Below are positions 1 through 64,000 of a stretch of DNA of 64,000 bases, in pieces. This DNA comes from a bacterium. Its GTDB lineage: Bacteria > Patescibacteriota > Minisyncoccia > Moranbacterales > DUUL01. The translations under genes and the position numbers were made by a program. The stretch spans positions 81,288-145,287 of the forward strand of contig JABGXP010000014.1 in the NCBI GenBank assembly GCA_018675685.1, in the 5' to 3' direction. Below the pieces are notes generated by a model. It was not told where the DNA came from. It saw only the letters and a program-made list of their open reading frames with translations, and did not search any database. The stretch's first letter is position 1; each line of letters begins with the position of its first letter.

Positions 1-375
1 CAAAATATCGAAAAGTTCGAGCGAATTAAGAAAATGATCCATGCTGCCATAAAAGAAGCGGGTGGTAAAATTGAAATTATTGATACAATCTGTCGAGCAA
101 CCTTTGTGCGCCAAAAAGAGGCTTTTGTGATTGCAAAAGAAATGGATGCAGTAATTGTAATTGGTGGTAGGAGCAGTTCTAATACAAAACAGCTTTGGAA
201 AATAGCGAAAGATCAAAACCCAAATACAATTTGGATTGAAGACCCTAGTGAAGTAAAAAGCGATGAGAATAAGGAGTTTCTTCGAAGGGCTAAATCGATC
301 GGAATCATTTCTGGAGCCTCAACCTCTCCAGATGACATCAACATGGTTAGAAAAATGATCGAAAGTTCTGATTAG
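1..375 (+). CDS. ispH: 4-hydroxy-3-methylbut-2-enyl diphosphate reductase (IspH/LytB), C-terminal fragment; 5' end outside window
   Basis: Frame 1 is open from base 1. The translation ...IIDTICRATFVRQKEAFVIAKEMDAVIVIGGRSSSNTKQL... matches the conserved IspH C-terminal third (third Fe-S Cys in TIC, and the GG-x-SSN motif). Stop TAG at 373-375. Confidence 0.8.
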   Translation, partial: QNIEKFERIKKMIHAAIKEAGGKIEIIDTICRATFVRQKEAFVIAKEMDAVIVIGGRSSSNTKQLWKIAKDQNPNTIWIEDPSEVKSDENKEFLRRAKSIGIISGASTSPDDINMVRKMIESSD

Positions 376-440
376 AAAGGATTTTGTAACTTTTTGAAAG
401 GTTGACTGAATAGAAAATTGTTGTTATATTGTGTAGTGTT

Positions 441-728
441 ATGAAACAAGAAGATGTTACATTGATTAGTTGCAGTGTTTGTGGTGAGAGATATCGCACA
501 GGCAGTGCAAAAATCGTAGGGAGTAGGAACAATTCTTTGATTGTTCATATTCATTGTGGAAGTTGTTATTCTTCTACGCTTACGATTATTTCCAAAAACT
601 CAACCGGTGAAAACACCATGACAATGGGAATGTTAACAGATTTAAGTTACAACGAAGCTGTGGAGTCAATGAATATGAGAGCAATCGATGCTGATGAAGT
701 GTTGGATATTATTGAGGAAACTCGATAG
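441..728 (+). CDS. hypothetical small zinc-ribbon protein
   Basis: ATG at 441; the track ORF starts at an upstream TTG at 429. Two CxxC pairs (CSVCGERY ... HCGSCY). No family recognised. Confidence 0.4.
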   Translation: MKQEDVTLISCSVCGERYRTGSAKIVGSRNNSLIVHIHCGSCYSSTLTIISKNSTGENTMTMGMLTDLSYNEAVESMNMRAIDADEVLDIIEETR

Positions 729-834
729 TAGTCGCAAAATCTCAATTCTTTTTTCACAATAAAGTTGTTCAATGTAGGCAAGTCTTTACTAAGTAATTAA
801 AGGGAAATTTCCCATAAGTGTTAAAAAAGTCAAG

Positions 835-1557
835 ATGGAAGAAATCACATTAAAAGCGAGAATTAGAAAAGAAGGTGAAAAATTAACAAAAGAAACTCGA
901 GAAATTCCTGCTGTTGTGTATGGAAAGAAGATCGGTAGTATTGCAATCTTCGTTAATTTATCTGAATTAAACAGAATATTTGATAAAGCAGGAGAGAGCA
1001 CGATTATAAACTTGCAAGTCGAGGATGAAAAAGGTAAAAACGAAATTTACAAAACGTTAATTTATGATTATCAAACAGAGGCCATTGGAAATGAATTTAT
1101 TCATGTTGATTTTTTTAACGTCAAGATGGACCAAAAAATTGAGACAAATGTCGAATTGGAATTTGTTGGAGAGTCAATCGCCGTGAAAGAGTTAGGTGGA
1201 ACTTTTGTTAGAGGTTTAGATTCAGTTGAAGTTCAGTGTTTGCCTGCTGATTTGCCCGGTAGTATTGAGATCGATATTTCAGTGTTGGATTCTTTCGATA
1301 AACATATTTATGTAAAAGATGTTATTGTTGGTGAAAAAATTAGTATTTTAACGGATGATACGATCGTTGTAGCGGCTGTCAGTGCTCCACGAACAAAGGA
1401 AGACGTTGAAAGTTTAGATGAAGCTGTTGATTCTGATATTTCACAAGTTGAGGGAATGGAAGAAATAGAGGCAGAAGGAGCGGCAGAAGGAGATGACGAA
1501 AAGAAAAAAGAAAAAGAGAGTAATGAGAATAAAGAGAAAAAGGAGAAAAAGGAATAA
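835..1557 (+). CDS. rplY: 50S ribosomal protein L25 / general stress protein Ctc, with K/E-rich C-terminal tail
   Basis: The N-terminal pattern R..GK....R....IPAVVYG and the later IHVDFFNV are typical of the L25/Ctc family. The tail is DDEKKKEKESNENKEKKEKKE. Confidence 0.85.
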   Translation: MEEITLKARIRKEGEKLTKETREIPAVVYGKKIGSIAIFVNLSELNRIFDKAGESTIINLQVEDEKGKNEIYKTLIYDYQTEAIGNEFIHVDFFNVKMDQKIETNVELEFVGESIAVKELGGTFVRGLDSVEVQCLPADLPGSIEIDISVLDSFDKHIYVKDVIVGEKISILTDDTIVVAAVSAPRTKEDVESLDEAVDSDISQVEGMEEIEAEGAAEGDDEKKKEKESNENKEKKEKKE

Positions 1558-1597
1558 TTAGTCCTTGGAATAAAAATTTTTAAGAGATAGCCTTGAA

Positions 1598-2884
1598 ATG
1601 TCTCAAAAAAAAAGAAAAATAAAATCTAGGATCTTTTTGATAACTATGACCTCACTGATTGTGATGTGGGGTCTAGTTTTTTCTTTTCCAAGTGATTATC
1701 TAAATTTTGCCATTGCTGCTAGTGATGATGAAGACGATAAAGAAAAGGAAGAGGAAGCTGAGGAGATTGAAGATGATGTTGAAAACCTAGAAGATGACCT
1801 AGAGAAAGCTCTAAAAGAGAAAGCTGTTAAGGAACAGGAAAAATTATTGATTTCAAATGAACTTTGGGCAATCCGAAAGAACATAACTGTTGTTGAGGCT
1901 GATATCGAAGAGACTGGCAATGAAATCAAGAAACTTGAAAGAGAAATTGTCGAGGCTATCGATGAAATTGCTTTAAAGAAAAAATTAATGGGGGCAATTT
2001 TGCGACAAATAAATCGAACAAACCGAGAGTTGCAGTTGATTGCTTACGGGAAAGAGAGTGGTTTGAGTGAGTATTTCTCGATTGTTGATGGTTTAGAGAA
2101 CATGGAGGGTAAGTTGTCGACATTGATTGTCGAGGTAAGACAGAAAAAAGAAGATCTAGAAAAGCAGAGAATCAAGCAAAAAGAGGGCTTGGCTTTACAT
2201 GATGACCAAAAAGAATTATTGGAGTATCAAAAAAATAAAAAAGGTTGGGTTCTTAGTCAAAAACAACAAGCTATCAACGAAGATGCTTCTGAGATCGGTC
2301 AAATTCAGGCCAAGATTTCTAAAATGAAATCAGAGATTTCTAAATTACTTGGAAAGGGGTATGATGCAAGTGATATTAAAAGTGCTGTTAAATATGCTAG
2401 TAAAAAGACGGGTGTTAGAAGAGATTTTTTGATGGGAATGTTAGTTGTCGAATCTAATTTAGGACGTTTCACTGGTGGGTGTAATTACAAAGAAAGTCGT
2501 ATGAGCGATTACCGAAAAACAATATTCAAGCAAATTTGTAAAGAAGTCGACAGAAATTATAAAAAAATGAAAGTCTCCTGCCCACCTTCTAATTACAAAG
2601 GAACTGGTGGTGCGATGGGAGTTCAGCAATTTATGTCAGACACTTGGTTAGGATATAAGGATAGAATTTCAGAAAAAACAGGTAATTATCCTCCTGACCC
2701 TTGGAATTTAACAGACGGAGTGATGGCGATGGCAATTAAACTTGGTAATGATGGAGCAACAAAAAAAAGCGGTGAATGGAGGGCTGCATCACGTTACCTT
2801 GGTACATGCCATACAAAAACCACCGAATTTTATTGTAGAGATGTTTTGTATTGGGCGGATAATTATGAAAAAGTTTTGAATTAA
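1598..2884 (+). CDS. secreted coiled-coil protein with C-terminal MltB-like lytic transglycosylase domain
   Basis: N-terminal TM/signal segment (IFLITMTSLIVMWGLVF) and a long E/K coiled-coil. The C-terminus carries VVESNLGRF (catalytic Glu-Ser context) and GTGGAMGVQQFMSDTW, resembling the MltB/SLT_2 motif AGAMG..QFMPSTW. Confidence 0.65.
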   Translation: MSQKKRKIKSRIFLITMTSLIVMWGLVFSFPSDYLNFAIAASDDEDDKEKEEEAEEIEDDVENLEDDLEKALKEKAVKEQEKLLISNELWAIRKNITVVEADIEETGNEIKKLEREIVEAIDEIALKKKLMGAILRQINRTNRELQLIAYGKESGLSEYFSIVDGLENMEGKLSTLIVEVRQKKEDLEKQRIKQKEGLALHDDQKELLEYQKNKKGWVLSQKQQAINEDASEIGQIQAKISKMKSEISKLLGKGYDASDIKSAVKYASKKTGVRRDFLMGMLVVESNLGRFTGGCNYKESRMSDYRKTIFKQICKEVDRNYKKMKVSCPPSNYKGTGGAMGVQQFMSDTWLGYKDRISEKTGNYPPDPWNLTDGVMAMAIKLGNDGATKKSGEWRAASRYLGTCHTKTTEFYCRDVLYWADNYEKVLN

Positions 2885-2941
2885 TTTTGAAGCAATAGCA
2901 CAAAGCAAGTAATATTTTTTCTAGTTACTTGTTGGTGTAAA

Positions 2942-2981
2942 AAGACCGGAGTTTAACAACACAGGTCTTTTTTTGTTTTTT
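2942..2981 (+). terminator. putative rho-independent terminator after the transglycosylase gene
   Basis: Stem aagacc (2942-2947) / ggtctt (2964-2969) with a 16-nt loop, followed by tttttttgtttttt. Confidence 0.45.
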
Positions 2982-3007
2982 AAATTCTTGCTAAATGTAT
3001 AAATGTG

Positions 3008-3036
3008 TTGACGCGGAAATGAAAGTGGTGTAGAAT
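3008..3036 (+). promoter_or_regulatory. putative sigma70-type promoter of the mraZ operon
   Basis: TTGACG (3008-3013), a 17-nt spacer, then TAGAAT (3031-3036), about 115 nt upstream of the mraZ ATG. Confidence 0.5.
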
Positions 3037-3059
3037 GTAAGTGAAGTGGAGTGAAGTGG
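3023..3059 (+). promoter_or_regulatory. putative MraZ operator: three direct AAGTGG repeats
   Basis: AAGTGG occurs at 3023-3028, 3044-3049 and 3054-3059, with spacings of 21 and 10 nt. The first copy lies inside the promoter spacer and the other two just downstream of the -10. Confidence 0.45.
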
Positions 3060-3151
3060 GGAAAACACGAAACAAGTCTCTTAAGGGGAGGGATGGGAGT
3101 TGGACTCTTTGTCCTGCTCCCAGAGGCAATAAGAATTCATCCATTTATCTC

Positions 3152-3586
3152 ATGTTTATAGGTGAATACCAACACACAATTGACCCAAAGAAGCGGATTG
3201 CAATTCCGTCTAAGTTTAGGTTGCATTTTGAAGGTGGTGTGGTGGTGACAAGGGGCTTAGATAAATGCCTTTTTATCTATTCAAGAGAAGAGTGGTCAAA
3301 AATAGCTACAAAATTAGGAGAAATGCCAGTTGGTGAAAAATCAACCAGAAGTTTTGTTAGATTAATGCTCGCTGGTGCAGTTGATTCGAATCTCGACTCT
3401 CAAGGAAGAGTTTTAATTCCAGAGTATCTGAAAGAATACGCAAACTTAAAAAAACAAGTTATTGTTGCGGGCTTGTTTAATCGTTTAGAACTTTGGGATG
3501 AAAATGAGTGGAATAAATACAAAAAATCTGCTGAGGAGAATCAAGATGAAATAGCAGAGCAATTGGGGAAATTAGGAATGTACTAA
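3152..3586 (+). CDS. mraZ: transcriptional regulator MraZ
   Basis: MFIGEYQHTIDPKKRIAIPSKFR and a second half-domain LDSQGRVLIPEYL (duplicated DxxxR motif). I start the gene at ATG 3152 rather than the track's GTG 3041, because the 37-aa extension covers the promoter/operator and has no MraZ similarity. Confidence 0.9.
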   Translation: MFIGEYQHTIDPKKRIAIPSKFRLHFEGGVVVTRGLDKCLFIYSREEWSKIATKLGEMPVGEKSTRSFVRLMLAGAVDSNLDSQGRVLIPEYLKEYANLKKQVIVAGLFNRLELWDENEWNKYKKSAEENQDEIAEQLGKLGMY

Positions 3587-3590
3587 AAAT

Positions 3591-4556
3591 ATGCACAAGA
3601 CAGTTTTATTAGCAGAATCAGCTTTTCAATTGAATCTAAAAAAAGGAGATGTAGTAGTCGATGCAACACTTGGAATGGGTGGACACACGATTGAACTTGC
3701 TAAAATAGTAGGTGAAAAAGGGAGAGTTATTGCAATTGATATGGATGCCGTTGCAATTCGTGAAGCAAAAAATCGAATTAAAAAAGAGCACAAAGAGTTT
3801 CTAGATAGAATAATTTTCGTAAAAGACAATTTCAAAAACATTGACAAAATAGTTGCTGGACAGGGGACTTCAGCAATTAAAGTAAAAGGTGTTTTAGCTG
3901 ATTTGGGCTGGAGAATCGAGCAAATCAATGATCCGGCATACGGTCTCAGCTTCAACGTTGATGCTAGACTCAATATGCGTCTAGATGAAGCTGGTGATAG
4001 TCCAGAAGACTCTGAGGATGCATTTGATATCATTAACTCTTGGTCAGCTGATGACCTAGAGAGATTATTCCGAGAGCTTGGAGAGGAGAGGTTTTCGAAG
4101 AGAATTGTTATTGCGATTAAAGAGGCAAGAAAAGAAAAGGAAATAAAAACAACGATGGAATTGGCCAATATTATAGAGGAATCAGTTGGTCACAGAGGAA
4201 GGAAAGGTGGGAGAAAAATACATCCAGCAACAAAAGTTTTTCAAGCACTTAGAATCCAAGTGAACAGTGAATTGAATAACTTAAATGTATTCTTGGAGAA
4301 CGCGCTTAAAGTATTGGAAAAGGATGGGCGTTTGGCAATTATCTCCTTTCATTCAATTGAGGATCGAATCGTGAAGAACTTTTGCAAGAGTGGTACAAAA
4401 GGATGTGTGTGTCCTAAGGAATTCCCAATCTGCAAATGTGGGAAAGAACCTAAATTGAAACTGATCACGAAAAAACCAATCATTCCTAGTGACTTGGAAC
4501 TTAAAGAAAATAGACGGGCAAGGAGTGCCAAGTTAAGGGTTATTCAAAAAAAATAG
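3591..4556 (+). CDS. rsmH: 16S rRNA (cytosine1402-N4)-methyltransferase RsmH
   Basis: HKTVLL.E and VVDATLGMGGHT (SAM-binding), FHSIEDRIVK, and a RARSAKLRV C-terminus. Positioned after mraZ. Confidence 0.92.
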   Translation: MHKTVLLAESAFQLNLKKGDVVVDATLGMGGHTIELAKIVGEKGRVIAIDMDAVAIREAKNRIKKEHKEFLDRIIFVKDNFKNIDKIVAGQGTSAIKVKGVLADLGWRIEQINDPAYGLSFNVDARLNMRLDEAGDSPEDSEDAFDIINSWSADDLERLFRELGEERFSKRIVIAIKEARKEKEIKTTMELANIIEESVGHRGRKGGRKIHPATKVFQALRIQVNSELNNLNVFLENALKVLEKDGRLAIISFHSIEDRIVKNFCKSGTKGCVCPKEFPICKCGKEPKLKLITKKPIIPSDLELKENRRARSAKLRVIQKK

Positions 4557-4604
4557 ACATAGAGGTATAAATAAAAAGTAAAAGTGTGAGGGGGCAACGT
4601 TGAT

Positions 4605-4970
4605 GTGGTAGCATATTCAGTTGCAACAAAAAAAGGAAAGATTGAAAGATGCAAAAAGATTCAAAAAAAGCATGAGTCTTCTTTTGGGTCTTCCTTATCT
4701 TCAATGGTTAACGCACTGACATTTGCGGTTGTTGTTGTTGGTGTGCTCTATGTAGCACAAACTAATAGACTAGCCACCATGGGGTATGAAATAAAAGAAA
4801 AAGAAAATGAAATCAACACACTATTTAAAGACAATGAAGCTCTTAAGATTAATGCCGCAGAGCTAAAATCGATGCATCATCTTGAGCTTAAGAAAGAAGA
4901 GATGAAACTAAGAAAGCCTCAAGAGATTGGTTATTTAGAGATTGATGATTCGGTAGCAATGGGGAGATAG
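4605..4970 (+). CDS. FtsL-like cell division protein (single-pass membrane, coiled coil)
   Basis: Sits between rsmH and ftsI. One TM (ALTFAVVVVGVLYVAQ) followed by a short coiled coil. GAGGGGG lies 10 nt upstream of GTG 4605. The start is uncertain. Confidence 0.5.
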   Translation: MVAYSVATKKGKIERCKKIQKKHESSFGSSLSSMVNALTFAVVVVGVLYVAQTNRLATMGYEIKEKENEINTLFKDNEALKINAAELKSMHHLELKKEEMKLRKPQEIGYLEIDDSVAMGR

Positions 4971-4977
4971 GAACAAT

Positions 4978-6849
4978 ATGCTTAAAAAAGTTAAAAAAAG
5001 GAGAAAATCTGTGTCATCTGACTTGAAACAGAAAGTTCTACCAAGGTCCAGAGTGTATCTGGTTGTTTTTGCTATATTAATTTTTACGGGAATTATTGTT
5101 TTTCAATTGTATCGTCTACAAATCAAAGGCAATATTAAGTATACAAACCTAGCAAAAAAACAACACCAGGCAAGTAATAGAATTTTACCTTCAAGAGGCG
5201 AAATTTTTTTGTGTCAAAAAGAGGCAAAATTTTCATTAGCAGTTAACAAAGAACTTAAGACGGTTTTTGCTATGCCAAATGAGATTAAAGATCCAGTATT
5301 AACCGCGAGTATAATTGCCCCGATCTTAGACTTAGAAGAGACAGATGTTTTGAGAAAACTTTCAAAAAAAGGTGATTTATACGAAGTTTTAAGGCGTAAA
5401 ATTTCCAAAGAACTTTTCTTGAAGGTTGAAAAACTGAAATTGGAAGGGATTTATGGGGAAAGCGAATATTGGAGGTATTATCCAGGTAATTCGCTGGCAG
5501 CTCAAGTAGTTGGATTCGTTGGCTATAAAGAGGACAAACTATTTGGACAATATGGGATAGAGAGTAAATTAGAAGAAAGACTTAGTGGAAGAGAGGGTAT
5601 GATGGAACAAGAAAGGGATGTCTTTGGGAGGTGGATTTCAATTGGCTCCAAGTTAGTAACACCTGAGCGTGACGGACAAGATGTTGTTTTGACCTTGGAT
5701 CATGTTTTGCAGTTTAAGACAGAATCTGCACTTAAAAGTGCTATTAAAAGACACGATGCTGATAGTGGAAGAGTTATTATTACGAATCCAAGTACAGGCG
5801 AAATTTTAGCCATGGCTGCATACCCAACCTTTGATCCAAACGAATATTCAAAAGTTGAGGATATTAGTGTTTTTAAAAACTCTTTGATTTCAAATGAGTA
5901 TGAGTGTGGGTCTGTTTTTAAACCAATAACGATGGCTATTGGGCTAGACACAGAAAAAATTACACCAGAGACAACCTATATCGACAGAGGTTTTGTTGCA
6001 GAGGCTGGGTTTACTATTAATAATTCGGATAAAAAAGCATACCAAAAGCAAACAATGACACAGGTGATTGAGAAATCGCTAAATACAGGAGTTATCTTTG
6101 TTGAAAAAGAAATTGGAAATCAAGAATTTTATCGATATATAAAAGATTTTGGTTTCGGAGAAGTCACGGGTGTCTCCTTACCAGGAGAGGCTGACGGAAA
6201 CATCTCAAATTTAAAAAAGAATAGAGATATTGAATACTTCACTGCTTCTTTCGGGCAAGGAATTACTGTTACACCATTACAATTGGCAATGGCATACGGA
6301 GTGATGGCAAATGGAGGAGAGTTATTGAAGCCACAAATTATAAATAGTATTATTGATTTAAACGGAGCGGAAGAGAAATTTGAAACCAAGAAGGTTAAGT
6401 CTGTTATTTCTAAGAAAACATCTGAAGAGGTTTCTTTGATGCTAGAGAGTAATATTCTTAATGGACACGGGAAGTTAGCAGGAGTTCCAGGATACCGCAT
6501 CGCTGGTAAGACTGGAACAGCACAAATTCCTGATAAAGAGAACGGTGGATATTTAGAAGATGCAACCACTGGAACTTTCGCGGGATATGGACCTGTGGAA
6601 GATCCAATCTTTGCAATGGTTGTGATAATAGATTATCCTAAAGATGTGGAATGGGCAGAGAGTACAGCAGCCCCAGTTTTCGGAGAATTAGCGAAAGTAG
6701 TTCTTGATTATTATGGGGTAGAACCGACCGAGGAATATGATTTAAAGGATTTAGAAAAATTTGCAAAAACCCACAACTATCTTTTTAATAAAGAAGAAGA
6801 AATAAAAAATGAGTCATTAGAGACTGAAACAAGTAAGGATCAAGATTAA
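4978..6849 (+). CDS. ftsI: penicillin-binding protein, class B transpeptidase (FtsI/PBP2-like)
   Basis: N-terminal TM, then the SxxK (GSVFKP), SxN (KSLNTG) and KTG (AGKTGTAQ) motifs in the canonical order. Confidence 0.88.
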   Translation: MLKKVKKRRKSVSSDLKQKVLPRSRVYLVVFAILIFTGIIVFQLYRLQIKGNIKYTNLAKKQHQASNRILPSRGEIFLCQKEAKFSLAVNKELKTVFAMPNEIKDPVLTASIIAPILDLEETDVLRKLSKKGDLYEVLRRKISKELFLKVEKLKLEGIYGESEYWRYYPGNSLAAQVVGFVGYKEDKLFGQYGIESKLEERLSGREGMMEQERDVFGRWISIGSKLVTPERDGQDVVLTLDHVLQFKTESALKSAIKRHDADSGRVIITNPSTGEILAMAAYPTFDPNEYSKVEDISVFKNSLISNEYECGSVFKPITMAIGLDTEKITPETTYIDRGFVAEAGFTINNSDKKAYQKQTMTQVIEKSLNTGVIFVEKEIGNQEFYRYIKDFGFGEVTGVSLPGEADGNISNLKKNRDIEYFTASFGQGITVTPLQLAMAYGVMANGGELLKPQIINSIIDLNGAEEKFETKKVKSVISKKTSEEVSLMLESNILNGHGKLAGVPGYRIAGKTGTAQIPDKENGGYLEDATTGTFAGYGPVEDPIFAMVVIIDYPKDVEWAESTAAPVFGELAKVVLDYYGVEPTEEYDLKDLEKFAKTHNYLFNKEEEIKNESLETETSKDQD

Positions 6850-6873
6850 AGGCTAATTGATAAATTTCACCAT

Positions 6874-8199
6874 ATGAACAAGTCAAAGAAAGCAAGATTT
6901 TTAGAGAAAGTATTGCGTTTAATGGCAATTTGTGTTTTATGGCGACATAAACCAAAAGTTGTTGCAATTACGGGAAGTGTTGGGAAAACTACAACAAAAG
7001 ACATGACCTGGAAATTGTTGGAGAAGTATTTCAATGTCAGGAGGAATATTAAGAACTATAATAATGAAATTGGCGTTCCATTGACTATCATCGGCGTGGA
7101 GTCTGGGGAGAGCTCAATGATCAAATGGTTTTTTGTTTTCCTGAGTTGGGTGGGTGTTATGTTTTCTAGGAAATATCCAGAGATTTTGGTCTTGGAAATG
7201 GGTGCTGACAAGCCAGGTGATATCAAATACCTTACTAGTTTTGTGCCTATTGAGGTTGGAGTTATAACAAACATTGGGATTTCTCATCTTGAAAATTTTA
7301 AAACAAAAAAAGCGGTAGCTGTGGAAAAGGGGCATCTCCTAAGAAGTGTCCCTGTGAATGGACTGGCGATTTTAAATAGCGATGATGCTGAATGTCAAAA
7401 ACTAGCCCCACAGCTTAAAACCAACGTAATTAAGTGCGGTTTTGAGGAGGGGGCGTCAATGCTTGGAAGCGATATTATTTATGGTTATCGCTCATTGGAA
7501 ACCAGAAGTGGGAAAAAGATTAAGTTAGTTAAGGGGATTTTATTTAAATTAAACTATCAAGGTAAGATTATCCCAATTAAACTGAAGCACGCACTAGGTT
7601 ACCCTCAAGTTTATGCAGCACTCAATGCATTTGCTGTGGCAGAATACTTTAAACTGAATAAGCTTGAAGCCGCGGAAGCATTGCAGGATTTTCTTCCTCC
7701 ACCAGGAAGAATGGTTTTAATGCCAGGTATTAAAAATTCGGCAGTGATTGACGATACTTACAATAGTGCTCCGGAAAGTCTGAATGCTTGCCTTGTTACG
7801 CTTGATAAAATAAAAGCCGAAAGGAAAATTGTCGTCTTAGGTGATATGTTGGAGCTTGGAGAAGAAGAGGAGAGCGCTCATCGAGAGGCAGGAAAAAAAG
7901 TTGCCGAGTTACAACCAGAATTCTTCGTTGCTGTTGGAAAAAGAATGAAATATGCAGCGATAGAGTACAGGAAAAACACCCAAGATAAGGATTCAATAGG
8001 ATGCTTTAGCTCCCCCAACGAAGCAATGATTTTCATTCAGCATACGCTGAAAGAAGGAGATGTGGTTTTAGTGAAAGGATCACAGGGAATGAGAATGGAA
8101 AAAATTGTTGAAGAAATTATGAGGCAACCAGAAAAGAAAAAAGAATTGCTAGTTAGACAGGATGACACTTGGCAAACAAAGGATTTTATAGCGCCATAG
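6874..8199 (+). CDS. murF: UDP-N-acetylmuramoyl-tripeptide--D-alanyl-D-alanine ligase
   Basis: Mur ligase P-loop ITGSVGKTTTKDM and the DDTYNSAPES motif typical of MurF. Lies in the dcw context. Confidence 0.85.
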   Translation: MNKSKKARFLEKVLRLMAICVLWRHKPKVVAITGSVGKTTTKDMTWKLLEKYFNVRRNIKNYNNEIGVPLTIIGVESGESSMIKWFFVFLSWVGVMFSRKYPEILVLEMGADKPGDIKYLTSFVPIEVGVITNIGISHLENFKTKKAVAVEKGHLLRSVPVNGLAILNSDDAECQKLAPQLKTNVIKCGFEEGASMLGSDIIYGYRSLETRSGKKIKLVKGILFKLNYQGKIIPIKLKHALGYPQVYAALNAFAVAEYFKLNKLEAAEALQDFLPPPGRMVLMPGIKNSAVIDDTYNSAPESLNACLVTLDKIKAERKIVVLGDMLELGEEEESAHREAGKKVAELQPEFFVAVGKRMKYAAIEYRKNTQDKDSIGCFSSPNEAMIFIQHTLKEGDVVLVKGSQGMRMEKIVEEIMRQPEKKKELLVRQDDTWQTKDFIAP

Positions 8200-8228
8200 A
8201 GAATACAACAGAGTGAATTCAAATAATA

Positions 8229-8263
8229 AAAAAGTCGCTATCTTTGTTTGGGTGACTTTTTTT
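8229..8263. terminator. weak candidate bidirectional terminator between murF and the convergent rhodanese gene
   Basis: aaaaagtc ... gactttttt arms around a roughly 17-nt loop. The stem is A/T-rich. Confidence 0.3.
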
Positions 8264-8287
8264 AAAACCAAACATGTTATTTATTTC

Positions 8288-9163
8288 CTATTTGTCAGCA
8301 GGCTCTTCTTTCCCAATATTAGCGATAGTATCCTTCATATCGTTGTAAGTGTCCTTACAGTTATATACACCAAGAACATTCATGTCATAGAGCCTTACTG
8401 CGGCTTGAAAGCTTCGAATAGGGTCTTTATCTAGAACAATAAAGCTTCTAACCGGTAATTTGTCTTTCTTTTTTTCTAATTCTTCTAAGGGGATATTAAT
8501 TGATCCATCGATATGATCAAGCGCAAAATCCACAGCTGAACGAGTGTCAATAAATTTCAGTCTAGACCCATCCAAGAGTTGTTCAATAATTTCCTTGGCT
8601 GTATAAGAAGTTACTTTCAGCAGATCTGATTGTATTAAGGGATTCCCAAGCGTAACCAAACCAAATTCGTTGTGAGCATAGTTTATGATCCCACCATCAA
8701 GATATTTTACAGTCAAACCCTCCTTCTGAAGATGTTCAGTGAGAATCCTACCATTAGGAGAATCTGTTCTATCTATAATTATTATAGTTTTTGTTTTGCT
8801 TAGTAAGTTTAGTTTATCCTCTAGTTTTGTCAGGGGTATATTAATCGAAGCTTCAATATGTTTTAAAATAAACTCATTCTCCTCTCGAATGTCCACCAAT
8901 TGAAAATCTTCGTTTCGAATTGCCCTTGAAGTTTCCTTTGGTGAAATTGTGGGAACTTGTAAATTAGCGTCTGCTTCTACCTGTTTGTTTTCAGAAAGTT
9001 TTTTTTCTAATGCACCCTTTTGTTTATTTATTTTTTTTACATAAAAAACACCAGAAATAGTTACTATTAGAATAAAAGCAACAAGGGCTGGCCAGATCAG
9101 AAAAGGTTGCGTCTTTTTTGACTCTTGGGAAATAATTTGTTTCCTTGGTGGTTGGTGTTGCAT
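8288..9163 (-). CDS. membrane-anchored tandem rhodanese-homology-domain protein (both active-site Cys absent)
   Basis: N-terminal TM (FLIWPALVAFILIVTISGVFYV). Two repeats of the pattern LVDIREENEF..HI.ASINIPL and FIDTRSAVDF..HIDGSINIPL. The active-site loop positions read IIIIDRTDSPNGR and FIVLDKDPIRS, with Asp where the catalytic Cys would be. Confidence 0.7.
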   Translation of the reverse strand: MQHQPPRKQIISQESKKTQPFLIWPALVAFILIVTISGVFYVKKINKQKGALEKKLSENKQVEADANLQVPTISPKETSRAIRNEDFQLVDIREENEFILKHIEASINIPLTKLEDKLNLLSKTKTIIIIDRTDSPNGRILTEHLQKEGLTVKYLDGGIINYAHNEFGLVTLGNPLIQSDLLKVTSYTAKEIIEQLLDGSRLKFIDTRSAVDFALDHIDGSINIPLEELEKKKDKLPVRSFIVLDKDPIRSFQAAVRLYDMNVLGVYNCKDTYNDMKDTIANIGKEEPADK

Positions 9164-9168
9164 ATATT

Positions 9169-10122
9169 TTATTTTAAAATTGTTTTTATGAAAGTTGGTC
9201 TTCCGTTTACAAAATCCTTGGCAGAAATTTCATTTTTCCCCTCTAATTGAACTGTTTTTAATAATAAAGCACCTTGGATTGTTTGAATTAACACCTCCTT
9301 GTCACGTTCGAACACTTGTCCTACCTCCATTGAATAGTTTTTTGAATCATAATCTTTGAAGGTCAATGTAACTCTTTTGTCTAAGTCAGCTTGTTTCCAG
9401 AAAGCACAAACTTTTGGCCAAACATTGAAGGCACGATATAAATTGAAGATATCTTCAGCATTTTGGTTCTGCCAAAGTATTTTCCCATCTTCTTTTCTTA
9501 TCATTCTTGTTGATGAAGACTGCTCATTGTTTTGCGGTGTAGAAGTAAGCTCTTTTTTTACAATCTTTTCAAGAGTCGGGATGAGTAATTGATTCGAAAT
9601 TTTAATTAGCTCATCTTCTAATCCTAAATAAGTAATATCTCTAGGTATAACAATGCTTTTTTGTGAAAAAATCTTACCAGTATCAACCCCTTCATCCATC
9701 AACATAATGGAAACACCAGTCTTCCCCCTACCATTTTTTAGTGCATTATGAATCGGAGAAGAACCGCGAAACTCTGGTAAAACTGAAGCATGAACATTGA
9801 TACAACCAAACAAGGGAATATCCAGAATTTCTTTTGGTAAGATGATTCCGTAGGCAGCAACAATTATTAGATCTGGCTGTTTGCTTCTTAAAAGGTTTAT
9901 TGCAGTAGCATTTAATTTTTCATATTGAATAACTTCAATGCCTTGTTTCTTAGCAATCTCCTTGACTGGACTTGCAAGCAGTTTACTTTTTCTTCCAATT
10001 GCTTTGTCTGGTTGAGTGAAAACACAATCTATTTTTATGCCTTCTTCAAGTAAATTCAATAAAATTTCACTTGCAAAGCGAGGGGTTCCCATGAAGACTA
10101 TTTTCTTGGAATCTAATAACAT
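9169..10122 (-). CDS. fmt: methionyl-tRNA formyltransferase
   Basis: IVFMGTPRFA at the N-terminus and HASVLPEFRGSSPIHNALKNG (the HxSLLPxxRG motif). Adjacent to def. Confidence 0.92.
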   Translation of the reverse strand: MLLDSKKIVFMGTPRFASEILLNLLEEGIKIDCVFTQPDKAIGRKSKLLASPVKEIAKKQGIEVIQYEKLNATAINLLRSKQPDLIIVAAYGIILPKEILDIPLFGCINVHASVLPEFRGSSPIHNALKNGRGKTGVSIMLMDEGVDTGKIFSQKSIVIPRDITYLGLEDELIKISNQLLIPTLEKIVKKELTSTPQNNEQSSSTRMIRKEDGKILWQNQNAEDIFNLYRAFNVWPKVCAFWKQADLDKRVTLTFKDYDSKNYSMEVGQVFERDKEVLIQTIQGALLLKTVQLEGKNEISAKDFVNGRPTFIKTILK

Positions 10123-10129
10123 CTTTTAT

Positions 10130-10588
10130 TTATTTTGTAGTAGTATTGCTAGCTATTTTGTGGTCAATTAAAAGCGTTCCTTCAAGATGGTCAATTTCGT
10201 GTTGTAGCGCTCGGGCAAAGAACCCACGAGCCCTAATTATTTGTTTTTTGCCGTTTGCATCGATTGCCTTAACTTTTATTTTTTCGTATCGCTCAATTTG
10301 TAGGAATTTTCCAGGGAAAGAAAGGCAACCTTCCTCAGAAAGGATTTTTTCCCCTGAAAGTTTTTTAATTTCAGGATTAATCAATACAAAAAGTTCATCT
10401 TCGATTTCTATAATGCAAAGTTGAATATTTTCACCAACCTGCGGTGCTGCAAGTCCAACACCTTTATGTGCTCTTAAGGTATCTGTCATTTCGGTGATAA
10501 GGTTCTTAATCCTATCATTAGTTGGATCCATCACAGGAAGAGATTTTTTTCGTAAAATATCATTTGGGAAGGTCAGTAGTTCTAGCAT
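10130..10588 (-). CDS. def: peptide deformylase
   Basis: The three Def motifs GVGLAAPQVG, EGCLSFPG and HEIDHLEG. Start moved to ATG 10588 (MLELLTFPNDILRKK...), because the track's longer N-terminus overlaps the priA 3' end and is not Def-like. Confidence 0.92.
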   Translation of the reverse strand: MLELLTFPNDILRKKSLPVMDPTNDRIKNLITEMTDTLRAHKGVGLAAPQVGENIQLCIIEIEDELFVLINPEIKKLSGEKILSEEGCLSFPGKFLQIERYEKIKVKAIDANGKKQIIRARGFFARALQHEIDHLEGTLLIDHKIASNTTTK

Positions 10589-10646
10589 CAGACTGTAGTT
10601 AGATTTAATAAGTTGTTGAGAAAATTTACTTGATATTCTTATTGTA

Positions 10647-12653
10647 TTAGAAAATTGATTCAGAATCAACATCAATAATCCATTCATCAGGAACGATATT
10701 TGAAATACTCTTCCAAGTTTCAGATGTAAATGATGTTGTTTTCAAGAGAATGTGTTTTTCCCATCTCCCCCTGACCTTTTTGATAGTAGCAAAATAAGGT
10801 GGTTGAACCAAGGTTTTTGAGTTTCTAAAGTTTGTCGAAAGTTTATTGTAGGTTACTCTCGTTTTTTTAGCAAGAGTTGCTTCGTTAGGTTGCTTGAGAG
10901 TAAGACGAATTATATAAGAAAAAGGAGGGTAACTAAAAGCTTTTCTTGTCTCCAGTTCTTCCTTTGCAAATTCTAACCAATTTTGTTTCTGCACAGTTTC
11001 CAAGAGTTCACTTGCAGGGTCGTATGTTTGAATAATGCATTTTCCGTTTCGCTTGCTATTCACTCGATTTAGCCTTCCAGCCAATTGGAATAGATTTCCG
11101 ACCCATCTTTCGTCAAAACGAAAATCTGTTTGTCCAGCCCAATTATCAACGTTTATGGTAGCAGTGAGTTCAACGTTCGGTAAATCAAATCCTTTTGCAA
11201 TTGCATAGGTACCAACAAGAATATCAAGTTTATTATTCTGTAGTTTTTGAAAGAGTATCTTTCTGTCACTAATTTTTTCAAAAATTGTGCCATCAATAAG
11301 CTCGATTCTTGCGGAAGGGTAATGTTTCTTAAGGAAGCTGGCAACACCCTCTGTTCCAAACCCAATGTCCTTTAAGCGAAAACTTTTGCAAGAAGGACAT
11401 TGAGTCAGATTTGATGTTTTGAATGAGCAATGAAGACATTTATAGTTATTTTTTTCATGAACAAGAGGTAAGTTGCAAGAAGGGCATTGAAGTTTCTTCT
11501 TGCAATCAGTGCAATAGATAAGCTTACTTTTACCTCTTCTTGGAATGAGCACAAAAGAAAGCCCTTTCCTTTTAAGTGTTTTTGCAAGTTCAGTTTCCAG
11601 CTCTTCTGAAAAAGGAATCTCTCCTCTTTTAGTGTATATTTTTCTTAAATCAGGCAAAATAAACTCAGGTTCTATAACTTGGAAACCTTTTATTTTTAAT
11701 CTAGGGAGCTCCAAGAAGTAATATTTTCCATCTAGAGATTTTTTGACGGATTCCATCGACGGTGTACTTGAAATGAAAATAGTTTTAGTTTTGTAGATTT
11801 TCGTCATCATCTCCACTACAGTTCTTGCGTGATATCGAGGTGAACTATCCCATTGTTTATGCGAGATATCTTGCTCTTCATCAACAATGATTAATCCTAA
11901 ATTTTTAAACGGTAAGAAGAGCCCAATTCTGGTTGAAATTATAATATCAGCTGAACCTTCTTTTATTTGATTAAGCGCAAAAGTTACTTCCGTGGATTTC
12001 AATTTGGAATGGAAGAACAAGATGTTTTTTCCAGAAAATCTCTTTTTATATCTGATAATTTCTTGATTGGAGAGAAAAATTTCAGGAATAATTAAAAGAG
12101 ATTGTTTCTTTTCCTTGAGCATTTCTTGCATAGTAGTCATAGCCACCTCTGTTTTTCCGGCACAAGCAGGACCAAAGAGAAGAAATGGCTTTGTTGCGTT
12201 TCCATGTTTTATTTCTCCAATGACACTTTTTTGCTCTTTGGTGTGTTTTATTTTTTTTTGATCTTTCTCAGACTTAGACTGCTTAACAAAACAGGGAGTT
12301 TCTTTTTTGGCAAACTTTGGCACAAATTGTTTTGTGACAACACCAAGTGAGGTTAGATAATATACAGAAATTTGCCTTGCTAGTTTAATTTGCCTTGGAG
12401 TTAAAAATCCATAGCTAATAACTTTTGAAATAGGCCTTGTTTTGAATGTTGGGCGAGTTGTTTTTTTTGCTACAATCCCCGTAATCTTTTTTCTTCCGAA
12501 ATTAATCTCAACCAATGTTCCTATTGCTATTTCAATGTTATTTGAATAGGTGAAAAACTGAGGCTTATTCCGAGCCACCTTTGTTAGTGGGATGACATCA
12601 AAATAGTTCATTTTGTTTAAATATTTTTTGCTATTCTCTAATTTATTTTCCAA
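10647..12653 (-). CDS. priA: primosomal protein N' (replication restart helicase PriA)
   Basis: Walker A LLFGPACAGKTEV, DEEQD box (IIVDEEQD), and a Cys-rich zinc-binding insert (CTDCKKKLQCPSCNLPL...CLHCSF...CPSCKS). Confidence 0.9.
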   Translation of the reverse strand: MENKLENSKKYLNKMNYFDVIPLTKVARNKPQFFTYSNNIEIAIGTLVEINFGRKKITGIVAKKTTRPTFKTRPISKVISYGFLTPRQIKLARQISVYYLTSLGVVTKQFVPKFAKKETPCFVKQSKSEKDQKKIKHTKEQKSVIGEIKHGNATKPFLLFGPACAGKTEVAMTTMQEMLKEKKQSLLIIPEIFLSNQEIIRYKKRFSGKNILFFHSKLKSTEVTFALNQIKEGSADIIISTRIGLFLPFKNLGLIIVDEEQDISHKQWDSSPRYHARTVVEMMTKIYKTKTIFISSTPSMESVKKSLDGKYYFLELPRLKIKGFQVIEPEFILPDLRKIYTKRGEIPFSEELETELAKTLKRKGLSFVLIPRRGKSKLIYCTDCKKKLQCPSCNLPLVHEKNNYKCLHCSFKTSNLTQCPSCKSFRLKDIGFGTEGVASFLKKHYPSARIELIDGTIFEKISDRKILFQKLQNNKLDILVGTYAIAKGFDLPNVELTATINVDNWAGQTDFRFDERWVGNLFQLAGRLNRVNSKRNGKCIIQTYDPASELLETVQKQNWLEFAKEELETRKAFSYPPFSYIIRLTLKQPNEATLAKKTRVTYNKLSTNFRNSKTLVQPPYFATIKKVRGRWEKHILLKTTSFTSETWKSISNIVPDEWIIDVDSESIF

Positions 12654-13432
12654 TGACCAACGAGATAACCAACTCCAATAGGCGCTTCATAGGAAAGTTG
12701 CTTAAAAGTGTGCCTATGATTCTCTAGTGCCCCAAGCGCAATAATAATCGAGCGTAGACCACATTCTCCAGCTTCTTCACAAAAATCAGGATTTAAATTC
12801 ATGATTTTAGAGGTCTCGTTTTTCTTGAGAAGCTCTATGAGCGTTTGATCAAATTTGACTCCATATGGAGAGAACCCAGCAGGGGCATCTTCAGTAAGAC
12901 GATGAGACATGTCTCCGCTGGCAATAATCGCAACATTTTCATTAACTTCGTCGATGACCTCACTTATGAATTTTCCGAAATTAAAATGTGTTTGCCAATC
13001 TAACGCTGTGTATGTCAAGGGAATAATCTTTGGCCTCCAACTCAAGTCTTTTAAGAGATGAAAAAGAGGAATAAGCACACCATGATCAATTTTTGACTCT
13101 CGAAGAACCTCTATCGGAAAATGTTTCTTCCTTAATTCAGAAAAAACTAGTTTTGCTAATTCTGGGTTGTTAGAAAAAGAAAAGTCGCTATTAGATGCTC
13201 CAAAATCAGAAAAACTACCCTTGAAATTATCTTCAAAGTTAATTGTGAATTTATCATATCTCATCGGTCCATGAGGTGAAACAATTATGATTGTCTCTGG
13301 TGCGGCTTTCTTGAATTCTTTCGCCAGTTTTTCCAGTGCATCAATTGTTTTTTTCGCAAGAGTAATTTGAGATCCTCCAATCTCTGGAATGATAAGTGGT
13401 GGATGAGGGCAAATTGCAGCAAAATTCAACAT
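12638..13432 (-). CDS. LigB-superfamily (class III extradiol dioxygenase subunit B-like) protein
   Basis: N-terminus AAICPHPPLIIPEIGG, then VSPHGP and ASGDMSHRL, typical of LigB/DODA-type proteins. Overlaps priA by 16 nt. Confidence 0.6.
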   Translation of the reverse strand: MLNFAAICPHPPLIIPEIGGSQITLAKKTIDALEKLAKEFKKAAPETIIIVSPHGPMRYDKFTINFEDNFKGSFSDFGASNSDFSFSNNPELAKLVFSELRKKHFPIEVLRESKIDHGVLIPLFHLLKDLSWRPKIIPLTYTALDWQTHFNFGKFISEVIDEVNENVAIIASGDMSHRLTEDAPAGFSPYGVKFDQTLIELLKKNETSKIMNLNPDFCEEAGECGLRSIIIALGALENHRHTFKQLSYEAPIGVGYLVGHWKIN

Positions 13433-13579
13433 CTTTTTTTGTTATTTTCCATAAAAAACAAGATAAAAGTATTTTTTGTAAAATACTTCAATGATTCTTT
13501 CGTCTATAACGATAGCAAAAGAGTTTGAAAAAGTCCAACTTCAGGGGCCCCAGAGACAATACGAATATATGCAAATGTA

Positions 13580-13608
13580 TTGACATTTTCATATAAATGT
13601 GTTAAAAT
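13580..13608 (+). promoter_or_regulatory. putative promoter for the small membrane protein gene
   Basis: TTGACA (13580-13585), 17-nt spacer, TAAAAT (13603-13608). Confidence 0.4.
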
Positions 13609-13690
13609 TTTAAAAATGGTACTTTAAATCTATAAAATATACACAATAGAAAAAACGGTTTAAATTTTTTCAAAGAGAGGAGAGAATAAA

Positions 13691-13909
13691 ATGAATGCAT
13701 TGGTTCATGAGGTAGCAAAAGCTCTTTTTCTTACGGGAGCATTAGGTTTTTTAGTGCTTATAGTTGTGTCAATATATGGAGCACACAGAAAAAAACGGAG
13801 CAACGAAGATGGAATGCTGGACTATAAAAGGGATCTCAGACCTGTTTATTGGTTGCTTGCAACAATGGCGTTGATGATATCTGGAATTGGTTTGGGAATT
13901 TTTTTCTGA
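13691..13909 (+). CDS. hypothetical small membrane protein (2 TM)
   Basis: AGGAGA lies upstream of the ATG. Two hydrophobic helices (LFLTGALGFLVLIVVSIYG; VYWLLATMALMISGIGLGIFF). A strong hairpin follows the gene. Confidence 0.45.
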   Translation: MNALVHEVAKALFLTGALGFLVLIVVSIYGAHRKKRSNEDGMLDYKRDLRPVYWLLATMALMISGIGLGIFF

Positions 13910-13935
13910 CAACAGAAATTTTGTGAATATTTTTA

Positions 13936-13980
13936 AAAAGGCATGAACTAGAACTTCTAGTGCATGCCTTTTTACTTTTT
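13936..13980 (+). terminator. rho-independent terminator
   Basis: Long near-perfect hairpin aaaaggcatgaactagaa / ttctagtgcatgcctttt, followed by a T-run. Confidence 0.6.
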
Positions 13981-14091
13981 GATTAACAGAAATCATTTTT
14001 TATAAGGATTTATTTGAACTATTTTTGAAATTATAACCAAAGTTTTTAATAAATACAACATTGCGGAATGAAGATTCTTTCATGTCAAGAG

Positions 14092-14120
14092 TTGACACCA
14101 TCCCAATGCAAGATTATAAT
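14092..14120 (+). promoter_or_regulatory. putative promoter of nrdR(-nrdD)
   Basis: TTGACA (14092-14097), 17-nt spacer, TATAAT (14115-14120). Confidence 0.55.
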
Positions 14121-14147
14121 GTAGTAGTGTCATGGAGTACTTGATTG

Positions 14148-14163
14148 ACACAACATATTGTGC
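14148..14163 (+). promoter_or_regulatory. NrdR box
   Basis: ACACAACATATTGTGC is a 16-nt near-palindrome. By my count it matches about 14/16 positions of the published NrdR-box consensus acaCwAtATaTwGtgt. It lies between the promoter and the nrdR start. Confidence 0.5.
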
Positions 14164-14197
14164 TATTATGTAGAAAAGAGTTAAATAAAACAAAATT

Positions 14198-14656
14198 ATG
14201 AAGTGTCCTTACTGTGGTCACAAGGAAACGAAGGTTGTTGATTCGCGAGAAATTGAAGACGGAAAGACGATCAGGAGGAGAAGGGAATGTGAGAAAGTGG
14301 AATGCAAGTTGAGATTTTCAACATATGAGCAAATTGAAACACTAAATTCGACTGTGTTGAAGCGCGACGGACAAAAAGAAGAATATAAAAGAGAGAAACT
14401 AGAAGAATCAATTAGAAGGGCAACAAACAAGAGATTGGAAGAATCTCAAATTGCACAAATTATTTCATCCGTTGAGTCCGAACTACGAACAAAGGGAAAA
14501 TGTGAGATGACTGCAAAGGAGATTGGAGAAGTAGTACTAACACATTTAAAAACACGCGATGAAGTTTCATATTTGCGATTTGCTTCAGTTTTTAAATCAT
14601 TTGGAACAGGAAAAAGATTTGTGAAAGAACTCGATAAGTTGGAGGAAAAAGAATAA
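14198..14656 (+). CDS. nrdR: transcriptional repressor NrdR
   Basis: MKCPYCGHKETKVVDSRE zinc ribbon plus an ATP-cone. Confidence 0.92.
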   Translation: MKCPYCGHKETKVVDSREIEDGKTIRRRRECEKVECKLRFSTYEQIETLNSTVLKRDGQKEEYKREKLEESIRRATNKRLEESQIAQIISSVESELRTKGKCEMTAKEIGEVVLTHLKTRDEVSYLRFASVFKSFGTGKRFVKELDKLEEKE

Positions 14657-14764
14657 CAAAAAGATAAACACAAGAAAGGTAATTACATTTGGAAAGTTTT
14701 TGGCCAAAAATATTCCAATATTCCAATATCCATAATATATTAATTTTTGCGGGGGCAAACAAAA

Positions 14765-16894
14765 ATGAAAAAAGGGAAAAAACAGGTAGCTGCAAAGAAA
14801 GTGAACATTGCAAGAGCTACAAAAGGGGCGAAAACAAAGAAAAAAAGATTTGTACCGAAATTTAGCGAAGTTGTGAAAAGAGATGGCTCGGTGGTTAAAT
14901 TCTCTCAGAAAAAGATTTCAGAGGCTGTCTACAAGGCCTTCAAAGAGGTTGATGAGGGAAGTCTAGTGAAAGCAAGAGCTGTGTCAGAGAAAGCAGCTAG
15001 AATGCTGAGTAAGAACTGTGCACGTGGATATGTTCCGAGTATTGAAGAGGTTCAGGATACGGTTGAGAGAGTTTTAATGGTACTAGATTTTGAGGAAACA
15101 GCCAAAGCATATATCTTATATCGAGATAAGCGAAGAAAAATCAGAGACACAGAAGCTTCTTTGGAAGAAGCGGTTGAATTAGTGGATCAATACCTAAGAG
15201 AACTTGATTGGCAAGTGAAGGAAAATTCAAACATGGCATATTCCTTGCAAGGTTTGAATAATTACATTTCTTCAATTGTGAGTAGTAAGTACTGGATGGA
15301 AAGAATCTATGCAAAGAAAATTAAACGTTCGCATGAAGAAGGAGATCTACATATACATGACTTGGATAAATTAGCAGCTTATTGCTGTGGCTGGGATCTT
15401 CAAGATTTATTAAATAGAGGGTTCACAGGAGTTCCTGGAAAGATTTCCTGTAAACCACCACGACATTTTAGAACGGCGCTTGGACAATTAGTCAACTTCT
15501 TCTACACAACGCAGGGTGAAACAGCTGGAGCTCAAGCATTTTCAAACATTGATACATTGCTTGCACCATTTATTAAGTATGACAAGTTAGACTACAAAGC
15601 CGTGAAACAGGCTATTCAGGAATTTGTTTTCAATTTAAATGTTCCAACAAGGGTCGGATTTCAAACTCCATTTACCAATATCACATTAGACCTAGAGGTA
15701 CCAAAGATGTTCAAGGATCAGAATGTGATTAGGGGTGGTCAATTACAGGAAGACAAGTATGGTGATTTTCAAGAAGAGATGGACATGTTTAATCGGGCAT
15801 TTGCTGAAGTGATGAGCGAGGGTGATGCAAACGGAAGAGTGTTCACATTTCCAATTCCTACATATAACATTTCGAAGAAATTTAATTGGGATAACAAGAA
15901 TTTGGACAAAGTCTGGGAGATGACAGCTAAATATGGAATTCCATACTTTGCAAACTTCATTAATTCTGATATGGACCCAGAAGACGCTCGTTCAATGTGT
16001 TGCAGGCTAAGACTTGACAACAGAGAACTTCGGAAGAGAATGGGTGGCTTGTTTGGAGCTGCACCGCTAACAGGTTCAATTGGCGTTGTGACAATCAATC
16101 TTCCAAGAATTGGATACCTAGCAAAAGATAAAAAAGATTTCTATAAGAGATTAGATGTCCTAATGGATATCGCCAGAGACAGTTTGGAGGTCAAACGGAA
16201 GGTTATCGATAATTTTACAAAGAAAGGTTTGTATCCATATGCTGCATTCTATCTAGATGGGACGTTGCAAAGAAAGGGAAGTTGTTGGTCAAATCATTTC
16301 TCAACAATCGGCCTTGTGGGAATGAACGAGGCTGTTGTAAACTTGATTGGAAAATCAATTACCACAAAAACCGGAGTAAAATTCGCAGAAGAGGTTTTGG
16401 TTCATATGAGAGAGCGCATGATAAAATTCCAGACAGAAACTGATAATTTATATAACCTAGAAGCAACACCAGCAGAAGGAACAAGTTACCGACTAGCCCT
16501 CAAGGACCAAAAGCGTTTTCCAAAGATGATTTTTGCAAATAACGGAGCGGTAGAAGAAGGAGCTCAACCATATTACACAAACTCCTCGCAATTGCCTGTT
16601 GGACATACTGACGATCTATTTGAAGCACTGGACTTGCAAGATAAGTTGCAAACGAAGTATACTGGCGGGACTGTGCTACATGGATTTCTCGGAGAGCGAA
16701 TTAATGATATTAATACAACGAAAAGTCTTGTGAAAAAAATTGCCTCAAATTATGAGATGCCATATTTCACACTTTCTCCGACTTTCAGTGTTTGTCCAGT
16801 TCACGGGTATTTAACAGGAGAGCACAAGGCATGTCCAAAATGTGTTGCTCATTTGCCAGAGAAATATTCCAAGAAGTCTGCAGAGGTTAAATAA
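14765..16894 (+). CDS. nrdD: anaerobic ribonucleoside-triphosphate reductase (class III), large polypeptide lacking the glycyl-radical loop
   Basis: N-terminal ATP-cone (VVKRDGSVVKFSQKKISEAV), the conserved SMCCRLRLD...GGLFGAAPLTGSIGVVTINLPR core, and a C-terminal CPVHG...CPKC metal site. It then stops at TAA 16892-16894 without an RxxGY glycine-radical motif. The ATG at 14765 is preferred to the track's TTG at 14747. Confidence 0.88.
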   Translation: MKKGKKQVAAKKVNIARATKGAKTKKKRFVPKFSEVVKRDGSVVKFSQKKISEAVYKAFKEVDEGSLVKARAVSEKAARMLSKNCARGYVPSIEEVQDTVERVLMVLDFEETAKAYILYRDKRRKIRDTEASLEEAVELVDQYLRELDWQVKENSNMAYSLQGLNNYISSIVSSKYWMERIYAKKIKRSHEEGDLHIHDLDKLAAYCCGWDLQDLLNRGFTGVPGKISCKPPRHFRTALGQLVNFFYTTQGETAGAQAFSNIDTLLAPFIKYDKLDYKAVKQAIQEFVFNLNVPTRVGFQTPFTNITLDLEVPKMFKDQNVIRGGQLQEDKYGDFQEEMDMFNRAFAEVMSEGDANGRVFTFPIPTYNISKKFNWDNKNLDKVWEMTAKYGIPYFANFINSDMDPEDARSMCCRLRLDNRELRKRMGGLFGAAPLTGSIGVVTINLPRIGYLAKDKKDFYKRLDVLMDIARDSLEVKRKVIDNFTKKGLYPYAAFYLDGTLQRKGSCWSNHFSTIGLVGMNEAVVNLIGKSITTKTGVKFAEEVLVHMRERMIKFQTETDNLYNLEATPAEGTSYRLALKDQKRFPKMIFANNGAVEEGAQPYYTNSSQLPVGHTDDLFEALDLQDKLQTKYTGGTVLHGFLGERINDINTTKSLVKKIASNYEMPYFTLSPTFSVCPVHGYLTGEHKACPKCVAHLPEKYSKKSAEVK

Positions 16895-16945
16895 TTAGCA
16901 AATAAATAGTTTACATATTTAATAAAACCATAAAAAACAAAAAAA

Positions 16946-17224
16946 ATGGTAAAAGTTACAAAACAAAAAATAGGGGAAAGTGAAATAGTTTGTCATGACT
17001 GCGGCAAGACAATGGCGGAAGGTGACATGTGCGTGCCTTATGATGTGGCAAAAAAAACTTTCTACAAGTGCGATAAATGCTTTGTAAAAGATGATTCATT
17101 AAGAAATTATCAAGAGACAGAGGTTTATTCTAGGATCGTTGGTTATATTAGACCAGTGAAGCAATGGAATGTTGGGAAGACAGCAGAATACGCTGATAGA
17201 AAAGAGTATTGTGTAGAAGCTTAA
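16946..17224 (+). CDS. stand-alone NrdD C-terminal module: zinc ribbon plus glycyl-radical loop
   Basis: CHDCGK...CDKC followed by EVYSRIVGYIRPVKQWNVGKTAEYADRKEY, the canonical NrdD glycyl-radical segment. It is in the same frame as nrdD but separated from it by three in-frame stops. Confidence 0.75.
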   Translation: MVKVTKQKIGESEIVCHDCGKTMAEGDMCVPYDVAKKTFYKCDKCFVKDDSLRNYQETEVYSRIVGYIRPVKQWNVGKTAEYADRKEYCVEA

Positions 17225-17231
17225 GTTTGCT

Positions 17232-17265
17232 GAAGGTGTAACGAAAGTTGCACCTTCTTCTTTTT
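17232..17265 (+). terminator. rho-independent terminator after the nrdD module
   Basis: gaaggtg (17232-17238) / caccttc (17251-17257), followed by ttctttttt-like T-rich sequence. Confidence 0.6.
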
Positions 17266-17300
17266 ACCTAGAAAAAAGAAATTAAAAATTAAGAAGTAAA

Positions 17301-18368
17301 ATGAGAAAAAGAATCGAGAAGTTTAAGGAAACATTTCATGCCCAGTCCTTCATTGCTGGAATCGTCGCGATTGTTTTTTTAGCGGGACTGTTTGTTTTTG
17401 TTTCTAATTTTAGTTTGGGTTTTAACGCAGTTGGGATCTCTACAATGATCGGTGAAGATAAGGTTGCTAGTATAATGAAGGATTTAGTGGAAAATAATTT
17501 AACTAAGAAGGGAACAGATGTAGCTGTCGAGAATGTTGAGTTTATTAAGGAACTGGGATTGTATGAAGTTAAGATGAAGCTTGCTGGGAAGGCAGAAACT
17601 AGTGCTTTTTTAAGTAGGGACGGGAAATATTTTGTTAAAGAGGCTGCAAGTTTGGAAGAAATTAAGTCAAAACGTGAGGCTCAAGAAGAGGCTGCAGCTG
17701 GGGAAGCGGAAAGAAAAAGAGATATCAAGATTCCCAAAACCAAAAAACCTAATGTTGAAGTTTTTGTGATGAGTCACTGTCCATTTGGAACACAGGTGCA
17801 AAAAGGTTTTCTACCTGTTATCAAAAAACTCGGAAGTAAGGCGGATATAAATTTCAAGTTTGTGGATTATTTAATGCATGGAAAAAAAGAATTGACTGAA
17901 AATTTGAATCAATATTGCATTGAGCAAGAGGAAAATAAAAAATACTTGAAATACCTGGAATGTTTTTTGGGTAGCACAGGAGAGGCGAGTGATTCAACGA
18001 GTTGTATGAAGGAGTTCGGAATTTCTGAAAAGAAAATTGCAAGCTGCAGTACCAAAGTTGATGAGAAATTTCTCATAAGTAAGCAGTTCGCAGACAAAAC
18101 TACTTGGCAAGGAGGAAAATACCCGCTTTTTAATTTGCAAAAAGAAGAAAATGACAAATATAAAGTTGGGGGATCACCAACTATCGTGATTAACGGTGTT
18201 ACCGTTGAACCAAACCGAGATCCGAAGAGTCTTTTAAAAACGGTATGCTCAGCCTTTGAGGAGGCTCCAAAGGAGTGTGAAGAGGTCGTTCCCTCTCAAA
18301 CACCGTCTCCGGGATTTGGCATTGGGAAGGCCCCAACAGTTTCAAGTGATGGAGGTTGCGAAGAATAG
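17301..18368 (+). CDS. membrane-anchored secreted thioredoxin-fold protein (DsbA/GILT-like)
   Basis: N-terminal TM (FIAGIVAIVFLAGLFVFV). The segment VEVFVMSHCPFGTQ...INFKFVDYLMHG resembles the GILT/DsbA-type fold. It contains several conserved-looking Cys. The family assignment is tentative. Confidence 0.4.
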   Translation: MRKRIEKFKETFHAQSFIAGIVAIVFLAGLFVFVSNFSLGFNAVGISTMIGEDKVASIMKDLVENNLTKKGTDVAVENVEFIKELGLYEVKMKLAGKAETSAFLSRDGKYFVKEAASLEEIKSKREAQEEAAAGEAERKRDIKIPKTKKPNVEVFVMSHCPFGTQVQKGFLPVIKKLGSKADINFKFVDYLMHGKKELTENLNQYCIEQEENKKYLKYLECFLGSTGEASDSTSCMKEFGISEKKIASCSTKVDEKFLISKQFADKTTWQGGKYPLFNLQKEENDKYKVGGSPTIVINGVTVEPNRDPKSLLKTVCSAFEEAPKECEEVVPSQTPSPGFGIGKAPTVSSDGGCEE

Positions 18369-18389
18369 AAGCTCTAAATTAGTATAAAA

Positions 18390-18424
18390 TAAAACCACCA
18401 GTTTTTGCCGGTGGTTTTATTTAT
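18390..18424. terminator. bidirectional terminator between convergent genes
   Basis: aaaaccaccag / ccggtggtttt hairpin, flanked by an A-run on one side and a T-run on the other. Confidence 0.55.
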
Positions 18425-18495
18425 CAAAATTTCGTCTAACAACTCGTTATTTATTGATCGAGTTTAATCTAATTGAGCAATGTTAAAAAACTAGA

Positions 18496-20169
18496 CTATA
18501 ACCCTAGGAATCCGCCTCTATCAATTAGCTTTGAGCTATGAAGCCTTAGTTGACCATCAACGGATTTCTTGGAGTACAAAAGTTGAGTGTTTTTATCATA
18601 AATAACATCCCTGTTCTCTATTTCGACATCATTCTTTTGAACATTAACAAGCTCGATATGATCACGAGTATCAATCCCCGAAGACTTCACGGTGTCTCCA
18701 ATTGTAAAGAAGATGTTCTCATAATCTTCTATCCATTGAACGTTATAGATTGGAGCAGATGATCTGGTGATCATAAATTTCTCACCCTTTTCCCTGATTG
18801 GTTGGACCTCCCAGTCTCGTAACATAACGTACCAAATTTCATTATCACTCCAATATAAAAGCTTCTTCCCATCATCAGAAAATTGAATATCTTGAATTTC
18901 TCCTGAAAGTTCCTTGATGGAAACTTCACCTTCCTCTTTTTCATAATTAAAAAGAAAGAGTTTTTGATTAGGCGTCATGATTGCAATCCTGTATTGATCA
19001 TAAGTAACCATTTTTACAAAAGAGTCCTTATCTGTAATCGTTAAGATGCTGGCAATTTGTTTCTTAGTTTCAATATCGTTATTTTTGATTTCCCAAATTG
19101 AGTTGTCGACCAAATGGAAATAATAGATTCTGTTACCAGCAAAATCAAAGCCACCAACCTGATTGTCTAGTAAGAGTGCCTGATCTGGTTTTTGAATATC
19201 AACATAAAGAAGCTCGTGGTTTTTTGTTAAAATGACCAACTCATCGTTTTTATTGAACATCCAGCGAACTTGCTTGAACTCTATTTTATCAGAAGCATTT
19301 TCCGTAACATCATCTTTTATTTGTGTGGTTTCTGGGATGATTGTTGCTTGGTTTGTAGAAACTTCTTCGTTTAAACTTGGCACTGTAGAGATTTTTTGAT
19401 CAGCTTTTTTGCTAATTCCTTTTTCCTTTGATGTTTCTGTTTCCAAGCCTTTCTTGATTGTTACCCCATTTTCTTCTTTAAAAAGATCGTTTAGCACAAT
19501 AATGTCTTCTAGATTTTCTTTGTCTACCTTGGCAATTATGAAAATTTTCTCACCGTCAGATGATGAGAAGGGCATAAGAATCCTTTTATTGTCGCTGCTC
19601 CATTCAACATTCTCTTTTTCAGATTGTGGGAGGAAATTGAATTCAGAAGTTTCGTATATTGTTTTCACAGAGTTATCTTCAGTATTCAACAGAGCGACAA
19701 TTCTTAAGTCATCTTTTTCTGAAAAAAGGACAACTTCAGTATTGTTTCTTGGAGAAAGAAAGAATTGTTTTACATTTTCAACGATAAATGTGTTTTCCTC
19801 AAGCCCTGTATTGGGAAGCAGAAGAATATTCCAAAACTCTGTTGAGATTCCGGAGTGGACATTAATTGTTTTACTCCAAGAAGTATAGCCCTCCTTTTTG
19901 CAGGCAATAGTGTGTTTTCCTGGTCTAATACCATTCAATGTATAGGACCCATTAATAACGCTTAATTTACTCTTCTTTTGTTTTTTATTATCAACATAGA
20001 TGTCTATATCTCGAGGAGCACTTTTAATGGTAATAGACCCGCTATATACAAAAATGTTATTTACTGTGTCAAAGCGATATCCTTTTGCAAAGAGTACGAT
20101 TACAGGAGCTGTTAGAAAGAACAGAATGATAAAGAACAATAAATATAATCGTCTTTGGGTAATTGTCAT
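18496..20169 (-). CDS. membrane-anchored PEGA-domain protein with C-terminal beta-propeller-like region
   Basis: N-terminal TM (LYLLFFIILFFLTAPVIVLFA) and a PEGA-like segment (ITIKSAPRDIDIYVDNKK...LNGIRPGKHTIACKKEGY). The C-terminal roughly 400 aa has repeated beta-rich W/D-containing units like TolB/WD40-type propellers. Confidence 0.55.
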   Translation of the reverse strand: MTITQRRLYLLFFIILFFLTAPVIVLFAKGYRFDTVNNIFVYSGSITIKSAPRDIDIYVDNKKQKKSKLSVINGSYTLNGIRPGKHTIACKKEGYTSWSKTINVHSGISTEFWNILLLPNTGLEENTFIVENVKQFFLSPRNNTEVVLFSEKDDLRIVALLNTEDNSVKTIYETSEFNFLPQSEKENVEWSSDNKRILMPFSSSDGEKIFIIAKVDKENLEDIIVLNDLFKEENGVTIKKGLETETSKEKGISKKADQKISTVPSLNEEVSTNQATIIPETTQIKDDVTENASDKIEFKQVRWMFNKNDELVILTKNHELLYVDIQKPDQALLLDNQVGGFDFAGNRIYYFHLVDNSIWEIKNNDIETKKQIASILTITDKDSFVKMVTYDQYRIAIMTPNQKLFLFNYEKEEGEVSIKELSGEIQDIQFSDDGKKLLYWSDNEIWYVMLRDWEVQPIREKGEKFMITRSSAPIYNVQWIEDYENIFFTIGDTVKSSGIDTRDHIELVNVQKNDVEIENRDVIYDKNTQLLYSKKSVDGQLRLHSSKLIDRGGFLGL

Positions 20170-20468
20170 AGATTTAAAAACAAATGATAAGCCAACAGCC
20201 TAGCCGTTCTTGAAGAAGGAAGAAAGGTTGTTGGTTTGTAATAATTAATATAGCACTGCCTTTATAGTATACTTGAAAAAAGATAGATTCTCAAACAGGA
20301 AAAGTATTAAGTTAAATCCTAAACTACCACCTATAATAATCAGCAATAAACTCCAGTAAGTAAAGCTCAATGCATGCAACTTGTCAAGGTTGTAAAGGTT
20401 TTTTATATATGTTAGATTTAAGTGAACAAGAGGGATTCTGGGGGAAGATAATTCTAGAGAAAAAATAT

Positions 20469-20840
20469 ATGGAAAACAAAGAAGTGAAAAGTGGTAGCAA
20501 AGAAGCGATTGTGAAGGAGGATAAAAAAACAGAATTGTTGCCAGTTAACGATTCTAAAGAGAGTAAGAATGGCGGTGTCTCTAAATACATTGACATTCGA
20601 ATTGTCATTCTGTTTGTAATAGGAGTTTTGTTTGGTTTTGCTATGAAAACGCAGACAACCAAAACAAACGTAATCGGAGCCAATGACCCACAACTCGAGA
20701 AAACGAGAGGTGATTATTTGTTCACCCAGTTTGAGCGAGAACAGGAACTTTCTGTGGAGGAAGCAGAGTTAATCGAAGCAGAAGCTGATGATTCAGTGAT
20801 AGAAGAAAGCGAAGATGTCTTGATAGATACAGAAGAGTAA
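20469..20840 (+). CDS. hypothetical single-pass membrane protein with acidic C-terminus
   Basis: ATG 20469 (MENKEVKSG...). One TM (IRIVILFVIGVLFGFAM). The track's longer start at 20370 has no obvious support. Confidence 0.4.
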   Translation: MENKEVKSGSKEAIVKEDKKTELLPVNDSKESKNGGVSKYIDIRIVILFVIGVLFGFAMKTQTTKTNVIGANDPQLEKTRGDYLFTQFEREQELSVEEAELIEAEADDSVIEESEDVLIDTEE

Positions 20841-20901
20841 AGGTAGTTTTAGGAGAAAAAATAAGGAGGATGATAGAATATTCAATAAATAAACAAAGGA
20901 T

Positions 20902-22230
20902 ATGTCAAAGAAAAAAAAGAAAAACGGGGGGCATGCAAAGAAAGAGATAATAGAATCAAACGTAAAAAAAGAAGCAATGAAAAAAGAAGACTCATTAAAG
21001 ACCGAGATGAAAAAAAGGGAAGAAGAAATCAAGGTGAACGCTGTCTCAAAAGAGGAAGTTAAATCAGAAGAAGAAATTGTTGGTCAAACAACACTTTCAG
21101 AATTGGATGAAAAGACAGAAAATCAAAAAACAATAAAAAATCTTGTTTCAGCTGTAATTTTGCTTTCAGGGATTGCAGTCGGTAGTTTTTTCGTTGATAT
21201 CGTCCAGTTTATGAGTGGTGATGGTTTCTCAAAGCGAGCTTTAGACAATTCCGAAGTATTGGTCGCAGGAGATCGAACCTGGGTAGCTTTTAATGAACCA
21301 GCCATTGATGTAAAAGTTTTGACTGTGAGTGAGGAAGAAATGAAGAATTGCAAGAATTGTGACACAAAGGAAGTGCTACTCTGGTTAAGGGATTACATTC
21401 CAACAATGGTAGTAAATAACGTGGATGCAGAATCAGAAGAAGGGAAGGCAATGATTGAAGCATATGAAATTAAATCATTACCAGCATTTTTCTTTTCTGA
21501 GGAAATCGAACAAACAAAGTTTTTCCAAGGTGAAGGTAGAGTTGTTTTCGCAGAAAAGAATGATTCTTTTATGCTAAATGCTGCTGGACTTGGAATCCCA
21601 GTCGGAAAGTATCTACAAACTCCTGAAGTAGGCGAAACAGATGCAATTCTTGGCAACAAAGAAGCGAAGGTGAAAGTGGTTGTTTTCTCTGATTTCCAGT
21701 GTCCATATTGTGGAGAACATTTTAAAAATGCAAAAGAAGCCGTTAAAGGTTTTAGCGAAGAAGAAGTTGCTCTTGTGTATAAAGACCTACCATTAAACTT
21801 TCATTTGCAAGGGAAAAATGCAGCAATGGCCGCAAGATGCAGTCAGGATCAAGAGAAATTTTGGGAAATGGGAGAACTGCTATATAGCTCACAAAAGGAT
21901 TGGCAGGACACTGAAGGAATTGCACAATTCAAAAAATATGCTAGAGAGCTAAAACTTGATACATTTAAATTTAACAAGTGTATGGATGATCGATCTGCAG
22001 AAGCTCTTGTTGATGAGGATTTGGCTCAGGCAAAGGAAATTGGAGTAACTGGAACACCAGCAACATTTGTTGGAACTCAGTTTGCAAGCGGAGTTGTTAC
22101 TGCACTAGAAATTAAAGCAATGATTCAAAATGAGTTGGATGGCGACATTGATGAGATGGACGCTGATATATTAGAAGATGTTTCAAGCGAAATGGAAGAA
22201 GAAACAGAAGAAGAAGTTAAAGTTCAATAA
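20902..22230 (+). CDS. membrane-anchored DsbA-family thiol:disulfide oxidoreductase
   Basis: TM (LVSAVILLSGIAVGSFFV). The C-terminal domain has VVVFSDFQCPYCGEHF (CPYC active site) and GVTGTPATFVG (cis-Pro loop region), typical of the DsbA family. Confidence 0.75.
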   Translation: MSKKKKKNGGHAKKEIIESNVKKEAMKKEDSLKTEMKKREEEIKVNAVSKEEVKSEEEIVGQTTLSELDEKTENQKTIKNLVSAVILLSGIAVGSFFVDIVQFMSGDGFSKRALDNSEVLVAGDRTWVAFNEPAIDVKVLTVSEEEMKNCKNCDTKEVLLWLRDYIPTMVVNNVDAESEEGKAMIEAYEIKSLPAFFFSEEIEQTKFFQGEGRVVFAEKNDSFMLNAAGLGIPVGKYLQTPEVGETDAILGNKEAKVKVVVFSDFQCPYCGEHFKNAKEAVKGFSEEEVALVYKDLPLNFHLQGKNAAMAARCSQDQEKFWEMGELLYSSQKDWQDTEGIAQFKKYARELKLDTFKFNKCMDDRSAEALVDEDLAQAKEIGVTGTPATFVGTQFASGVVTALEIKAMIQNELDGDIDEMDADILEDVSSEMEEETEEEVKVQ

Positions 22231-22251
22231 CTATTTATTCCTACGGGAATT

Positions 22252-22818
22252 ATGAAAAATAAAAACAAATACGAGATAATTATCCATGGCCGTGGGGGTC
22301 AGGGTGCTAAGACTACGGCTGAAATTTTGGTGCAAGCTGCTATTTTGAAGGGAAAATTTGTACAGGCTTTTCCAAATTTTGGCCCGGAACGAACAGGTGC
22401 TCCGATGTGTGCATTTGTGAGAATTTCCAATGAGCCAATCAGGACTCGCGAACCAGTCGTTGATCCTGATTGTGTTTTGGTCTTAGATGAAACGATTACC
22501 GATGTGATTGATGTAACAAAAAACGTAACAGATACGGAGGCTTTAATCATAAATTCGACAAAAGAAAAACAAGAATTGGCGAAGAAACTGAAGTTTGAGG
22601 GAAATCTTATCCCCATCGATGCTAGTGGGATGTCCCAAGAGATTATTGGTGAGAATAGACCTAATACAGTAATTATAGGTAGATTTGCTTTTGCTTCTCA
22701 TATTGTTGAACTGGAGGATGTAATAAAAGTTTTCCGCAATAAATATGAAAATAAAATTGGAAAAGAAAAGACTGATAAAAATATAAAAGCAATCGAAAAA
22801 GCTTTTAGGCATCACTAG
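22252..22818 (+). CDS. porG: pyruvate:ferredoxin (2-oxoacid) oxidoreductase, gamma subunit
   Basis: IIHGRGGQGAKTTAEILVQAA, the signature N-terminus of Por gamma subunits. Confidence 0.85.
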   Translation: MKNKNKYEIIIHGRGGQGAKTTAEILVQAAILKGKFVQAFPNFGPERTGAPMCAFVRISNEPIRTREPVVDPDCVLVLDETITDVIDVTKNVTDTEALIINSTKEKQELAKKLKFEGNLIPIDASGMSQEIIGENRPNTVIIGRFAFASHIVELEDVIKVFRNKYENKIGKEKTDKNIKAIEKAFRHH

Positions 22819-22843
22819 AGTTAAGTTTTTTAGGTTTACAAAA

Positions 22844-23179
22844 ATGACACAAATAAAACAAACAAAAAGCACCCATTTTAGAAAAATAGCAGCAAAAACA
22901 AAACAGGAGAAGACCCAAATGGGGAAAGAATTAGGTGCTGCAATTGAAAATAAGGCTGAAAAATACCCTTCAATTGGAGAGTGGAAGAGTTCGATCTTCA
23001 CTGTCAAGGAGAAATGTATTGGCTGTGAAATGTGCGTAAAGCATTGTCCGGAGGCTGCTATAACAACAAAGGAAATCGGGGATAAAAAAAGAGCAGAAAT
23101 TGACCAATCTTTCTGTAAGGGTTGCGGGATATGCGAGAATGTTTGTCCAGTTGAAGCGATTGAGGTGAAGAAAATGTAA
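22844..23179 (+). CDS. porD: pyruvate:ferredoxin oxidoreductase, delta subunit (2x[4Fe-4S])
   Basis: Two ferredoxin motifs, CIGCEMCVKHCP and CKGCGICENVCP. The true start could be the internal MGKEL... Confidence 0.85.
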   Translation: MTQIKQTKSTHFRKIAAKTKQEKTQMGKELGAAIENKAEKYPSIGEWKSSIFTVKEKCIGCEMCVKHCPEAAITTKEIGDKKRAEIDQSFCKGCGICENVCPVEAIEVKKM

Positions 23180-23199
23180 GAGTTAAAAAGAAGGAATAA

Positions 23200-23871
23200 A
23201 TGGAAAAAAAATGTGGCAAGTTCAACTTGGTGATTGACTTTGACAGTACATTCATCAAATTGGAAGCCCTTGATGAACTGGCAAAGATTGCCCTGGAGAA
23301 TGATTCAAGAAAGGAAGAAAAAACTGCAGAGATACAGAAAATCACAAATCGTGGGATGGTAGGAGAAATCTCTTTTCCAGAATCACTACAATCAAGACTT
23401 GATTTGTTCAGTATAAAGAGAGAACATATAGAGAAGTTAATTAAGAAACTAAAAGGGAGTATTTCAGAATCCTTTTTGCGGAATAGAGATTTTTTTCTAA
23501 AAAATAAGGAGCATATATATATAATTTCAGGAGGTTTTCTCGACTATATTTTACCAGTTGCTCAAAATTTTGGAATTTCGAAAGAGCATATTTTAGCAAA
23601 TAGATTTGTTTTCGAAGGGGAGGATGTTATTGGTTTCGATAAGACAAGTTTTTTAGCGCAGGAAAGCGGTAAAGTGAAAGCTGTAAAAAATCTTGGAATT
23701 GGAAAAGTTGTGGTTGTCGGTGATGGATGGACTGATTATGAAATTAAAGAAACAGGTAATGCTGAAAACTTCTTTGCTTTTTCAGAGAATGTGAAGAGAG
23801 TAAAAGTAATAGAAGTTGCAGACGTAGAATGTTTTGACCTCGAACAAGTTATTGAAAAAATAAAGTCGTGA
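23200..23871 (+). CDS. HAD-IB hydrolase, phosphoserine phosphatase (SerB)-like
   Basis: Motif I VIDFDSTF (DxDST), motif II IISGGF, motif IV GDGWTDYE. Confidence 0.7.
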   Translation: MEKKCGKFNLVIDFDSTFIKLEALDELAKIALENDSRKEEKTAEIQKITNRGMVGEISFPESLQSRLDLFSIKREHIEKLIKKLKGSISESFLRNRDFFLKNKEHIYIISGGFLDYILPVAQNFGISKEHILANRFVFEGEDVIGFDKTSFLAQESGKVKAVKNLGIGKVVVVGDGWTDYEIKETGNAENFFAFSENVKRVKVIEVADVECFDLEQVIEKIKS

Positions 23872-23903
23872 AAATAGGCTAACACATTTATTGTTATATA
23901 AAG

Positions 23904-25031
23904 ATGAATACAAAAAATAAAAAAATTGCGCTTACTGGCGGTTATGCTGTTGGTGAGGCGATGCGACAAATTAATCCAGACGTTGTTGCAATGTACCCGA
24001 TTACTCCACAAACTCCAATTATTGAATATTTTGCTAAACAAAAAGCAAACGGAAAAGTGAAAACGGAGGTTGTCACTGTTGAGTCAGAGCACAGTGCTAT
24101 GAGTGCTTGTATTGGCTCTTCAGCATCAGGTGCACGAACTTTAACAGCTTCAAGCTCTCAGGGGATCATGTATATGTTTGAAGTTTTGCCAGTCGCTTCT
24201 TCAATGAGATTGCCAATTTTAATGGCAGTTTCAAATCGTGCAATTTCAGGGCCAATCAATATCCATGGTGATCATTCTGATGCCATGGCGATGAGAGATA
24301 CAGGCTGGATTCAAATTTTTGCCGAAAACACTCAGGAGGCATACGACAACACGATTATCGGAATGAAATTGGCAGAAAAAGCTCTTTTGCCTCTTGCGAC
24401 TAACATGGATGGATTTTTTGTTTCACATAGCGTTGAAAACCTAGAACTACTCGAAGACGAAGAAGTAAAAGGATTTATTGGTGAATATTCCCCTAAACAA
24501 AGTTTGTTTGACTTTGACAATCCGAAAACCTTTGGACCTGTTGCTTTGCAGAATTCTTATTTTGAGTTTAGAAAACAAATTCAGGATGCAATGCTGAAAA
24601 CTTCAAAAATGTTTGAAGAGGTGGCAGAAGAGTTTGAAAAAATATCCAAAAGAAAATATGGTTTTGTCGAGGAATATCGAACTGAAGACGCAGGTAAGGT
24701 AATAGTTGCGATGGGGAGTGTTTGCGGAACCATCAAAGAAACAGTTGATCGCCTAAGAGACGAAGGGAAGAACGTTGGGTTGTTGAAAATAAGACTTTTC
24801 AGACCATTTCCTTATAAGCAGGTTGCCAAAGCGCTAAAAGGTGTGCAAGATATTATTGTAATGGATCGAAACTTAGCATTTGGAACGAAGCAGGTTTTAG
24901 CATCTGAGATTGAACATGCAACAGGAAAGAAAGTACAAAGCGTTGTTTATGGGTTGGGAGGAAGAGATGTCTTCGAGAAACAGATTGAAGAGTTGTTCTT
25001 GGAAGAGAAATCCCCAGAATATTTAATGTAA
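23904..25031 (+). CDS. porA: pyruvate:ferredoxin oxidoreductase, alpha subunit
   Basis: ALTGGYAVGEAMRQINPDVVAMYPITPQT and the ESEHSAMSACIG motif. Confidence 0.9.
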   Translation: MNTKNKKIALTGGYAVGEAMRQINPDVVAMYPITPQTPIIEYFAKQKANGKVKTEVVTVESEHSAMSACIGSSASGARTLTASSSQGIMYMFEVLPVASSMRLPILMAVSNRAISGPINIHGDHSDAMAMRDTGWIQIFAENTQEAYDNTIIGMKLAEKALLPLATNMDGFFVSHSVENLELLEDEEVKGFIGEYSPKQSLFDFDNPKTFGPVALQNSYFEFRKQIQDAMLKTSKMFEEVAEEFEKISKRKYGFVEEYRTEDAGKVIVAMGSVCGTIKETVDRLRDEGKNVGLLKIRLFRPFPYKQVAKALKGVQDIIVMDRNLAFGTKQVLASEIEHATGKKVQSVVYGLGGRDVFEKQIEELFLEEKSPEYLM

Positions 25032-25069
25032 AAAGGCAATAATTTAAAAATAAGTCTTAGATTTGAAAT

Positions 25070-25990
25070 ATGAACAAAACATATAAAAAACAAAAATTTA
25101 CTGCAGCTACGACTTGTGCTGGTTGCCCAATTGGAGTTGTGGCTCGCACCGTTTTAAATGCAACCGATGATCCCATCGTGGTTACTAATGCAACCGGATG
25201 TATGGAGGTAACTTCTACTATATATCCCAATACCTCCTGGAAAGTTCCATATATACATAGCGTTTTTGGTAATGCTGGTGCAACTGCTTCGGGGATTGAA
25301 GCTGCTGTAAAATCTCTCAGTAAACAAGGAAAAGTTGATGAAAAAGTTAAAGTTATTGCTTTTGCTGGCGATGGTGGAACCTATGATATTGGCTTTCAGG
25401 CACTTTCTGGTGCGCTAGAAAGAGGCCATGACTTCTTGTATGTTTGTTATGATAATGGAGCTTATATGAACACAGGGAATCAGAGAAGTGGAGCAACTCC
25501 TTTAGGGGCTAGCACACAAACAACTCCTTTTGGAAAAGAAGCTTTCGGAAAGCAAACCAGAAGAAAAGATATTATGACAATTGTGGCTGGTCACCATGTT
25601 CCGTATGCAGCAACAGCAAATATTGGTTTTCTGGAAGATTTTAAAGCTAAGGTCAAAAAAGCTCTAGCAATTAAAGGCCCAAAATTTATTCTAGTTTTTT
25701 CACCCTGTGTTGCACTTTGGAAGTTTCCACCTGCAAAGACCTTTGAGGTTGCAAAGCTCGGCACAGAGACTAATTTTTGGCCTTTGTATGAGATTGAAAA
25801 TGGGCACTATAAGTTCTCCTATGAACCAAAAAAGCGAAAACCAATTGAAGAATTTTATGGCACCCAGGGAAGGTTCAAACATATCTTCAAAAGAGACGAC
25901 AAAGAAGCTTTATTGCAAAAAATTCAAAAAGAAATTGACGATGATTTTGCAAGAATTAAAGCAACAGTTGAATCACATCAAAAAGTATAA
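25070..25990 (+). CDS. porB: pyruvate:ferredoxin oxidoreductase, beta subunit (TPP-binding)
   Basis: CAGCP near the N-terminus and the TPP motif GDGGTYDIGFQALSGALERGHDFLYVCYDNGAYMNTGNQ. Confidence 0.9.
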   Translation: MNKTYKKQKFTAATTCAGCPIGVVARTVLNATDDPIVVTNATGCMEVTSTIYPNTSWKVPYIHSVFGNAGATASGIEAAVKSLSKQGKVDEKVKVIAFAGDGGTYDIGFQALSGALERGHDFLYVCYDNGAYMNTGNQRSGATPLGASTQTTPFGKEAFGKQTRRKDIMTIVAGHHVPYAATANIGFLEDFKAKVKKALAIKGPKFILVFSPCVALWKFPPAKTFEVAKLGTETNFWPLYEIENGHYKFSYEPKKRKPIEEFYGTQGRFKHIFKRDDKEALLQKIQKEIDDDFARIKATVESHQKV

Positions 25991-26060
25991 AATACATTAA
26001 AAAGCAATTAAGCTTTTAATTAATTGTAGAAGCTAAATAACTTTGAACAGGAAATAGTAT

Positions 26061-27200
26061 ATGGGAATTGAAATCATCATCATTGGAGTTTTTATAATCG
26101 CTGGCTTTATTGGCTTAGGTTTTTTTCTTAATGGAAAATTCTCAAACGTTCAAACCCAAGACAAAGGAAAAGAGCTCTTGCTTTTACAGCAACAAATGGG
26201 ACAAGTGATCCAGGTATTGGACCAAAGATTAGCTGAAAATAAACAAGAACTAGATCGAAAACTTTCAGAATCTAATATGATATCCAAAAATCAATCAACT
26301 GAAAATATTCGTGTGATTCAAGATATTTCACGTGATAGTCAAGACCAAGTTGCTAGAATCAACAAGCAATTATTAGGCGTGACACAGCAGATGACAAAAT
26401 TAGATGAAACAAACCGTCAAGTGATGGACTTTTCTTCCCAATTAAAGAATTTACAGGATATTTTAAAAAACCCGAAACAAAGGGGAGTGCTAGGGGAATA
26501 TTTTTTAGAAGAAACTTTGAAAAATGTACTACCTCCGAATAGTTACAAGATGCAATATGGATTTAAGGATGGAGTGATTGTGGATGCCGTTGTTTTTGTT
26601 AAGGAGAAGATTATCCCGATTGATTCGAAGTTTTCCTTAGAAACCTATGAAAAACTCTTAAGTTGCACTGATGCGAAACAAAGAACAATCCTGGAAAAAC
26701 AGTTTAAACAAGATTTGAAGAATCGAATTGACGAAACTTCAAAATATGTTAAACCAAACGAGCAAACGGTGGATTTTGCATTTATGTTCATTCCGTCAGA
26801 AGCGATTTATTACGACCTTCTTGTAAATAAAGTTGGTTCCGCGCAAGTTTCTTCACGAGATTTAATTGAGTATGCATTTAAAGACAAGCATGTGATTATT
26901 GTTTCACCTACATCATTTTTAGCCTATCTACAAACAGTTTTACAGGGATTGAGAGCCTTGGAAATTGAAGAATCAGCAAAAGAAATCCAAAAAAATGTTG
27001 AAAAACTCGGAAAACATCTCAGCCAATATTCTATATATCATGATAAACTTGGAAATACCTTAAAGACAACAGTTAATCATTTCAATAACTCCAGTAAAGA
27101 ATTCAATAAGGTTGATAAGGATATCATGAAAGTTACAAACACGAAAAAAAAGTTGGATTTAGAGGGGGAGGAAGTTGAATCTCCGAAGCTAGAGGCCTGA
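26061..27200 (+). CDS. rmuC: DNA recombination protein RmuC
   Basis: N-terminal TM, a coiled coil, and the RmuC nuclease-like core (DAVVFVKEKIIPIDSKFSLETY ... FAFMFIPSEAIY). Confidence 0.88.
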   Translation: MGIEIIIIGVFIIAGFIGLGFFLNGKFSNVQTQDKGKELLLLQQQMGQVIQVLDQRLAENKQELDRKLSESNMISKNQSTENIRVIQDISRDSQDQVARINKQLLGVTQQMTKLDETNRQVMDFSSQLKNLQDILKNPKQRGVLGEYFLEETLKNVLPPNSYKMQYGFKDGVIVDAVVFVKEKIIPIDSKFSLETYEKLLSCTDAKQRTILEKQFKQDLKNRIDETSKYVKPNEQTVDFAFMFIPSEAIYYDLLVNKVGSAQVSSRDLIEYAFKDKHVIIVSPTSFLAYLQTVLQGLRALEIEESAKEIQKNVEKLGKHLSQYSIYHDKLGNTLKTTVNHFNNSSKEFNKVDKDIMKVTNTKKKLDLEGEEVESPKLEA

Positions 27201-27221
27201 AAATCGAAATAATTTGCAATG

Positions 27222-27264
27222 AAAAGACGAGTCGGAGGAATTTCTCCTGACTCGTCTTTTGGTT
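27222..27264. terminator. strong bidirectional terminator between rmuC and a convergent gene
   Basis: Perfect 12-bp stem aaaagacgagtc (27222-27233) / gactcgtctttt (27249-27260). Confidence 0.75.
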
Positions 27265-27281
27265 ATACCAAGATTCACAAT

Positions 27282-27734
27282 CTACCATCTCCATTGATTA
27301 CTTTGATGAAAGAGCGCTTTTAAATTCTGAGCACTTAACTTAAAGGCTTCTTCTATCTCATCAACACTCTTGTTGTATTGAAGAAGTTTCTTGGAGAACG
27401 CCGGATCCCCATTGATTGGTTTTGATAGAAAGGTTTTAGGCTCATAAACATGGCCCCGAATTTCAAGGGATAAACAACTACAGTAGAGTGCCTTTATTAG
27501 ATTACTACTCTCTTTTGTACTCTCGCTTTCTTCCCCTCCTCCTTTTTTGCATGGCTCAATTTTTGCTATGCAAACAGGAAAGAGAATCAATATCTCATGA
27601 AATATATCCTTGCCAACTGCAGCTTCTAGGGCATCCTTTCCGAGAAGATTTGTTTTGGGATGATAAAGATACATCTTACTACATTCTATTTCGATAGAAT
27701 TAACTTGGATTGTTCCTGTGGAAAGTTCTGTCAT
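27282..27734 (-). CDS. hypothetical protein (150 aa)
   Basis: Intact ORF with AGGAGA upstream of the ATG. No recognisable motif. A central GGGEESESTKESS linker separates two halves. Confidence 0.45.
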   Translation of the reverse strand: MTELSTGTIQVNSIEIECSKMYLYHPKTNLLGKDALEAAVGKDIFHEILILFPVCIAKIEPCKKGGGEESESTKESSNLIKALYCSCLSLEIRGHVYEPKTFLSKPINGDPAFSKKLLQYNKSVDEIEEAFKLSAQNLKALFHQSNQWRW

Positions 27735-27950
27735 GACGTATCTCCTAAAGGGTTTTTTGCTGTAATTAAGAAAGTTTCAAAGAACTAGTTAACAAAAAAT
27801 GGTATATTGAAAAACACATTTGTAACGATTAATATAGCACGCTTTATTTTTTTGTAAATGGCAACTTGCTGTATTTTATCTAAAAACATACCTATAAAAC
27901 AAAAAACAACCCAATAATAAAAAGAGTTGTACTTGGTTTTAGCTGTTTTT

Positions 27951-30650
27951 CTAAAGTGAGATCCTTAGAATATCACCATTTTTAGTGCTAATAAATGCTC
28001 GATCCTGTTTTTCATTGACCCAGAAGTGTTCAGCATCTATGAATTTTTCACTGAATTTTTTCACTGTCTCCGATTGATTGCTCTTTAAAATCTTCATAAG
28101 AACCCCGTTTTTTGAGTCCAAAGAATATATATTACTTGGTTGAGACCTAGTTTCGATATCGACAATTCTTGTCTCTTCATAATCATCATTTTTTGCAGAG
28201 AAAGAAGTTTTTAATTTTCCTTCAAAGTATTGTTGAATTTCTCCGTTTTCAGATGCCACCAAAAGTGAATCATCAACCGCTAAGTCAATTGCTGCTGAAA
28301 AGAATTGTTGGTTCGGTATCCTGATTTTATAATTATGAAAACCTCCTGGTTTGCGAGGAAATTGATAGATATTCTTTGAATTATTATCAAGAATATAAAG
28401 ATATTGGAGATAAACCCCAGCTCCTCCAATGGCAAGATTGTTAGGGAGTTTAATATCAACATCTGTAAAGCGATTTGTTACGGGGCTATAAGAAAAAACA
28501 CGCTTTTCTGAAATAAGGAAGACCAGTCTAAGGGTCGGCATAGATACAAGTGTTTTGGTTTCTTTCATATCATTCTTAAGAGGGACTTCTTTCAAATTAT
28601 TATTGGTGATGTCTAATCGGAAGAATTTTCCTGAAGCTGTGAGGATGAATAATTCGTCCTTATCTCCAGTTAAAGCTTTAATCTCCTCATTAACAGCTGC
28701 TATTGTTGTTGTTTCTGTCTCACTTTCGGAACCTCCTCTTTTTTGATCATTTATTATCTCGGTAGTTGAGGTTTCATTGAAAGCTTTATTTCCAATTAAT
28801 TTAGACAAAAATGAGAATAAGAAAATCAACGCCAAGAGAGAAATCGTGCCTATAAGAATTATTTTTTTGTATTTTCTTGTAAGCAAAACAAACTTTCTCT
28901 TGAGTCTCCCCAAATCTTTTTGTTTTGAGATTGCTATAACAGAGGTAATTGAACTCGTCATGGCATCTCGAAAAGAAGTTTTTATTTGTGTATCAGTTGG
29001 TTTTGTACTTTCGCTGGCAATGTTATTTCCCTTCCCGATTCTCTTCTCTCCAGAGACAAGAGAATTAATCTTAGCATGCATAGCTGTGTAGAGCTCCTTG
29101 ATTTTTTCTGTCAATTTAAGGAATATAGACTTTAGCTCATTCAGAATCCTTTGAAAATCAATTAAATCAAGTTTCTCTTTCACTTTTTTTAAATAGACGC
29201 CAATGGTTCTTCGAACACTCTTGGCTTGTTTTTCTTTAAATGTAGACTCTTCTTTTTTTCGTATCTCTCCATTTTTTACACGCATAAACTCTCTTTCTTT
29301 ACGAATCGTTTCTTTTTCTGCCTCCATTTTTTCTTGCTCCTCTAGTTCTTTCGATGGTTCAATGGGGTAGGATATGCTGTTATTGAAAGAGAGGTCTTTT
29401 ATGTTGTCATCTGATTTCCCAAGCTTAATTTTCGAAATTAAAGGGATTGAACTTGCTGAAATATTGTTATTTTTTTTCAAATCCTCAAGAGTTTTTTTGG
29501 CTTTATTTAAAATAGAATTAAAGCTCTTCTCATTGGTGTCGTCAATTTCCTTCATTTCAAGAACTTCTTTATTCCCATCAGCTTCTTTAATAAAAAGTTC
29601 CGGTTGCTCTTCAAACGGAGAAATAGGAGATGATCCCACAGTTTTGTTTTTTTGTTCCGTAGGCGCAGTTGGTTTGTTCGGAATATTCACTGCCCCTTTC
29701 TTTGCCTTTTTAGACAATTCTATTTCTCCGTCTCTTGTCTTTTTTGGTATTAATGAGGAGATTGGGGCCTCTGTCGTGATACTAACTTCTTTGTCTTTGG
29801 TATTTTTAGTCTCCTGTTCTATGTTTTTTAGTGAGCGGCATCTTTTGCCTAGAGAGGTCTTTGGAGTGAACGCTTCACTTTCTCCAAAAAAATTAAGCTT
29901 TGCGAGATCTTTTTCTTTTGGAGCCGAAGTCACGCTTTTCTCTTTGATGTTAGTGATAACAACCCCCACATCCTCTCCCTCTAAGTCCAAAGTTGATTTG
30001 AGAATATTATCAAATTCACTGGAAGTAAAGGTTTTTGTGTGGCGAGTGATTTCCTCCCAAGAAAGGGAGTCAAAAAGTTTCTTTGTTGAAAAAATAAGTT
30101 TATCTCCAATTGAGAGTTCACCATAAGAAATATCAGAAAATGTTTTCACAGGGTGCACGTTTTTTTCCTCATTTAACCCCTTTGATATTTCAGCAATTTT
30201 TTTATTCTTGGAGAGAAAAATTTGTCCATTCCCAAGCTTAGTAAAATGGAGTTCATTTCCGCTGATAACTCCAATAACAGCATCTAAATTATTGATCCAG
30301 TTTGTTATTTCATGTTGAGCAAGATCCTCTAATGCCAGGTTGATCTTATTAAGGGCACTTCCAAAACTTTCCTCTGTTCCCCTGTTTGGTTTTAAGAAGA
30401 ATTCTCGCTTAATCACCTGGGAAAGAAGATTCGGAAGATAGGCGGATCCTTCTGAGTTGTCATTACTTCTGATTATACCAAAAAGGTCTCCCAATTTACG
30501 TTGGGCTGGATTCTCTCCCTCAAAATGAAAAGTGTTTGAAAATGGTTGCAAAGCTTTATCTTTACAGACCGCCACCAAGAAGGAATCTAATTCAATTTCA
30601 ATTTTAGATTTTTTTTCTTTAATATTGTTGTGCATAGCAAAATATTTCAA
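27951..30650 (-). CDS. large membrane protein: N-terminal PP2C/SpoIIE-like domain, K/E-rich linker, one TM, C-terminal beta-propeller-like ectodomain
   Basis: The N-terminal roughly 240 aa follows a PP2C-like layout (GDLFGIIRS...; DAVIGVISGNELHFTKLGNGQIFL; LSIGDKLIFSTKKLFD; GEDVGVVITNI). The TM is IILIGTISLLALIFLFSFL. The C-terminal roughly 290 aa consists of repeated beta units. The start is either TTG 30650 or ATG 30635. Confidence 0.55.
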   Translation of the reverse strand: MKYFAMHNNIKEKKSKIEIELDSFLVAVCKDKALQPFSNTFHFEGENPAQRKLGDLFGIIRSNDNSEGSAYLPNLLSQVIKREFFLKPNRGTEESFGSALNKINLALEDLAQHEITNWINNLDAVIGVISGNELHFTKLGNGQIFLSKNKKIAEISKGLNEEKNVHPVKTFSDISYGELSIGDKLIFSTKKLFDSLSWEEITRHTKTFTSSEFDNILKSTLDLEGEDVGVVITNIKEKSVTSAPKEKDLAKLNFFGESEAFTPKTSLGKRCRSLKNIEQETKNTKDKEVSITTEAPISSLIPKKTRDGEIELSKKAKKGAVNIPNKPTAPTEQKNKTVGSSPISPFEEQPELFIKEADGNKEVLEMKEIDDTNEKSFNSILNKAKKTLEDLKKNNNISASSIPLISKIKLGKSDDNIKDLSFNNSISYPIEPSKELEEQEKMEAEKETIRKEREFMRVKNGEIRKKEESTFKEKQAKSVRRTIGVYLKKVKEKLDLIDFQRILNELKSIFLKLTEKIKELYTAMHAKINSLVSGEKRIGKGNNIASESTKPTDTQIKTSFRDAMTSSITSVIAISKQKDLGRLKRKFVLLTRKYKKIILIGTISLLALIFLFSFLSKLIGNKAFNETSTTEIINDQKRGGSESETETTTIAAVNEEIKALTGDKDELFILTASGKFFRLDITNNNLKEVPLKNDMKETKTLVSMPTLRLVFLISEKRVFSYSPVTNRFTDVDIKLPNNLAIGGAGVYLQYLYILDNNSKNIYQFPRKPGGFHNYKIRIPNQQFFSAAIDLAVDDSLLVASENGEIQQYFEGKLKTSFSAKNDDYEETRIVDIETRSQPSNIYSLDSKNGVLMKILKSNQSETVKKFSEKFIDAEHFWVNEKQDRAFISTKNGDILRISL

Positions 30651-30688
30651 GGAGACAACCAGTCTCCACGATATCGCTTTTCTTCTTT

Positions 30689-30717
30689 ATTATAAAGCAA
30701 CTCTATTTTTTGTGCAA
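30689..30717 (-). promoter_or_regulatory. putative promoter for the 899-aa gene
   Basis: On the minus strand: TTGCAC (30717-30712), 17-nt spacer, TATAAT (30694-30689). Confidence 0.45.
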
Positions 30718-30750
30718 AGAAAAGAGGATAAAGTTATGTTAAAGAATTTC

Positions 30751-30785
30751 AAAAAAGACGGTTTGCTAAATTTTAGCAAACCGTC
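30751..30785 (-). terminator. rho-independent terminator (minus strand) after the 66-aa gene
   Basis: Perfect inverted repeat gacggtttgctaaa / tttagcaaaccgtc (30757-30785). The plus-strand AAAAAA at 30751-30756 gives the T-run on the minus strand. Confidence 0.6.
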
Positions 30786-30831
30786 TGTTCCAATTGAGAG
30801 TAAAATGTACAAGGTGGAACCTCCGATTGAA

Positions 30832-31032
30832 TTAGAGTATTGCTCTGGGTGCACGTTTTTTCCAGTTCCATGGAAAAACGTTGAATTGGTCGCCAAACAT
30901 AATCATTAATCCAGCAATAAATGTGGTGAAAAAACTGCAAATACAGCAAGAGGCAAGAAAAAGAGCCTCTCCAGTTCCGTGGCTACGGTTTGCTTGGCAA
31001 ATTTTTTCCAACGAAGGTTGATACTGTTCCAT
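30832..31032 (-). CDS. hypothetical small Cys-rich membrane protein (66 aa)
   Basis: GGAG lies 8 nt upstream of the ATG. Hydrophobic core ALFLASCCICSFFTTFIAGLMIMF. It has a dedicated downstream terminator and is divergent from hrcA. Confidence 0.4.
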   Translation of the reverse strand: MEQYQPSLEKICQANRSHGTGEALFLASCCICSFFTTFIAGLMIMFGDQFNVFPWNWKKRAPRAIL

Positions 31033-31104
31033 AAGATATCTCCTCTTCTTTTGATTGAAAGAATCAAGCTATTAACAGTTTTAATTATATGCTAAGTAAA
31101 AAGA

Positions 31105-31133
31105 TTTGACAAATATTTGGAGCTGTCATACAA
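31105..31133 (+). promoter_or_regulatory. promoter of the hrcA-grpE-dnaK operon
   Basis: TTGACA (31105-31110), 17-nt spacer, TACAAT (31128-31133). Confidence 0.6.
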
Positions 31134-31138
31134 TGATA

Positions 31139-31165
31139 TTAGCAGTCGATGGGGTAGAGTGCTAA
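31139..31165 (+). promoter_or_regulatory. CIRCE operator (HrcA binding site)
   Basis: TAAGCAGTC-N9-GAGTGCTAA compared with the consensus TTAGCACTC-N9-GAGTGCTAA. The right arm is perfect and the left arm has 2 mismatches. It lies immediately downstream of the -10. Confidence 0.7.
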
Positions 31166-31187
31166 ATAACGAATTAACAAAAAATAG

Positions 31188-31958
31188 ATGCTTTCAGACA
31201 GACAAGGAAAAATTCTAGCGTTAATCGTTCAAGAGTACACAAGATCGGCAGTCCCAGTCAGCAGCTCTTCTATTATGAAGGCTTTTAGAGAAAATATTTC
31301 TTCAGCAACAATTCGAAATGAAATGTTCGAACTTGAGAGAATAGGGTTTCTATTGAAACCACATGTTTCAGCAGGTAGAACACCATCAGACGCTGGATAT
31401 CGATACTTTATTGACAATCTTTTGAAAAATCGCAAACTCACACAAGATGATCAAAAGACGTTGCAAGTCGAGATGCTAAAGTTGAAAGCGCAAAATACGA
31501 GACTTTCAAGAACTCTTGCAAAAACACTCTCAACAACATCAAGATGCATGGCTTTGTCAGGAATGATTGAAAAAAAGGACTATTATGATTTTGGAATGCA
31601 CACATTGATGGATGATCCAGAATTCAACGAACTCGATGAAGTTTCGCGAATTGCTGCCTCACTTGACGTGATTGATGAGAAAATGGAGAAACTTCTAGAC
31701 CACCTAGAAGACGGAGAAATAAGAATATTCATCGGAGAAGAGAATCCAATTGAAGAGATTCGTAAATGTTCCATGATTATTTCACCATATCGACTGGAAA
31801 ACGGTGAACGAGGAGTCTTGGCGATTATTGGCCCTAAAAGGATGGAATATGGAAAGAACAAGAATTTAATTGATTTTGTAAGTGGATTCTTCAGTAATAA
31901 AAGCACAAAAGCTTTCTTCATAACAGCGACAACAGCGAATTTAGTTAACTTAATTTAG
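31188..31958 (+). CDS. hrcA: heat-inducible transcription repressor HrcA (short form, 256 aa)
   Basis: LSDRQGKILALIVQEYTRSAVPVSSSSI...SSATIRNEMFELERIGFLLKPHVSAGRTPSDAGYRYFID, the canonical HrcA winged-helix N-terminus. Confidence 0.88.
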   Translation: MLSDRQGKILALIVQEYTRSAVPVSSSSIMKAFRENISSATIRNEMFELERIGFLLKPHVSAGRTPSDAGYRYFIDNLLKNRKLTQDDQKTLQVEMLKLKAQNTRLSRTLAKTLSTTSRCMALSGMIEKKDYYDFGMHTLMDDPEFNELDEVSRIAASLDVIDEKMEKLLDHLEDGEIRIFIGEENPIEEIRKCSMIISPYRLENGERGVLAIIGPKRMEYGKNKNLIDFVSGFFSNKSTKAFFITATTANLVNLI

Positions 31959-32023
31959 CAAAGCTTAGAGCCCAAGCGCATATCAATAGAATAAGCAGGA
32001 TTAATAAAAAAAATAAAATAGCG

Positions 32024-32956
32024 ATGATGAACTTAGGGAGAAAAATTAAAAATAAGCAACAAACCGAAGATAAGATGAAAAAAGATAATTTTGATTTTGA
32101 AAACAGTAGTATACGACCGATGGCAATTACAGTGAAGATTGTAGTTTTAAACTCCGATCAGAAAGTTCTTCTCTTAAAAAGGAGCAAAAAGTCTTTGAAT
32201 CCGAAGAAATGGGACTTGCCGGGTGGGCATATCGACGAAGGAGAGTCTATAGAAGAAACAATCAAGAGAGAGGTCTTGGAAGAAACAGGGCTTTCTGTAG
32301 AGATTGGGCCAATCATCAACGTAGTTGAGTTTGCCAAGGATCACAAGGCATTTAAAGAGGAAAAAAGAGGTTTGCGATATATTGCACTAACAACTGATAC
32401 GGAAGTTGTACTAAACGAGGACGAGCATTCAGAATTCAAATGGCTTTCCTTTGATGAAGCAATTGCTAGCTTGGAAGACAAGGGGTTTGAAGGGGAGAAA
32501 AAACAAACCATCAAAGAAGCGAAAAATCGAATGGAACTCGAAAAATCATTAAATGGTTGGCACAGAACACTAGCCGAGTTTGATAATTTTAAAAAGAGAA
32601 CTGAAAAATCAAATGATGAATTCCGAAAATTTTGCCTCGAAAACTTTATCATGGAACTTTTACCAGTAATTGACAACTTTGAAATGGCAACGCAGCATAT
32701 TCCGACAGAACAACAGGAAGAGGGATGGGTTGTGGGCGTGATGCATATTAAAAATCAACTACTTGGAGTTTTGGAGGCTAATGGAGTGACAGAAGTTCCC
32801 ACCGCAAAAGGAGATGATGTAAATGAATCGATCCATGAGATACTGAAAGCTTCAGAAAAAAAAGATGGTGAAGGCGGAAAGGTTAAGAAGGTTTTGAAGA
32901 AGGGGTATCAAATCGAAAAGCGGATAATTCGACCAGCGACCATTGAAGTAGAATGA
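32024..32956 (+). CDS. grpE: Nudix hydrolase domain fused to nucleotide exchange factor GrpE
   Basis: Residues about 35-160 carry a full Nudix box, GGHIDEGESIEETIKREVLEETGL (GX5EX7REUXEEXGU). Residues about 175-310 are GrpE (HRTLAEFDNFKKRTEKS, LLPVIDNFEMA, GVMHIKNQL, KKGYQIEKRIIRPATIEV). Confidence 0.85.
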   Translation: MMNLGRKIKNKQQTEDKMKKDNFDFENSSIRPMAITVKIVVLNSDQKVLLLKRSKKSLNPKKWDLPGGHIDEGESIEETIKREVLEETGLSVEIGPIINVVEFAKDHKAFKEEKRGLRYIALTTDTEVVLNEDEHSEFKWLSFDEAIASLEDKGFEGEKKQTIKEAKNRMELEKSLNGWHRTLAEFDNFKKRTEKSNDEFRKFCLENFIMELLPVIDNFEMATQHIPTEQQEEGWVVGVMHIKNQLLGVLEANGVTEVPTAKGDDVNESIHEILKASEKKDGEGGKVKKVLKKGYQIEKRIIRPATIEVE

Positions 32957-33105
32957 TAAGTTGCATTGAAATGAAAGACGAATAAATAGTTTGAGTGCAT
33001 ATCTTGGTGATATTTCTTGTCGCCAAGGATATGGATTTAAAATAAGGGAGGGACAACCCCTGTAAAAATAGATCCAATTTTAATAAGTTAAGTGAAAATA
33101 AAGTT

Positions 33106-35049
33106 ATGGGAAAAATCCTAGGAATCGATTTAGGAACAACCAACTCTGCGATGGCTATCGTGGAAGGCGGAACTCCTGAGATCGTAGAAAACAAAGAAGG
33201 GAACAGAACAACTCCTTCAGTAGTCGCGATTAATAAAGGTGGTGAAAGATTAGTAGGTCTTTTAGCAAAAAGGCAAGCTGTGACAAATCATGAGAATACA
33301 ATCTATTCAGCAAAACGTTTGATTGGGCGAAAGTTTTCAGATGCAGAGGTAAAGGAAACTGCTACAAAACTTCCTTTTAAAATTACTTCAGGTAAAAATG
33401 AAGCCGTTAATATCACAATGAACGGAAAAGCATACCGACCAGCTGAAATTTCAGCAATGGTTTTGCAGAAATTAAAAGCTGATGCAGAGGAAAAACTCGG
33501 AGAAAAAATCGAAGAAGCTGTGATTACAGTTCCTGCATATTTTGACGATGCTCAAAGAAAAGCGACAAAAGATGCTGGAGAAATTGCTGGGCTCAAGGTG
33601 ATGCGAATCATCAATGAACCAACAGCTGCAGCACTTGCGTATGGTTTTAACAAGAAAAAAGACGAAAAAATTGCTGTCTATGATCTTGGAGGAGGAACTT
33701 TCGATATTTCAATTTTGGAAGTTGCTGAAGACACTGTGGAAGTTAAAGCTACAAATGGTGATACTTATCTTGGTGGAGATGATTTTGATGAAAAAATCAT
33801 AACTTGGATTCTAGATGAATTCAAGAAAGCAGAAGGAATTGATCTTTCAAAAGATCCACTTGCTCTTCAGAGAATCAAAGAATCTGCTGAGAAAGCGAAA
33901 ATTGAACTTTCAACAGCACAAGAAAGTGAAATCAACCAACCATTTATCACTTCAGGTGATGATGGACCAAAACATCTTGTGATGAAAATTTCAAGAGCTA
34001 AATTGGAAGAACTAGTAGGAGATTTAGTAGACAAAACACTTGAACCAGTGAAAAAGGCATTGGCTGACGCAAAATTCAAAGCAGCTGATATCAATGAAAT
34101 TGTGATGGTTGGAGGAATGACAAGAATGCCATTGGTTTTGAAGAGAGTAGAAGAATTCTTTGGAAAGAAACCATCGACCAGTGTTAATCCAGATGAAGTT
34201 GTGGCAATGGGTGCTGCAATTCAGGGTGGAGTTCTTCAAGGCGATGTCAAAGATGTATTGTTACTTGATGTGACACCACTTACTCTTGGAATTGAAACAA
34301 TGGGTGGAGTTTTAACACCACTTATTGAACGAAATACTACAATTCCAACAACAAAGTCACAAATATTTTCAACTGCAGCTGATAATCAACCTGGTGTTGA
34401 AATTCATGTTTTGCAGGGTGAACGAAAAATGGCTGCAGACAGCAAACCACTTGGAAGATTTATGTTGGATGGAATTCCACCAGCACCAAGAGGAGTGCCA
34501 CAAGTTGAAGTTTCTTTCGACATCGATGCAAATGGAATCTTGAATGTAAAAGCAATTGACAAAGCAACAAATAAAGAGCAATCAATTCGTATTGAAGCTT
34601 CAAGCGGAATGTCTGAGGAAGAGATTGAGAAAATGAAAAAGGATGCTGAACTGCATGCTGAAGAAGACAAAAAGAAAGCTGAGGAAATTGAAATAAAGAA
34701 CACAGCTGATGCAATCGTTCATTCGACCGAAAAAACTTTTAAAGAGGTTGGAGACAAGATTTCTGATGACAAGAAAAAACCAGTTGAAGAAAAGCTTGAA
34801 GCCTTGAAAAAAATAAAAGATGGTGATGACTTTGAGGCAATCAAAAAAGCTTCTGAAGAGCTTTCAACTGAGGCTCAGAAAATTGGCGAAGAGATGTATA
34901 AAGCAGCTCAAGAAGCAGAAGCAGCTAAAGCAGCACCTGAAGGAGAAGAGAAAAAAGAAGAGGGTGATGTAAAAGAGGCTGAAGTTGAAGAAAAAGAAGA
35001 AGAAAAGAAGGAAGAGAAGAAAGACGAAAAAGAAGAAGAAAAGAAATAG
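33106..35049 (+). CDS. dnaK: molecular chaperone DnaK (Hsp70), with K/E-rich tail
   Basis: [27 protein letters not shown] and the other Hsp70 signatures. The tail is [20 protein letters not shown]. Confidence 0.97.
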
Positions 35050-35064
35050 TTCGGTTCTAGATAG

Positions 35065-35095
35065 ACGGGGGGCATCAGAGTGCCCCCCGTTTGTT
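35065..35095 (+). terminator. rho-independent terminator after dnaK
   Basis: GC-rich perfect stem acggggggca (35065-35074) / tgccccccgt (35081-35090), followed by ttgtt. Confidence 0.8.
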
Positions 35096-35137
35096 CTAAA
35101 GAGGAACTTTATTGAATTAAGGACTGAGGAGAACATA

Positions 35138-35169
35138 GTCATTACATATGTAAGTACACATGTAATGAC
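35138..35169. repeat. 32-nt near-perfect palindrome in the dnaK / DUF3467 intergenic region
   Basis: In gtcattacatatgtaagtacacatgtaatgac, 13 of 14 positions pair. It contains TACATATGTA and ACACATGTA, and a third ACACATGTA occurs at 35219-35227. Confidence 0.45.
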
Positions 35170-35285
35170 ATCACAACCTAGATAAAATTTAAGTACAAAA
35201 TCTTTCAAGTCAAAGATGAACACATGTAGTGTTAATTTACAAAAAGGGAATAAAACTAAATTAAAAATAATTAAACCCCAATAAA

Positions 35286-35591
35286 ATGAACCAAAACCAA
35301 CAACCCCAAGCGGGTCAACAACAAATCCAGATCAAAGCCAATGATGAGGATTTGAAGGGGAAGTATTCAAACACAGTCCAGATGATGCACACTAAAGAGG
35401 AATTTGTTTTAGATTTTTTGAATATCTTCCCTCCAACAGGCACACTCAATTCACGTGTGATTGTTTCTCCTTCACATTTCAAAAGAATGACTGCTGCAAT
35501 GAGCGACAATTTGAAGAAATATGAAGAGAAGTTCGGAAAGATCAAGGACGTGAAAGGGGAGGAAAGTGGAAAAATGGGATTTGTGGGATAG
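35286..35591 (+). CDS. DUF3467-family protein
   Basis: GKYSNTVQMMHTKEEFVLDFLNIFPP ... RVIVSPSHFKRMTAAMSDNLKKYEEKFG matches my recollection of the DUF3467 pattern. Confidence 0.7.
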   Translation: MNQNQQPQAGQQQIQIKANDEDLKGKYSNTVQMMHTKEEFVLDFLNIFPPTGTLNSRVIVSPSHFKRMTAAMSDNLKKYEEKFGKIKDVKGEESGKMGFVG

Positions 35592-35618
35592 GAAAAAACT
35601 AAAAACGCCGAGTTAGTC

Positions 35619-35651
35619 AACTGCGCAATTTTTTAATTGGGCAGTTTTTTT
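35619..35651 (+). terminator. putative terminator after the DUF3467 gene
   Basis: aactgcgcaatt / aattgggcagtt hairpin followed by ttttttt. Confidence 0.5.
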
Positions 35652-35747
35652 ATTTGCTAAAAAGATGAAAACGTTGTATCATCTGAAGTTGGAATTTTAG
35701 ATTTTAACGAGTACTTATTTTAAATATTTTTTTTACGGGGGTGTATC

Positions 35748-36050
35748 ATGATGGGGGGCAATCAAGAACGTGTTTGGAAACCAGTTTTTGAAATCGACAC
35801 AAGTAAAGAACCTTTTTTAACTCAAAGGATGCCAAAACCAGGAGTCTTGCATGAACTTTTTCGTTTGATGTTAAACCTAAGAGTAGTTCATTACGTTACT
35901 GATGATTTTTTGGAAGAATACAGTCCATCATTGGCAATGTTGGCAAAGGTTGAAGTTAGCAGGGGTTTCAATGTCTTTGTTAAAAAAAATTACCAGCAAG
36001 AAAAGAGTTGCAGAAACACTCAGACTTTTGCGGAAAGGAGTTATTGCTAA
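35748..36050 (+). CDS. hypothetical protein, 5' reading frame of a possibly frameshifted gene
   Basis: ORF of 100 aa. Its last roughly 25 codons overlap the next ORF, and an A8 run at 35982-35989 sits at the frame junction. Confidence 0.4.
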   Translation: MMGGNQERVWKPVFEIDTSKEPFLTQRMPKPGVLHELFRLMLNLRVVHYVTDDFLEEYSPSLAMLAKVEVSRGFNVFVKKNYQQEKSCRNTQTFAERSYC

Positions 36051-36450
36051 AGCAGTCTTTGAAGCCGATGGGTACTTCCAGGATGTCTCGTTCTGCTTTG
36101 GGTCATTTTGTTTTCACGCTGGACCTGATGATATGGATGGACGGGAAAAGGTGCTTGCAAACGACATCAAAATCTTTGACGGAGTGGAGATTGTCTTTGA
36201 TTACGAGCGTTGGAAGAACGGATCCCATTTGTCATGGGGCGTTGAACTTTCCTTTGGGTGGGCAAACACTCTTGAACTTGGGTGTAAAGGCTCAATACGA
36301 GCAGATTCAAGGGAAGATACCATCAATGCATTGTTGGCGTATCTGAAAGAGGGGAAGAAGCACATTAAACCTCGCTTTCAAAAGGATCGCAAAAAACTGA
36401 TTGAGGCATTGAATCGGTTCGGGGATTCATATTGGTATTTCAAAATTTGA
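35971..36450 (+). CDS. hypothetical protein, 3' reading frame (independent start at ATG 35971, or continuation of 35748 ORF after a 1-nt shift)
   Basis: AGGGG lies 5 nt upstream of ATG 35971 (MSLLKKITSKK...). The ORF runs to TGA 36450. No family recognised. Confidence 0.45.
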   Translation: MSLLKKITSKKRVAETLRLLRKGVIAKAVFEADGYFQDVSFCFGSFCFHAGPDDMDGREKVLANDIKIFDGVEIVFDYERWKNGSHLSWGVELSFGWANTLELGCKGSIRADSREDTINALLAYLKEGKKHIKPRFQKDRKKLIEALNRFGDSYWYFKI

Positions 36451-36470
36451 GCAGTAAGCGCAAATGCGCG

Positions 36471-36510
36471 AGAAGACTTGGTCTAATTTAGATCAAGTCT
36501 TCTTAATTTA
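36471..36510 (+). terminator. rho-independent terminator (plus strand)
   Basis: agaagacttg (36471-36480) / caagtcttct (36494-36503), followed by T-rich sequence. Confidence 0.7.
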
Positions 36511-36516
36511 CAGATA

Positions 36517-36557
36517 ACAAAAAACAGGACCCTTTGAAATTTCAAAGTGTCCTGTTT
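36517..36557 (-). terminator. rho-independent terminator (minus strand) for the 88-aa gene
   Basis: aacaggaccctttgaaa / tttcaaagtgtcctgtt hairpin with one mismatch. A preceding plus-strand A-run gives the minus-strand T-run. Confidence 0.65.
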
Positions 36558-36618
36558 AGAAGAGATGAGAGAATTATTTTTTACACAAGTCCATTTTAGG
36601 TTCTTTCCCCACTAAATT

Positions 36619-36885
36619 TTAGCCTTGCATTGCATCTTTGATGATCTCCACAGTACCTTCATTCGAGATTTTTTCCAAGAGATTACGTAGTTGCTTTTCC
36701 AAATAGCTGGTTTCGGAAAAGATCATATCGACTAGGTGTTGTGGATCAACATCCCTGCCAAGTCCTATCTCCTGAATATAATCCTTAGTAGCTCCACTTA
36801 ATTTTTGCGTAGAAATAGCAGTTATTACAACCAACTTTGTAAGATCCGAAATGACCGTTGCTTGTTTTTTGAGCTTGCTATCCAT
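36619..36885 (-). CDS. hypothetical small helical protein (88 aa)
   Basis: GGGAGGG lies about 9 nt upstream of ATG 36885 (MDSKLKKQATVISDL...). The track's longer start at 36936 lacks an RBS. Confidence 0.5.
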   Translation of the reverse strand: MDSKLKKQATVISDLTKLVVITAISTQKLSGATKDYIQEIGLGRDVDPQHLVDMIFSETSYLEKQLRNLLEKISNEGTVEIIKDAMQG

Positions 36886-37040
36886 GACCCCATCCCTCCC
36901 TTTTTGGTGTACGCAATAATGTGCACGAAAATTCAAACTAAAAAGTGCTATTGAATGATTTATTTATATACCATATAACAAGATTTGTCAATAGAATAAA
37001 ATGAAGAAGCTATTACCTAGTAAAGAGGTTTTTCTCTATC

Positions 37041-37823
37041 ATGAAAGAACATGCTATACTGAAATCAACTAGAATCAACTTAAAACGAAAATATAAAACT
37101 AAAATCATGCAACTCGAAGAACTTAAAAAAAGGGAACTGGGAATTAGAGCGGCCAGAATAAAAAAATTGAAACAGGAGAGAAGTAAAATGCAAAAGATTG
37201 ATTTCAAGGTTTCTGAGGCGAAGTTCAGTATTGGAGGACAAATTATTACAACTTGGGTCACTTTCTTCATAGTAGCTTCCATAACAGCATTTTTGATTTG
37301 TTTTATCGCTTTTGGTGACACAAGAGTATCTGTTTGTGATAGCCAAATTTCCTCAACCATTACAAATTTTTGTATTGGTTGGCAATCTTTGTTTATGCTC
37401 ACATTTTCAATTATTATTCTCCCAATAACTTTTTTGATTGGGACTGTGGAGTTTTTTCAAAGCATCAAGCAAGGGACGACCTTGAAGGAATTAAGTGAAC
37501 AATTGCAGTTTCAAAAGGATTTGAACACTGTTAGTAAGGTCTTGGTTTATTCATTGTTTATCCTGTCTATTCAAATTTTGATTTATTTTGGAACTTTTGA
37601 GATACTTCCAGATGTCTTGAAATTACCATTTATTGTTTTTGATACGGATGCAATGTTACCAATTGCGCTAGCCCTTTTATATTATTCTGTACATCAGAGA
37701 ATTGTATTTTTCTCAACAAGTACTAGGCTTTTATATACTGTGATTATTGTCAATCTTGCATCGATAGTTTTCTCCAGAGGAGTGCAATTAGTTTGGGAGG
37801 TTAGCTTCGGAAGATTATTCTAA
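37041..37823 (+). CDS. hypothetical polytopic membrane protein with basic coiled-coil N-terminus
   Basis: The N-terminal 50 aa are K/R-rich, followed by about 5 hydrophobic helices. No family recognised. Confidence 0.5.
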   Translation: MKEHAILKSTRINLKRKYKTKIMQLEELKKRELGIRAARIKKLKQERSKMQKIDFKVSEAKFSIGGQIITTWVTFFIVASITAFLICFIAFGDTRVSVCDSQISSTITNFCIGWQSLFMLTFSIIILPITFLIGTVEFFQSIKQGTTLKELSEQLQFQKDLNTVSKVLVYSLFILSIQILIYFGTFEILPDVLKLPFIVFDTDAMLPIALALLYYSVHQRIVFFSTSTRLLYTVIIVNLASIVFSRGVQLVWEVSFGRLF

Positions 37824-38066
37824 GATAAGCATTGAATTTTTTTAAAACTCAGGACTTTTAACAAGGAGACAAACGTTCATTTTCAGCTATTATCTGTTTG
37901 GTCCATTTTTTCTTTTTAAAAAAATAAAAACCCTTGAAATTACTTTATCTCTAGTGTAATATTGATGAGGGTAAAATAATAAGATTATTTCTCCAAAGAA
38001 CAGAAAGTGTTTGACTTGTTTGTTTACATGAGAAATAGGCGCCTTTAATTAATAGTTTTAATTTTT

Positions 38067-39329
38067 ATGAATACAGAAGTAATACTAGGGGGATTGCGAA
38101 GCAAAAAGAAAGGACACTGGTTTTTGATCAGTGCTGCCCTGGTTTTAATAATTGTTTTGGTTTTCAATTTTGGATCCAATGCAAAAGGTGAGGACAAAGA
38201 AGGAGACACAATAGATATATCGCAGAAAGTTGTCGCATATGTTGAGACGGTGACACTAGGTGAAGGATCTTCAGATGCAGCCAAGCTTGAAAGAACGGCT
38301 ATTTTTCGTTCCGCACAAGCTGGAAATGTTGTCGCTGAAAACACAGGAAGGATTAAACAAGTCAATTTTGAAATTGGTGATTTTGTAAGGCAGGGCCAGG
38401 TCCTAGCCGTATTTGATCAATCTAGCTTGAAAACAACAGCTGTAACGGCTCTATCTTCAGCAAGCGCTGGATTGGAAATTGCCTTGGATACTCAAAAAAA
38501 GACAGAAAAAGTTGCAAAAGAGAGCTTGGAGCTAACTAAAAACGCAAGAAAAATTGCTAAAATGCAATATGAAAATGCAAAAAATGATCCCACGGAAGAT
38601 GAGGACATTGCAAAGAGAGCGTATGAAAACGCAAAAGATCTAGAGGATCAAGCTGAGCAAAATGTTAAGATCCAAAAGAATCAAGCACAGTTACAAGTTA
38701 ACGGTGCTAAGCAGACAATGGATGGTGCAAGAGTTGTTTTTGAAAAAACTATTCTTAGAGCTCCAATTTCTGGGACAGTTGTTTCTAAGAATGTTGCAAT
38801 TAGTGATTATATTACAAGTGGTTCTCGAATCGCTGGAGTTGTTGGAGAAGGAAAACTGCAAACAGTCGTTTCCTTGAATGCTGATCAAATCTCCAGAATA
38901 AAAATTGGCGACGAAGTTGCTATTGCGATTGGAAAAAGCCAGCACAAGGGGAAAATTGTCTCCCTTTCAACGATTGCAAAAACAACAAATCAAAGGTTTG
39001 ATGTTAAGATTGAAACTTTAAAGGAAGTTATGACAAACGCGAACAAGACAGGCAAAGTTCTTTTTTCGTTAGCGCTAGAAGAGGAAGTAGTAGAGCCCTC
39101 TGAGCAGAAGATTTTCTTCGCTCCGATAAGTTCTGTGAATTTAGGACAAAGGAGATCTGTCGTGTTTATCTTAGAAGAAGGGAAAGCCATTGCCAGAGAA
39201 ATTGAAGTTGGCGAAATTGTTGGTGATAAAATTGAAATAACAAAAGGAGTTTCTTTTGGAGAGAAGTTGATTATTGTTAATTCAAGAAATCTTACAGATG
39301 GTCAAGCAGTCACCACCAAAAAGGATTAG
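38067..39329 (+). CDS. efflux RND transporter periplasmic adaptor (HlyD/MFP family)
   Basis: N-terminal TM, a lipoyl-like hairpin (G.V..V.F.IGDFVRQGQVLAVFD), a coiled-coil hairpin, ILRAPISGTVV, and C-terminal beta domains. Adjacent to an RND pump gene. Confidence 0.8.
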   Translation: MNTEVILGGLRSKKKGHWFLISAALVLIIVLVFNFGSNAKGEDKEGDTIDISQKVVAYVETVTLGEGSSDAAKLERTAIFRSAQAGNVVAENTGRIKQVNFEIGDFVRQGQVLAVFDQSSLKTTAVTALSSASAGLEIALDTQKKTEKVAKESLELTKNARKIAKMQYENAKNDPTEDEDIAKRAYENAKDLEDQAEQNVKIQKNQAQLQVNGAKQTMDGARVVFEKTILRAPISGTVVSKNVAISDYITSGSRIAGVVGEGKLQTVVSLNADQISRIKIGDEVAIAIGKSQHKGKIVSLSTIAKTTNQRFDVKIETLKEVMTNANKTGKVLFSLALEEEVVEPSEQKIFFAPISSVNLGQRRSVVFILEEGKAIAREIEVGEIVGDKIEITKGVSFGEKLIIVNSRNLTDGQAVTTKKD

Positions 39330-39380
39330 AAGATAAGGCTTGCAAAGAGCACAAATAAGAAATCGAAAAGAACTATTACA

Positions 39381-42300
39381 ATGAATAGCACAGAAAATTC
39401 TAGTGAAAACAAAGATTCTCGGGTGAAAAAATTGAAACTCAGAGAAAAAATCGTTCGAGAGTTGGAAGAATTTGAAAATTCTCCCTGGGTTTTTTTGATT
39501 AGGAAAAGCAAGCTTACAATCTTGATTATTATTGCATTATTAATCTTTGGGATAGCAACAATTAAAAACATGCCACGGGAACTGAACCCTGAGATAGAAA
39601 TTCCTTTTGCTATTGTTGTGACAGTTTTTCCGGGAGCGTCACCCTTGGATATTGAACAGCAAGTTACAAAAAAGATTGAGAGCGAAATAAGCGATCTAAA
39701 CGGAATCAAAAGAATTGACTCCTCGAGTTCTCTTGGATTTTCTTCTATTTTTGTTGAATTTGAGGCCGGCGAGGATATTGATAAATCAATCAAAGAACTT
39801 AAAGATAAGGTTGACAATGCCAAAACTGAGCTGCCAGAAGATGCTAGTGAACCAAAAACAGTTGAGGCTAAAATCGATGATCGGCCCGTAATGGAAGTGA
39901 CTCTTGTCTCAGAGGAATATGACGTCGCTGAGCTAAAACAGTTTGCCGAAAACTTAAAAGATGAGATAAAAGGAGTCCCTTTTGTGTCAGAGGTTAATAT
40001 TTCAGGAGGAAGAGATCGAGTGATCAAAGTTGATTTTGATCAAGATATTCTTGCAAAAAAAGGATTAACGGTGCAAGGAGTGCTAGGTGTCTTGAGTGCT
40101 AATAATGTTAATTTTCCTGCAGGTTCTATTGTGATTGAAAAATCAAGATATAATGTAAGAATCCAAGGAGAATTCAAGGATTCTTCCGAAGTAGGAATAT
40201 TTCCAATTGGTGCGAATAATGATGGAAGTTTGATTTATCTTGAAGATGTTGCGAAAGTAAAAGACGATTTTTCAAAAGAATTTTCCCGATCGAGATTTTC
40301 AATTGCTGGTGATGAGCCACTTGATGCAGTGTCAATTCAAATTTACAAAAAAACTGGGGGTGACGTGACAGCGCTAGCTAGTGAAGTTAGAGATCGAATC
40401 GAAAATGAGAAAGGTTCTGCATATCCAGAAAATGTAACAGTTGAGGTGACAAATGATTTTTCAAAGTTTGTGACTGATAGTATCAATACCTTGGTTGGTA
40501 ATGGTTTGGCAACTGTATTTTTAATCCTCTTGCTCTTATTGATTTTTCTAGGTTGGCAAGAAGCTTTTTTGGCTGGACCTGCTGTACCTTTTTCATTTTT
40601 CATTGCTTTTATCGTGATGGCAAGTGTTGGAGAGAGTTTGAACACTATTTCACTTTTTGCGCTTGTCTTATCCCTCGGTCTCTTGGTTGATAGTGCTATT
40701 GTAATTGTTGAGGGGATGCATAATAAGGTTGAAAAGTACAAATTAACAGGTTATCAAGCGGCTATTTCAACAGTAAGAGAATATGCAGCACCATTACTTG
40801 CAGGAATGCTAACAACAGTAGCAGCCTTTTTCCCGCTATTGTTTGTGAAAGGAATCTTCGGGTCCTTCATTAGAACAATTCCAATTGTTGTGATTTCGAC
40901 ACTTATCGCTGGGTTGTTTGTTTCCGTATCAATTATTCCAGCACTCGGCACATATCTTATTAAACCCGTTAGAAAGAAGAAAGAAGAACCTTGTGGCAGA
41001 AATTTTTTCACAAAAGTTTGCTTGAAAATGAAACAAATTTTTAAGGGAAAGCCACGAAAAGAGCGATTTTCTTCAAAAATGTTTGACTGGATCGCTAAGG
41101 TATACAGAAGGAATATTCCAAAAATTTTAACCAGTCGTAAAAGACGCATTCAAGTAATCGCTGGGATTTGGATATTTTTCTTTATTTCGATGGCATTGCC
41201 GGTGTTTGGTTTGATTAAAATGCAAGCTTTTGGTCAGGATGATTCTGATTTTTTCTACATCAACCTCGAAATGCCAAACGGAACTGTTTTGGAAAGAACG
41301 GATGAAATAACCAAGAAAATTGAGAATGAACTTCGGAAAGAATCTGAAATTGAGAATTTCGTTACTAACATAGGGAGCGCTATAGGTGGAGATGGCGCAA
41401 CTTCAGCTTCTGAAGGGGATAGCAACAAGGCTTTTATTCAAATTAATCTTATAGATAAAAAAGAACGTGAGACTTATAGTTTTGAGTTTGTTTCGGAGCT
41501 AAGAAAGAAACTCGAACCAATTGTCACCCAAGGGGACATTCGCTTTGTAGAGCTTGATTCAGGCCCCCCAGCAGGTAAGCCAATCGAACTTAGAGTAAGC
41601 GGTCCAGACCTTTTGATATTGGAGGAATTTGCTGAAAAAATTGCCGATGAATTGAAAAGCATTCCAACAACAATTGATGTGGAAACCTCTGTTAAACTTG
41701 CTGCAGGAGAGTTGGTTTTTACCCCAAACAAAGAAATCTTAGCTAAAAATGGAATTTCAGTGATTCAAATTGCTGGTGAGTTGAGGAGCAAGGTTGCTAG
41801 GAACGACGACATTGAGATTACCAGGGATGGTGATGAAGTGAAGATTGACACAGGAATTAATGACAAACAGTTATCAAGCACAGAAGACATCAAAGGGCTT
41901 TCTGTTTTAAATTCTAAGGGAGAGAAATTCTCAATCACTGAATTGGGCATGCTGACCTTTGAGCCTTCCCTTGCTACAATCAATAGGAGGGACAATGAAA
42001 GAATTGTCTTGATAACAGGGGATTCTGATGGAGGAAACACAACTGAAATCACTCAACAGCTTTTGGGTGAGATTGAAAAAATGTCATTGCCAAGTGGATA
42101 TACTGTTTCTTCTGGAGGTGAAGCGCAGGAGATGATGGAAGTTTATATCGATATGTTCTTGAAGATGATTTTGGGAATTGTGCTTATTCTGTTTATTCTT
42201 GTTTTGCAGTTCAATTCATATCGACAAACCATGATTATCATATTCACTATTCCGCTCGCAATGATCGGTGTGCTTTGGGGGATGACGATCTTTAGAATGA

Positions 42301-42638
42301 CATTGGATATCCCAGCTTTTATTGGAATTATTTCCTTGGCCGGGATTGTTGTTAATAACGCAATTATTCTTATTGATCAAATCAACCGTGAATTGAAGGA
42401 GGGAAGTGGATTGATTGATGCAGCTAAAAATGCAGGTTACATTCGTTTAAGGCCAATCTTCCTTACAACAATCACTACAATCATTGGTTTGTTACCACTT
42501 TCAATCACACAGCCAATTTGGAGAAATCTCGGTTTTGCGATTATTTTCGGACTGGCATTTTCAACGCTATTAACATTGATCATTGTACCAACAATGTTCG
42601 TGAGTCTTTATCGAAAAGAATATCCTCTTGAGAAGTAA
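39381..42638 (+). CDS. RND-family efflux permease (AcrB/HAE-like, 12 TM)
   Basis: 1085 aa with the duplicated architecture of 1 TM, large loop and 5 TM. Conserved segments include SLFALVLSLGLLVDSAIVIVE and ISLAGIVVNNAIILID. Confidence 0.9.
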   Translation: MNSTENSSENKDSRVKKLKLREKIVRELEEFENSPWVFLIRKSKLTILIIIALLIFGIATIKNMPRELNPEIEIPFAIVVTVFPGASPLDIEQQVTKKIESEISDLNGIKRIDSSSSLGFSSIFVEFEAGEDIDKSIKELKDKVDNAKTELPEDASEPKTVEAKIDDRPVMEVTLVSEEYDVAELKQFAENLKDEIKGVPFVSEVNISGGRDRVIKVDFDQDILAKKGLTVQGVLGVLSANNVNFPAGSIVIEKSRYNVRIQGEFKDSSEVGIFPIGANNDGSLIYLEDVAKVKDDFSKEFSRSRFSIAGDEPLDAVSIQIYKKTGGDVTALASEVRDRIENEKGSAYPENVTVEVTNDFSKFVTDSINTLVGNGLATVFLILLLLLIFLGWQEAFLAGPAVPFSFFIAFIVMASVGESLNTISLFALVLSLGLLVDSAIVIVEGMHNKVEKYKLTGYQAAISTVREYAAPLLAGMLTTVAAFFPLLFVKGIFGSFIRTIPIVVISTLIAGLFVSVSIIPALGTYLIKPVRKKKEEPCGRNFFTKVCLKMKQIFKGKPRKERFSSKMFDWIAKVYRRNIPKILTSRKRRIQVIAGIWIFFFISMALPVFGLIKMQAFGQDDSDFFYINLEMPNGTVLERTDEITKKIENELRKESEIENFVTNIGSAIGGDGATSASEGDSNKAFIQINLIDKKERETYSFEFVSELRKKLEPIVTQGDIRFVELDSGPPAGKPIELRVSGPDLLILEEFAEKIADELKSIPTTIDVETSVKLAAGELVFTPNKEILAKNGISVIQIAGELRSKVARNDDIEITRDGDEVKIDTGINDKQLSSTEDIKGLSVLNSKGEKFSITELGMLTFEPSLATINRRDNERIVLITGDSDGGNTTEITQQLLGEIEKMSLPSGYTVSSGGEAQEMMEVYIDMFLKMILGIVLILFILVLQFNSYRQTMIIIFTIPLAMIGVLWGMTIFRMTLDIPAFIGIISLAGIVVNNAIILIDQINRELKEGSGLIDAAKNAGYIRLRPIFLTTITTIIGLLPLSITQPIWRNLGFAIIFGLAFSTLLTLIIVPTMFVSLYRKEYPLEK

Positions 42639-42712
42639 TGCTTATTCTATGAAGAGTTTAAAGTGAAAATCTTCTCATCGAAGTTATAACAGAGGTGAAT
42701 TTTAGAAAAACT

Positions 42713-42760
42713 GAAGAGGTTGACATGTTTAAATCAAATATGTCGACCTCTTTTTTATTT
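42713..42760 (+). terminator. rho-independent terminator after the RND genes
   Basis: gaagaggttgacat (42713-42726) / atgtcgacctcttt (42739-42752), followed by a T-run. Confidence 0.75.
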
Positions 42761-42847
42761 CTTGCTAATTTGCTATAATTAGATTAAATAAGAGAACTAG
42801 AACAATTCTGGAGGTCTAGCAAGTCTAAACAAATAAAATATTAAAAT

Positions 42848-43990
42848 ATGTCATTAAAAGTAGTATTAGCCGGTGGTGGAACAGGCGGTCACCTCTTCCC
42901 GTTAGTGACCGTGGCAAAATATATAGAGAAGGATTTAATGACTAAAGGCGGGGCCCAGTTTTTGTATATTGGACCAAGGGGAGCGATGGAGAAGGAGGTA
43001 ATGACTAAAAACAATATTCCTCAAAAAACAATTCTCACAGGTAAACTTCATCGATACTTCACTCCAAGATATTTTCTTGACATCTTTAAGGCTCCTTTAG
43101 GCACTCTACAGTCTTTGTGGATTTTGCTTTGGTTCACTCCCGATGTTGTTTTTGCAAAAGGCGGCTTTGCTTCCGTACCAGTTGTGATTGCAGCAAAAAT
43201 GTATAATATTCCTGTTTTGATACATGAGTCAGATGCAATACCTGGTTTGGCAAATAAGTTCCTAGGATCGATTGCTAATAAAGTAATAATTTCTTTTGAG
43301 AGAGCAAGAATGTATTTCCCTAAATCCAAAACAGTACTAGCAGGAGTCCCGATTAAAGAGGATGCCATAGATGGAGATGCTAAAATAGGAAGGGAACTTT
43401 TGAATCTGCACAAAGAAGCAAAACCCGTAATATTCTTTATTGGGGGCTCTCAGGGGGCGCAAATTATAAATGAACGCGTCATGCTTATTTTGCCAGAATT
43501 AATTAAGAAATATCAAGTTATTCACCAAACAGGGAAATCCCATTATGACTTTATAGTCTCACAAGCTCAAAAACAGGGGTATAAAATTGGACACAGTGAT
43601 TATTACCCAATTGCATTTATTGGAGAGGAATTGAAACATATTTTTGCACTTGCCGATGTGGTTGTCTCGCGTGCTGGAGCAACTGCAATATTTGAAATTG
43701 CAGCAAATGAAAAACCAAGTATTTTGGTTCCAATCACAAACAGCGCGAATAATCATCAGCGAATCAACGCCTATGAAGTTTCAAAAGTGGGTGGAGCTGT
43801 AGCAATTGAAGAAGCTAATTTTCAAGAGCACCTTCTCTTGCACACTATTGATCAAATCGTGGGTGATCAAGAAATAAGGAGCAAAATGCAAGAGGGAATC
43901 AAATCTCTCTATTTTCCTCACTCCACAGAACAAATTGCAGAGGAATTAGTAACTCTAGCTAAGAAGTCAACAGCGGAAATAAATGATTAA
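42848..43990 (+). CDS. murG: UDP-N-acetylglucosamine--N-acetylmuramyl-(pentapeptide) pyrophosphoryl-undecaprenol GlcNAc transferase
   Basis: LAGGGTGGHLFPLVTVAKYI at the N-terminus. The C-terminal half has SRAGATAIFEIAA and NHQRINA, typical of MurG. Confidence 0.9.
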   Translation: MSLKVVLAGGGTGGHLFPLVTVAKYIEKDLMTKGGAQFLYIGPRGAMEKEVMTKNNIPQKTILTGKLHRYFTPRYFLDIFKAPLGTLQSLWILLWFTPDVVFAKGGFASVPVVIAAKMYNIPVLIHESDAIPGLANKFLGSIANKVIISFERARMYFPKSKTVLAGVPIKEDAIDGDAKIGRELLNLHKEAKPVIFFIGGSQGAQIINERVMLILPELIKKYQVIHQTGKSHYDFIVSQAQKQGYKIGHSDYYPIAFIGEELKHIFALADVVVSRAGATAIFEIAANEKPSILVPITNSANNHQRINAYEVSKVGGAVAIEEANFQEHLLLHTIDQIVGDQEIRSKMQEGIKSLYFPHSTEQIAEELVTLAKKSTAEIND

Positions 43991-44030
43991 GTTTATTATC
44001 AAAACCGACCCAAATTTCTGTTTGTAACTA

Positions 44031-44058
44031 TTGACATCTGTGAGAATTGATATATAAT
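44031..44058 (+). promoter_or_regulatory. putative promoter of the atp operon
   Basis: TTGACA (44031-44036), 16-nt spacer, TATAAT (44053-44058). Confidence 0.55.
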
Positions 44059-44096
44059 GTCGGTGTAAAGCTAGCAAAGTGTAGAAAAGTAAAGAT

Positions 44097-44405
44097 ATGG
44101 AACGTTCTTCAAAGGAAGAGGGGGGAGAAGAGGCAGCTTGGTGGCAACCTAGTTTAATTCTTTTTTCAAAATTGAGCGGTTGGATTGGCGTGCCAATCAT
44201 AATCGCACTCTTTATCGGCAAATGGCTTGATGAAAGATATGAAACAGAGCCATGGCTGTTTTTGTTTTCAATTGGAATTGCCTTCGTCGGTTCATCAATT
44301 GGAATTGTAAAAGAGGCCAAAAGAGCAATGGATGAGATTGTAAGAGAAGACGAAGCGAAAAAGGCGAAGGAGAAGAAGGAGACGAAAAAAAAGAATTTTA
44401 GTTAA
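44097..44405 (+). CDS. AtpZ/AtpI-like small membrane protein of the ATP synthase operon
   Basis: Two TM helices (GWIGVPIIIALFIGKWLD; WLFLFSIGIAFVGSSIGIV) in the position occupied by atpI/atpZ. Confidence 0.6.
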   Translation: MERSSKEEGGEEAAWWQPSLILFSKLSGWIGVPIIIALFIGKWLDERYETEPWLFLFSIGIAFVGSSIGIVKEAKRAMDEIVREDEAKKAKEKKETKKKNFS

Positions 44406-44459
44406 GTTTGATCGACAGGCGATGACGAGAGTATTATTTATTTATATTCGGAGATTACA

Positions 44460-45296
44460 ATGAAACAAGGAAATACCCAGGGCGCTAGTGAACAAGTGCA
44501 ACATGAGATTACGTTGTTCGCAGAGCCAGTGCTAAAATTTGAAAATTTCACAATTACCAACTCTTTGTTGAATAGTTTTGCGACAGTGCTTATCTTGGTG
44601 CTGTTTTTTATTGCCGCAGGAAGAAAAATCAAACAGATTCCAAAAGGAATTCAAAACTTTTTTGAAATGATTCTTGAGGAGTCTTTAACTTTTGCAGACA
44701 CAGTTACTGGTAGTCGTAAGAACTCAAAAAGATTTTTACCGATTGTGCTTTCGCTCTTCCTCTTTATATTAGTGAATAATTGGTTAGGGATTTTTCCAGG
44801 AATTGGAACCATCGGGTTCGTCGATTCACATGAAGGACACAAAGTATTTGTGCCCTTTTTTCGTGGTGGAACTGCGGATTTGAACACAACACTTGCGTTG
44901 GCACTTATTTCTATTGTCGGTTCACATGTTTTCGGAGTCATTACAGTTGGTGCTTGGAACTATCTAAATAGGTTTATCAATATCAAAGCATTGCTGGAGA
45001 TTCCAAGCAAGTTTAGAAAAGACCCTTCGGTCATACTAGTGAACCCAATTAAAGTAATGGTGGGAATGATTGAGATTGTTTCTGAAATTGCAAAAGTTGC
45101 TTCATTGTCATTTAGGCTTTTCGGAAATATTTTTGCAGGAGAGGTTCTGTTAGTTTCCATGATGGCGCTATTTGCATTTCTTTTGCCACTGCCATTTATG
45201 TTTATGGAAATTTTAGTTGGTTTTATTCAGGCATTAGTTTTCGCAATTTTGGTTTTAGTATTTTTCACAATGGCCACCGCTAGTGCTGAGCATTAA
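44460..45296 (+). CDS. atpB: F0F1 ATP synthase subunit a
   Basis: The conserved C-terminal helices contain LSFRLFGNIFAGE (essential Arg). Confidence 0.9.
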   Translation: MKQGNTQGASEQVQHEITLFAEPVLKFENFTITNSLLNSFATVLILVLFFIAAGRKIKQIPKGIQNFFEMILEESLTFADTVTGSRKNSKRFLPIVLSLFLFILVNNWLGIFPGIGTIGFVDSHEGHKVFVPFFRGGTADLNTTLALALISIVGSHVFGVITVGAWNYLNRFINIKALLEIPSKFRKDPSVILVNPIKVMVGMIEIVSEIAKVASLSFRLFGNIFAGEVLLVSMMALFAFLLPLPFMFMEILVGFIQALVFAILVLVFFTMATASAEH

Positions 45297-45447
45297 TATA
45301 TTGTTTTTGCGTTTGAGGTTTGAGACGAAAAGGATGAGCATGCTTTTTGTCTGAAGTCTTAAAAGAGGCTTATTTAATTATTTTCTTATTTTCTTTTGGT
45401 GTGTTTGTAAAACCGACGTTAAATAAATATCCCCGTCGATCAAGTAA

Positions 45448-45720
<273 letters not shown>

Positions 45721-45831
45721 ATATTGTTTACTTTAGACTTCTTTCTGCTGAGCAGACAGCTAGCAGAAGAGGTCCTCTAGTGAATATTATTTAGAAGTTA
45801 TTAATTTAAACAGACTAAAAGATCGAAAATT

Positions 45832-46332
45832 ATGGAAGAGTTAATTAAAACATTTCACATTGACTATAAGATGCTAGCAGCGCAGATGGTTAATTTTGCT
45901 ATTGTTATTGCTGTTCTTTATAAATTCGCGTACAAACCACTTTTAGTAAAAATGGATGAAAGAAGTGATACGATTGAAAAAGGCTTGAATGACGCAAGAG
46001 AAGCTGGAGAAAAACTAGAAGCTGCAGCAGAAGAAAGGGAAAAGCAGATTCAAGAAGCAAAAAAAGAAGCAAGACAAATTATCGACCAGGCGCAAAGACA
46101 ATCTGACAGAAACAAAGAAGAAGCAGTTGGTCAAGCAAGAATTGATGCTCAAAAGGTTGTTGACCAAGCTAAGAAGCAAATTCAAGCCCAGAAAGAAAAA
46201 ATGGTAGTTGAAATCAAGAGAGAAGTTGGAATGCTCGTTACCCTTGCAGTAAAGAAGGTTATTAATGAGAAATTAGACAGCAAGAAAGACGAAGAGTTGA
46301 TTGAGAAAGCGATTGCGGATGTGAAAAACTAA
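45832..46332 (+). CDS. atpF: F0F1 ATP synthase subunit b
   Basis: One N-terminal TM followed by a long charged helix. Operon position between c and delta. Confidence 0.85.
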   Translation: MEELIKTFHIDYKMLAAQMVNFAIVIAVLYKFAYKPLLVKMDERSDTIEKGLNDAREAGEKLEAAAEEREKQIQEAKKEARQIIDQAQRQSDRNKEEAVGQARIDAQKVVDQAKKQIQAQKEKMVVEIKREVGMLVTLAVKKVINEKLDSKKDEELIEKAIADVKN

Positions 46333-46344
46333 TCAAAAGAACAC

Positions 46345-46752
46345 ATGAATATTTCAAACAATCAATATGCCGAACTTGCCAAATTCATTCTTGATGAATC
46401 GAAAGACAAGAAAGCAGCCAAGGAAGGTGTTGTTAAATTAGCAAAACTAATCGTTGAAAATCGTGATCAAGGTGGATTTGAGAGGATTGTAAAACAGTTT
46501 AACAATTTAATAGAGAAAGAGGCCGGAGTTGTAAATGTGAACATTGTCAGCGCAAAAGAACTATCCAGCAAACAAGAGAAGCTTTTACAGGAGTCTATTG
46601 CAAAGAAATTGGACATCAAAAAAGATTTAATTGAAATTTTCAAGGAAGTTGATGAATCATTAATAGGCGGGATTAGTATTCAGATTGGAGCGAAAGTTAT
46701 AGATGGAAGTTTGAGGGCTAAAATAGAGAAATTGGAAAATTCACTACTATAA
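46345..46752 (+). CDS. atpH: F0F1 ATP synthase subunit delta (short, 135 aa)
   Basis: C-terminal LIGGISIQIGAKVIDGSLRAKIEKL, typical of delta/OSCP. Operon position supports the call. Confidence 0.75.
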   Translation: MNISNNQYAELAKFILDESKDKKAAKEGVVKLAKLIVENRDQGGFERIVKQFNNLIEKEAGVVNVNIVSAKELSSKQEKLLQESIAKKLDIKKDLIEIFKEVDESLIGGISIQIGAKVIDGSLRAKIEKLENSLL

Positions 46753-46785
46753 ACTATAAACTAACTTATAAATATCCTAAAAGAT

Positions 46786-48369
46786 ATGAACAAAGATTAT
46801 ATAATTGACGAACTTAAGAAACAAATTGCGAATGTTGATACCTCTTCAGAACTGAAAAGTGTCGGGAAAGTATTAGAAGTTGGAGACGGAGTGGCAAAAG
46901 TCGCTGGTCTTGATGATCTGATGATGTCTGAGATGGTTAAATTCGACACAGAAGATGGAGAAAACCTATTCGGTGTTGCATTGAACCTTGAAGATGGAAG
47001 AATTGGTGTAATCATCATTGGAGAAGTTTCGAGGGTAAGAGAGGGAATGAAGGTTTCTGCGACTGGTAAAATTCTTTCAATCCCGGTTTCTGATGAAATG
47101 ATTGGACGAGTTGTTGATCCAATCGGAACGATTATTGATGATGGTGATCAAATCAAAAAAGGGGAGTATTATCCAATCGAAAAAATTGCACCTGGTGTGA
47201 TGACTCGAGCTGGCGTTAGCCAACCTTTGCAAACCGGAATCAAATCAATTGATTCAATGATTCCAATTGGACGAGGACAAAGAGAATTGATTATTGGGGA
47301 TCGACAAACTGGAAAAACCGCAATTGCAATTGATACAATTATCAATCAAAAAGGTGAAGATGTGATTTGTATCTATGTTGCGATTGGACAAAAGAAATCA
47401 AAAATTGCTCAAATTGTTGAAAAGTTGAAAGAAAATGACGCAATGGAGCATACAATTATTGTTGTTGCTGGTTCTTCTGATCCTGCTGCATTTTCATTCA
47501 TTTCTCCATATTCTGGATGCGCAATTGGTGAATATTTCATGGAACAAGGAAAAGATGTACTAATTGTGTTTGATGATCTTTCTAAGCATGCTTGGGCATA
47601 TCGACAACTTTCATTACTTCTAAAGAGACCGCCAGGGCGAGAAGCATATCCTGGAGATGTTTTCTATTTACATTCAAGGCTTCTAGAGAGAAGTGCTAAA
47701 TTGAACAAAGAGAATGGCGGTGCTTCAATGACTGCTTTGCCAATCATTGAAACTCAAGCTGGAGATATTTCGGCATTTATTCCTACAAATGTGATTTCAA
47801 TTACAGATGGTCAAATTTTCTTGGAGTCAGATTTGTTTTATCAAGGAATTCGGCCAGCTATTAATGTCGGTCTTTCAGTTTCACGTGTAGGCTCTGCTGC
47901 TCAAACAAAAGCGATGAAAAAAGTTGCTGGTAAGATCAAGCTGGAATTAGCACAATTTCGAGAATTGGAAGCTTTCACAAAATTTGGTTCAGAATTGGAT
48001 GATCGAACAAAGCAAAAGATTGATCGAGGATACCGAACAATTGAAATTCTAAAACAAGCTCAATATGCTTCAATGCTAATGGAGGATCAAGTTGCAATCA
48101 TGTGGGCTTTGACAAAGGGATATATCGATGAAGTGGAAGTGGAAAAAGTAAAGGAGTGGGAAGCAAAGTTCAGTGAATATATGCAAAAAACTGGCAAAGA
48201 CGCTTTGAGGGCAATTAAAGAGGAAAAGAATATTTCTGAAGAACTCGAAGAGAAGCTAGTTAGCTTAACTGAGGATTTCAATAGTACCTGGAAGGAAGAG
48301 AATGAAGAGGAACAAGAAAAAGAAGAAAAGGAGGAGAAGAAAGAGGTACAGATGAAAAAGGCCGAGTAA
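46786..48369 (+). CDS. atpA: F0F1 ATP synthase subunit alpha, with about 25-aa K/E-rich C-terminal extension
   Basis: GDRQTGKTAIAIDTI P-loop, with the remainder highly conserved. The tail is NEEEQEKEEKEEKKEVQMKKAE. Confidence 0.97.
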   Translation: MNKDYIIDELKKQIANVDTSSELKSVGKVLEVGDGVAKVAGLDDLMMSEMVKFDTEDGENLFGVALNLEDGRIGVIIIGEVSRVREGMKVSATGKILSIPVSDEMIGRVVDPIGTIIDDGDQIKKGEYYPIEKIAPGVMTRAGVSQPLQTGIKSIDSMIPIGRGQRELIIGDRQTGKTAIAIDTIINQKGEDVICIYVAIGQKKSKIAQIVEKLKENDAMEHTIIVVAGSSDPAAFSFISPYSGCAIGEYFMEQGKDVLIVFDDLSKHAWAYRQLSLLLKRPPGREAYPGDVFYLHSRLLERSAKLNKENGGASMTALPIIETQAGDISAFIPTNVISITDGQIFLESDLFYQGIRPAINVGLSVSRVGSAAQTKAMKKVAGKIKLELAQFRELEAFTKFGSELDDRTKQKIDRGYRTIEILKQAQYASMLMEDQVAIMWALTKGYIDEVEVEKVKEWEAKFSEYMQKTGKDALRAIKEEKNISEELEEKLVSLTEDFNSTWKEENEEEQEKEEKEEKKEVQMKKAE

Positions 48370-48402
48370 TAATAAAAGAATAATTTAATTTCCAGCAATA
48401 AT

Positions 48403-49368
48403 ATGGCAGGTAATTCAAAGGAAATACAACGAAGAATAAAGTCTATTGGAAATACTCGAAAAATTACTCGGGCTATGGAGATGGTTTCAGCATCCAAGAT
48501 GAAAAAAGAGATTAATCGGGTGTTGCAAGTCAGGGAATATGCACGAGCTTCTTGGGGTGTTTTGACAAACCTTTCGAAGGCTTTTGATCGACTGGAGCAC
48601 GGTCTCTTGGAGGTGCGTGAAGTTAAACGAGTTTTGATAGTGCTAATCACTTCAAACAGAGGTTTATGCGGAGCATATAATGCTCAAATAATTAAAAAAC
48701 TTTCCCAGCAAGTGAAAAATCCGAAATTGTTGAAAATTAACAGAATCGGGAATGAGAAAATTGGTTCAACGATAAAAGATGAAGATTTGGAGTTTGATTA
48801 TATTGCTGTTGGAAAAAAAGGTTTTAATTATCTTGCAAGGCGAGACAAGGATGTAGTTGCAAGTTTTGAAGATTTCAATTATTCGCCTTCAGTTGAGGCA
48901 GTCAGGTCACTGGCTAGAATTGTGATTGATGACTATGTAAGTGGAAAATATGATAAAGTTGTGGTTGCGTATACTGATTTTAAGAATACAGCCGTTCAAG
49001 TGCCAAAACTGAGACAGCTTTTGCCAATTTCAAAGATTGATATCGAAAAGCAAATCGAAGAAATGAACAGAGAAGATGATGTTAAAGATCTAAAAGAGAA
49101 AGAAGAGATTATTGATTACAAGATTGAACCAAAGCCGATCAAAGTTCTTCAGCAACTTTTGCCAAGGTTAGTGGAGGTGCAACTGTACCATGCAGTGCTT
49201 GAATCAAACGCTTCAAAAGAATCAGCAAGAATGTTGGCAATGAAGAATGCCTCTGATGCGGCAGCTGATATGATAACAGAATTGCAATATTCATATAATC
49301 AGATTCGTCAGACAGGAATTACGCAAGAGATTGCGGAAATTACTTCTGGTCGAGCTGCATTGGAATAA
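48403..49368 (+). CDS. atpG: F0F1 ATP synthase subunit gamma
   Basis: IQRRIKSIGNTRKITRAMEMVSASKM at the N-terminus and ITQEIAEITSGRAALE at the C-terminus. Confidence 0.93.
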   Translation: MAGNSKEIQRRIKSIGNTRKITRAMEMVSASKMKKEINRVLQVREYARASWGVLTNLSKAFDRLEHGLLEVREVKRVLIVLITSNRGLCGAYNAQIIKKLSQQVKNPKLLKINRIGNEKIGSTIKDEDLEFDYIAVGKKGFNYLARRDKDVVASFEDFNYSPSVEAVRSLARIVIDDYVSGKYDKVVVAYTDFKNTAVQVPKLRQLLPISKIDIEKQIEEMNREDDVKDLKEKEEIIDYKIEPKPIKVLQQLLPRLVEVQLYHAVLESNASKESARMLAMKNASDAAADMITELQYSYNQIRQTGITQEIAEITSGRAALE

Positions 49369-49390
49369 AAAAGGACATAATTAATTTTAG

Positions 49391-50809
<1,419 letters not shown>

Positions 50810-50832
50810 CAAAGGAATTATTAATAGTGTAA

Positions 50833-51285
50833 ATGATGAAAACCATTAAACTTAAAGTTACTACACCAGAGCGAGTTGTTTTGGAGACCCAGGTGGAACA
50901 AATAACACTTTCAACGCAGGTTGGTAAGGTTACAATCTTGCCAAATCATGTGCCGCTCCTCAGCATTATCGTTCCTGGAATAATTGAAACCAAACAAGAG
51001 GGTCAAATAGAGCATATGGCCACCTCAGGAGGTTTTTTGGAGTTTCATGATAATGAGCTCACAATCTTGGCCGACACCGCTGAGAGGGCTGATGAGATTG
51101 ATCTGGAGCGTGCCCAAGAGGCAAGAGAGAAGGCAGCAGAAATGAAAAAAGATCAACAAATGCACATAGATGAAAATCAATATGCAATTGTTGTTTCTGG
51201 AATTGAAAAACAATTAGCAAGAATTAGGGTTGCAAAGAAATACCGACCGAAAGGACTCGGCAATAAAGGAGTGCCAAGAAATTAG
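50833..51285 (+). CDS. atpC: F0F1 ATP synthase subunit epsilon
   Basis: LKVTTPERVVL... beta-sandwich N-terminus and a C-terminal helical hairpin. It is the last gene of the operon. Confidence 0.9.
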   Translation: MMKTIKLKVTTPERVVLETQVEQITLSTQVGKVTILPNHVPLLSIIVPGIIETKQEGQIEHMATSGGFLEFHDNELTILADTAERADEIDLERAQEAREKAAEMKKDQQMHIDENQYAIVVSGIEKQLARIRVAKKYRPKGLGNKGVPRN

Positions 51286-51302
51286 CAATATTATGAAATA
51301 GG

Positions 51303-51341
51303 AAAGAGGGTAACCAGGAACTTTGGTCACCCTCTTTTTTG
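51303..51341 (+). terminator. rho-independent terminator of the atp operon
   Basis: aaagagggtaacc (51303-51315) / ggtcaccctcttt (51325-51337) with one mismatch, followed by tttttt. Confidence 0.75.
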
Positions 51342-51372
51342 AAAATCCTCTTTGCAAGACTTTTTAAAAAGA

Positions 51373-51401
51373 TTAACAAGGGTGGCCTTTCGTGGTATAA
51401 T
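51373..51401 (+). promoter_or_regulatory. putative orphan promoter in the atpC / fibre-operon spacer
   Basis: TTAACA (51373-51378), 17-nt spacer, TATAAT (51396-51401). No plus-strand CDS follows it. Confidence 0.4.
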
Positions 51402-51407
51402 GTTTGC

Positions 51408-51566
51408 GTATGTAATTGAAAATAAATACATACAAAAAAAGAGACGTGTTTGACTCCCGATTTAACGGAGGAAAACACAGAACCATAGATCCCGTTCATT
51501 GGAAGCGGGTTTTATGGTATATGGATATTAAATAGCAAAGAGAGTGTACAGTGCATTCTCTTTTTG
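51408..51566 (+). ncRNA. candidate structured small RNA (about 160 nt), family unknown
   Basis: Three hairpins lie between the orphan promoter and a terminator: gtatgta/tacatac (about 51407-51434), gtgttt-ctcc/ggag-aaacac (about 51446-51478), and accata-cccg/cggg-tatggt (about 51482-51519). The terminator is agagagtgta-cag-tgcattctct plus ttttt (51539-51565). Confidence 0.3.
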
Positions 51567-51571
51567 CAATA

Positions 51572-51601
51572 AATAATCATCGACTTTCATCGATGATTAT
51601 T
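51572..51601 (-). terminator. hairpin downstream of the minus-strand fibre operon (candidate terminator)
   Basis: Perfect 12-bp stem aataatcatcga / tcgatgattatt with loop ctttca. The minus-strand downstream sequence is T-rich (tatttatt). Confidence 0.45.
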
Positions 51602-51646
51602 AAAAATAGCTTTTTAGATTTGAGTTCTTTAATCTTAAATATCGAA

Positions 51647-52606
51647 TCAAGTTGTGCTTTTTCTTCCTAGCATTTCAAGGAGAGAGGGGAGTGCAAAGTG
51701 AACGACAATTCCAATTCCAATAGCTGAAAGTGGCACCCAGTAGAGCGCGTGACAATTTTCAAGGAGATACCAAGTTGCAACGAGAGCCGTTACTCCTGCA
51801 GTATCAAACTTCCAACCATAATCGCTGAGTTCTACATGTTTCCAGGTATTAGCAATAAGAGCTATTGCCAAAACGATAAGCGCTAGTACCCACGGCAACT
51901 TTTTTGTATTTTCGCAAGTAGTTGATGTCCCCTTAACATCTCCAGCATTTTCTGATCCTGCTCCTTCCTCGGAAATTATTGGTGTGTTTTCGCCGAGAAC
52001 TTCAGCCTCTTCTTCTGGTAAGTTCTCTGTTAGACCAAGCACGCGTCCTTGGTCAGTAAGAATATCTTCCTCGGTTTCATCTTCTGTTGCTACGCGTGAT
52101 TCTATTTCAAATTCAATATCAAATTTTGCTTCTAAGTTTTGATATTCATTACCAGCATCTTCATCGAATTTTATTTTAATGCGATATTCTTTGCCTTTTG
52201 TAGCGCTCAGACGGTCCATGTATAACTCTTCTTCATCTGCCTTTTTCAAGTCATAGCGGTCCCCTGGTCCGCCAATCCGATAACTCCCATTCTCAACCCT
52301 GATAACATATAGTTTCAATTCTTCTGCTAATTTCTTGTCACCCTTAAGGTCAATAGTAAAAAATAAATTAATATCATCTGTTTCGCTGTCATTTTCCACT
52401 CTAATAGTTTTCTTTTCTTGCCAACCAGGCAGGATGTTAGTGAAATCGAAAATAGCACTTTCATTTAAATTTGTTCCCACTGGATATTCAACATCGATTT
52501 TGTCATCTGCCCAAGCAATGTTTGTGAAAAAAACTCCACTAAAAAGCAAGCTTATTGTAAGTAAGAAGAATTTTTTCAGTCCAAATTTTATACCATCTTT
52601 TTTCAT
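51647..52606 (-). CDS. TasA/camelysin-like secreted domain with C-terminal multi-TM membrane anchor
   Basis: Conventional signal peptide ending AWA/DD. The core has FDFTNILPGWQEKKTIRVEN and GNEYQNLEAKFDIEFEIE, paralleling GNEYQGDQMTFNIELYAEQ in the 350-aa protein. An acidic linker follows, then hydrophobic helices (LPWVLALIVLAIALIANTW; VTALVATWYLL; YWVPLSAIGIGIVVHFALPSLL). The start overlaps the upstream stop (ATGA). Confidence 0.55.
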   Translation of the reverse strand: MKKDGIKFGLKKFFLLTISLLFSGVFFTNIAWADDKIDVEYPVGTNLNESAIFDFTNILPGWQEKKTIRVENDSETDDINLFFTIDLKGDKKLAEELKLYVIRVENGSYRIGGPGDRYDLKKADEEELYMDRLSATKGKEYRIKIKFDEDAGNEYQNLEAKFDIEFEIESRVATEDETEEDILTDQGRVLGLTENLPEEEAEVLGENTPIISEEGAGSENAGDVKGTSTTCENTKKLPWVLALIVLAIALIANTWKHVELSDYGWKFDTAGVTALVATWYLLENCHALYWVPLSAIGIGIVVHFALPSLLEMLGRKSTT

Positions 52607-54948
52607 GCCAATATGTTATTGATAATTAACATTACTATTTCTCCCAGATCATTCTCTTCCTCTTTTTTTTCTTCTTCCTTTAACTCTTCTTTTTCTTCTG
52701 ACTCTTCTTCTTTAATCGCTTCTAGTTCTACTTGTTCCTCTTTGGGTTCCTCAGATGTTTCGTTTTCTGCTTCCTCTGCTTTCTCGTCTTTTAATTCAGG
52801 GGTTTCATTGTTAGCTGATTCTTCTTCTACACTTTCCAATTTCTCTTCTTCTGGGGCTACCTCCTCTGCAATTTCTGGTATCGAGTCTTCTTCTTTGGAG
52901 TTTTCATTATTTAAATCAGAATCCTTGTCGTCAGTTTGGTTTTCTTCACTCTCAATAGAAGACTCTTCGCCCGAATCTTCTTCAGGTAGTTCAACTTGCT
53001 CAGTATCGGTTTGCTTTATGTTTTCTTCTTGGGCCTGATCAGTTTCTCCTTTAGAAGTATCCTCCCCTTTAATGGCATCGAGGAAAACTTCATCGCCATC
53101 TTCCTTTTTTTCATCTTCGTCTTCTTCTTGCGATTCCAAAGCAATTTCTGCTAGGATTTCGCGATAAACATCTTTGGGCATTTCATCATCATTTTCATCA
53201 TCTAAAAGACCCAAGTATTCCAAGAAAACTCCCTTGCAAAATGGATGTTCTTCCTCTCTGTCGAAATCTCTTTTGTCGAAACATTCTTCCAGAACTATTG
53301 CTTGATAATAATCTTTTTCATCGCTAGAGAGTTTGTTTTCTTTGCCTAAGCGAGGATTTGGGTCAACAAAAGGACCAACACCATCTGGGATTCGTTGAAA
53401 CGCTTTATTTTCAAAGAAATCGCTTGGCTTTTGATAATCATAGTGATCATTTTCAATTTCAACACTGCCATAACGAGCAATCAGATATAATTCACCGTTG
53501 TTGTTATTATCAAAGAATTCAGCTGGATTAAATTGTCCGTCTGCATACACAACTAGATCATCGCCAGCTGGAACAATGGTCTCACCACTATCTGAAGGGT
53601 TGTCATCATTGTCGCCGTTGGAAGTCGAAATAATAATTTCATCTCCGTCTTTATTGGCAATGATCCAACCAGCCACATCCCAGTCCTTGTCATCATTATT
53701 CCAAAGTTCAATCACTTCACCATTTGGCATTGGCGCTACGTCACTTCCAGATGGATTTGCCACAAACTCATTTAAAACTATTGGCAAGAGGTTTTGTCCA
53801 CCAGGCGTGCCATAGTTATTGATTTCATCTTCCCAAAAGTCAGTATCATTAGCAGCTGGGTGATTTGTCGTGAACCAATTTTTAGCATCCGTGCCATCTC
53901 CTGGGAGAGGCATTCTTTGCATTGAACGATAATCCGAACCATTTTCTCCTGCTGGCCAAGCTGAATCTTTCCAGGCGACGTCAACTGTTGTACCAGCTTT
54001 GTTTGCAAGTAAAAGTCCCTCGCCGTCATTGTGGAGACTCACATTTGATTTATGGGTGATTCCTTTATCAGAGTCTAGATTGCTGGAGAGGCCAATAGCT
54101 GTTTCATTCCATTTTTTTCTCAAGATCAAGAAATATCCATTAGCTTTGATGCTATATCCATGTGGAATTTCTAGGTGTGCCATTGCCCCTGCGCCATGGC
54201 CAAGACCATGAACATTCCAATTTGAAAGGTCAATCTCTTTGTCTGTCATGTTGCGAAGTTCAATCCATTCGTCAGAACTTCCTTCTTCTGATCCCATCCA
54301 CATAATCTCGTTGATAACAACAGCTTGGCTAGCTGACCACTGGTCGGAAGTAACACGGTTACTCGTAGTTTCAATATCAGAAAAGCCATCAGCTCCATGG
54401 GTCGAACCTGTTTGCCAAGCTTCAAATTTAAAATCAAAATCACAAACTTTATCAGCCAGGGAAGGATTGCCATCAGTTAATTTAACGGTAAAGTTCCAAG
54501 TTTCTTTTGAAATATTTTGTGTACTCGAAAAAAGATAGTCAGCTAATTTTTGATAGGTATTTGTTTGATCGTCTTTGATTTCCAATTTTTCACAAAGATC
54601 TAAGTCGCCAGAAAGATTTGTAGTTGAAACTTTGTAATTAAAATCCAGTATCCCGAGTTTTGAAAGCGAAACAGATTTAGAAGTTTCTGTGGAGGGTGAA
54701 ACTTTGGGAGAGAAACTGTCGTCGGAAGGAATGGAAAAGTCTAGAGTGGAAGCGCCCAGAGTGTTATTTGCGCCCTCTTCTTTGTCTGAAAAACTAGCAT
54801 TAGTGCCCCCAGGAAAATTCAGTGAAAAAGAAAAAACTGATATCAAAAGACAAATTCCCACTTTTTTGAGCGAGCTTAGGATTCTTCTTGTGATAACTGA
54901 TTTATATCTCCTTTTCTTCTTTGACATCGTCTTTTTTAGTATTATCAT
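52603..54948 (-). CDS. SipW-type-signal TasA-like domain fused to two lamin-tail domains and a roughly 230-aa acidic tail
   Basis: N-terminus ...LLISVFSFSLNFPGGTNASFSDKEEGANNTLGASTLDFS, a SipW-cognate-type signal. The TasA-like core ends CDFDFKFEAWQ. Two LTD-like units are present (VVINEIMWMGSEEGSSDEWIELRNMTDKEIDLSNW...; IVLNEFVANPSG...GEVIELWNNDDKDWDVAGW...). The C-terminus is extremely D/E-rich. The start is 54948 or 54927. Confidence 0.65.
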   Translation of the reverse strand: MIILKKTMSKKKRRYKSVITRRILSSLKKVGICLLISVFSFSLNFPGGTNASFSDKEEGANNTLGASTLDFSIPSDDSFSPKVSPSTETSKSVSLSKLGILDFNYKVSTTNLSGDLDLCEKLEIKDDQTNTYQKLADYLFSSTQNISKETWNFTVKLTDGNPSLADKVCDFDFKFEAWQTGSTHGADGFSDIETTSNRVTSDQWSASQAVVINEIMWMGSEEGSSDEWIELRNMTDKEIDLSNWNVHGLGHGAGAMAHLEIPHGYSIKANGYFLILRKKWNETAIGLSSNLDSDKGITHKSNVSLHNDGEGLLLANKAGTTVDVAWKDSAWPAGENGSDYRSMQRMPLPGDGTDAKNWFTTNHPAANDTDFWEDEINNYGTPGGQNLLPIVLNEFVANPSGSDVAPMPNGEVIELWNNDDKDWDVAGWIIANKDGDEIIISTSNGDNDDNPSDSGETIVPAGDDLVVYADGQFNPAEFFDNNNNGELYLIARYGSVEIENDHYDYQKPSDFFENKAFQRIPDGVGPFVDPNPRLGKENKLSSDEKDYYQAIVLEECFDKRDFDREEEHPFCKGVFLEYLGLLDDENDDEMPKDVYREILAEIALESQEEDEDEKKEDGDEVFLDAIKGEDTSKGETDQAQEENIKQTDTEQVELPEEDSGEESSIESEENQTDDKDSDLNNENSKEEDSIPEIAEEVAPEEEKLESVEEESANNETPELKDEKAEEAENETSEEPKEEQVELEAIKEEESEEKEELKEEEKKEEENDLGEIVMLIINNILA

Positions 54949-55495
54949 TCTCTAATTCATCTGCTTTGCGTTTTTTTGTTCTTCTTCGATAATCAAGTTT
55001 TTTCAATATTTCTTTCTTGATGGTCAAAATTTCATCATAGATAATAATAACTGCGGGAACAATGATGATTAGAACAAAACCAATCGGTTTTTGCGCAGCA
55101 TTCACGGCATATCCTAAAAATGGAACAGAGAAGAGCACTTTTCCAATAACTTCATTTTTTGAGACTTGTTTGTGGTCTTTCGCATTATTAGCATCTCCTT
55201 TAGTGATGTATTTTTCGATATCGTCATTTTTTTCTATGGCTGTGATTCTATGTGTGGTCGGTGTTTTCATTTTGGAGGACTCTCCAAAAGTGATCACATC
55301 ACCAACTTGATAATTTTCAGCTGGTTTTGTGGCTACTATGCTTCCTGTGCGAATTTTTGGTTCCATTGAGCCAGAAAGCACGATAAATGATTTATAACCA
55401 CCTTTTATGGGAATAGCAGACAGAACTAAAAAAACGGCAATAATTGCAATTGCAAGGATAAATAGGTAATAGAAAGTTTTGAAGATTTTTTTCAT
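54902..55495 (-). CDS. sipW: signal peptidase I, SipW (archaeal/ER) type
   Basis: N-terminal TM, VLSGSMEPKIRTGSIV (Ser box), VGDVITF, PTTHRITAI (His box), ITKGDANNAKD, a second TM, and a basic/acidic C-terminal tail. Confidence 0.85.
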   Translation of the reverse strand: MKKIFKTFYYLFILAIAIIAVFLVLSAIPIKGGYKSFIVLSGSMEPKIRTGSIVATKPAENYQVGDVITFGESSKMKTPTTHRITAIEKNDDIEKYITKGDANNAKDHKQVSKNEVIGKVLFSVPFLGYAVNAAQKPIGFVLIIIVPAVIIIYDEILTIKKEILKKLDYRRRTKKRKADELENDNTKKDDVKEEKEI

Positions 55496-55590
55496 TAGAG
55501 GTGTGTTTCTTGGTAGTTGCTTGTTTAAAAACAGGAATAGTTAACTTATTGACTGCCCGAGAGTTCAGGCAGTCTAAAGTCAACTAACTA

Positions 55591-56643
55591 TTAGTAAGAA
55601 CTAACTATTAGTAAGTCAGTATCTTCATACCAAATCAAACCAGTCTCCCAGAGCCATTTGTCCATTTGAGTCCATTGAATAGCTCCATCATTCCATGCAG
55701 TCTTTGGGAGCAACCAAACCTTAACATCTTTCATGTCTTTTCCAAGCTCCATATCTCCGGTGAAATTGATATCACCACTTCCGTTTGATATGCTTTCTCC
55801 TAGGTATGTATCAACATTAGTACCACCATCATATCCAGCAGCTAATACATACGTTGTGTTAGGCAAAGCAACTTTTCCGTCAAATTCAAAATCAAAAGTT
55901 GGATTTTTAACTTCATAGGTTAGTGTGCCTTTGAAATCATCATCTTGAAGCACGTTCCAAGGTCCAGAAGTGTCTTTATTTTCTAGCCAAGCCTCCCCAT
56001 GAAGTTGTTCAGCATAGAGCTCAATGTTGAAAGTCATTTGATCACCTTGATATTCGTTGCCAGCGTTTTCATTCATGTGATAGCTTTGTCTAACTTGCAT
56101 GTAGCCATTAGCAGGAATCATTCCTAAGAACACTTTTTTAGCACCAGCATAGACATCATCAAGAGTTTTACCTTCTGAATCAAGGTAGAGGGTTTGTTCC
56201 CAGATAGGAGTATTACTTGAATCGTATACTTCAACGTATAGATCATAAATAATAACACTAGAGAGATCATTATTGTCAGTTGCACCACCCCAAGAACAAG
56301 CATCATTACTCCAATTACCACCTTGGCCATCACATTCAGGCTCTGATACTACACCTGTTATTTCTACAATTTCGGTGATATCCTTCCAAACATTAACAGG
56401 GTTTGCACTCTCTCCCTCATTTTCAATTTCAAAGTTGATATAATCGATATAATCTGGTTTCATGTCATCCATGGCGAAGCTTTCACTCCAAGGATTCATG
56501 TTATTTACTGAAATATCAATTGTTCCAGCAGTGAAAGTGTTGCCGACTGATTTTTCTTCATCTGAAAAATAGGCTACCGTACCACCGATTGCTACTGCTG
56601 CAACGGCTGTGATAACCATTAAACTTTTTAAAATCTTTTTCAT
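55591..56643 (-). CDS. TasA/camelysin-family (peptidase M73-like) secreted protein, candidate major fibre subunit, with extra C-terminal domain
   Basis: N-terminus MKKILKSLMVITAVAAVAIGGTVAYFSDEEKSVGNTFTAGTIDISV is the hallmark SipW-cognate signal plus the mature N-terminus of the TasA/CalY family. The core ends NEYQGDQMTFNIELYAEQ, and about 130 further residues follow. Confidence 0.75.
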   Translation of the reverse strand: MKKILKSLMVITAVAAVAIGGTVAYFSDEEKSVGNTFTAGTIDISVNNMNPWSESFAMDDMKPDYIDYINFEIENEGESANPVNVWKDITEIVEITGVVSEPECDGQGGNWSNDACSWGGATDNNDLSSVIIYDLYVEVYDSSNTPIWEQTLYLDSEGKTLDDVYAGAKKVFLGMIPANGYMQVRQSYHMNENAGNEYQGDQMTFNIELYAEQLHGEAWLENKDTSGPWNVLQDDDFKGTLTYEVKNPTFDFEFDGKVALPNTTYVLAAGYDGGTNVDTYLGESISNGSGDINFTGDMELGKDMKDVKVWLLPKTAWNDGAIQWTQMDKWLWETGLIWYEDTDLLIVSSY

Positions 56644-57225
56644 TTTTTCTTGTTAAATTTTTATACTAAATTTCTCCCTCTAGCAATTTAGTTAGTTTGG
56701 TTTAAGCTCTAATAGTTTAAACCAGAGAACCGTGCACAAATGTTTTTGGGTAGCTTATTCCTTCCTAGTGTTAATATTTAGTGTTTTATCTTAAACTTTG
56801 TTCATTTAACTAGATTTAAGGTAACAAAAAAATCAGAAACTTTTTGCTCCGTTGTTTTTTAGGGTTTTTTGATTTTGTTTTTCTTTCTTTTCAGGAATGC
56901 TCTTTCCATATCTGTTATTTAATCATTTAACAAAAATAATAAACAGACTCTTTCACAAACTAGCAACCAGGACCCCTCTTTTAATAACGAGTATAGCAAG
57001 TCATTTTCAAACGTCAAATGGGATTAAACTTATAACCCTGTTTTTAGGGCAAAAAACAGGGGGATTCCTTTTTCCGAAAAAATGTTAAATCTAATTGACA
57101 TTTCCTGGTATTTATGTTCAAATTAATGAGCAGAAAATTATCTGGTAACAGTTTTTTTACAAAAAGCACGAAAAAGCAGTTAAACAAAAAACCTAGACTA
57201 GGCTATTTCCAAAGGAGAAAGGTTC

Positions 57226-57741
57226 ATGAAAAATAGAAGAGAAGAAAGAAGATTGTTGAGAGAAGAAGGTCTCCCAATTGAAAGAATGAGAATCATCGAC
57301 ACAGCAGAGACGTTGGATTTGCAAATCAAAGAATTTCTGGGTTGTCATGTATCCGTGAGTGGTTGTGGTTCTTCGAAAGAGCAGACACTGGATCTCTCAT
57401 TGGTGAGAGAGTTTGTCGGAGCAATTCCGGTTGCCAACGTTTTGTTCGAAGCACCTCGCTTTGCATGGACCAATGAGGAAGATGATATTCCTGTCAGGGC
57501 GATTGTTCTGGAAGTTTTGGCTGGTAGCAAAGGAGATGACCTTCTGAATGGCATTTTCGATGATGTTGGCATGATCTTTGAGGATATTCGTTTTTTGAAC
57601 TTTCTCTCAGTTATCCAAGCGACGTTGTCGCCAGTGTTTCCAGTTTGTGAGCTGGAGGTTTTGCTGAAAATGATTAATGATTTCAAAAAAAGTCCGGTGA
57701 TCCAAAAATCAGACATGGGGGATGAAAATATCAATGAATAG
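57226..57741 (+). CDS. hypothetical protein (171 aa), orphan locus gene 1
   Basis: AAGGAGA lies 7 nt upstream of the ATG and the gene has its own terminator. No recognisable motif. Confidence 0.5.
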   Translation: MKNRREERRLLREEGLPIERMRIIDTAETLDLQIKEFLGCHVSVSGCGSSKEQTLDLSLVREFVGAIPVANVLFEAPRFAWTNEEDDIPVRAIVLEVLAGSKGDDLLNGIFDDVGMIFEDIRFLNFLSVIQATLSPVFPVCELEVLLKMINDFKKSPVIQKSDMGDENINE

Positions 57742-57781
57742 CTCCTTTTGTCGAATAGTTCGTTCTATTGAATGTTTGCGA

Positions 57782-57818
57782 GGTGTCTAGTGGAAAATTC
57801 CGCTGGACACCTTTTTTT
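57782..57818 (+). terminator. rho-independent terminator after orphan gene 1
   Basis: ggtgtctag (57782-57790) / ctggacacc (57803-57811) with one mismatch, followed by ttttttt (57812-57818). Confidence 0.65.
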
Positions 57819-57840
57819 GAATAATTTTTGTCGATTTTCA

Positions 57841-57869
57841 TTGACAAAAGTAACAAAATCATGTATGGT
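57841..57869 (+). promoter_or_regulatory. putative promoter of orphan genes 2-4
   Basis: TTGACA (57841-57846), 17-nt spacer, TATGGT (57864-57869). Confidence 0.45.
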
Positions 57870-57971
57870 TATTGGAATGATCCAAATCTCTTTTGAGTCA
57901 AGGTCATTTGCTAGTTCTTCGTCAATTTGGAATTTTAGAAAAAAACTTTTTAATTTTTTTGGAGGTAAGTC

Positions 57972-58367
57972 TTGAAAGAAGAGCATGGAAGGATAAATGT
58001 TTTAATCGTGGATAGCGAGGAAGATGATGCTATAATTCTCGATATCAGAAAGTTGATCATCAATTTACATCAAAAACAAGGGAGCAAAAAAGAGCTAGCT
58101 ATTAGCTTAATTGATAGCCAAGTGAATCTTTTTGCACATCATTTAGAGTTTGATTTTCAAATTGTTATTCTGTTAAACAACAATGAAAAAAGCGATTTGA
58201 TTTTTCAATATCTAAATGGGTTTTTTTCTGGCAAGGCAAAGTTTATTGTCATTGGCCCTGAAATTGAAACTGCGGCTAAGCACGCGAAGTTTGAAGGTGC
58301 TTGGGTTGTTTCAAACACCTTTAATGAAGTGATCCCACAGTTCGAAACATTGATGGGAGAGAAGTAG
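57972..58367 (+). CDS. degenerate response-regulator-receiver-like protein (131 aa), orphan locus gene 2
   Basis: TTG start with GGAGG 6 nt upstream. The layout INVLIVDSEEDD ... FQIVILLNNNE ... KFIVIGPE ... GAWVVSNTF parallels the REC strands b1, b3, b4 and b5. The acidic pair is altered and the phospho-acceptor Asp position reads N. Confidence 0.45.
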   Translation: MKEEHGRINVLIVDSEEDDAIILDIRKLIINLHQKQGSKKELAISLIDSQVNLFAHHLEFDFQIVILLNNNEKSDLIFQYLNGFFSGKAKFIVIGPEIETAAKHAKFEGAWVVSNTFNEVIPQFETLMGEK

Positions 58368-58376
58368 TTTAAACGG

Positions 58377-58389
58377 TCAATCAGCAAAG
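58377..58389 (+). repeat. leader motif copy 1: TCAATCAGCAAAG (preceded by TTTAAAC)
   Basis: Identical 13-mer to 58630-58642. It lies 37 nt upstream of the ATG at 58427 and is followed by the hairpin agtaaac-tgcaaag-gtttact. Confidence 0.6.
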
Positions 58390-58426
58390 TAAACTGCAAA
58401 GGTTTACTGAAGATGGGGAGGATGCT

Positions 58427-58603
58427 ATGGACAGATATCTTGACCCAGAAATACGACAAAGGCGCAGAAACAAACTAGTAAGTGGCAAGTGCACTGTTTG
58501 TTCAAATGACGCTGCAATTCCTTGGAAGCAACATCAATATTGTTACGACTGCTGGGTAATTGCAGAGGTTTATTTCATGAAAGAACTGCGGAATGAAAAA
58601 TAA
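58427..58603 (+). CDS. small zinc-ribbon protein (58 aa, below the ORF-track cutoff), orphan locus gene 3
   Basis: My own translation: MDRYLDPEIRQRRRNKLVSGKCTVCSNDAAIPWKQHQYCYDCWVIAEVYFMKELRNEK. GGAGG lies 6 nt upstream of the ATG. It has two CxxC pairs and a TAA stop at 58601-58603. Confidence 0.45.
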   Translation: MDRYLDPEIRQRRRNKLVSGKCTVCSNDAAIPWKQHQYCYDCWVIAEVYFMKELRNEK

Positions 58604-58629
58604 GGAGAGCGAAAGATTAATTTAACCTA

Positions 58630-58642
58630 TCAATCAGCAAAG
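58630..58642 (+). repeat. leader motif copy 2: TCAATCAGCAAAG (preceded by TTTAAC)
   Basis: Identical 13-mer, 11 nt upstream of the ATG at 58654. It runs into the GGTGG Shine-Dalgarno-like sequence. Confidence 0.6.
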
Positions 58643-58653
58643 GTGGTAAGAAG

Positions 58654-59619
58654 ATGGAGAAAAGAAAAAAAGGAGATAAAAAACCAGAGAATGTAAGAAT
58701 CATTTTTGTTTCTGCTGTCTGCGGAAAAGAACCAGAGCTCATGACCAGTTTTCTTGAAGAGTTTGATTCTTTCGCGAAGAAGCAGGACAAAAAAACTTTT
58801 GTCTTGATTTTCTGCGGAAAAGCAAGCGACCCAAGCAAGCTTTTGCGAAAGGCTGACATTCTGGTAACTGATCCCGTGATCACTTGGGGTGGAAGAAAGA
58901 CATTCCTTCCTCAGCTAGGTTCTGCCAACGATGAGCGCGAGAATGGAAAACGCAGAATCATTATCGTTCTTCCAAGAAAGAAGGATGAAAGAAATAAATT
59001 CTTTGCTGACCCCCGGTGTTTTGCAAAGACATTGATGCCAAATGTGGAGCATCCTCGGAAAGTTGAAAAAATCTCGCATATTCCTTTGAATGGCAAGACT
59101 CTGGAAAAAATCGAAGATGAAGTCATTTTCGAACTACCAGAACATTGTTCAGCCCCGAGAGTGATGATCGCACTTTCTAATTCTTTTGAAATGATTGAAG
59201 CGAAAAAACTGAAGGAGACAATTGAGGCACAATTTGCCCTTGAGGTGATGGTGGTTCCTTGGAAAAGCTTCCGAGCTTCAATGGCCGCCGAAGCGGATGT
59301 TTTGATTACTAGCACTGTTCAACAGCTCGATAGACTCCCAACACCTGCAAGAGTTCCCACTAATAGGCACAATGGTAGAAACAACAAGTTTGTCGAATCA
59401 AAAGTTCACACCTATCAAAACTTGGCGCATGTTGACATGTCCAAGAAGGCTAATCCAGCCCTGCAGGTTGTTCTTTTGGGAAGGGAAGTGACAGCGTTCA
59501 TTGTTCGTTATGCGGACATCCTATCCGGCTTCTTAGAGTTTCCGCCAACAAAGGCTTCTTTGTCAGCAGCTTTACAAAGAGCAGCTTTGAAAAGCGAAAA
59601 ATCAGTTCTTATCAATTAG
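58654..59619 (+). CDS. hypothetical protein (321 aa), two alpha/beta-looking halves, orphan locus gene 4
   Basis: Intact ORF. It has repeated hydrophobic-strand patterns (RIIFVSA, FVLIFCG, ADILVTD; then RVMIALS, EVMVVPW, ADVLITS). No family recognised. Confidence 0.5.
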   Translation: MEKRKKGDKKPENVRIIFVSAVCGKEPELMTSFLEEFDSFAKKQDKKTFVLIFCGKASDPSKLLRKADILVTDPVITWGGRKTFLPQLGSANDERENGKRRIIIVLPRKKDERNKFFADPRCFAKTLMPNVEHPRKVEKISHIPLNGKTLEKIEDEVIFELPEHCSAPRVMIALSNSFEMIEAKKLKETIEAQFALEVMVVPWKSFRASMAAEADVLITSTVQQLDRLPTPARVPTNRHNGRNNKFVESKVHTYQNLAHVDMSKKANPALQVVLLGREVTAFIVRYADILSGFLEFPPTKASLSAALQRAALKSEKSVLIN

Positions 59620-59686
59620 GAAAATATCAAGTACATCAGGCTTAATTCTAAAGCAAGTTCTAAAACTAAAGTTTCAAAAAATGATT

Positions 59687-59726
59687 GAGGCATGCAGGAA
59701 ATTTTTCCTTCGCATGCCTCTTTTTG
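59687..59726 (+). terminator. rho-independent terminator after the orphan operon
   Basis: gaggcatgc (59687-59695) / gcatgcctc (59712-59720), followed by tttttg. Confidence 0.75.
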
Positions 59727-59898
59727 TCAATTAAAGTTGACGTTTTAGCTAGAATATGCTAAAAAGAAATATTATACTTTTCAAAAAGAGATTACTTTTA
59801 TTTTCAATGAATATTTCGATTTGCTAGTCGCCGGGAAGCAAATTGATTTTGTAAGAAGATTTGTTAGAATGGTTTTGCATTACAAGTAATATGACTTT

Positions 59899-60507
59899 AT
59901 GGAGCTTAAAGAGTATTTAAAAGTTTTGAAGAAATACAAAACAACCTTTGTTGTCATCTGGGTTGGAGCGATTGCTTTTGGATTGATTGCAGCGTCTCTT
60001 GTTCCACAGAGATACAAAACGACTTTTTCAATTGATATCACAAGAGATACGCAGGAAGAAGGAACTCAGGAATATGACTTTGATCAATTCTATCGTTTAG
60101 AAGCAGACGATCGATTCGGCAGGACAATTGTAGAATGGTTTAGTGATGGTGCAATTGTAAACAACATTCACGCTGTCGCAAGAAGCGTGGAAGAGAATTT
60201 TGAAAATGAAGAACTCGAAACGAAATTTAAAGCAAAAAAGCTCGCAAATAGCTATTTGAGGGTTAGCTTCTTGGTTTCAGAGAAAAAAGAAGTAAAACCA
60301 CTTTTTCTGGGAGTGAAAAAAGTTCTAAATGAGAAAACCAAGGAGTTTAATGGCGGTTTCAATAAACAAAGCAGCTTTAAGCTCATTTTTAATGGACCAA
60401 CTATTGCAAATGCTACAATTCCACTTACCCCACTACTTATCAGTTTGATTGGCAGTGGTTTTTTCTTGGCAGCATTCGGGATTATGTTTAGAAAGTATCT
60501 AGAATAA
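59899..60507 (+). CDS. Wzz-like polysaccharide chain-length determinant / co-polymerase family protein (short)
   Basis: N-terminus LKEYLKVLKKYKTTFVVIWVGAIAFGLIAASLVPQRY is typical of the Wzz N-terminal domain. A second TM sits at the C-terminus. Glycosyltransferase genes follow. Confidence 0.5.
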   Translation: MELKEYLKVLKKYKTTFVVIWVGAIAFGLIAASLVPQRYKTTFSIDITRDTQEEGTQEYDFDQFYRLEADDRFGRTIVEWFSDGAIVNNIHAVARSVEENFENEELETKFKAKKLANSYLRVSFLVSEKKEVKPLFLGVKKVLNEKTKEFNGGFNKQSSFKLIFNGPTIANATIPLTPLLISLIGSGFFLAAFGIMFRKYLE

Positions 60508-60515
60508 GAATCATT

Positions 60516-61664
60516 ATGAAAATAGGGATTGATATTAGATGTTTAGCAGAAGGGAATCGAACTGGTGTTGAGGAATACACGATTAGCTTTTTGAAGCGTC
60601 TTTTTGAGCAGGATTCGAAGAACGAATACCTGCTTTTTATTAACTCTTTTAAGAAAGTTAAAGAAGACCTTTCCTGGTTAGAGGAGTATCCAAACGTTGA
60701 AATGAGAAACTTTGGTTTTCCTAATAAACTTTTAAACTTTGCAATGTGGTTTTTGCGTTGGCCAAAAATTGACCTTTTGCTTGGAGGAGTTGACCTTTTT
60801 TTTGCACCAAACATTTCTTTCATAGCTCTTTCTGATAAATGTAAGTTCACTCTCACTGTTCACGATCTTTCATTTGAAAGATTCCCCGAACACTTTTCCG
60901 CTAAAAGAAGATTATGGCACTATGTTGTGAATCCAAGATTGCTTTGCAAGAGAGCTGACAAGATCTTAGCTGTATCAAATTCAACAAAAGATGACCTGAC
61001 GATGCTTTATCGAATCAGTGAAAGTAAAATAGAAGTAGCTTATCCTCGTTTGGAGACTAAAAATTTCACAGAACCCAATATTTCTGGAGACAAAACAATG
61101 AGAATGATCAGAGATTATAGCTTGCCTGATGAATTTGTCTTGTATTTAGGAACAATTGAGCCAAGGAAAAACATTATCTCACTTGTAAAAGCATTTGAGC
61201 ATTTGAAAAAAAGCGGCAAAGTATATAAAAACTTAAAACTGGTGATTGCGGGAAGAGTTGGGTGGTCGTATGAAAGAATAATTAAGGCCGTGGAATCAAG
61301 CCCTAATAAAAAAGATATTCTGTTTACTGGCTTTGTGCATGACTCTGATAAAGCTATTTTATATAAATTAGCAAAGGTTTTTGTCTATCCATCTTTCTTT
61401 GAAGGCTTTGGTTTTCCTCCGGTAGAGGCAATGGCAAGTGGTGTTCCTGTGATTACTTCAAATTGTTCTTCTATCCCAGAGGTCGTGCAAGATGCCGCAG
61501 TATTAATTGATCCATATCGGCCAGCTGAAATTTCACTAGCGATCAAACTTCTTTTGGAGGACAAAATATTGTATAATGATTTTATCAAGAAAGGAAGAAT
61601 GCACGTTGAAAAAATTGAAAAGCGATATTTGGAAGAGAATATTCTTTCTTATCTCAAGATATAG
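60516..61664 (+). CDS. glycosyltransferase family 4 (GT-B, GT1-type)
   Basis: The EX7E region reads FVYPSFFEGFGFPPVEAMASGVPVITSN. Confidence 0.85.
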   Translation: MKIGIDIRCLAEGNRTGVEEYTISFLKRLFEQDSKNEYLLFINSFKKVKEDLSWLEEYPNVEMRNFGFPNKLLNFAMWFLRWPKIDLLLGGVDLFFAPNISFIALSDKCKFTLTVHDLSFERFPEHFSAKRRLWHYVVNPRLLCKRADKILAVSNSTKDDLTMLYRISESKIEVAYPRLETKNFTEPNISGDKTMRMIRDYSLPDEFVLYLGTIEPRKNIISLVKAFEHLKKSGKVYKNLKLVIAGRVGWSYERIIKAVESSPNKKDILFTGFVHDSDKAILYKLAKVFVYPSFFEGFGFPPVEAMASGVPVITSNCSSIPEVVQDAAVLIDPYRPAEISLAIKLLLEDKILYNDFIKKGRMHVEKIEKRYLEENILSYLKI

Positions 61665-61739
61665 CAATTGTTTATGGTGATGGCGAGAAAAAACTCAAGC
61701 TTGAAACAAAAGATATAAAAAAGTTAGGAAAAACAAAAG

Positions 61740-62876
61740 ATGAAAAAAATTGGAATCGATGCTCGTTTTTATGGACCAACAGGGAAGGGTCTTGGAAGGT
61801 ATGCGCAGAAACTAGTTGAATACTTGGAAATGGTTGATGGAGGGAATAAGGAACGACAATATGTTGTTTTTTTGAGGAAAGATAATTTTGATCTGTATCA
61901 ACCAAAACATGAGAACTTTACTAAGGTACTGGCTGATTTTAGCTGGTATTCTTTTGCGGAACAATTAGGGTTTCCGCTTTTTTTATATGCTCAGAAGCTT
62001 GATTTGGTGCATTTTTGTCATTTCAATGTGCCACTTTTATATTGTAAGCAATTTGTTGTTACGATTCATGATTTAATCTTATTCCACCACCCGACTGTTA
62101 GGAATACGACTTTGAATAAATATTTCTATTTTTTGAAACTATTTGCATACAGGCTGGCGATCAGAAGGGCAGCAAAAAAGGCAAGGAAGATTATTGCAGT
62201 TTCGGAGTTCACAAGAAGCGATATTGTAGCCAATCTTGGTGTTACTAAAGAGCAAGTTGAAATGACCTATGAAGGCTGTGAATACCAATGTTTTTTGAAC
62301 AGTAAATGCGATGATGATGTTTTAACAAAGTATGGTATAATGAAACCATATCTGCTTTATGTCGGCAATGCTTATCCACACAAGAATCTAGAGAGACTAG
62401 TGGCGGTGTTTAGCAGACTTAGAAATAAAAATGATAAACTCCAATTAGTACTTGTTGGAGGAAAGGATTTTTTCTATGAAAATTTGGAAAAATTTGTTTT
62501 TGATGGGGGGTATGAGGGAATAATTTTCCCTGGCTATGTTCCAGATCGAGAACTTGATGTTTTGTATAAAAGAGCAGAACTCTATGTCTTTCCTTCTCTT
62601 TATGAAGGGTTCGGCTTACCACCACTAGAAGCTCTAGCTAAGAGCACAATGGTAGTCTCATCTTGCAGGACTTCTATGCCAGAAATTTTGCAAGACGCTG
62701 TTAGTTATTTTGACCCAGAAGATCTCGATTCAATGGAAAAATCAATTTTATTTGCCTTAGAAAACAAGCCCCCAAAAAAGGAGCTTCCCAAAAAAGCAAT
62801 TAAGGTTTTGGCAAAATTTTCTTGGAGAAAGATGGCGGAAGAGACATTAGATATATATAAAAAAGTTTTAAGGTAG
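61740..62876 (+). CDS. glycosyltransferase family 4 (GT-B)
   Basis: YVFPSLYEGFGLPPLEALAKSTMVVSS. Overall paralogous to the preceding gene. Confidence 0.85.
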   Translation: MKKIGIDARFYGPTGKGLGRYAQKLVEYLEMVDGGNKERQYVVFLRKDNFDLYQPKHENFTKVLADFSWYSFAEQLGFPLFLYAQKLDLVHFCHFNVPLLYCKQFVVTIHDLILFHHPTVRNTTLNKYFYFLKLFAYRLAIRRAAKKARKIIAVSEFTRSDIVANLGVTKEQVEMTYEGCEYQCFLNSKCDDDVLTKYGIMKPYLLYVGNAYPHKNLERLVAVFSRLRNKNDKLQLVLVGGKDFFYENLEKFVFDGGYEGIIFPGYVPDRELDVLYKRAELYVFPSLYEGFGLPPLEALAKSTMVVSSCRTSMPEILQDAVSYFDPEDLDSMEKSILFALENKPPKKELPKKAIKVLAKFSWRKMAEETLDIYKKVLR

Positions 62877-62895
62877 CACAGTTTTTAAAATAAAA

Positions 62896-64000
62896 ATGAG
62901 CAAAATTCTAGATCATAGAACTAGCAAAACATACGATATTAAACCCGTTGACAAAAGGGGTAATCTTGACGAAGAAAAATTAAGAGAAGGGGAAGACTTG
63001 GTGCAACTCAGGGATCTAGAAAGAGAAGGGAAGAGTGCTCAAATGCTCAAAAAATTTGAAGAAGAAAAAGAGAGGGTCTCGCAAGACAGACTCATTTTTG
63101 ATATTGGAATTAAAGCTGAAGCTTTGGAAGTGGAAACACAAGGACAAGAAGAGAGACTGATAGAAAACCAAATAGCAGAAGATCAAATAGACCAAAAAGA
63201 AAAGGAAAAGGAAGATATTTCTGTTTTTGAATCGCCGCAACCACAAATAGAAAGAGAAGAAGACGGTATTGAAAATGTTGATGGCTTTGAAGTTGCTGAA
63301 GATGAATCTCCTGAAGATGTTCTAAAAAAATTCAAAGAAACCTTCGAGGAAAAAGATCAATCTGAAGAGGTTCTTTCTGATATCCAAATACAAGAAGAAG
63401 TGTCGATTCCAAAGAGAACTATTGAAGAGGTTCGCTTTGAAGAATCTGAAGAGAGAGAAGTAGAAGAAACGGAAACAGGTCTTGTGAGTGAAGAAGTTTT
63501 GCAGAATGAAGTTGAACATGAGAATTATGTTATTTTTGAGGGTAACCGTGCATTTACGCCAGAAGAAAGACCTGAAATTAAGGTTTTAAAGATTCAAATT
63601 TCGGGATTGCAGAAATTTGAAAAGAAACAAGAACAAGAACAAGAACAAGAACTCAATGGACAGCTTAAAGAGGAGAGAAGTCTAGATTGTAAACTAGAAA
63701 AGACAAGAAAGAGACAAGAAAACGCAGAACTCTTGGATCAATGGATGTCGGAGGATAAGAAAGAACAAGAGGGAATTGTAGAAGAGCAAAGATTAATAAG
63801 CGAAGAGTCGCAAGCAAGAGCTATTTTAATAGAGCAAAACAGGAAGGATGCCGAGGAAAGAAAGGAGGCAAAAAGAGAGCGAGAAGAAAAATTGGAGCTA
63901 GAAAAACAAGAAAAGGCCCAAGAGAGAGCTATTTTAATAGAGCGAAATAGGAAGGATGCCGAAGAAAGAAAAGAGGCAAAAAGAGAACAAGAGGAGAGAT
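62896..64000 (+). CDS. E/K/Q-rich repeat protein, 3' end outside window
   Basis: ATG at 62896. I translated the frame by hand and it is open to base 64000, so the gene is missing from the ORF track because it has no stop. Composition is low-complexity acidic/basic, with a (QE)n stretch and 36-aa tandem repeats at the end. Confidence 0.55.
   Translation, partial: MSKILDHRTSKTYDIKPVDKRGNLDEEKLREGEDLVQLRDLEREGKSAQMLKKFEEEKERVSQDRLIFDIGIKAEALEVETQGQEERLIENQIAEDQIDQKEKEKEDISVFESPQPQIEREEDGIENVDGFEVAEDESPEDVLKKFKETFEEKDQSEEVLSDIQIQEEVSIPKRTIEEVRFEESEEREVEETETGLVSEEVLQNEVEHENYVIFEGNRAFTPEERPEIKVLKIQISGLQKFEKKQEQEQEQELNGQLKEERSLDCKLEKTRKRQENAELLDQWMSEDKKEQEGIVEEQRLISEESQARAILIEQNRKDAEERKEAKREREEKLELEKQEKAQERAILIERNRKDAEERKEAKREQEER
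63628..63651 (+). repeat. hexanucleotide microsatellite (CAAGAA)x4 inside the repeat-protein gene
   Basis: caagaacaagaacaagaacaagaa encodes QEQEQEQE. Confidence 0.8.
63817..64000 (+). repeat. 108-nt (36-aa) coding tandem repeat, at least 1.7 copies, truncated by window end
   Basis: agagctattttaatagagc[a/g]aa[a/t]aggaaggatgccga[g/a]gaaagaaa[g/a]gaggcaaaaagaga... occurs at 63817 and again at 63925. The peptide is RAILIE(Q/R)NRKDAEERKEAKRE. Confidence 0.8.

Follow-up and report, generated by a model that had tools for sequence, protein, structure and literature searches.

Oxygen irreversibly cleaves glycyl-radical enzymes at the radical glycine. To our knowledge, the only known repair device is YfiD/GrcA, which serves pyruvate formate-lyase (PFL). 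[quoted passage not shown] Benzylsuccinate synthase (beta/gamma subunits) and 4-hydroxyphenylacetate decarboxylase (small subunit) likewise have small, Cys-rich, metal-binding partners encoded in their operons. These accessory subunits contain Fe-S clusters and no radical glycine, whereas the small protein of this study corresponds to the radical domain itself. YfiD is activated while free and afterwards binds cleaved PFL (PMC13450708). Whether spare parts exist for glycyl-radical enzymes other than PFL was stated to be unknown in 2021 (JBC, PMC8683613) and again in a review of June 2026 (PMC13450708). None of the literature that we searched, which did not include most subscription journals, describes an NrdD whose radical domain is split off or serves as a spare part.

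In class III (anaerobic) ribonucleotide reductase (RNR), the radical loop dips into the barrel of NrdD and must swing out for activation, and the C-terminal domain contacts the activase NrdG (PMC4493059). Canonical NrdDs (T. maritima, 4COI/4U3E; P. copri, 8P23; T4, 1H78) share the ATP-cone, barrel, SMCCR finger loop and C-terminal Zn site with the enzyme studied here, and their loop, SRIVGYxRPVxxWNxGKxxEFxxR, is identical in kind to that of the small protein. However, canonical NrdD is one chain, whereas here a separate polypeptide carries the loop together with another Zn ribbon and has a longer linker. RNR catalytic subunits encoded by two adjacent genes are also known from phages, including NrdA-a/NrdA-b of Aeh1, which are split by mobE, NrdJ-a/b of phiYS40 and P60, and nrdD genes split by introns or inteins. 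For Aeh1, the two-gene catalytic subunit was shown to remain functional (PMC3653736, PMC3045599). Those splits occur in single phages and are due to inserted mobile elements or to fragmentation of unexplained origin. In contrast, the NrdD split described here appears to have arisen by duplication of the C-terminal module and subsequent loss of the resident copy, and it is clade-wide, recurrent and confined to exactly the radical module.

Results

The window, which is the whole 64 kb stretch of DNA that was analyzed, comes from a bacterium of the candidate phyla radiation; positions refer to the window and all features are on the + strand. The initial annotation had described an NrdD of 709 or 715 aa that ends without an RxxGY motif, and ORF and profile checks bore this out. 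The large chain (14765..16894) is 709 aa from the ATG at 14765 or 715 aa from a TTG at 14747, and terminates at TAA 16892-16894. It contains an ATP-cone (14867-15136; PF03477, E 1.7e-20) and matches the Pfam catalytic core NRDD (PF13597, E 2.7e-185) over profile positions 1-528 of 562. Its scores exceeded the cutoffs of TIGR02487 (534 bits; cutoff 326) and of NCBIfam NF006126 (1032.8 bits; cutoff 548), the latter over profile positions 3-655 of 684 only. Judged by these three core profiles, the chain meets the class III RNR criterion of a ten-stranded barrel core. The criterion of a finger loop and a second active-site cysteine is also met at the level of motifs: the finger-loop SMCCRL is at residues 410-415 (15992-16009) and belongs to the double-Cys, Met-preceded type treated in PMC9669993, and the AAYCCGW cysteines are within residues 204-210 (15374-15394), of which C208 was invariant in our alignment. 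The chain retains a Cys-His-Cys-Cys metal site, CPVHGYLTGEHKACPKC, at residues 677-693 (16793..16843), which satisfies the criterion of a C-terminal Zn site. One ligand position is His throughout the clade, and the CPxHG...CPKC motif is kept in truncated relatives, in those that have a full-length enzyme plus a small gene, and in ordinary fused relatives. What is missing is the radical loop on the C-terminus of the same polypeptide. No RxxGY glycyl-radical motif occurs in the large chain, which stops 16 residues past the Zn site with the degenerate tail VAHLPEKYSKKSAEVK and its TAA (16844..16894), a probable relic of a lost radical loop.

The loop was found on a second ORF. As the initial annotation had stated, a 51-nt spacer with two further in-frame stops is followed by a same-frame ORF of 92 aa. 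The AT-rich spacer (16895-16945) contains TAG at 16907 and TAA at 16931, such that three in-frame stops of two kinds (TAA, TAG, TAA) separate the two ORFs. The small ORF (16946-17224) encodes a four-Cys Zn ribbon (C16, C19, C42 and C45; 16991-17080), a linker (17081-17119) and a glycyl-radical domain, EVYSRIVGYIRPVKQWNVGKTAEYADRKEY (17120-17209), with the canonical loop EVYSRIVGYIRPV and the radical glycine G66 (ggt, 17141-17143). In an AF2 model of the small protein (pLDDT 82.7), G66 was at the tip of the 59-62/67-70 hairpin. The small ORF matched PF13597 at positions 510-562 (E 1.1e-11) and NF006126 at positions 641-682, although NCBIfam gave only sub-threshold NrdD models. Thus, the domain content of the two chains is complementary with respect to NF006126 (3-655 and 641-682), whereas Pfam positions 510-528 of PF13597 occur twice, as each chain has a Zn ribbon. 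A PDB sequence search with the small ORF returned only spurious C2H2 or integrase zinc-finger matches, and the isolated model, when used for fold searches, matched only generic zinc fingers. A motif scan found only one glycyl-radical loop in the 64 kb window, that of the small ORF, which supports the earlier suggestion that the window encodes a naturally two-piece NrdD.

The nrdR-nrdD-small region (3027 nt, stops included) was 100% identical in three independent assemblies (ENA ERZ23491529, NCBI GCA_018669615.1 and ENA ERZ27237544), and the exact 92-aa protein was indexed in 81 blocks of the sequence collection. The split is genuine and is not a sequencing error or artefact. Relatives were then informative as to whether the locus might be a dead remnant of a single-chain nrdD. 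Of the 120 nearest clusters, 83 were ordinary full-length NrdDs, the tail of the window's large chain looks degenerate and no nrdG is nearby, all of which a pseudogene or an assembly artefact would explain. However, the other 37 clusters were truncated as well, and a Zn ribbon and a longer linker would be unexpected in a broken C-terminus. Moreover, three close relatives (L006-L008) carry the same split, which the initial annotation had proposed as a check, despite pS values for the small ORF of 0.58-0.83. The corresponding pN was 0.08-0.15 (pN/pS ~0.1-0.2), and for the large ORF pN/pS was ~0.03-0.04 with synonymous sites saturated. As estimated from these ratios, both nrdD and the small gene are under strong purifying selection. 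The refuting conditions named in the initial annotation all spoke for the split: the independent assemblies agree, and although some relatives do have an intact single-chain NrdD, the copy in the window is not degraded. We therefore consider an artefact or a dead gene hardly credible.

We also considered the possibility that the two ORFs are joined during translation by read-through, codon reassignment or ribosomal bypass, as in T4 gene 60. In the window, L006 and L008, both ORFs share one frame, and the 51-54 nt gap in these loci is close to the 50-nt gap of gene 60. However, the three stops are of two kinds and do not permit continuous translation, and the spacer has no secondary structure (fold z-score −0.16). 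Among relatives, the small gene occurred in each of the three frames relative to nrdD (12, 13 and 8 loci), with gaps of 1 to 259 nt, whereas the start methionine of the small ORF was conserved. In addition, the upstream protein of 21 species is already complete, so fusion would merely produce a tandem duplicate, and viruses encode the small protein without an nrdD core in the locus fetched. Read-through and bypass were rejected on the variable frames and gaps and the unstructured spacer, and we assign virtually no weight to translational joining.

Sequence signals are consistent with transcription of the two genes as one unit. Upstream of nrdR we identified a sigma-70-like promoter (14092..14120; TTGACA, 17 nt, TATAAT) that matches 12/12 consensus positions and is the sole perfect match within 13900-17500; its function is inferred from the consensus match only. 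The nrdR gene (14198..14656) encodes the repressor of nrd transcription, a 152-aa protein with Zn_ribbon_NrdR and ATP-cone domains (TIGR00244, 154 bits; cutoff 124.65). An NrdR-box-like palindrome, ACACAACATATTGTGC (14148..14163), lies between the −10 hexamer and nrdR. Although it is the window's only match to ACACWATATATWGTGT at ≤3 mismatches (it has 2), 0.93 matches were expected; since the count is not above chance, only its position speaks for it and the assignment is no more than suggestive. No terminator was found within the 51-nt spacer. An intrinsic terminator with an 11-bp stem, a GAAA loop and a T-run follows the small ORF (17232..17267; dG −18.8 kcal/mol, z-score −5.0), and 0/200 shuffled sequences folded equally well. 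From these signals, in the absence of transcript evidence, nrdR, nrdD and the small gene are predicted to form one transcription unit that terminates only past the small ORF. The initial annotation was correct that no Shine-Dalgarno sequence precedes the small ORF. However, its absence does not argue against expression, as such sequences are rare in this genome: GGAG or GAGG preceded just 5/47 long ORFs of the window, and the small ORF has an A-rich leader like those of neighbouring genes.

A homologue search with the small protein gave 179 matches, of which the top 120 were all stand-alone proteins of 65-130 aa from Parcubacteria, Moranbacteria, Paceibacteria and Minisyncoccus. In a set of 1.84 billion representative proteins, the best 150 of 1590 matches were all ≤236 aa. 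Based on these matches, the small ORF is a member of a large, old and unnamed family of stand-alone NrdD-type radical domains. Across 115 homologues, C16, C19, C42, C45, L52, E59, Y61, R63, V65, G66, Y67, R69, P70, K78, E81 and R85 were invariant, including every loop residue that is conserved in NrdD. All 115 small proteins matched PF13597 and none matched PF01228, the PFL-type Gly_radical model. By these profile matches, the small protein is not a GrcA family member and is an analogue derived from NrdD, whereas GrcA/YfiD derive from PFL. The proteins also differ in that the N-terminus of YfiD is disordered, whereas the N-terminal part of the small protein is a folded four-Cys Zn ribbon, and in that the small protein, unlike GrcA/YfiD, is genetically linked to nrdD and nrdG.

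The commonest arrangement among the species loci was a full-length NrdD with its own EVYSRVVGY loop followed by the small ORF (21 species). In about 12 species loci, including the window, a truncated NrdD that has lost the loop preceded the small ORF. In most family loci nrdG was directly downstream. The small protein qualifies by the GrcA criterion of being a stand-alone small protein that is essentially a glycyl-radical domain. A further criterion, coexistence with a complete enzyme that retains a radical domain, as found for GrcA/YfiD, is not met in the window, whereas it is met in the 21 species and in L089, a close syntenic relative with a 79% identical large chain. The earlier idea of a GrcA-like replaceable subunit is supported by the genetic layout in those relatives, with the correction that the small protein does not itself belong to the GrcA family. 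A partner enzyme without its own domain, as in the lineage of the window, is a state not described for PFL.

The large-chain tails of relatives form a graded series: VIEQKCEVYSRIVGY... (intact), EVYSQIVS* (L173), EIYSRVL* (L038) and KIYSKIVGVDENK*. In addition, the spacer of L174 keeps a frameshifted, nonsense-bearing relic, VVGYLCPTS*WNTGKAEEYANRKEFVT. By inference from this series, the window's own 16-aa tail is probably homologous to the lost loop. The ancestral layout, as shown by comparison of these loci, would be a full-length NrdD, the small gene and nrdG, similar to GrcA/YfiD, and the lesions showed that the resident domain appears to have been lost several times independently, with the window as one end state. 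The conclusion of independent loss rests on the distinct mutational lesions and not on tree topology, as our neighbor-joining tree is a rough distance tree. In that tree, one full-length-plus-small subgroup was located inside a grade of truncated loci. This nesting could instead mean that the resident domain was regained. We take the proposals of the initial annotation, a two-piece NrdD and a GrcA-like subunit, to be stages of one evolutionary story, which is supported by these data.

If the small protein substitutes for the lost domain, lineages without a resident domain should keep the small gene, a form of natural complementation. We chose five truncated and three full-length NrdDs by a large-chain search that was blind to the small gene. 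A small PF13597 ORF was downstream of 5/5 truncated NrdDs and 0/3 full-length ones. Selection was also apparent where the small gene is beside a complete NrdD (pN/pS 0.03-0.23). The same-codon fraction between the small gene and the resident domain was 0.80 within genomes vs 0.47 between genomes. Judging from this difference, the small gene undergoes gene conversion with the resident domain, which would keep both loops matched.

These findings also bear on whether a homing endonuclease, group I intron or intein split the gene, as in the genes-in-pieces RNRs of phages, where split nrdD, nrdA, nrdE and nrdJ are known and the Aeh1 pair is functional (PMC3653736). Several relatives do have inteins in nrdD. 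However, the spacer contains no ORF or intron-like structure, and an Rfam search of the window, spacer included, gave no match. In addition, the full-length-plus-small intermediate is the commonest state, and the pieces overlap, with a Zn ribbon in both, which indicates duplication followed by loss rather than insertion. With no element at the junction and overlapping halves, membership of the mobile-element split RNRs was rejected, and we regard such an origin as very improbable. The intein-containing ORFs of relatives are 1027-1604 aa, with PF14890/PF14528 matches on P0365 and P0378.

A remaining alternative is that the small protein is expressed and is not the radical partner of NrdD. Its role might then be to act as a decoy for NrdG or to regulate it, to store the radical, to bring in a different reductant or to serve another enzyme, and the truncated NrdD would either lack activity or have another radical source. 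The small protein differs from a mere duplicate of the resident domain, as di-cysteine tails (CxxC, CC or CxC) were present in 49/115 small proteins vs 1/83 full-length NrdDs. It also has an extra Zn ribbon and a linker that is 7 residues longer. Moreover, in three genomes (L037, L039 and L040) and most viral loci it occurs without an adjacent nrdD. However, the window's small protein has a single tail cysteine, and a truncated NrdD evolving at a pN/pS of ~0.03 needs a radical source, for which the small protein is the only loop in sight. The strict co-occurrence of truncation with the small gene, the invariance of the NrdD-conserved loop residues and the within-genome gene conversion also argue against a role apart from NrdD. 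We consider this explanation unlikely.

Discussion

Our computational data make it likely that the window encodes a two-chain class III RNR in which the small protein supplies the radical domain in trans; there is no biochemical, transcript or proteome evidence. We propose that NrdG abstracts hydrogen from G66 of the small protein, and that the small-protein hairpin would then enter the large-chain barrel and face the cysteines of the finger loop, the position taken by the covalently linked domain of ordinary NrdD. Both steps are inferred. AlphaFold2 on the concatenated chains with a 42-row alignment gave a model that was too poor to show docking (mean pLDDT 59.9, pTM 0.43). The proposed complex would hold two Zn ribbons, a feature that we counted against it. 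NrdG would be encoded elsewhere in the genome. The initial annotation had found no nrdG in the window, and we agree because no ORF of at least 80 aa in the 64 kb contains a radical-SAM CxxxCxxC motif. We also did not find nrdG in the stretches of 10-20 kb retrieved for the closest relatives, and with the NrdG of a relative as the query, the window organism's own copy was not identified.

By analogy with YfiD, oxygen cleavage at the radical glycine would probably destroy just an exchangeable 92-aa protein instead of a whole enzyme of ~800 aa. The same logic is expected as for GrcA/YfiD, namely that the enzyme's own activase activates the small protein and that the oxygen-cleaved domain is replaced, with both activation and restoration being inferred; the sole indirect support is that the small gene is kept in lineages whose NrdD is truncated (5/5). 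On this analogy, the small protein probably repairs the oxygen-cleaved enzyme in relatives that have a full-length NrdD. In the window, where the large chain no longer has a radical domain, the detachable subunit would be obligatory. An obligatory trans arrangement is most likely unless another RNR is encoded elsewhere in the genome. It is equally possible that, with a copy available in trans, losing the resident domain is neutral.

Tailed viruses, among them the archaeal virus ANMV-1, carry a longer form of the small protein as an orphan gene, and versions are also present on many IMG/VR contigs, which parallels Y06I of T4. No nrdD core was found beside the small gene in most of the viral loci fetched. 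The viral gene presumably re-arms the oxygen-damaged RNR of the host. We lean, by no great measure, toward a broader interpretation in which this widespread family is the first autonomous glycyl-radical cofactor outside PFL, serving as a backup in Patescibacteria, as part of an obligate two-chain RNR where its presence has repeatedly let the enzyme drop its resident domain, as in the window, and as an orphan in tailed viruses, one of them an ANME-1 archaeal virus, where it would re-arm the host enzyme. The di-cysteine tails of many members may have a further, undefined redox function.

The locus and its family are concrete spare-part candidates for the most fundamental glycyl-radical enzyme, anaerobic RNR. 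If our interpretation is correct, the radical domain of class III RNR can work in trans, and symbionts with minimal genomes that live at oxic-anoxic interfaces may use it to protect the synthesis of DNA precursors. The idea is directly testable in Minisyncoccus archaeiphilus, a cultured organism that has a full-length NrdD and the small gene. We did not find a dedicated model for the small protein in Pfam, NCBIfam or PHROGs. Automatic annotation calls the ~90-aa proteins either hypothetical or "anaerobic ribonucleoside-triphosphate reductase" and labels truncated large chains as intact, a mislabelling that, if the small protein acts as proposed, affects RNR surveys and viral auxiliary-gene catalogues.

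A separate ORF carries the radical loop of NrdD

The initial annotation had proposed that the nrdD ORF stops without a glycyl-radical loop and that a separate 92-aa ORF carries it. The ORF list, raw sequence, Pfam and NCBIfam all agreed with this description. The nrdD ORF starts at 14747 (TTG) or 14765 (ATG) and ends with a TAA codon at 16892–16894. It is followed by an AT-rich spacer of 51 nt containing in-frame TAG (16907) and TAA (16931) codons, after which the small ORF (16946–17224) begins in the same frame. The ATP-cone and the NRDD core are both on the large ORF according to Pfam and NCBIfam, with coverage of positions 1–528 of 562 in PF13597 and 3–655 of 684 in NF006126. The ends of these models (PF13597 510–562 and NF006126 641–682) fall on the small ORF. 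PF13597 positions 510–528 are present twice and correspond to the Zn ribbon, which is common to both proteins and reads CPVHG...CPKC in the large chain versus CHDC...CDKC in the small protein. The small ORF contains the sole glycyl-radical motif within the 64-kb window. As judged from sequence, the two chains complement each other in their domains and retain the conserved catalytic and loop residues. The NrdD of the window is a class III ribonucleotide reductase (RNR) lacking one defining feature, a radical loop borne on the catalytic chain itself.

The nrdR-nrdD-small ORF region was 100% identical, including the stops, in three independent assemblies. We conclude that the split is not an error.

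A perfect match to a sigma-70-like promoter (14092–14120) lies 5′ of nrdR (14198–14656), with an NrdR-box-like palindrome (ACACAACATATTGTGC, 14148–14163) just downstream from the promoter. The window contains no second match of this kind, though the count is not above chance. Neither a terminator nor an RNA structure was found between nrdD and the small ORF, and a strong hairpin terminator is located 3′ of the small ORF (17232–17257, dG −18.8, z −5.0). Judged from these signals, nrdD and the small gene are co-transcribed; expression itself has not been shown. The reported lack of a Shine-Dalgarno sequence before the small ORF is normal in this DNA, as GGAG or GAGG was found upstream of just 5 of the 47 long ORFs in the window. 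Starts in the window are preceded by A-rich leaders, and that of the small ORF is like those of the neighboring genes.

Elsewhere, the window consists of ordinary cellular DNA, with genes for DnaK, F-ATPase, PBP2, AcrB and PFOR among others, and the closest genomes are from Candidatus Moraniibacteriota (Patescibacteria/CPR). No further RNR was identified among the ten large ORFs scanned, and neither a tRNA nor an Rfam family was detected across the 64 kb. Since no ORF of at least 80 aa bears the radical-SAM CxxxCxxC motif, nrdG is absent from the window, as previously noted. Two thioredoxin-fold proteins are encoded nearby. One of 355 aa with an N-terminal membrane segment is immediately downstream of the small ORF (17301–18368) and gave weak GILT, Thioredoxin_4 and DF-family matches, while the other is a DSBA/Thioredoxin_4 protein of 442 aa (20902–22230).

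The small ORF belongs to a family of stand-alone radical domains

A search of 5.8 billion proteins with the small ORF returned 179 matches. The best 120 of these were all stand-alone proteins of 65–130 aa from Parcubacteria, Moranbacteria, Paceibacteria and Minisyncoccus archaeiphilus, labeled either 'hypothetical' or 'anaerobic ribonucleoside-triphosphate reductase'. An exhaustive phmmer search of 1.84 billion representatives gave 1590 matches, and none of the best 150 of these exceeded 236 aa. Across 115 aligned members, the four Zn-binding Cys and the loop residues E59, Y61, R63, V65, G66, Y67, R69, P70, K78, E81 and R85 were invariant. PF13597 matched all 115 proteins, whereas the PFL-type Gly_radical family matched none, and neither NCBIfam nor PHROGs contained a dedicated model for the small protein. 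On these comparisons, we assign the small ORF to a large unnamed family of putative stand-alone NrdD-type radical domains. An AlphaFold2 model built from the 115-member alignment (pLDDT 82.7) consisted of a Zn-ribbon hairpin (28–42), a short helix, a second hairpin (59–62/67–70) whose tip holds the putative radical residue G66, and a helix at the C-terminus.

By sequence comparison the small protein is more than a copy of the resident domain, the C-terminal glycyl-radical domain of NrdD itself, because its ribbon differs, its linker is longer and di-cysteine tails occur. The ribbon (CHDC...KCxxC) is unlike that of the large chain, and the linker is 7 residues longer. A di-cysteine C-terminus (CxxC, CC or CxC) was present in 49 of the 115 small proteins, for example ...EQSACATC, ...EGCACA and ...SKGCC at loci L013, L010 and L089 in alignment A2, compared with only 1 of 83 NrdDs of full length, whose tails are rich in Lys. 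The small protein of the window has only one tail Cys (KEYCVEA). The di-cysteine tails recall the redox-active C-terminal Cys pairs of class I and II RNRs.

The small gene accompanies two forms of nrdD

We scanned one genome per GTDB species, and the resulting 80 loci were analyzed by script. In 21 species loci, including those of M. archaeiphilus (L032/L002), NrdD is about 710–780 aa with its own C-terminal loop (EVYSRVVGYIRPV...RKEF), and a second loop is on a small ORF downstream. M. archaeiphilus AP038758, for instance, encodes an NrdD of 709 aa, a small protein of 92 aa and NrdG. In about 12 species loci (the window, L006–L010, L016, L022, L023, L036, L038 and L057) NrdD stops shortly past CPKC and the sole loop is on the small ORF, which answers the question of whether relatives share the split. 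The other loci, for example L042, contain an ordinary fused NrdD without a small ORF. In most loci the small ORF is followed directly by nrdG. A close syntenic relative of the window, L089 (PriA, Memo, NrdR, NrdD, small), has a large chain with 79% identity to that of the window and combines a full-length NrdD with the small ORF.

One alternative is that read-through or bypass joins the two ORFs into one chain. This is contradicted by the three stops of two kinds, the unstructured spacer, and the relatives, in which the frame relations cover all three frames with gaps of 1 to 259 nt and many of the upstream proteins are already complete. Another possibility is that a mobile element split the gene. 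Such fission is the known origin of split RNR genes in phages (PMC3653736), but it does not fit the empty 51-nt spacer or the overlapping halves.

Several loci differed from these arrangements. L057 encodes a minimal stand-alone radical domain of 49–52 aa without a Zn ribbon (L057:4968–5150) after a 179-nt gap downstream of a truncated NrdD. This locus seems to represent a clean fission that arose independently, and not the type with a duplicated ribbon. L037, L039 and L040 contain a small radical-domain gene without an upstream nrdD, which in L039 and L040 is preceded by a flavoprotein-like ORF of 419 aa and lies on a 957-kb contig. Related nrdD genes of 1027–1604 aa were found at L034, L035, L036, L052, L062 and L067 and in the large-chain matches P0365 and P0378; Pfam matches to intein/homing-endonuclease families (PF14890 and PF14528) were recorded for the latter two, suggesting inteins within nrdD of these Patescibacteria. 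Finally, 'binchicken' MAGs (L012, L015, L020–L023, L033, L036, L040 and L045) are titled uncultured Bdellovibrionales, Saccharibacteria or Gammaproteobacteria, but their nrdD-small-nrdG loci cluster with Paceibacteria and Moranbacteria, and their taxonomic labels look unreliable.

The resident domain was probably lost repeatedly

The 120 nearest large-chain clusters (at least 69% identity) comprised 83 full-length and 37 truncated proteins. Tails of the truncated proteins can be ranked in a graded series. Those reading EVYSQIVS, EVYSEIVS, QVYSRIVD and EIYSRVL, each followed by a stop, are all cut at or adjoining the radical glycine; others end in KIYSKIVGVDENK or continue as KVFSQVKRK..., and the large chain of the window ends in VAHLPEKYSKKSAEVK. 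Because the lesions differ among truncated NrdDs, we infer from these sequences several independent losses of the resident domain. The truncated state is also scattered in a rough NJ tree. In this tree one subgroup with both the full-length NrdD and the small gene is nested inside a grade of truncated loci, which could alternatively reflect a regained resident domain.

At L174 the large chain ends in ...CPKCVIEQSCEVHLA with two consecutive stops. In another frame of the spacer between nrdD and the small ORF (L174:6040–6270), VVGYLCPTS-stop-WNTGKAEEYANRKEFVT is still readable and is nearly identical to the intact small-ORF loop of the same genome. This stretch is what remains of the resident domain after a frameshift and a nonsense mutation. 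The locus thus captures the passage from a full-length NrdD with a small gene to a truncated NrdD.

Both chains are under selection

Five truncated chains (P0348, P0346, P0301, P0277 and P0382) were taken from the large-chain search without regard to the small gene. A small PF13597 ORF of 86–103 aa was present 35–165 nt downstream in all five, compared with none of three full-length NrdDs picked likewise (P0295, P0305 and P0283). Among the species loci and the five picked chains, we saw no truncated NrdD that lacked a small partner. Synteny (PriA, Memo, NrdR, NrdD, [small], RNase III, SMC) is common to L173, with a truncated NrdD, and L180, with a fused NrdD only.

Within the clade of the window synonymous sites are saturated (pS 0.58–0.83), whereas pN of the small ORF is 0.08–0.15, in the ribbon and loop halves alike, and pN/pS of the large ORF is about 0.03–0.04. 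Selection on both ORFs, the identical assemblies and the small gene behind each picked truncated NrdD exclude a pseudogene or an artefact as the explanation of the split. The small gene beside full-length NrdD is equally constrained (pN/pS 0.03–0.23), indicating that it is useful even when the resident domain is present.

Two loop copies from one genome have far more codons in common than orthologues have. In the Minisyncoccus-like group the same-codon fraction of the two loop copies was 0.80 within genomes versus 0.47 between genomes; in the other group the values were 0.54 and 0.46. These codon comparisons indicate gene conversion, seen at L025–L035 (for example L026, L027 and L035), that keeps the resident and small-gene domains interchangeable. 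The direct repeats arising from this conversion could in addition allow a deletion that restores a fused gene.

A possible mechanism for a two-chain NrdD

The C-terminal loop of known NrdD reaches into the barrel, where the glycine meets the finger loop; this buried glycine must swing out before H abstraction by NrdG, and the C-terminal domain touches NrdG (PMC4493059). In the case of pyruvate formate-lyase (PFL), PFL-AE activates YfiD, which then substitutes for the cleaved PFL domain (PMC13450708; PMC8683613). We propose that the small protein works similarly to GrcA/YfiD. NrdG would activate G66 while the small protein is free or only loosely bound, and the activated hairpin would then insert into the large chain; neither radical formation nor association of the chains has been shown. 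Cleavage by O2 would leave just a 92-aa piece to replace. The two-chain arrangement may be obligatory in the organism of the window, although absence of another RNR was not shown.

The case for a two-chain NrdD, or for a spare part, rests on comparative evidence only. A different role of the small protein, such as a regulator or reductant adaptor, is hinted at by the di-cysteine tails and cannot be excluded, but it would leave a constrained, loop-less NrdD without a radical source. With respect to the two readings initially offered, the two-piece NrdD was supported in the window and the GrcA-like layout, the same as that of PFL with GrcA/YfiD, was supported in the 21 species with full-length NrdD; membership in the GrcA family was not, given the absence of PFL-type matches. 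A 2026 review lists formate-lyases as the sole glycyl-radical enzymes with identified spare parts, with the existence of others 'yet to be determined' (PMC13450708), and our literature search, which did not cover most subscription journals, found no description of a split or spare-part NrdD radical domain.

Viruses encode orphan radical domains

Among the representative matches was a longer form (110–135 aa), which has a helix at its N-terminus and whose ribbon insert is larger. ANMV-1 (KP703175.1, 38.5 kb), an archaeal virus of ANME-1, encodes this long form (AJP62049.1; L091:4878–5312, equivalent to KP703175.1 25525–25959), annotated as 'anaerobic ribonucleoside triphosphate reductase', and no RNR is present among the other 68 of its 69 annotated CDS. 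A scan of IMG/VR confirmed 228 stretches. The NrdD catalytic core was found by tblastn in just 9 of the best 80 loci (L093–L172); the remaining 71 contained the radical domain with no core within the locus fetched (up to 6 kb on each side). Three viral loci checked against PHROGs contained tail sheath, tape measure, major head, primase and helicase genes. By analogy, the viral orphan looks like a putative spare part for the host RNR, and the orphan NrdD-type domain of tailed viruses parallels Y06I of T4, which serves PFL.

Follow-up and report, generated by a model that had tools for sequence, protein, structure and literature searches.

A gene between hrcA and dnaK encodes a Nudix hydrolase domain joined to a complete GrpE. 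The gene (32024..32956, + strand) lies in a window of 64,000 nucleotides, the whole stretch of DNA that we analysed. As the initial annotation had it, this is one uninterrupted open reading frame, with an ATG start, 310 codons, no stop within, and a stop at the end. We propose that its product is a bifunctional, heat-shock-regulated protein: a full GrpE with an active Nudix pyrophosphohydrolase at the end of its stalk. We put the probability of this reading at roughly one half. Both domain families are textbook knowledge, and sequences of the fusion are already public under the name GrpE.

The two Pfam matches in this frame are far above chance. The NUDIX family (PF00293) matches amino acids 35–153 with 89.4 bits (cut-off 21.1; E = 2.6e-25), so the N-terminal part is Nudix by profile search as well as by eye. 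The GrpE family (PF01025) matches amino acids 158–309 with 125.3 bits (cut-off 25.8; E = 2.5e-36) and over positions 15–163 of the 165 in the profile, which is a near-complete GrpE. We also used an AlphaFold2 model of the monomer, which was built on 55 family members and has a mean pLDDT of 86. (All the features described here are on the + strand.) The protein begins with a disordered and fast-evolving tail (aa 1–33; 32024..32122). The pLDDT is under 50 at aa 15–31, and dN/dS in the tail is about 0.6–0.8, with much lower values in the rest of the protein. Among relatives, the tail is unconserved and varies in length; in P0054 it is absent. The Nudix domain, of the kind that we call type A, follows (aa 34–153; 32123..32482). 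It is modelled as an alpha/beta/alpha fold (aa 34–149) and then a five-residue turn. The junction motif GFEGEKK (aa 154–160; 32483..32503) leads from the Nudix domain into the stalk. Its family consensus is DGFExEK, and G154, E156, E158, and K159 are each at least 90% conserved among type-A fusions. With a pLDDT of 90–95 at the junction, this conserved and confidently modelled connection suggests that the geometry between enzyme and stalk is fixed.

The remainder of the protein has the architecture of GrpE: a long N-terminal stalk helix, the helices of the four-helix bundle, and a C-terminal beta-sheet domain. By the model and by motif spacing, the stalk helix is full length (aa 155–204; 32486..32635). 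The four-helix-bundle region (aa 205–252; 32636..32779) contains LLPVIDNF and G238, the equivalent of G122 of E. coli GrpE, and the beta-sheet domain occupies aa 253–310 (32780..32953). In the model, one continuous helix (aa 155–224) forms the stalk and the first bundle helix, the second bundle helix is at aa 234–252, and the beta domain is at aa 255–309. In known complexes, the beta domain is the chief contact of GrpE with the nucleotide-binding domain of DnaK (PMC10803776). The GrpE hallmarks that were picked out in the initial annotation are all in the frame: AEFDNFKKRTEKS at aa 184–196, LLPVIDNFEMA at aa 212–222, and KKGYQIEKRIIRPATIEV at aa 292–309. Among GrpE sequences from the PDB, the fusion matches 4ANI (E = 1.4e-15), 1DKG (E = 4.6e-13), and 3A6M (E = 2.3e-12). 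The NCBIfam equivalog models for GrpE all score under their much higher cut-offs, as expected for a divergent lineage. The order and spacing of stalk, bundle, and beta domain are those of canonical GrpEs (1DKG from E. coli, 4ANI from G. kaustophilus, 3A6M from T. thermophilus, and the cryo-EM structure from M. tuberculosis). Like them, the fusion retains A-x-F-x-N-x-K-K-R, LPV-x-DNF, the glycine equivalent to G122, and KGY...IRPA. A Met at position 170 might have been an internal start that yields a separate GrpE, but it is not conserved.

The initial annotation placed the Nudix domain where the thermosensor helix of GrpE would be and described the N-terminal paired-helix region as short. Neither idea survives. 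The modelled helix at aa 155–224 is intact, and the conserved Gly of the G-W/I-x-R turn (here G-W-H-R) is 35 residues from LLPVID in both the fusion and E. coli GrpE. This spacing and this helix exclude a shortened stalk or a replaced thermosensor. The stalk helix starts 23 residues ahead of the turn Gly in the fusion, and we take it to start about 21 residues ahead of that Gly in E. coli GrpE (1DKG). Since the spacing is equal and the helix starts are similar, the stalk is neither shortened nor replaced. Instead, the Nudix domain displaces or extends the disordered tail at the N-terminus. Where canonical GrpE has a disordered tail of about 30–40 residues, the fusion has a folded enzyme domain of 120 residues. 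In E. coli and M. tuberculosis, the tail of GrpE promotes substrate release at the substrate-binding site of DnaK (PMC12915176, PMC10803776), and the E. coli tail carries an IIM motif that binds this site (PMC12915176). The long stalk helices of the M. tuberculosis structure touch subdomains IA and IIA of the nucleotide-binding domain as well as the substrate-binding domain (PMC10803776). The N-terminal end of the stalk adjoins the substrate-binding domain of DnaK, not the nucleotide cleft (PMC10803776, PMC12915176).

No second grpE turned up in the fusion-carrying assemblies among the best 80 loci listed, and the fusion is the only GrpE match in the window. Its carriers therefore most likely have no housekeeping GrpE besides the fusion.

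The genomic context is that of a classical heat-shock operon, as the initial annotation had stated. Just 5' of the fusion gene is hrcA (31188..31958, + strand), which encodes the heat-shock repressor (256 aa; Pfam HrcA C-terminal domain, E = 5.5e-24). On the other side is dnaK (33106..35049, + strand), which encodes the partner Hsp70 (647 aa; full Pfam HSP70 profile, E = 8.7e-256). A CIRCE operator, the binding site of HrcA by its motif, lies 5' of hrcA (31139..31165, + strand; TTAGCAGTC-N9-GAGTGCTAA). It has one mismatch to the consensus and is the single match in the window, against a chance expectation of 0.02. CIRCE is also found 5' of hrcA in 30 of the 31 related loci that we examined. 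Directly before CIRCE and hrcA is a sigma-70-like promoter (31106..31134, + strand; TTGACA-17-TACAAT, 11 of 12 consensus positions), called by its match to the consensus, at a position that fits an operon promoter. We found no terminator-like sites on the + strand between hrcA, grpE, and dnaK. Together, the promoter, the operator, and the lack of + strand terminators put the fusion gene in an HrcA-controlled operon. Canonical grpE likewise stands between hrcA and dnaK in an operon that CIRCE controls. (Scans of the window for Rfam families and for tRNAs gave no matches.)

The fusion is common in one lineage. A survey of the architecture, which the initial annotation had proposed, covered 5.8 billion proteins, including those from metagenome-assembled genomes, and gave about 98 clusters (at 90% identity) with both PF01025 and PF00293. 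Their members have 275–315 amino acids and are 41–100% identical. Where these clusters are named, they are "nucleotide exchange factor GrpE" from metagenome-assembled genomes of Candidatus Moranbacteria, Moraniibacteriota, or Patescibacteria. In an exhaustive HMMER scan of 1.84 billion cluster representatives (at 50% identity), the best 150 included at least 57 with a single alignment over both domains. The fusion is present in 23 species-representative genomes, and in all 23 loci the order is hrcA, fusion, dnaK. Almost all the carriers are labelled Moranbacteria or Patescibacteria; the Moranbacteria are very small bacteria that have not been cultivated. Two loci that resembled intermediates with stand-alone genes were rejected: L081 (P0097) has the frame of the fusion with a single in-frame TAA in the stalk, and the "split" in L041 is an assembly gap of Ns.

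The Nudix half is predicted to be a catalytically competent pyrophosphohydrolase. Its Nudix box, GGHIDEGESIEETIKREVLEETGL (aa 67–90; 32222..32293), matches GX5EX7REUXEEXGU exactly, so all of the catalytic Glu and Arg positions are filled, in agreement with the initial annotation. An alignment of 55 fusion proteins, with identities as low as 32%, shows no variation at G68, E83, or E87 and at least 90% conservation at E74, R82, E86, G89, and L90. Across 148 fusion proteins, 114 have the strict Nudix box and 128 have the catalytic core. The box is degenerate in about 6–10 divergent fusion proteins (such as P0194, P0205, P0219, P0248, and P0293), and in a close subclade (P0014, P0017, and P0018) the first Glu of the EE pair is replaced by His or Gln. 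Because these proteins retain the domain, a Nudix domain can be kept without its full catalytic machinery, and the degenerate boxes point to a structural or regulatory role in addition. Purifying selection acts on the Nudix half as well as on the GrpE half. The two are about equally conserved, with a mean pairwise identity of 0.51 in the Nudix domain and 0.46–0.54 in the parts of GrpE, and the dN of the Nudix domain is 0.13 against L001, with dS being saturated.

Fusions in the Moranbacteria clade have a hot spot at the N-terminal end of GrpE. The Nudix domains fall into three subtypes: type A (the fusion in the window and L001–L014), type B (L019 and L022), and type C (L015, L016, L018, L020, L021, and L041). 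Identity within a subtype is 43–76%; between subtypes it is about 25–40% over most of the domain, and is higher in short local alignments only. The DGFExEK junction is particular to type A and is different in types B and C. Some proteins have two Nudix domains in tandem ahead of GrpE, in the order C-A (P0052, P0048, P0044, and P0056), A-B (L017 and P0171), or A-A' (P0013). L012 and L022 have identical leader peptides and GrpE domains that are about 95% alike (by eye, from a pairwise alignment), yet the Nudix domain is type A in L012 and type B in L022. Their relative L017 has both, at 76% identity to the type A domain and 73% to the type B domain. This pattern suggests descent from a tandem ancestor with differential loss. 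In L023, L033, and P0215, which are also from Moranbacteria, a different domain of 160 amino acids takes the place of the Nudix domain. Stand-alone homologues of this domain had no match among Pfam, NCBIfam, or PDB sequences. Its model (pLDDT 92) matches nucleotidyltransferases with the Pol-beta fold (TM1012, LnuA, ANT(2'')-Ia, and MenT1), and it has an invariant G-S-x-G...D-x-D motif. Nucleotide-salvage genes surround the stand-alone copies of this nucleotidyltransferase-like domain. The tandem Nudix forms and the nucleotidyltransferase form share with the fusion in the window the GrpE, the operon, and the point of insertion, which is the N-terminal tip of the stalk. Other Moranbacteria have a plain GrpE of 167–206 amino acids with a charged tail. 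In a neighbour-joining tree of the 150-residue GrpE domain, the Nudix types and the plain GrpEs are interleaved, with a resolution too weak for counts of gains and losses.

We propose that the GrpE half (aa 155–310), expressed from the HrcA- and CIRCE-controlled operon, would be the organism's nucleotide-exchange factor for DnaK. The Nudix half (aa 34–153) would be grafted via the conserved junction to the stalk at its N-terminal end, in the position of the disordered tail of ordinary GrpEs. Because GrpE is a dimer, the stalk would hold a pair of Nudix domains together at its tip. By homology with the known complexes, we infer that this pair lies beside the substrate-binding domain of DnaK, about 70 Å away from the four-helix bundle, a distance of about 50 helical residues. 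The Nudix domains would thus be well away from the nucleotide cleft, which the beta domain opens at the opposite end, and the ADP expelled by GrpE is probably not their target. Instead, they may hydrolyse a stress nucleotide, which could be Ap4A or another dinucleoside polyphosphate, an NTP that has been damaged, or some similar NDP-X. The fusion would give the Nudix enzyme co-regulation with the heat-shock response, the stoichiometry of the chaperone, and closeness to DnaK. In favour of this proposal, nucleotide enzymes are the domains that recur at this position of GrpE (three Nudix subtypes, tandem pairs, and a small nucleotidyltransferase).

We think that a stress-associated nucleotide is the most likely class of substrate. 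We compared the domain to seven subfamilies: MutT, RppH, NudB, Ap4A hydrolases, ADP-ribose pyrophosphatases, NudC, and CoA pyrophosphatases. The NCBIfam equivalog models for Nudix proteins (MutT, RppH, NudB, and others) all fall far short of their cut-offs. NudB scores highest, with 50.4 bits (cut-off 103); MutT has 40 (97.9) and RppH 39 (116). According to what is reported of Dunn et al. 1999, Ap4A hydrolases are marked by a Tyr about 16–18 residues past the Nudix box, and ADP-ribose pyrophosphatases are said to be marked by a Pro about 16 residues past it. The domain has neither marker at 15–18 residues past the box; its positions +12 to +20 are EFAKDHKAF. With no equivalog score at its cut-off and no marker residue, the domain is placed in no Nudix subfamily. 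Its neighbours in the PDB, by sequence and by fold, have many different specificities, and the nearest solved structure, 3GRN from M. mazei, is of an uncharacterised protein related to MutT. We also considered a resemblance to what we take to be the upstream motif of CoA pyrophosphatases (LLTxR[SA]...GxxxFPGG). We dropped this idea because G-x-W-x-x-PGG is common in Nudix proteins, including 3GRN. ApnA is an attractive candidate for the substrate: Ap4A can be cross-linked to DnaK, GroEL, and ClpB, and mutants of apaH are sensitive to heat (PMC7705103, PMC10148737). The binding of Ap4A to these three chaperones has been known since 1991, without a clear mechanism (PMC7705103, PMC10148737).

The alternative that we take most seriously, although we consider it unlikely, is that the Nudix domain works mainly as a sensor of a ligand or as a steric module, and that it tunes GrpE in place of the pseudo-substrate tail. 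It might alter the thermosensor by clamping the stalk helices of the pair at their N-terminal ends, or it might be a nucleotide-dependent gate to the substrate-binding domain; hydrolysis would be secondary, or would act as a timer. The Nudix domain is exactly where the functional N-terminal tail emerges (PMC12915176, PMC10803776), what is left of the tail is unconserved and at times missing, and the junction suggests rigid coupling to the stalk. Also, a minority of the fusions keep the domain despite a degenerate Nudix box, and the subtypes are interchangeable on near-identical GrpEs (L012 versus L022). However, most of the lineages strictly retain the catalytic Glu and Arg residues across deep divergence, and a pure binding domain would not need them. 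(NrtR-type regulators have lost the Nudix box.) Furthermore, the conserved junction is a feature of type A only.

We rank behind this the idea that shared regulation alone was selected for. A housekeeping Nudix enzyme, similar to MutT or RppH, would have been fused to GrpE in a streamlined genome, as in "Rosetta stone" fusions, with co-expression as the only benefit. These genomes are small (P0043 is on a contig of 1.13 Mb), the Nudix subtypes are freely swapped or lost, and no subfamily signature links the domain to the chaperone. But this seems rather implausible given that fusions recur at this one site, with three types of Nudix domain, tandems, and a nucleotidyltransferase. Nor does it account for the conservation of the type-A junction, or for why a Nudix domain that adjoins grpE is always fused to it, once the two apparent splits are recognised as an in-frame stop and an assembly gap.

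A more speculative idea, which we think has the odds well against it, is that in Moranbacteria the tip of the stalk is a docking platform that places nucleotide enzymes (the three Nudix subtypes, alone or as tandem pairs, or the small nucleotidyltransferase) directly beside the substrate-binding domain of DnaK, couples the Hsp70 cycle to stress nucleotides, and takes on the role of the lost pseudo-substrate tail in substrate release. The docked enzymes might clear alarmones of the Ap4A type from DnaK, or they might remove nucleotide-derived modifications from DnaK or its clients, or add them.

The initial annotation had suggested a link between nucleotide exchange and hydrolysis, and we considered that the Nudix domain might hydrolyse the ADP, or an ADP derivative, that is freed from DnaK, which would make exchange irreversible or adjust the local ratio of ADP to ATP. 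An enzyme is indeed tethered to the exchange factor, Nudix chemistry suits nucleoside diphosphate derivatives, and the nucleotidyltransferase at the equivalent position in relatives continues the nucleotide theme. But we find this improbable. The Nudix domain is at the far end of a stalk helix of about 50 residues from the beta domain that opens the cleft, and ADP diffuses freely once it is released. Plain ADP is an uncommon substrate for Nudix enzymes. The mutual substitution of three Nudix subtypes also argues against a finely positioned active site.

Finally, we can dismiss the idea that the fusion is an artefact, in which neighbouring nudix and grpE genes look like one because of an overlooked stop, a frameshift, or chimeric assembly. 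(The initial annotation had pointed to the first two.) L081 (P0097) has an in-frame TAA, and a few database entries are truncated or frameshifted. But independent projects have yielded at least 148 distinct proteins with an uninterrupted frame, and the frame is likewise uninterrupted in the 23 species genomes, so that it recurs across many independent assemblies. Both halves are under purifying selection in a single frame, and there is no conserved internal start.

We compared the Nudix domain of the fusion with small single-domain Nudix proteins: 3GRN, the Ap6A hydrolase Ndx1 of T. thermophilus (1VC8), Rv2985 of M. tuberculosis (9CXX), CT771 of C. trachomatis, and human NUDT15 and NUDT6. Unlike these enzymes, it is joined at its C-terminal end to a coiled-coil protein. 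It also differs from them in having conserved residues that are specific to the clade (K38, R53, W63-D64, E102, R118, E134-H135, and W140).

A search of the full-text literature, with subscription journals mostly outside its coverage, found no description of Nudix-GrpE or nucleotidyltransferase-GrpE proteins. Similarly, the terms "fusion", "fused", "Nudix", and "additional domain" are absent from a 2025 review of GrpE-like exchange factors. Here, an order-level lineage of the Candidate Phyla Radiation bears an enzyme on what is apparently its sole GrpE. If the Nudix domain acts on alarmones or damaged nucleotides, as our preferred proposal has it, then the fusion would be a natural and readily assayed link between these nucleotides and the Hsp70 machine. 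The fusions are also a natural experiment in which a folded domain replaces the GrpE tail, which was lately shown to drive substrate release. In the databases, the label "nucleotide exchange factor GrpE" by itself hides the second domain. Among the database entries, P0179, P0278, and P0209 have C-terminal ends that look truncated or frameshifted.

Among relatives of the window's Nudix-GrpE protein, the domain at the N terminus of GrpE varies in both number and type. Some relatives carry two Nudix domains: these Nudix-Nudix-GrpE proteins (at locus L017, positions 5791-7344, and P0013, P0044, P0048, P0052, P0056, and P0171) have 445–453 amino acids, and their Nudix subtypes are arranged as C-A, A-B, or A-A'. 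We also compared a pair of species whose fusions (L012:5920-6846 and L022:3302-4210) have identical leader peptides and nearly identical GrpE domains (~95%, by eye). Nevertheless, L012 has a Nudix domain of subtype A while L022 has subtype B, and the two are only ~33% identical. Because a relative of both (L017) has both of these subtypes, the sequences suggest that the difference arose by differential loss from a tandem ancestor.

In some Moranbacteria (L023:5521-6462, L033:3156-4148, and protein P0215), the Nudix domain of GrpE is replaced by a domain of ~160 amino acids that is predicted to be a nucleotidyltransferase with the Pol-beta fold. A GSxG...DxD motif is invariant in this domain, and the model of a stand-alone homologue (P0121) resembles TM1012, LnuA, ANT(2'')-Ia, and MenT1. 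Sequence searches of Pfam, NCBIfam, and PDB with the domain gave no significant match. Stand-alone copies (L083-L085) have genes for adenylosuccinate lyase, dCMP deaminase, and HD-phosphohydrolase as neighbours.

A minority of the Nudix-GrpE fusions have a degenerate Nudix box (P0194, P0205, P0207, P0219, P0248, and P0293), and in a close subclade (P0014, P0017, and P0018), His or Gln takes the place of the first of the two adjacent glutamates of the box (GX5EX7REUXEEXGU). So, judging by its motif, the Nudix domain is sometimes retained without complete catalytic residues.

A metagenome contig (L081:977-1861) has a Nudix-GrpE frame that is interrupted by a single in-frame TAA within the stalk, the long N-terminal helix of GrpE (…KKRSVKEN*DFKRY…). 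Gene callers split this frame and report two products, a "Nudix" of 178 aa and a "GrpE" of 109 aa; an hsp20 gene follows. The TAA could be a nonsense variant, a sign of a pseudogene, or a sequencing error.

Upstream of hrcA in many Moranbacteria loci (L004-L030; for instance, L004:5019-5045), the 9-nt spacer of CIRCE, the operator for HrcA, includes CTTGAC, so a putative -35 hexamer (TTGAC) lies within the operator. In certain loci, CIRCE occurs a second time at a different place; in L008, for example, this copy is at position 2636, immediately upstream of dnaK.

Immediately downstream of dnaK in the window is a DUF3467 gene (35286-35591, + strand; E = 9.8e-24). A DUF3467 gene also occurs in L082 (17197-17520), where it lies ~4 kb downstream of dnaK and overlaps with the end of a gene whose product has a RelA_SpoT domain. 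Near these two genes, L082 also encodes a separate Nudix protein of 132 amino acids that stands alone. Divergent from the hrcA promoter region of the window is an 899-aa ORF (27951-30650, - strand), which had no match in a Pfam search; it apparently has a central hydrophobic segment and a low-complexity middle rich in Lys and Glu. Genes for an HlyD-type membrane-fusion protein and an AcrB-family RND transporter (1085 aa) lie together (38067-42638, + strand), although the rest of the genome is Patescibacteria-like.

The Moranbacteria-type hrcA-(Nudix-)grpE-dnaK operon also occurs on several contigs (L006, L007, L010, L011, L021, L024, and L025) whose record titles name Bdellovibrionales, Candidatus Fimivivens, Bathyarchaeia archaeon, or Micavibrio. 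The metagenome-assembled genomes in question have probably been given a wrong label or been mis-binned.

Follow-up and report, generated by a model that had tools for sequence, protein, structure and literature searches.

A four-gene operon on the minus strand most likely encodes a cell-anchored fibre of the TasA type, assembled by donor-strand exchange without chaperone, usher or sortase. It lies in the window, i.e. the whole 64-kb stretch of DNA analysed here, which comes from an uncultured CPR (Patescibacteria) bacterium of small genome. Along the direction of transcription, the ORFs encode proteins of 350, 197, 781 and 319 aa (55591–56643 down to 51647–52606), which we assign as the TasA-family shaft subunit, a SipW-like signal peptidase, a putative tip protein with lamin-tail domains (LTD) and a putative membrane anchor. 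All four co-directional genes of the preliminary description are present at these coordinates, together with the N-termini and GNEYQ... motifs that it quoted. An ATGA stop/start overlap does join the 781-aa gene to the 319-aa gene (ttggcATGAaaaa). The sipW and 781-aa ORFs also overlap, by 47 nt when the longest ORF is taken or by 26 nt with a start at Met8 (window 54927), the start used by homologues and by the NCBI 774-aa annotation. Both overlaps are kept in relatives. Since the genes each have homologues and their products recur, identical or nearly so, on up to 34 public contigs, they are real rather than chance ORFs. The operon had also been called self-contained, which holds because a scan with our own HMMs revealed no further TasA-like, SipW or anchor gene in the rest of the 64-kb window. 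Given the uniform GC content and the housekeeping neighbours (the atp operon, dnaK, mur/PBP), we rejected mobile-element or phage cargo; neither tRNA nor Rfam elements were found in the window.

Several candidate control elements accompany the genes. A consensus scan located a candidate sigma-70-like promoter (TTGACG-16-TATACT with an extended TG; 56990–57017, minus strand) ~350 nt before the start of the operon, which is the sole 10/12 match on the minus strand within the 580-nt upstream spacer. At the other end, a pattern scan found a candidate intrinsic terminator (51303–51337, minus strand), comprised of a 14-bp stem and a T-rich tail, which lies 3' of the last gene and is common to the convergent atpC. 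A weaker hairpin occurs at 51477–51495. The spacer between the 350-aa gene and sipW contains a long RNA stem-loop followed by a U5 run (55530–55592, minus strand), with a dG of -30.7 kcal/mol and a z of -5.6; 0 of 200 shuffles were as stable. The same spacer forms strong hairpins of unrelated sequence in loci L001, L010, L012, L013, L006 and L017 (z -3.6 to -4.7), and a weaker one in L003. We consider the stem-loop a candidate attenuator or 3'-end stabiliser, which might function by raising the ratio of shaft to minor components.

By its sequence, the 350-aa protein (gene 55591–56643, minus strand) is a bona fide TasA/Peptidase_M73 protein. PF12389 (Peptidase_M73) matches it with 55.4 bits (9.1e-15; gathering cutoff 22.5), which confirms the TasA/camelysin assignment made earlier, and TIGR04088 (cutoff 19) recognises its SipW-type signal with 34.3 bits. 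Its homologues (n=479) include several from Patescibacteria named 'TasA family protein'. Specifically, the SipW-type signal peptide (residues 1–24; MKKILKSLMV...) carries no twin-arginine (RR) motif, and is followed by the donor-strand motif YFSDEEKSVGN (residues 25–35, window 56539–56571), mapped via TasA residues 28–38 (PMC9674648). Invariant residues of the family concentrate in the signal and the donor-strand segment. We predicted the structures of the 350-aa and 319-aa proteins as AF2 monomers. In the model of the former (pLDDT 78.8), residues 1–41 are disordered, and the remainder adopts two β domains, a TasA-like jelly-roll (~residues 36–215) and an additional C-terminal β-sandwich domain (~residues 216–345). 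Foldseek matches this model to TasA (5OF1) with a probability of 0.99 and a modest E value of 4.4e-3, supporting the expected jelly-roll. When profiles of both CPR families were run against PDB sequences, no TasA entry was retrieved, only chance matches to enolase and protein G; the link to TasA therefore rests on Pfam, hhalign and the fold.

The second gene (54902–55495, minus strand) encodes a 197-aa signal peptidase I of the archaeal/ER type. TIGR02228 matches with 124.8 bits (cutoff 51.85), and all of the catalytic boxes noticed previously are in place, namely SGSMEP (residues 41–46, with Ser43), THRI (81–84, with His82) and KGDANN (99–104, with Asp101). Hydropathy places TM helices at ~residues 3–34 and 131–161. 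The score against NF046067, the Bacillus SipW equivalog, is 126.7 bits and falls under the cutoff of 190, and therefore we call the protein SipW-like, not an equivalog.

The third gene (52603–54948, minus strand) encodes 781 aa, or 774 aa from the likely Met8 start, and its product was characterised by PF00932 and hhalign. The lamin-tail domains proposed for it are clearly present: PF00932 scores 83.3 bits against 34.3 (2e-23) with two copies, LTD1 at residues 205–324 (window 53977–54336) and LTD2 at ~residues 388–507 (window 53428–53787), and NCBI names the 774-aa version 'lamin tail domain-containing protein'. The protein starts with a long SipW-type signal to Ala51 (~44–51 aa), followed by the donor-strand motif SFSDKEEGANN (residues 52–62, window 54763–54795), a TasA-like N-domain with two conserved Cys (~residues 63–200) and, beyond the LTDs, an acidic tail containing 34% Glu (residues 586–768, window 52645–53193). 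Reading of sequence and hydropathy gave no TM segment downstream of the signal. The signal itself scores 14.3 bits with TIGR04088, under the cutoff of 19. BLASTP detects likeness to the 350-aa protein solely across the signal and the donor strand (33% over 64 aa), where the signal is followed by SFSDKEEGANNTLGASTLDFS, 10/21 identical to the shaft segment. Additionally, hhalign aligns residues 21–100 to the TasA family with a probability of 95.9%, and the rest of the N-domain (residues 100–200) is weakly linked to TasA. No match to PF12389 was obtained for this protein at E<=1. Among its homologues, which were drawn from syntenic loci, the L007 protein (34% identical) passes the PF12389 gathering score with 27.9 bits, and the tip proteins of L001, L003, L005, L010, L012 and L013 pass straight from the SipW signal and donor motif into non-TasA domains. 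The earlier placement of the 781-aa protein in the TasA family therefore stands for its SipW-type signal and donor motif, but not for a curated TasA profile match of its own, and the link of its N-domain is weak. Its role at the tip is putative. As its N-domain resembles a TasA core with a groove, the protein could also sit within the shaft rather than solely at the tip.

The fourth gene (51647–52606, minus strand) encodes the 319-aa putative anchor/terminator, delineated by family alignment, hhalign and AF2. As anticipated in the preliminary description, it combines an ordinary signal with hydrophobic C-terminal helices. The signal peptide (residues 1–33) ends in an AWA/DD cleavage site, read by eye like the other cleavage sites of the operon proteins, and is followed by a TasA-like ectodomain (residues 34–172, window 52091–52507), an acidic linker (residues 173–230) and a three-helix membrane module with invariant C231 and C285, predicted to pair as a disulfide (residues 231–315, window 51662–51916). 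The AF2 model has pLDDT ~87 in the ectodomain and ~90 in three confident TM helices (236–260, 265–282 and 290–315). Pfam and NCBIfam returned no match for the protein; however, hhalign aligns it to the TasA family over 120 collinear core columns (E 9e-5, probability 59%). The relationship is also detected by pairwise BLASTP (E 7e-5), and an HMM of the anchor ectodomain cross-matches shaft proteins, with 4e-6 in L012. The best PDB match of the model by Foldseek is the TasA fibre 8AUR (E 1.4e-5), after which come other donor-strand pilins, CfaB, CS17, CanA and AbpA. Hence, the TasA-family claim for this protein is upheld for its core by hhalign and fold, but not by a curated TasA profile; the core is TasA-like and divergent according to profile–profile comparison and predicted structure only.

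The two TasA-like proteins differ at the N-terminus. The mature N-terminus of the 319-aa protein, DDKIDVEY, aligns to TasA 42–47, and the F-x-D strand is missing family-wide. The donor/SipW motif is present in 115 of 120 shaft homologues versus 2 of 99 anchors that combine the ectodomain with the TM module, each of the 2 a false positive, and in none of 39 ectodomain-only relatives. Because the donor strand is missing, we file the 319-aa protein as a TasA-like fold and not as a standard TasA subunit. Its role as fibre base is putative.

The gene set is widely conserved. Four-gene synteny, the absence of which the preliminary description had named as grounds for rejecting its proposal, is found in 14 of 16 distinct CPR loci in the order subunit, SipW, tip and anchor. 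In 14 of the 16 distinct complete cassettes the anchor gene comes last, and the flanks are unrelated among loci; the 319-aa family accompanies the cassette across neighbourhoods and lineages wherever the context suffices. The L020 cassette has no anchor and ends with a subtilisin-like protease, which indicates that anchoring is not obligatory. In the WWE3 locus L006, the TasA-like protein encoded at the corresponding last position bears LPATG, and the gene after it encodes a sortase. The TM module of the 319-aa protein additionally occurs at the C-terminus of adhesin-like proteins of 550–1900 aa with SdrD_B, SpaA, HYR, Big and LTD domains. That the operon forms a complete fibre module, as originally put forward, is thus backed by a test for each proposed component, with the tip and base roles assigned by inference. 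Because many relatives retain the kit, we regard it as a candidate for an attachment structure; given that CPR bacteria live as episymbionts, attachment to host cells or surfaces, or aggregation, is its candidate role.

These features suggest how the fibre might be built. SipW would cut the shaft and LTD proteins immediately N-terminal to the F-S-D motif, exposing an N-terminal strand equivalent to TasA residues 28–38, the donor strand of TasA; TapA likewise donates its N-terminus (PMC9674648, PMC10151520). Each donor strand would enter the groove of the neighbouring subunit. The LTD protein would give the first strand, like TapA or TafC, and become the distal tip, a position proposed because it has a strand to give and, in several relatives, lacks any TasA core; its lamin-tail domains and acidic tail would then be displayed as the adhesive end. 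The 319-aa protein, able to accept but unable to donate a strand, could be placed only at the end opposite the tip, where it would halt growth, its three helices holding the fibre at the cytoplasmic membrane. Which proteins own a donor strand thus gives the fibre its polarity, from tip via shaft to anchor. The conserved hairpin 3' of the shaft gene probably holds the shaft mRNA in excess.

We weighed this scheme against other readings of the same genes. The 319-aa protein may be a membrane-tethered assembly platform or chaperone instead of a structural fibre end, which we deem unlikely. Its TasA-like groove would then briefly capture donor strands of new subunits beside SipW and the Sec translocon, blocking early polymerisation or priming it, and the fibres would be released or otherwise held. 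A groove-type TasA-like fold without donor strand is also what one expects of a donor-strand-complementing chaperone; the gene is translationally coupled to the tip gene and is missing in L020, and the Bacillus accessories TapA and CapP are chaperone-like nucleators (PMC10151520, PMC13082335). Yet known TasA-type nucleators give a strand rather than accept one, the TM module also ends many unrelated adhesin-like proteins, where it is simply an anchor, and the WWE3 counterpart is a sortase substrate, which suits a permanent anchor, not a recycling chaperone. The tracking of the cassette by the 319-aa family bears on a further reading, a Bacillus-like secreted matrix in which free 350-aa fibres are nucleated by the LTD protein and the 319-aa protein, apart from sharing the operon, is a surface protein unconnected with them. 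Although the TasA-family shaft, the SipW and the TapA-like traits of the LTD protein (long signal peptide, donor motif and sipW overlap) would fit such a matrix, random co-location does not explain the association across neighbourhoods and lineages, and the 319-aa ectodomain is itself TasA-like; we therefore find this reading quite improbable.

Two departures from a TasA-type fibre were discarded. The Pfam family name, together with older accounts of camelysin as a protease bound to the cell surface, would allow a camelysin-type (Peptidase_M73) surface metalloprotease operon, whose TasA-like proteins are enzymes and whose membrane paralogue is a surface protease. However, no HExxH or similar zinc motif was seen by eye in the 350-, 781- and 319-aa sequences, for which reason we dropped this highly improbable reading. 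Moreover, conservation is highest in the donor-strand segment, and structural work on TasA shows a subunit of fibres and no protease fold (PMC9674648). A sortase or chaperone-usher pilus was dropped since such genes are absent; among the scanned window ORFs, there is neither an LPXTG signal nor a sortase gene.

Beyond the anchored TasA-type fibre of this operon, we tentatively propose an unrecognised CPR class of membrane-anchored TasA-type pili, in which the LTD protein initiates at the tip, SipW processes the shaft and a strand-less TasA paralogue serves as terminator and anchor. Such pili would provide host or surface attachment for wall-poor episymbionts without sortase, usher or ATP, and the three-helix two-Cys module would be a CPR-wide generic anchor in the place of LPXTG. 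Taken jointly, these statements are somewhat more likely to fail than to hold. How TasA-type fibres start, stop and are held on the cell is unsettled even in Bacillus, and the conserved set offers a testable answer, in which one protein gives a strand only and one membrane protein receives only. Host attachment is central to CPR biology, and to our knowledge, type IV pili are the only appendage implicated in it so far. The cassette is a second, widespread candidate CPR appendage, suited to heterologous expression and imaging. Furthermore, the three-helix module, shared by the anchor and giant adhesin-like proteins, may be a general mark of CPR surface proteins that are currently annotated 'hypothetical'. 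Our literature search found no description of this design in bacteria, only the remark, made via AnnoTree, that PF12389 occurs in Patescibacteria (PMC9245690).

Compared with tapA-sipW-tasA of B. subtilis, the operon shares a TasA-family subunit with SipW-type signal and N-terminal donor strand, and a dedicated ER/archaeal-type signal peptidase within the operon. Like TapA, the LTD protein is a minor component that combines a long signal with a TasA-like donor strand, and its gene overlaps sipW (PMC9674648). No TapA-type family was found in Pfam/NCBIfam scans of the operon proteins; the LTD protein may work like TapA at its N-terminus, by analogy, and we do not claim TapA membership. The preliminary description considered the composition unlike that of Bacillus, and the differences it named, in gene arrangement, LTD fusion and TM-anchored paralogue, stand. 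The order is shaft, sipW, minor protein and anchor here versus tapA-sipW-tasA; where TapA has an Ig-like domain, the minor protein here has lamin-tail domains and an acidic tail; and Bacillus has no counterpart of the fourth gene, whose product is a TasA-like protein anchored in the membrane and devoid of a donor strand. In addition, the CPR shaft has a C-terminal β-domain beyond that of Bacillus TasA, and the proteins have diverged such that CPR profiles miss TasA in PDB by sequence. A precedent for the composition nevertheless exists in the haloarchaeal tat-fimbriae with their anchor TafF (PMC11821415).

Archaeal bundling pili of Pyrobaculum (AbpA/AbpB; PMC9245690) resemble the proposed fibre in their TasA-like jelly-roll subunit, donor-strand insertion and TapA-like second protein, and their operon partners also have a signal peptide and several TM helices, with unknown role. 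In contrast, the Abp operon has no dedicated signal peptidase and no LTD protein, and a TasA-like ectodomain is not reported for its TM proteins (PMC9245690). A dedicated minor subunit that can enter the chain solely at one end, halting elongation and fixing the fibre to the envelope, is also found in PapH/FimI (chaperone-usher), Mfa2/FimB (type V) and basal sortase pilins, and these pili have their tip adhesin in another minor subunit. The proteins and machinery are unrelated, as the window contains no usher, chaperone, lipoprotein processing or sortase, and anchoring here would occur by three integral membrane helices, unlike in those systems.

The closest system in logic, compared by the description in its paper, is the haloarchaeal tat-fimbriae ('tafi', 2025; PMC11821415). 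They comprise an S26-type peptidase TafD, a two-domain tip/initiator TafC that gives the first strand, and the shaft TafA (PMC11821415). TafF has an ordinary Sec signal, a subunit-like ~140-aa N-domain and three TM helices, and was modelled as anchor and terminator, a role resting on AlphaFold models only (PMC11821415); by that description, the 319-aa protein has the same architecture of Sec signal, subunit-like domain and three C-terminal TM helices. The two systems differ in the organisms that carry them, archaea versus CPR bacteria, and in their signals, which are Tat signals in tafi subunits and SipW-type Sec signals here. Tafi-like clusters contain the DUF5305 partner TafG, and DUF1102-type subunits in non-halophilic archaea, whereas the shaft here belongs to PF12389; the four proteins and flanking ORFs gave no DUF5305 match, and the adapter gene tafE has no counterpart in the window. 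With no RR motif and no DUF5305, the operon is therefore analogous to tafi, not a member. The logic of an anchored fibre is thus not unprecedented, as tat-fimbriae with TafF have been modelled likewise (PMC11821415).

The four ORFs of the cassette lie on the minus strand at window positions 55591–56643 (350 aa), 54902–55495 (197 aa, sipW), 52603–54948 (781 aa) and 51647–52606 (319 aa). The preliminary description had reported four co-directional genes, their peptide motifs and an ATGA common to the 781-aa stop and the 319-aa start, all of which were borne out. The sipW and 781-aa ORFs overlap by 47 nt, or by 26 nt from the Met8 start used by homologues and in the protein's own NCBI entry (774 aa). 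Typical chromosomal genes flank the operon, among them a convergent atp operon, dnaK/grpE/hrcA, nrdD, PFOR and mraZ/mraW/PBP/Mur. GC content is uniform at ~36%, no tRNAs or Rfam elements were found in the window, and it bears no sign of a mobile element. Identical copies of the cassette proteins are present in other MAGs, and the nearest relatives belong to Candidatus Moranbacteria/Moraniibacteriota and other Patescibacteria. Several sizeable ORFs lacking a Pfam match lie at 57226–59619 (+), 27951–30650 (-), 18496–20169 (-) and 17301–18368 (+). Among them are one of 899 aa and three consecutive ORFs (171, 131 and 321 aa) that diverge from the operon. Additionally, an HlyD-type membrane-fusion protein is encoded beside a 1085-aa AcrB-family RND transporter (38067–42638 (+)); the lineage is generally regarded as having no outer membrane.

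The 350-aa protein is a member of the TasA family. It matches PF12389 (Peptidase_M73/TasA) at 55.4 bits against a cutoff of 22.5 and TIGR04088 (SipW-dependent signal) at 34.3 against 19, and some of its 479 relatives are already annotated as 'TasA family protein'. Invariant residues of the family cluster in GGT.AYFSDTETS.GNTFTAGTIDI, where cleavage site and donor strand lie. The AF2 model (pLDDT 78.8) comprises disordered residues 1–41 and two β domains (43–213 and 217–341); in the PDB, TasA 5OF1 alone matches it with high probability (0.99). A 17-bp tandem duplication (CTTACTAATAGTTAGTT x2, window ~55581–55614 (-)) spans the 3' end of the gene and appears, from the sequence, to explain the additional C-terminal LIVSSY, absent in homologues ending ...EDTDL. 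The 197-aa peptidase is SipW-like, has two TM segments and carries the Ser43, His82 and Asp101 boxes; it matches TIGR02228 at 124.8 bits, indicating an archaeal/ER-type signal peptidase I, and scores under the Bacillus SipW equivalog cutoff.

The 781-aa protein contains two lamin-tail domains (LTDs), no TM segment past the signal, and a 183-residue C-terminal tail that is 34% Glu. Its likeness to the shaft protein covers only the signal and donor strand (33% over 64 aa), where SFSDKEEGANNTLGASTLDFS and YFSDEEKSVGNTFTAGTIDIS are identical at 10 of 21 positions. An alignment of this protein with its counterparts from relative loci L007 and L006 matched the shaft family by hhalign with 95.9% probability over residues 21–100, and the L007 counterpart itself clears PF12389 (27.9 bits). 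The remaining N-domain, with two conserved Cys, aligns weakly with the anchor family (40%, hhalign). Residues 1–205 (window 54334–54948 (-)) gave no matches in a word-indexed search despite the full-length entry there, which appears to reflect a limit of the search tool and not a property of the sequence.

The 319-aa protein has no match in Pfam or NCBIfam and is publicly annotated as 'hypothetical'. Its family alignment begins with an ordinary A-x-A signal and a conserved ~135-aa ectodomain (NIxPGW, RIGGxGD and AGNEYQ..FDI.F), followed by an acidic linker and three hydrophobic helices, with two invariant Cys assigned to the external face of the membrane. By hhalign the protein is collinear with the whole shaft core (50–169 versus 53–212; E 9e-5, probability 59%), and the anchor-ectodomain HMM also matches shaft proteins (4e-6 in locus L012). 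For the AF2 model (pLDDT ~87 for the ectodomain, ~90 for the helices), Foldseek ranks the TasA fibre 8AUR first among PDB entries (E 1.4e-5), ahead of other donor-strand pilins (CfaB, CS17, CanA and AbpA). Since it lacks both donor strand and SipW signal, this protein has a TasA-like fold and is not a standard TasA. A DsbA/thioredoxin_4-domain protein of 442 aa is encoded elsewhere in the window (20902–22230 (+)) and fits the conserved extracytoplasmic Cys pairs of the anchor (C231/C285) and the tip (C119/C169).

The distribution of the donor strand distinguishes these proteins. The donor strand of B. subtilis TasA spans residues 28–38, the first eleven of the mature protein; residues 39–47 join it to the core and residues 48–61 self-complement the groove in the monomer. 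TapA has a comparable strand at its N-terminus and is believed to provide the first one (PMC9674648, PMC10151520). In both the 350-aa and 781-aa proteins the strand lies immediately past the SipW-type cleavage site, whereas the mature 319-aa N-terminus, DDKIDVEY, corresponds to TasA 42–47, the core without the strand. A motif for the donor strand recognised 115 of 120 shaft homologues. Among 99 anchors that combine ectodomain and TM module it gave two matches, each a false positive located in the NIxPGW region, and among 39 ectodomain-only relatives it gave none. The tip proteins of L001, L003, L005, L010, L012 and L013 pass directly from signal and strand to non-TasA domains and, having no TasA domain, would donate only. 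Presence of the strand in tip and shaft and its absence from the 319-aa protein give the order of a strand-donation chain: LTD protein, shaft copies, 319-aa protein.

The reading of the operon as a complete fibre module, put forward in the preliminary description, is supported, and we consider the following four-step model fairly probable. SipW would cut the shaft and tip proteins, exposing their strands; the first shaft subunit would receive its strand from the tip protein; strands would then pass from subunit to subunit along the shaft; and the last would be taken by the membrane-embedded 319-aa protein, ending growth and holding the fibre on the cell. The LTDs and acidic tail of the tip may engage a ligand, and the fibre may serve in host or surface attachment. 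The data show the family assignments, where the strand is present or absent, the fold, the helices and the synteny; strand insertion, assembly order, tip ligand and attachment role are inferred.

Other readings place the 319-aa protein differently. It could be a membrane-tethered chaperone or platform, which we regard as unlikely. Bacillus-like free matrix fibres, with the 319-aa gene an unrelated neighbour, are more doubtful still. A camelysin-type protease is very improbable, as the zinc motif is absent.

All retrieved loci were surveyed with HMMs built from our alignments. Of 16 distinct complete cassettes, 14 (window, L001, L003, L005, L007, L008, L010, L012, L013, L014, L017, L019, L021 and L022) kept the order of shaft gene(s), sipW, SipW-signal tip and anchor, and the flanking genes were unrelated from locus to locus. 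Within this arrangement the components vary. Shafts are either single-domain (~190–250 aa) or of the two-domain 350-aa type seen in the window, and the LTD is common in the tip but not obligatory, being missing in L019 and L021. The exceptions in order are L020, whose last gene encodes a subtilisin-like protease, and the WWE3 locus L006 (GCA_014729135.1, 11559–14475). In the latter, the final TasA-like protein is 763 aa long, with an ordinary signal and a DUF11 domain. It bears an internal LPATG and TM sorting signal, beyond which lie more domains and another TM segment; the next gene encodes a sortase. Judged from its sequence, L006 is a putative sortase-anchored base-subunit variant, which would achieve the same end by another route, although the 763-aa protein may represent two fused or mis-called genes. 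Foreign-looking insertions leave the order unbroken: in L005 (3517–4728) an AAA_14/DUF4143 ATPase gene separates the shaft gene from sipW, and in L020 (12285–12677) sipW and the tip gene are set apart by a 23S rRNA IVP-family gene. A CAP-superfamily (PF00188) secreted-protein gene lies no more than a few kb from the cassette in four neighbourhoods that otherwise differ (L001 3394–4194; L005 1401–2345; L007 4185–5102; L019 9413–10354), with none among the scanned window ORFs. L011, L013, L014 and L015, titled 'uncultured Bdellovibrionales bacterium', carry cassettes 36–55% identical to the Moranbacteria anchor family and are probably mislabelled Patescibacteria bins.

The three-helix module of the anchor (51662–51916 (-); C-x-W-P ... 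FDKC..WF, with two invariant Cys) is not in Pfam or NCBIfam. Searching the anchor profile against 1.84 billion representative proteins gave 1106 proteins, 224 of them at E<=1e-10. Apart from full-length relatives, one group combines TasA-like ectodomains with an Fn3-like domain and a related helical module; in another, the module alone forms the C-terminus of otherwise unrelated proteins of ~500 to >1900 aa. P0219, P0223, P0228, P0229, P0230, P0234 and P0278 from this search were submitted to Pfam, and P0258 was assessed by reading its sequence; SdrD_B, SpaA-type, HYR, Big, beta-helix and LTD domains occur in six scanned module-ended proteins. Adhesins of this architecture terminate in LPXTG in Firmicutes. 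Many further copies of the module are small stand-alone proteins (116–203 aa), for instance a 163-aa one encoded directly downstream of the L005 anchor (7899–8390; tm HMM 1e-17) and devoid of a TasA-like ectodomain. It looks like a generic membrane anchor of CPR surface proteins, which would favour an anchoring role for the 319-aa protein.

Between the shaft gene and sipW lies a strong RNA hairpin followed by a U run (55530–55592 (-); dG -30.7, z -5.6). Six relatives (L001, L006, L010, L012, L013 and L017) also carry hairpins in this spacer, unrelated in sequence, with z of -3.6 to -5.6 across the set including the window; position is kept and sequence is not. The hairpin is probably an attenuator or mRNA stabiliser setting subunit stoichiometry, and a hairpin after the shaft gene is the classical layout for major-pilin over-production.

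PF12389 in Patescibacteria had already been noted from AnnoTree (PMC9245690); our literature search found no description of the operon, the anchor family or the helical module in CPR bacteria. The operon works like TasA/TapA/SipW, with a shaft from that family and a SipW-like peptidase. Its nearest design is the haloarchaeal tat-fimbria, in which TafC is the tip or initiator, TafA the shaft and TafD a dedicated peptidase; unlike the window operon, the haloarchaeal system relies on Tat signals together with a DUF5305 partner, and related clusters of non-halophilic archaea have DUF1102-type subunits (PMC11821415). Like the 319-aa protein, TafF has a Sec signal, an N-domain resembling the subunits, and three TM helices; its anchoring role has so far been modelled only (PMC11821415). 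The preliminary description needs one correction: for a TM-anchored terminator there is an archaeal precedent, the modelled TafF.
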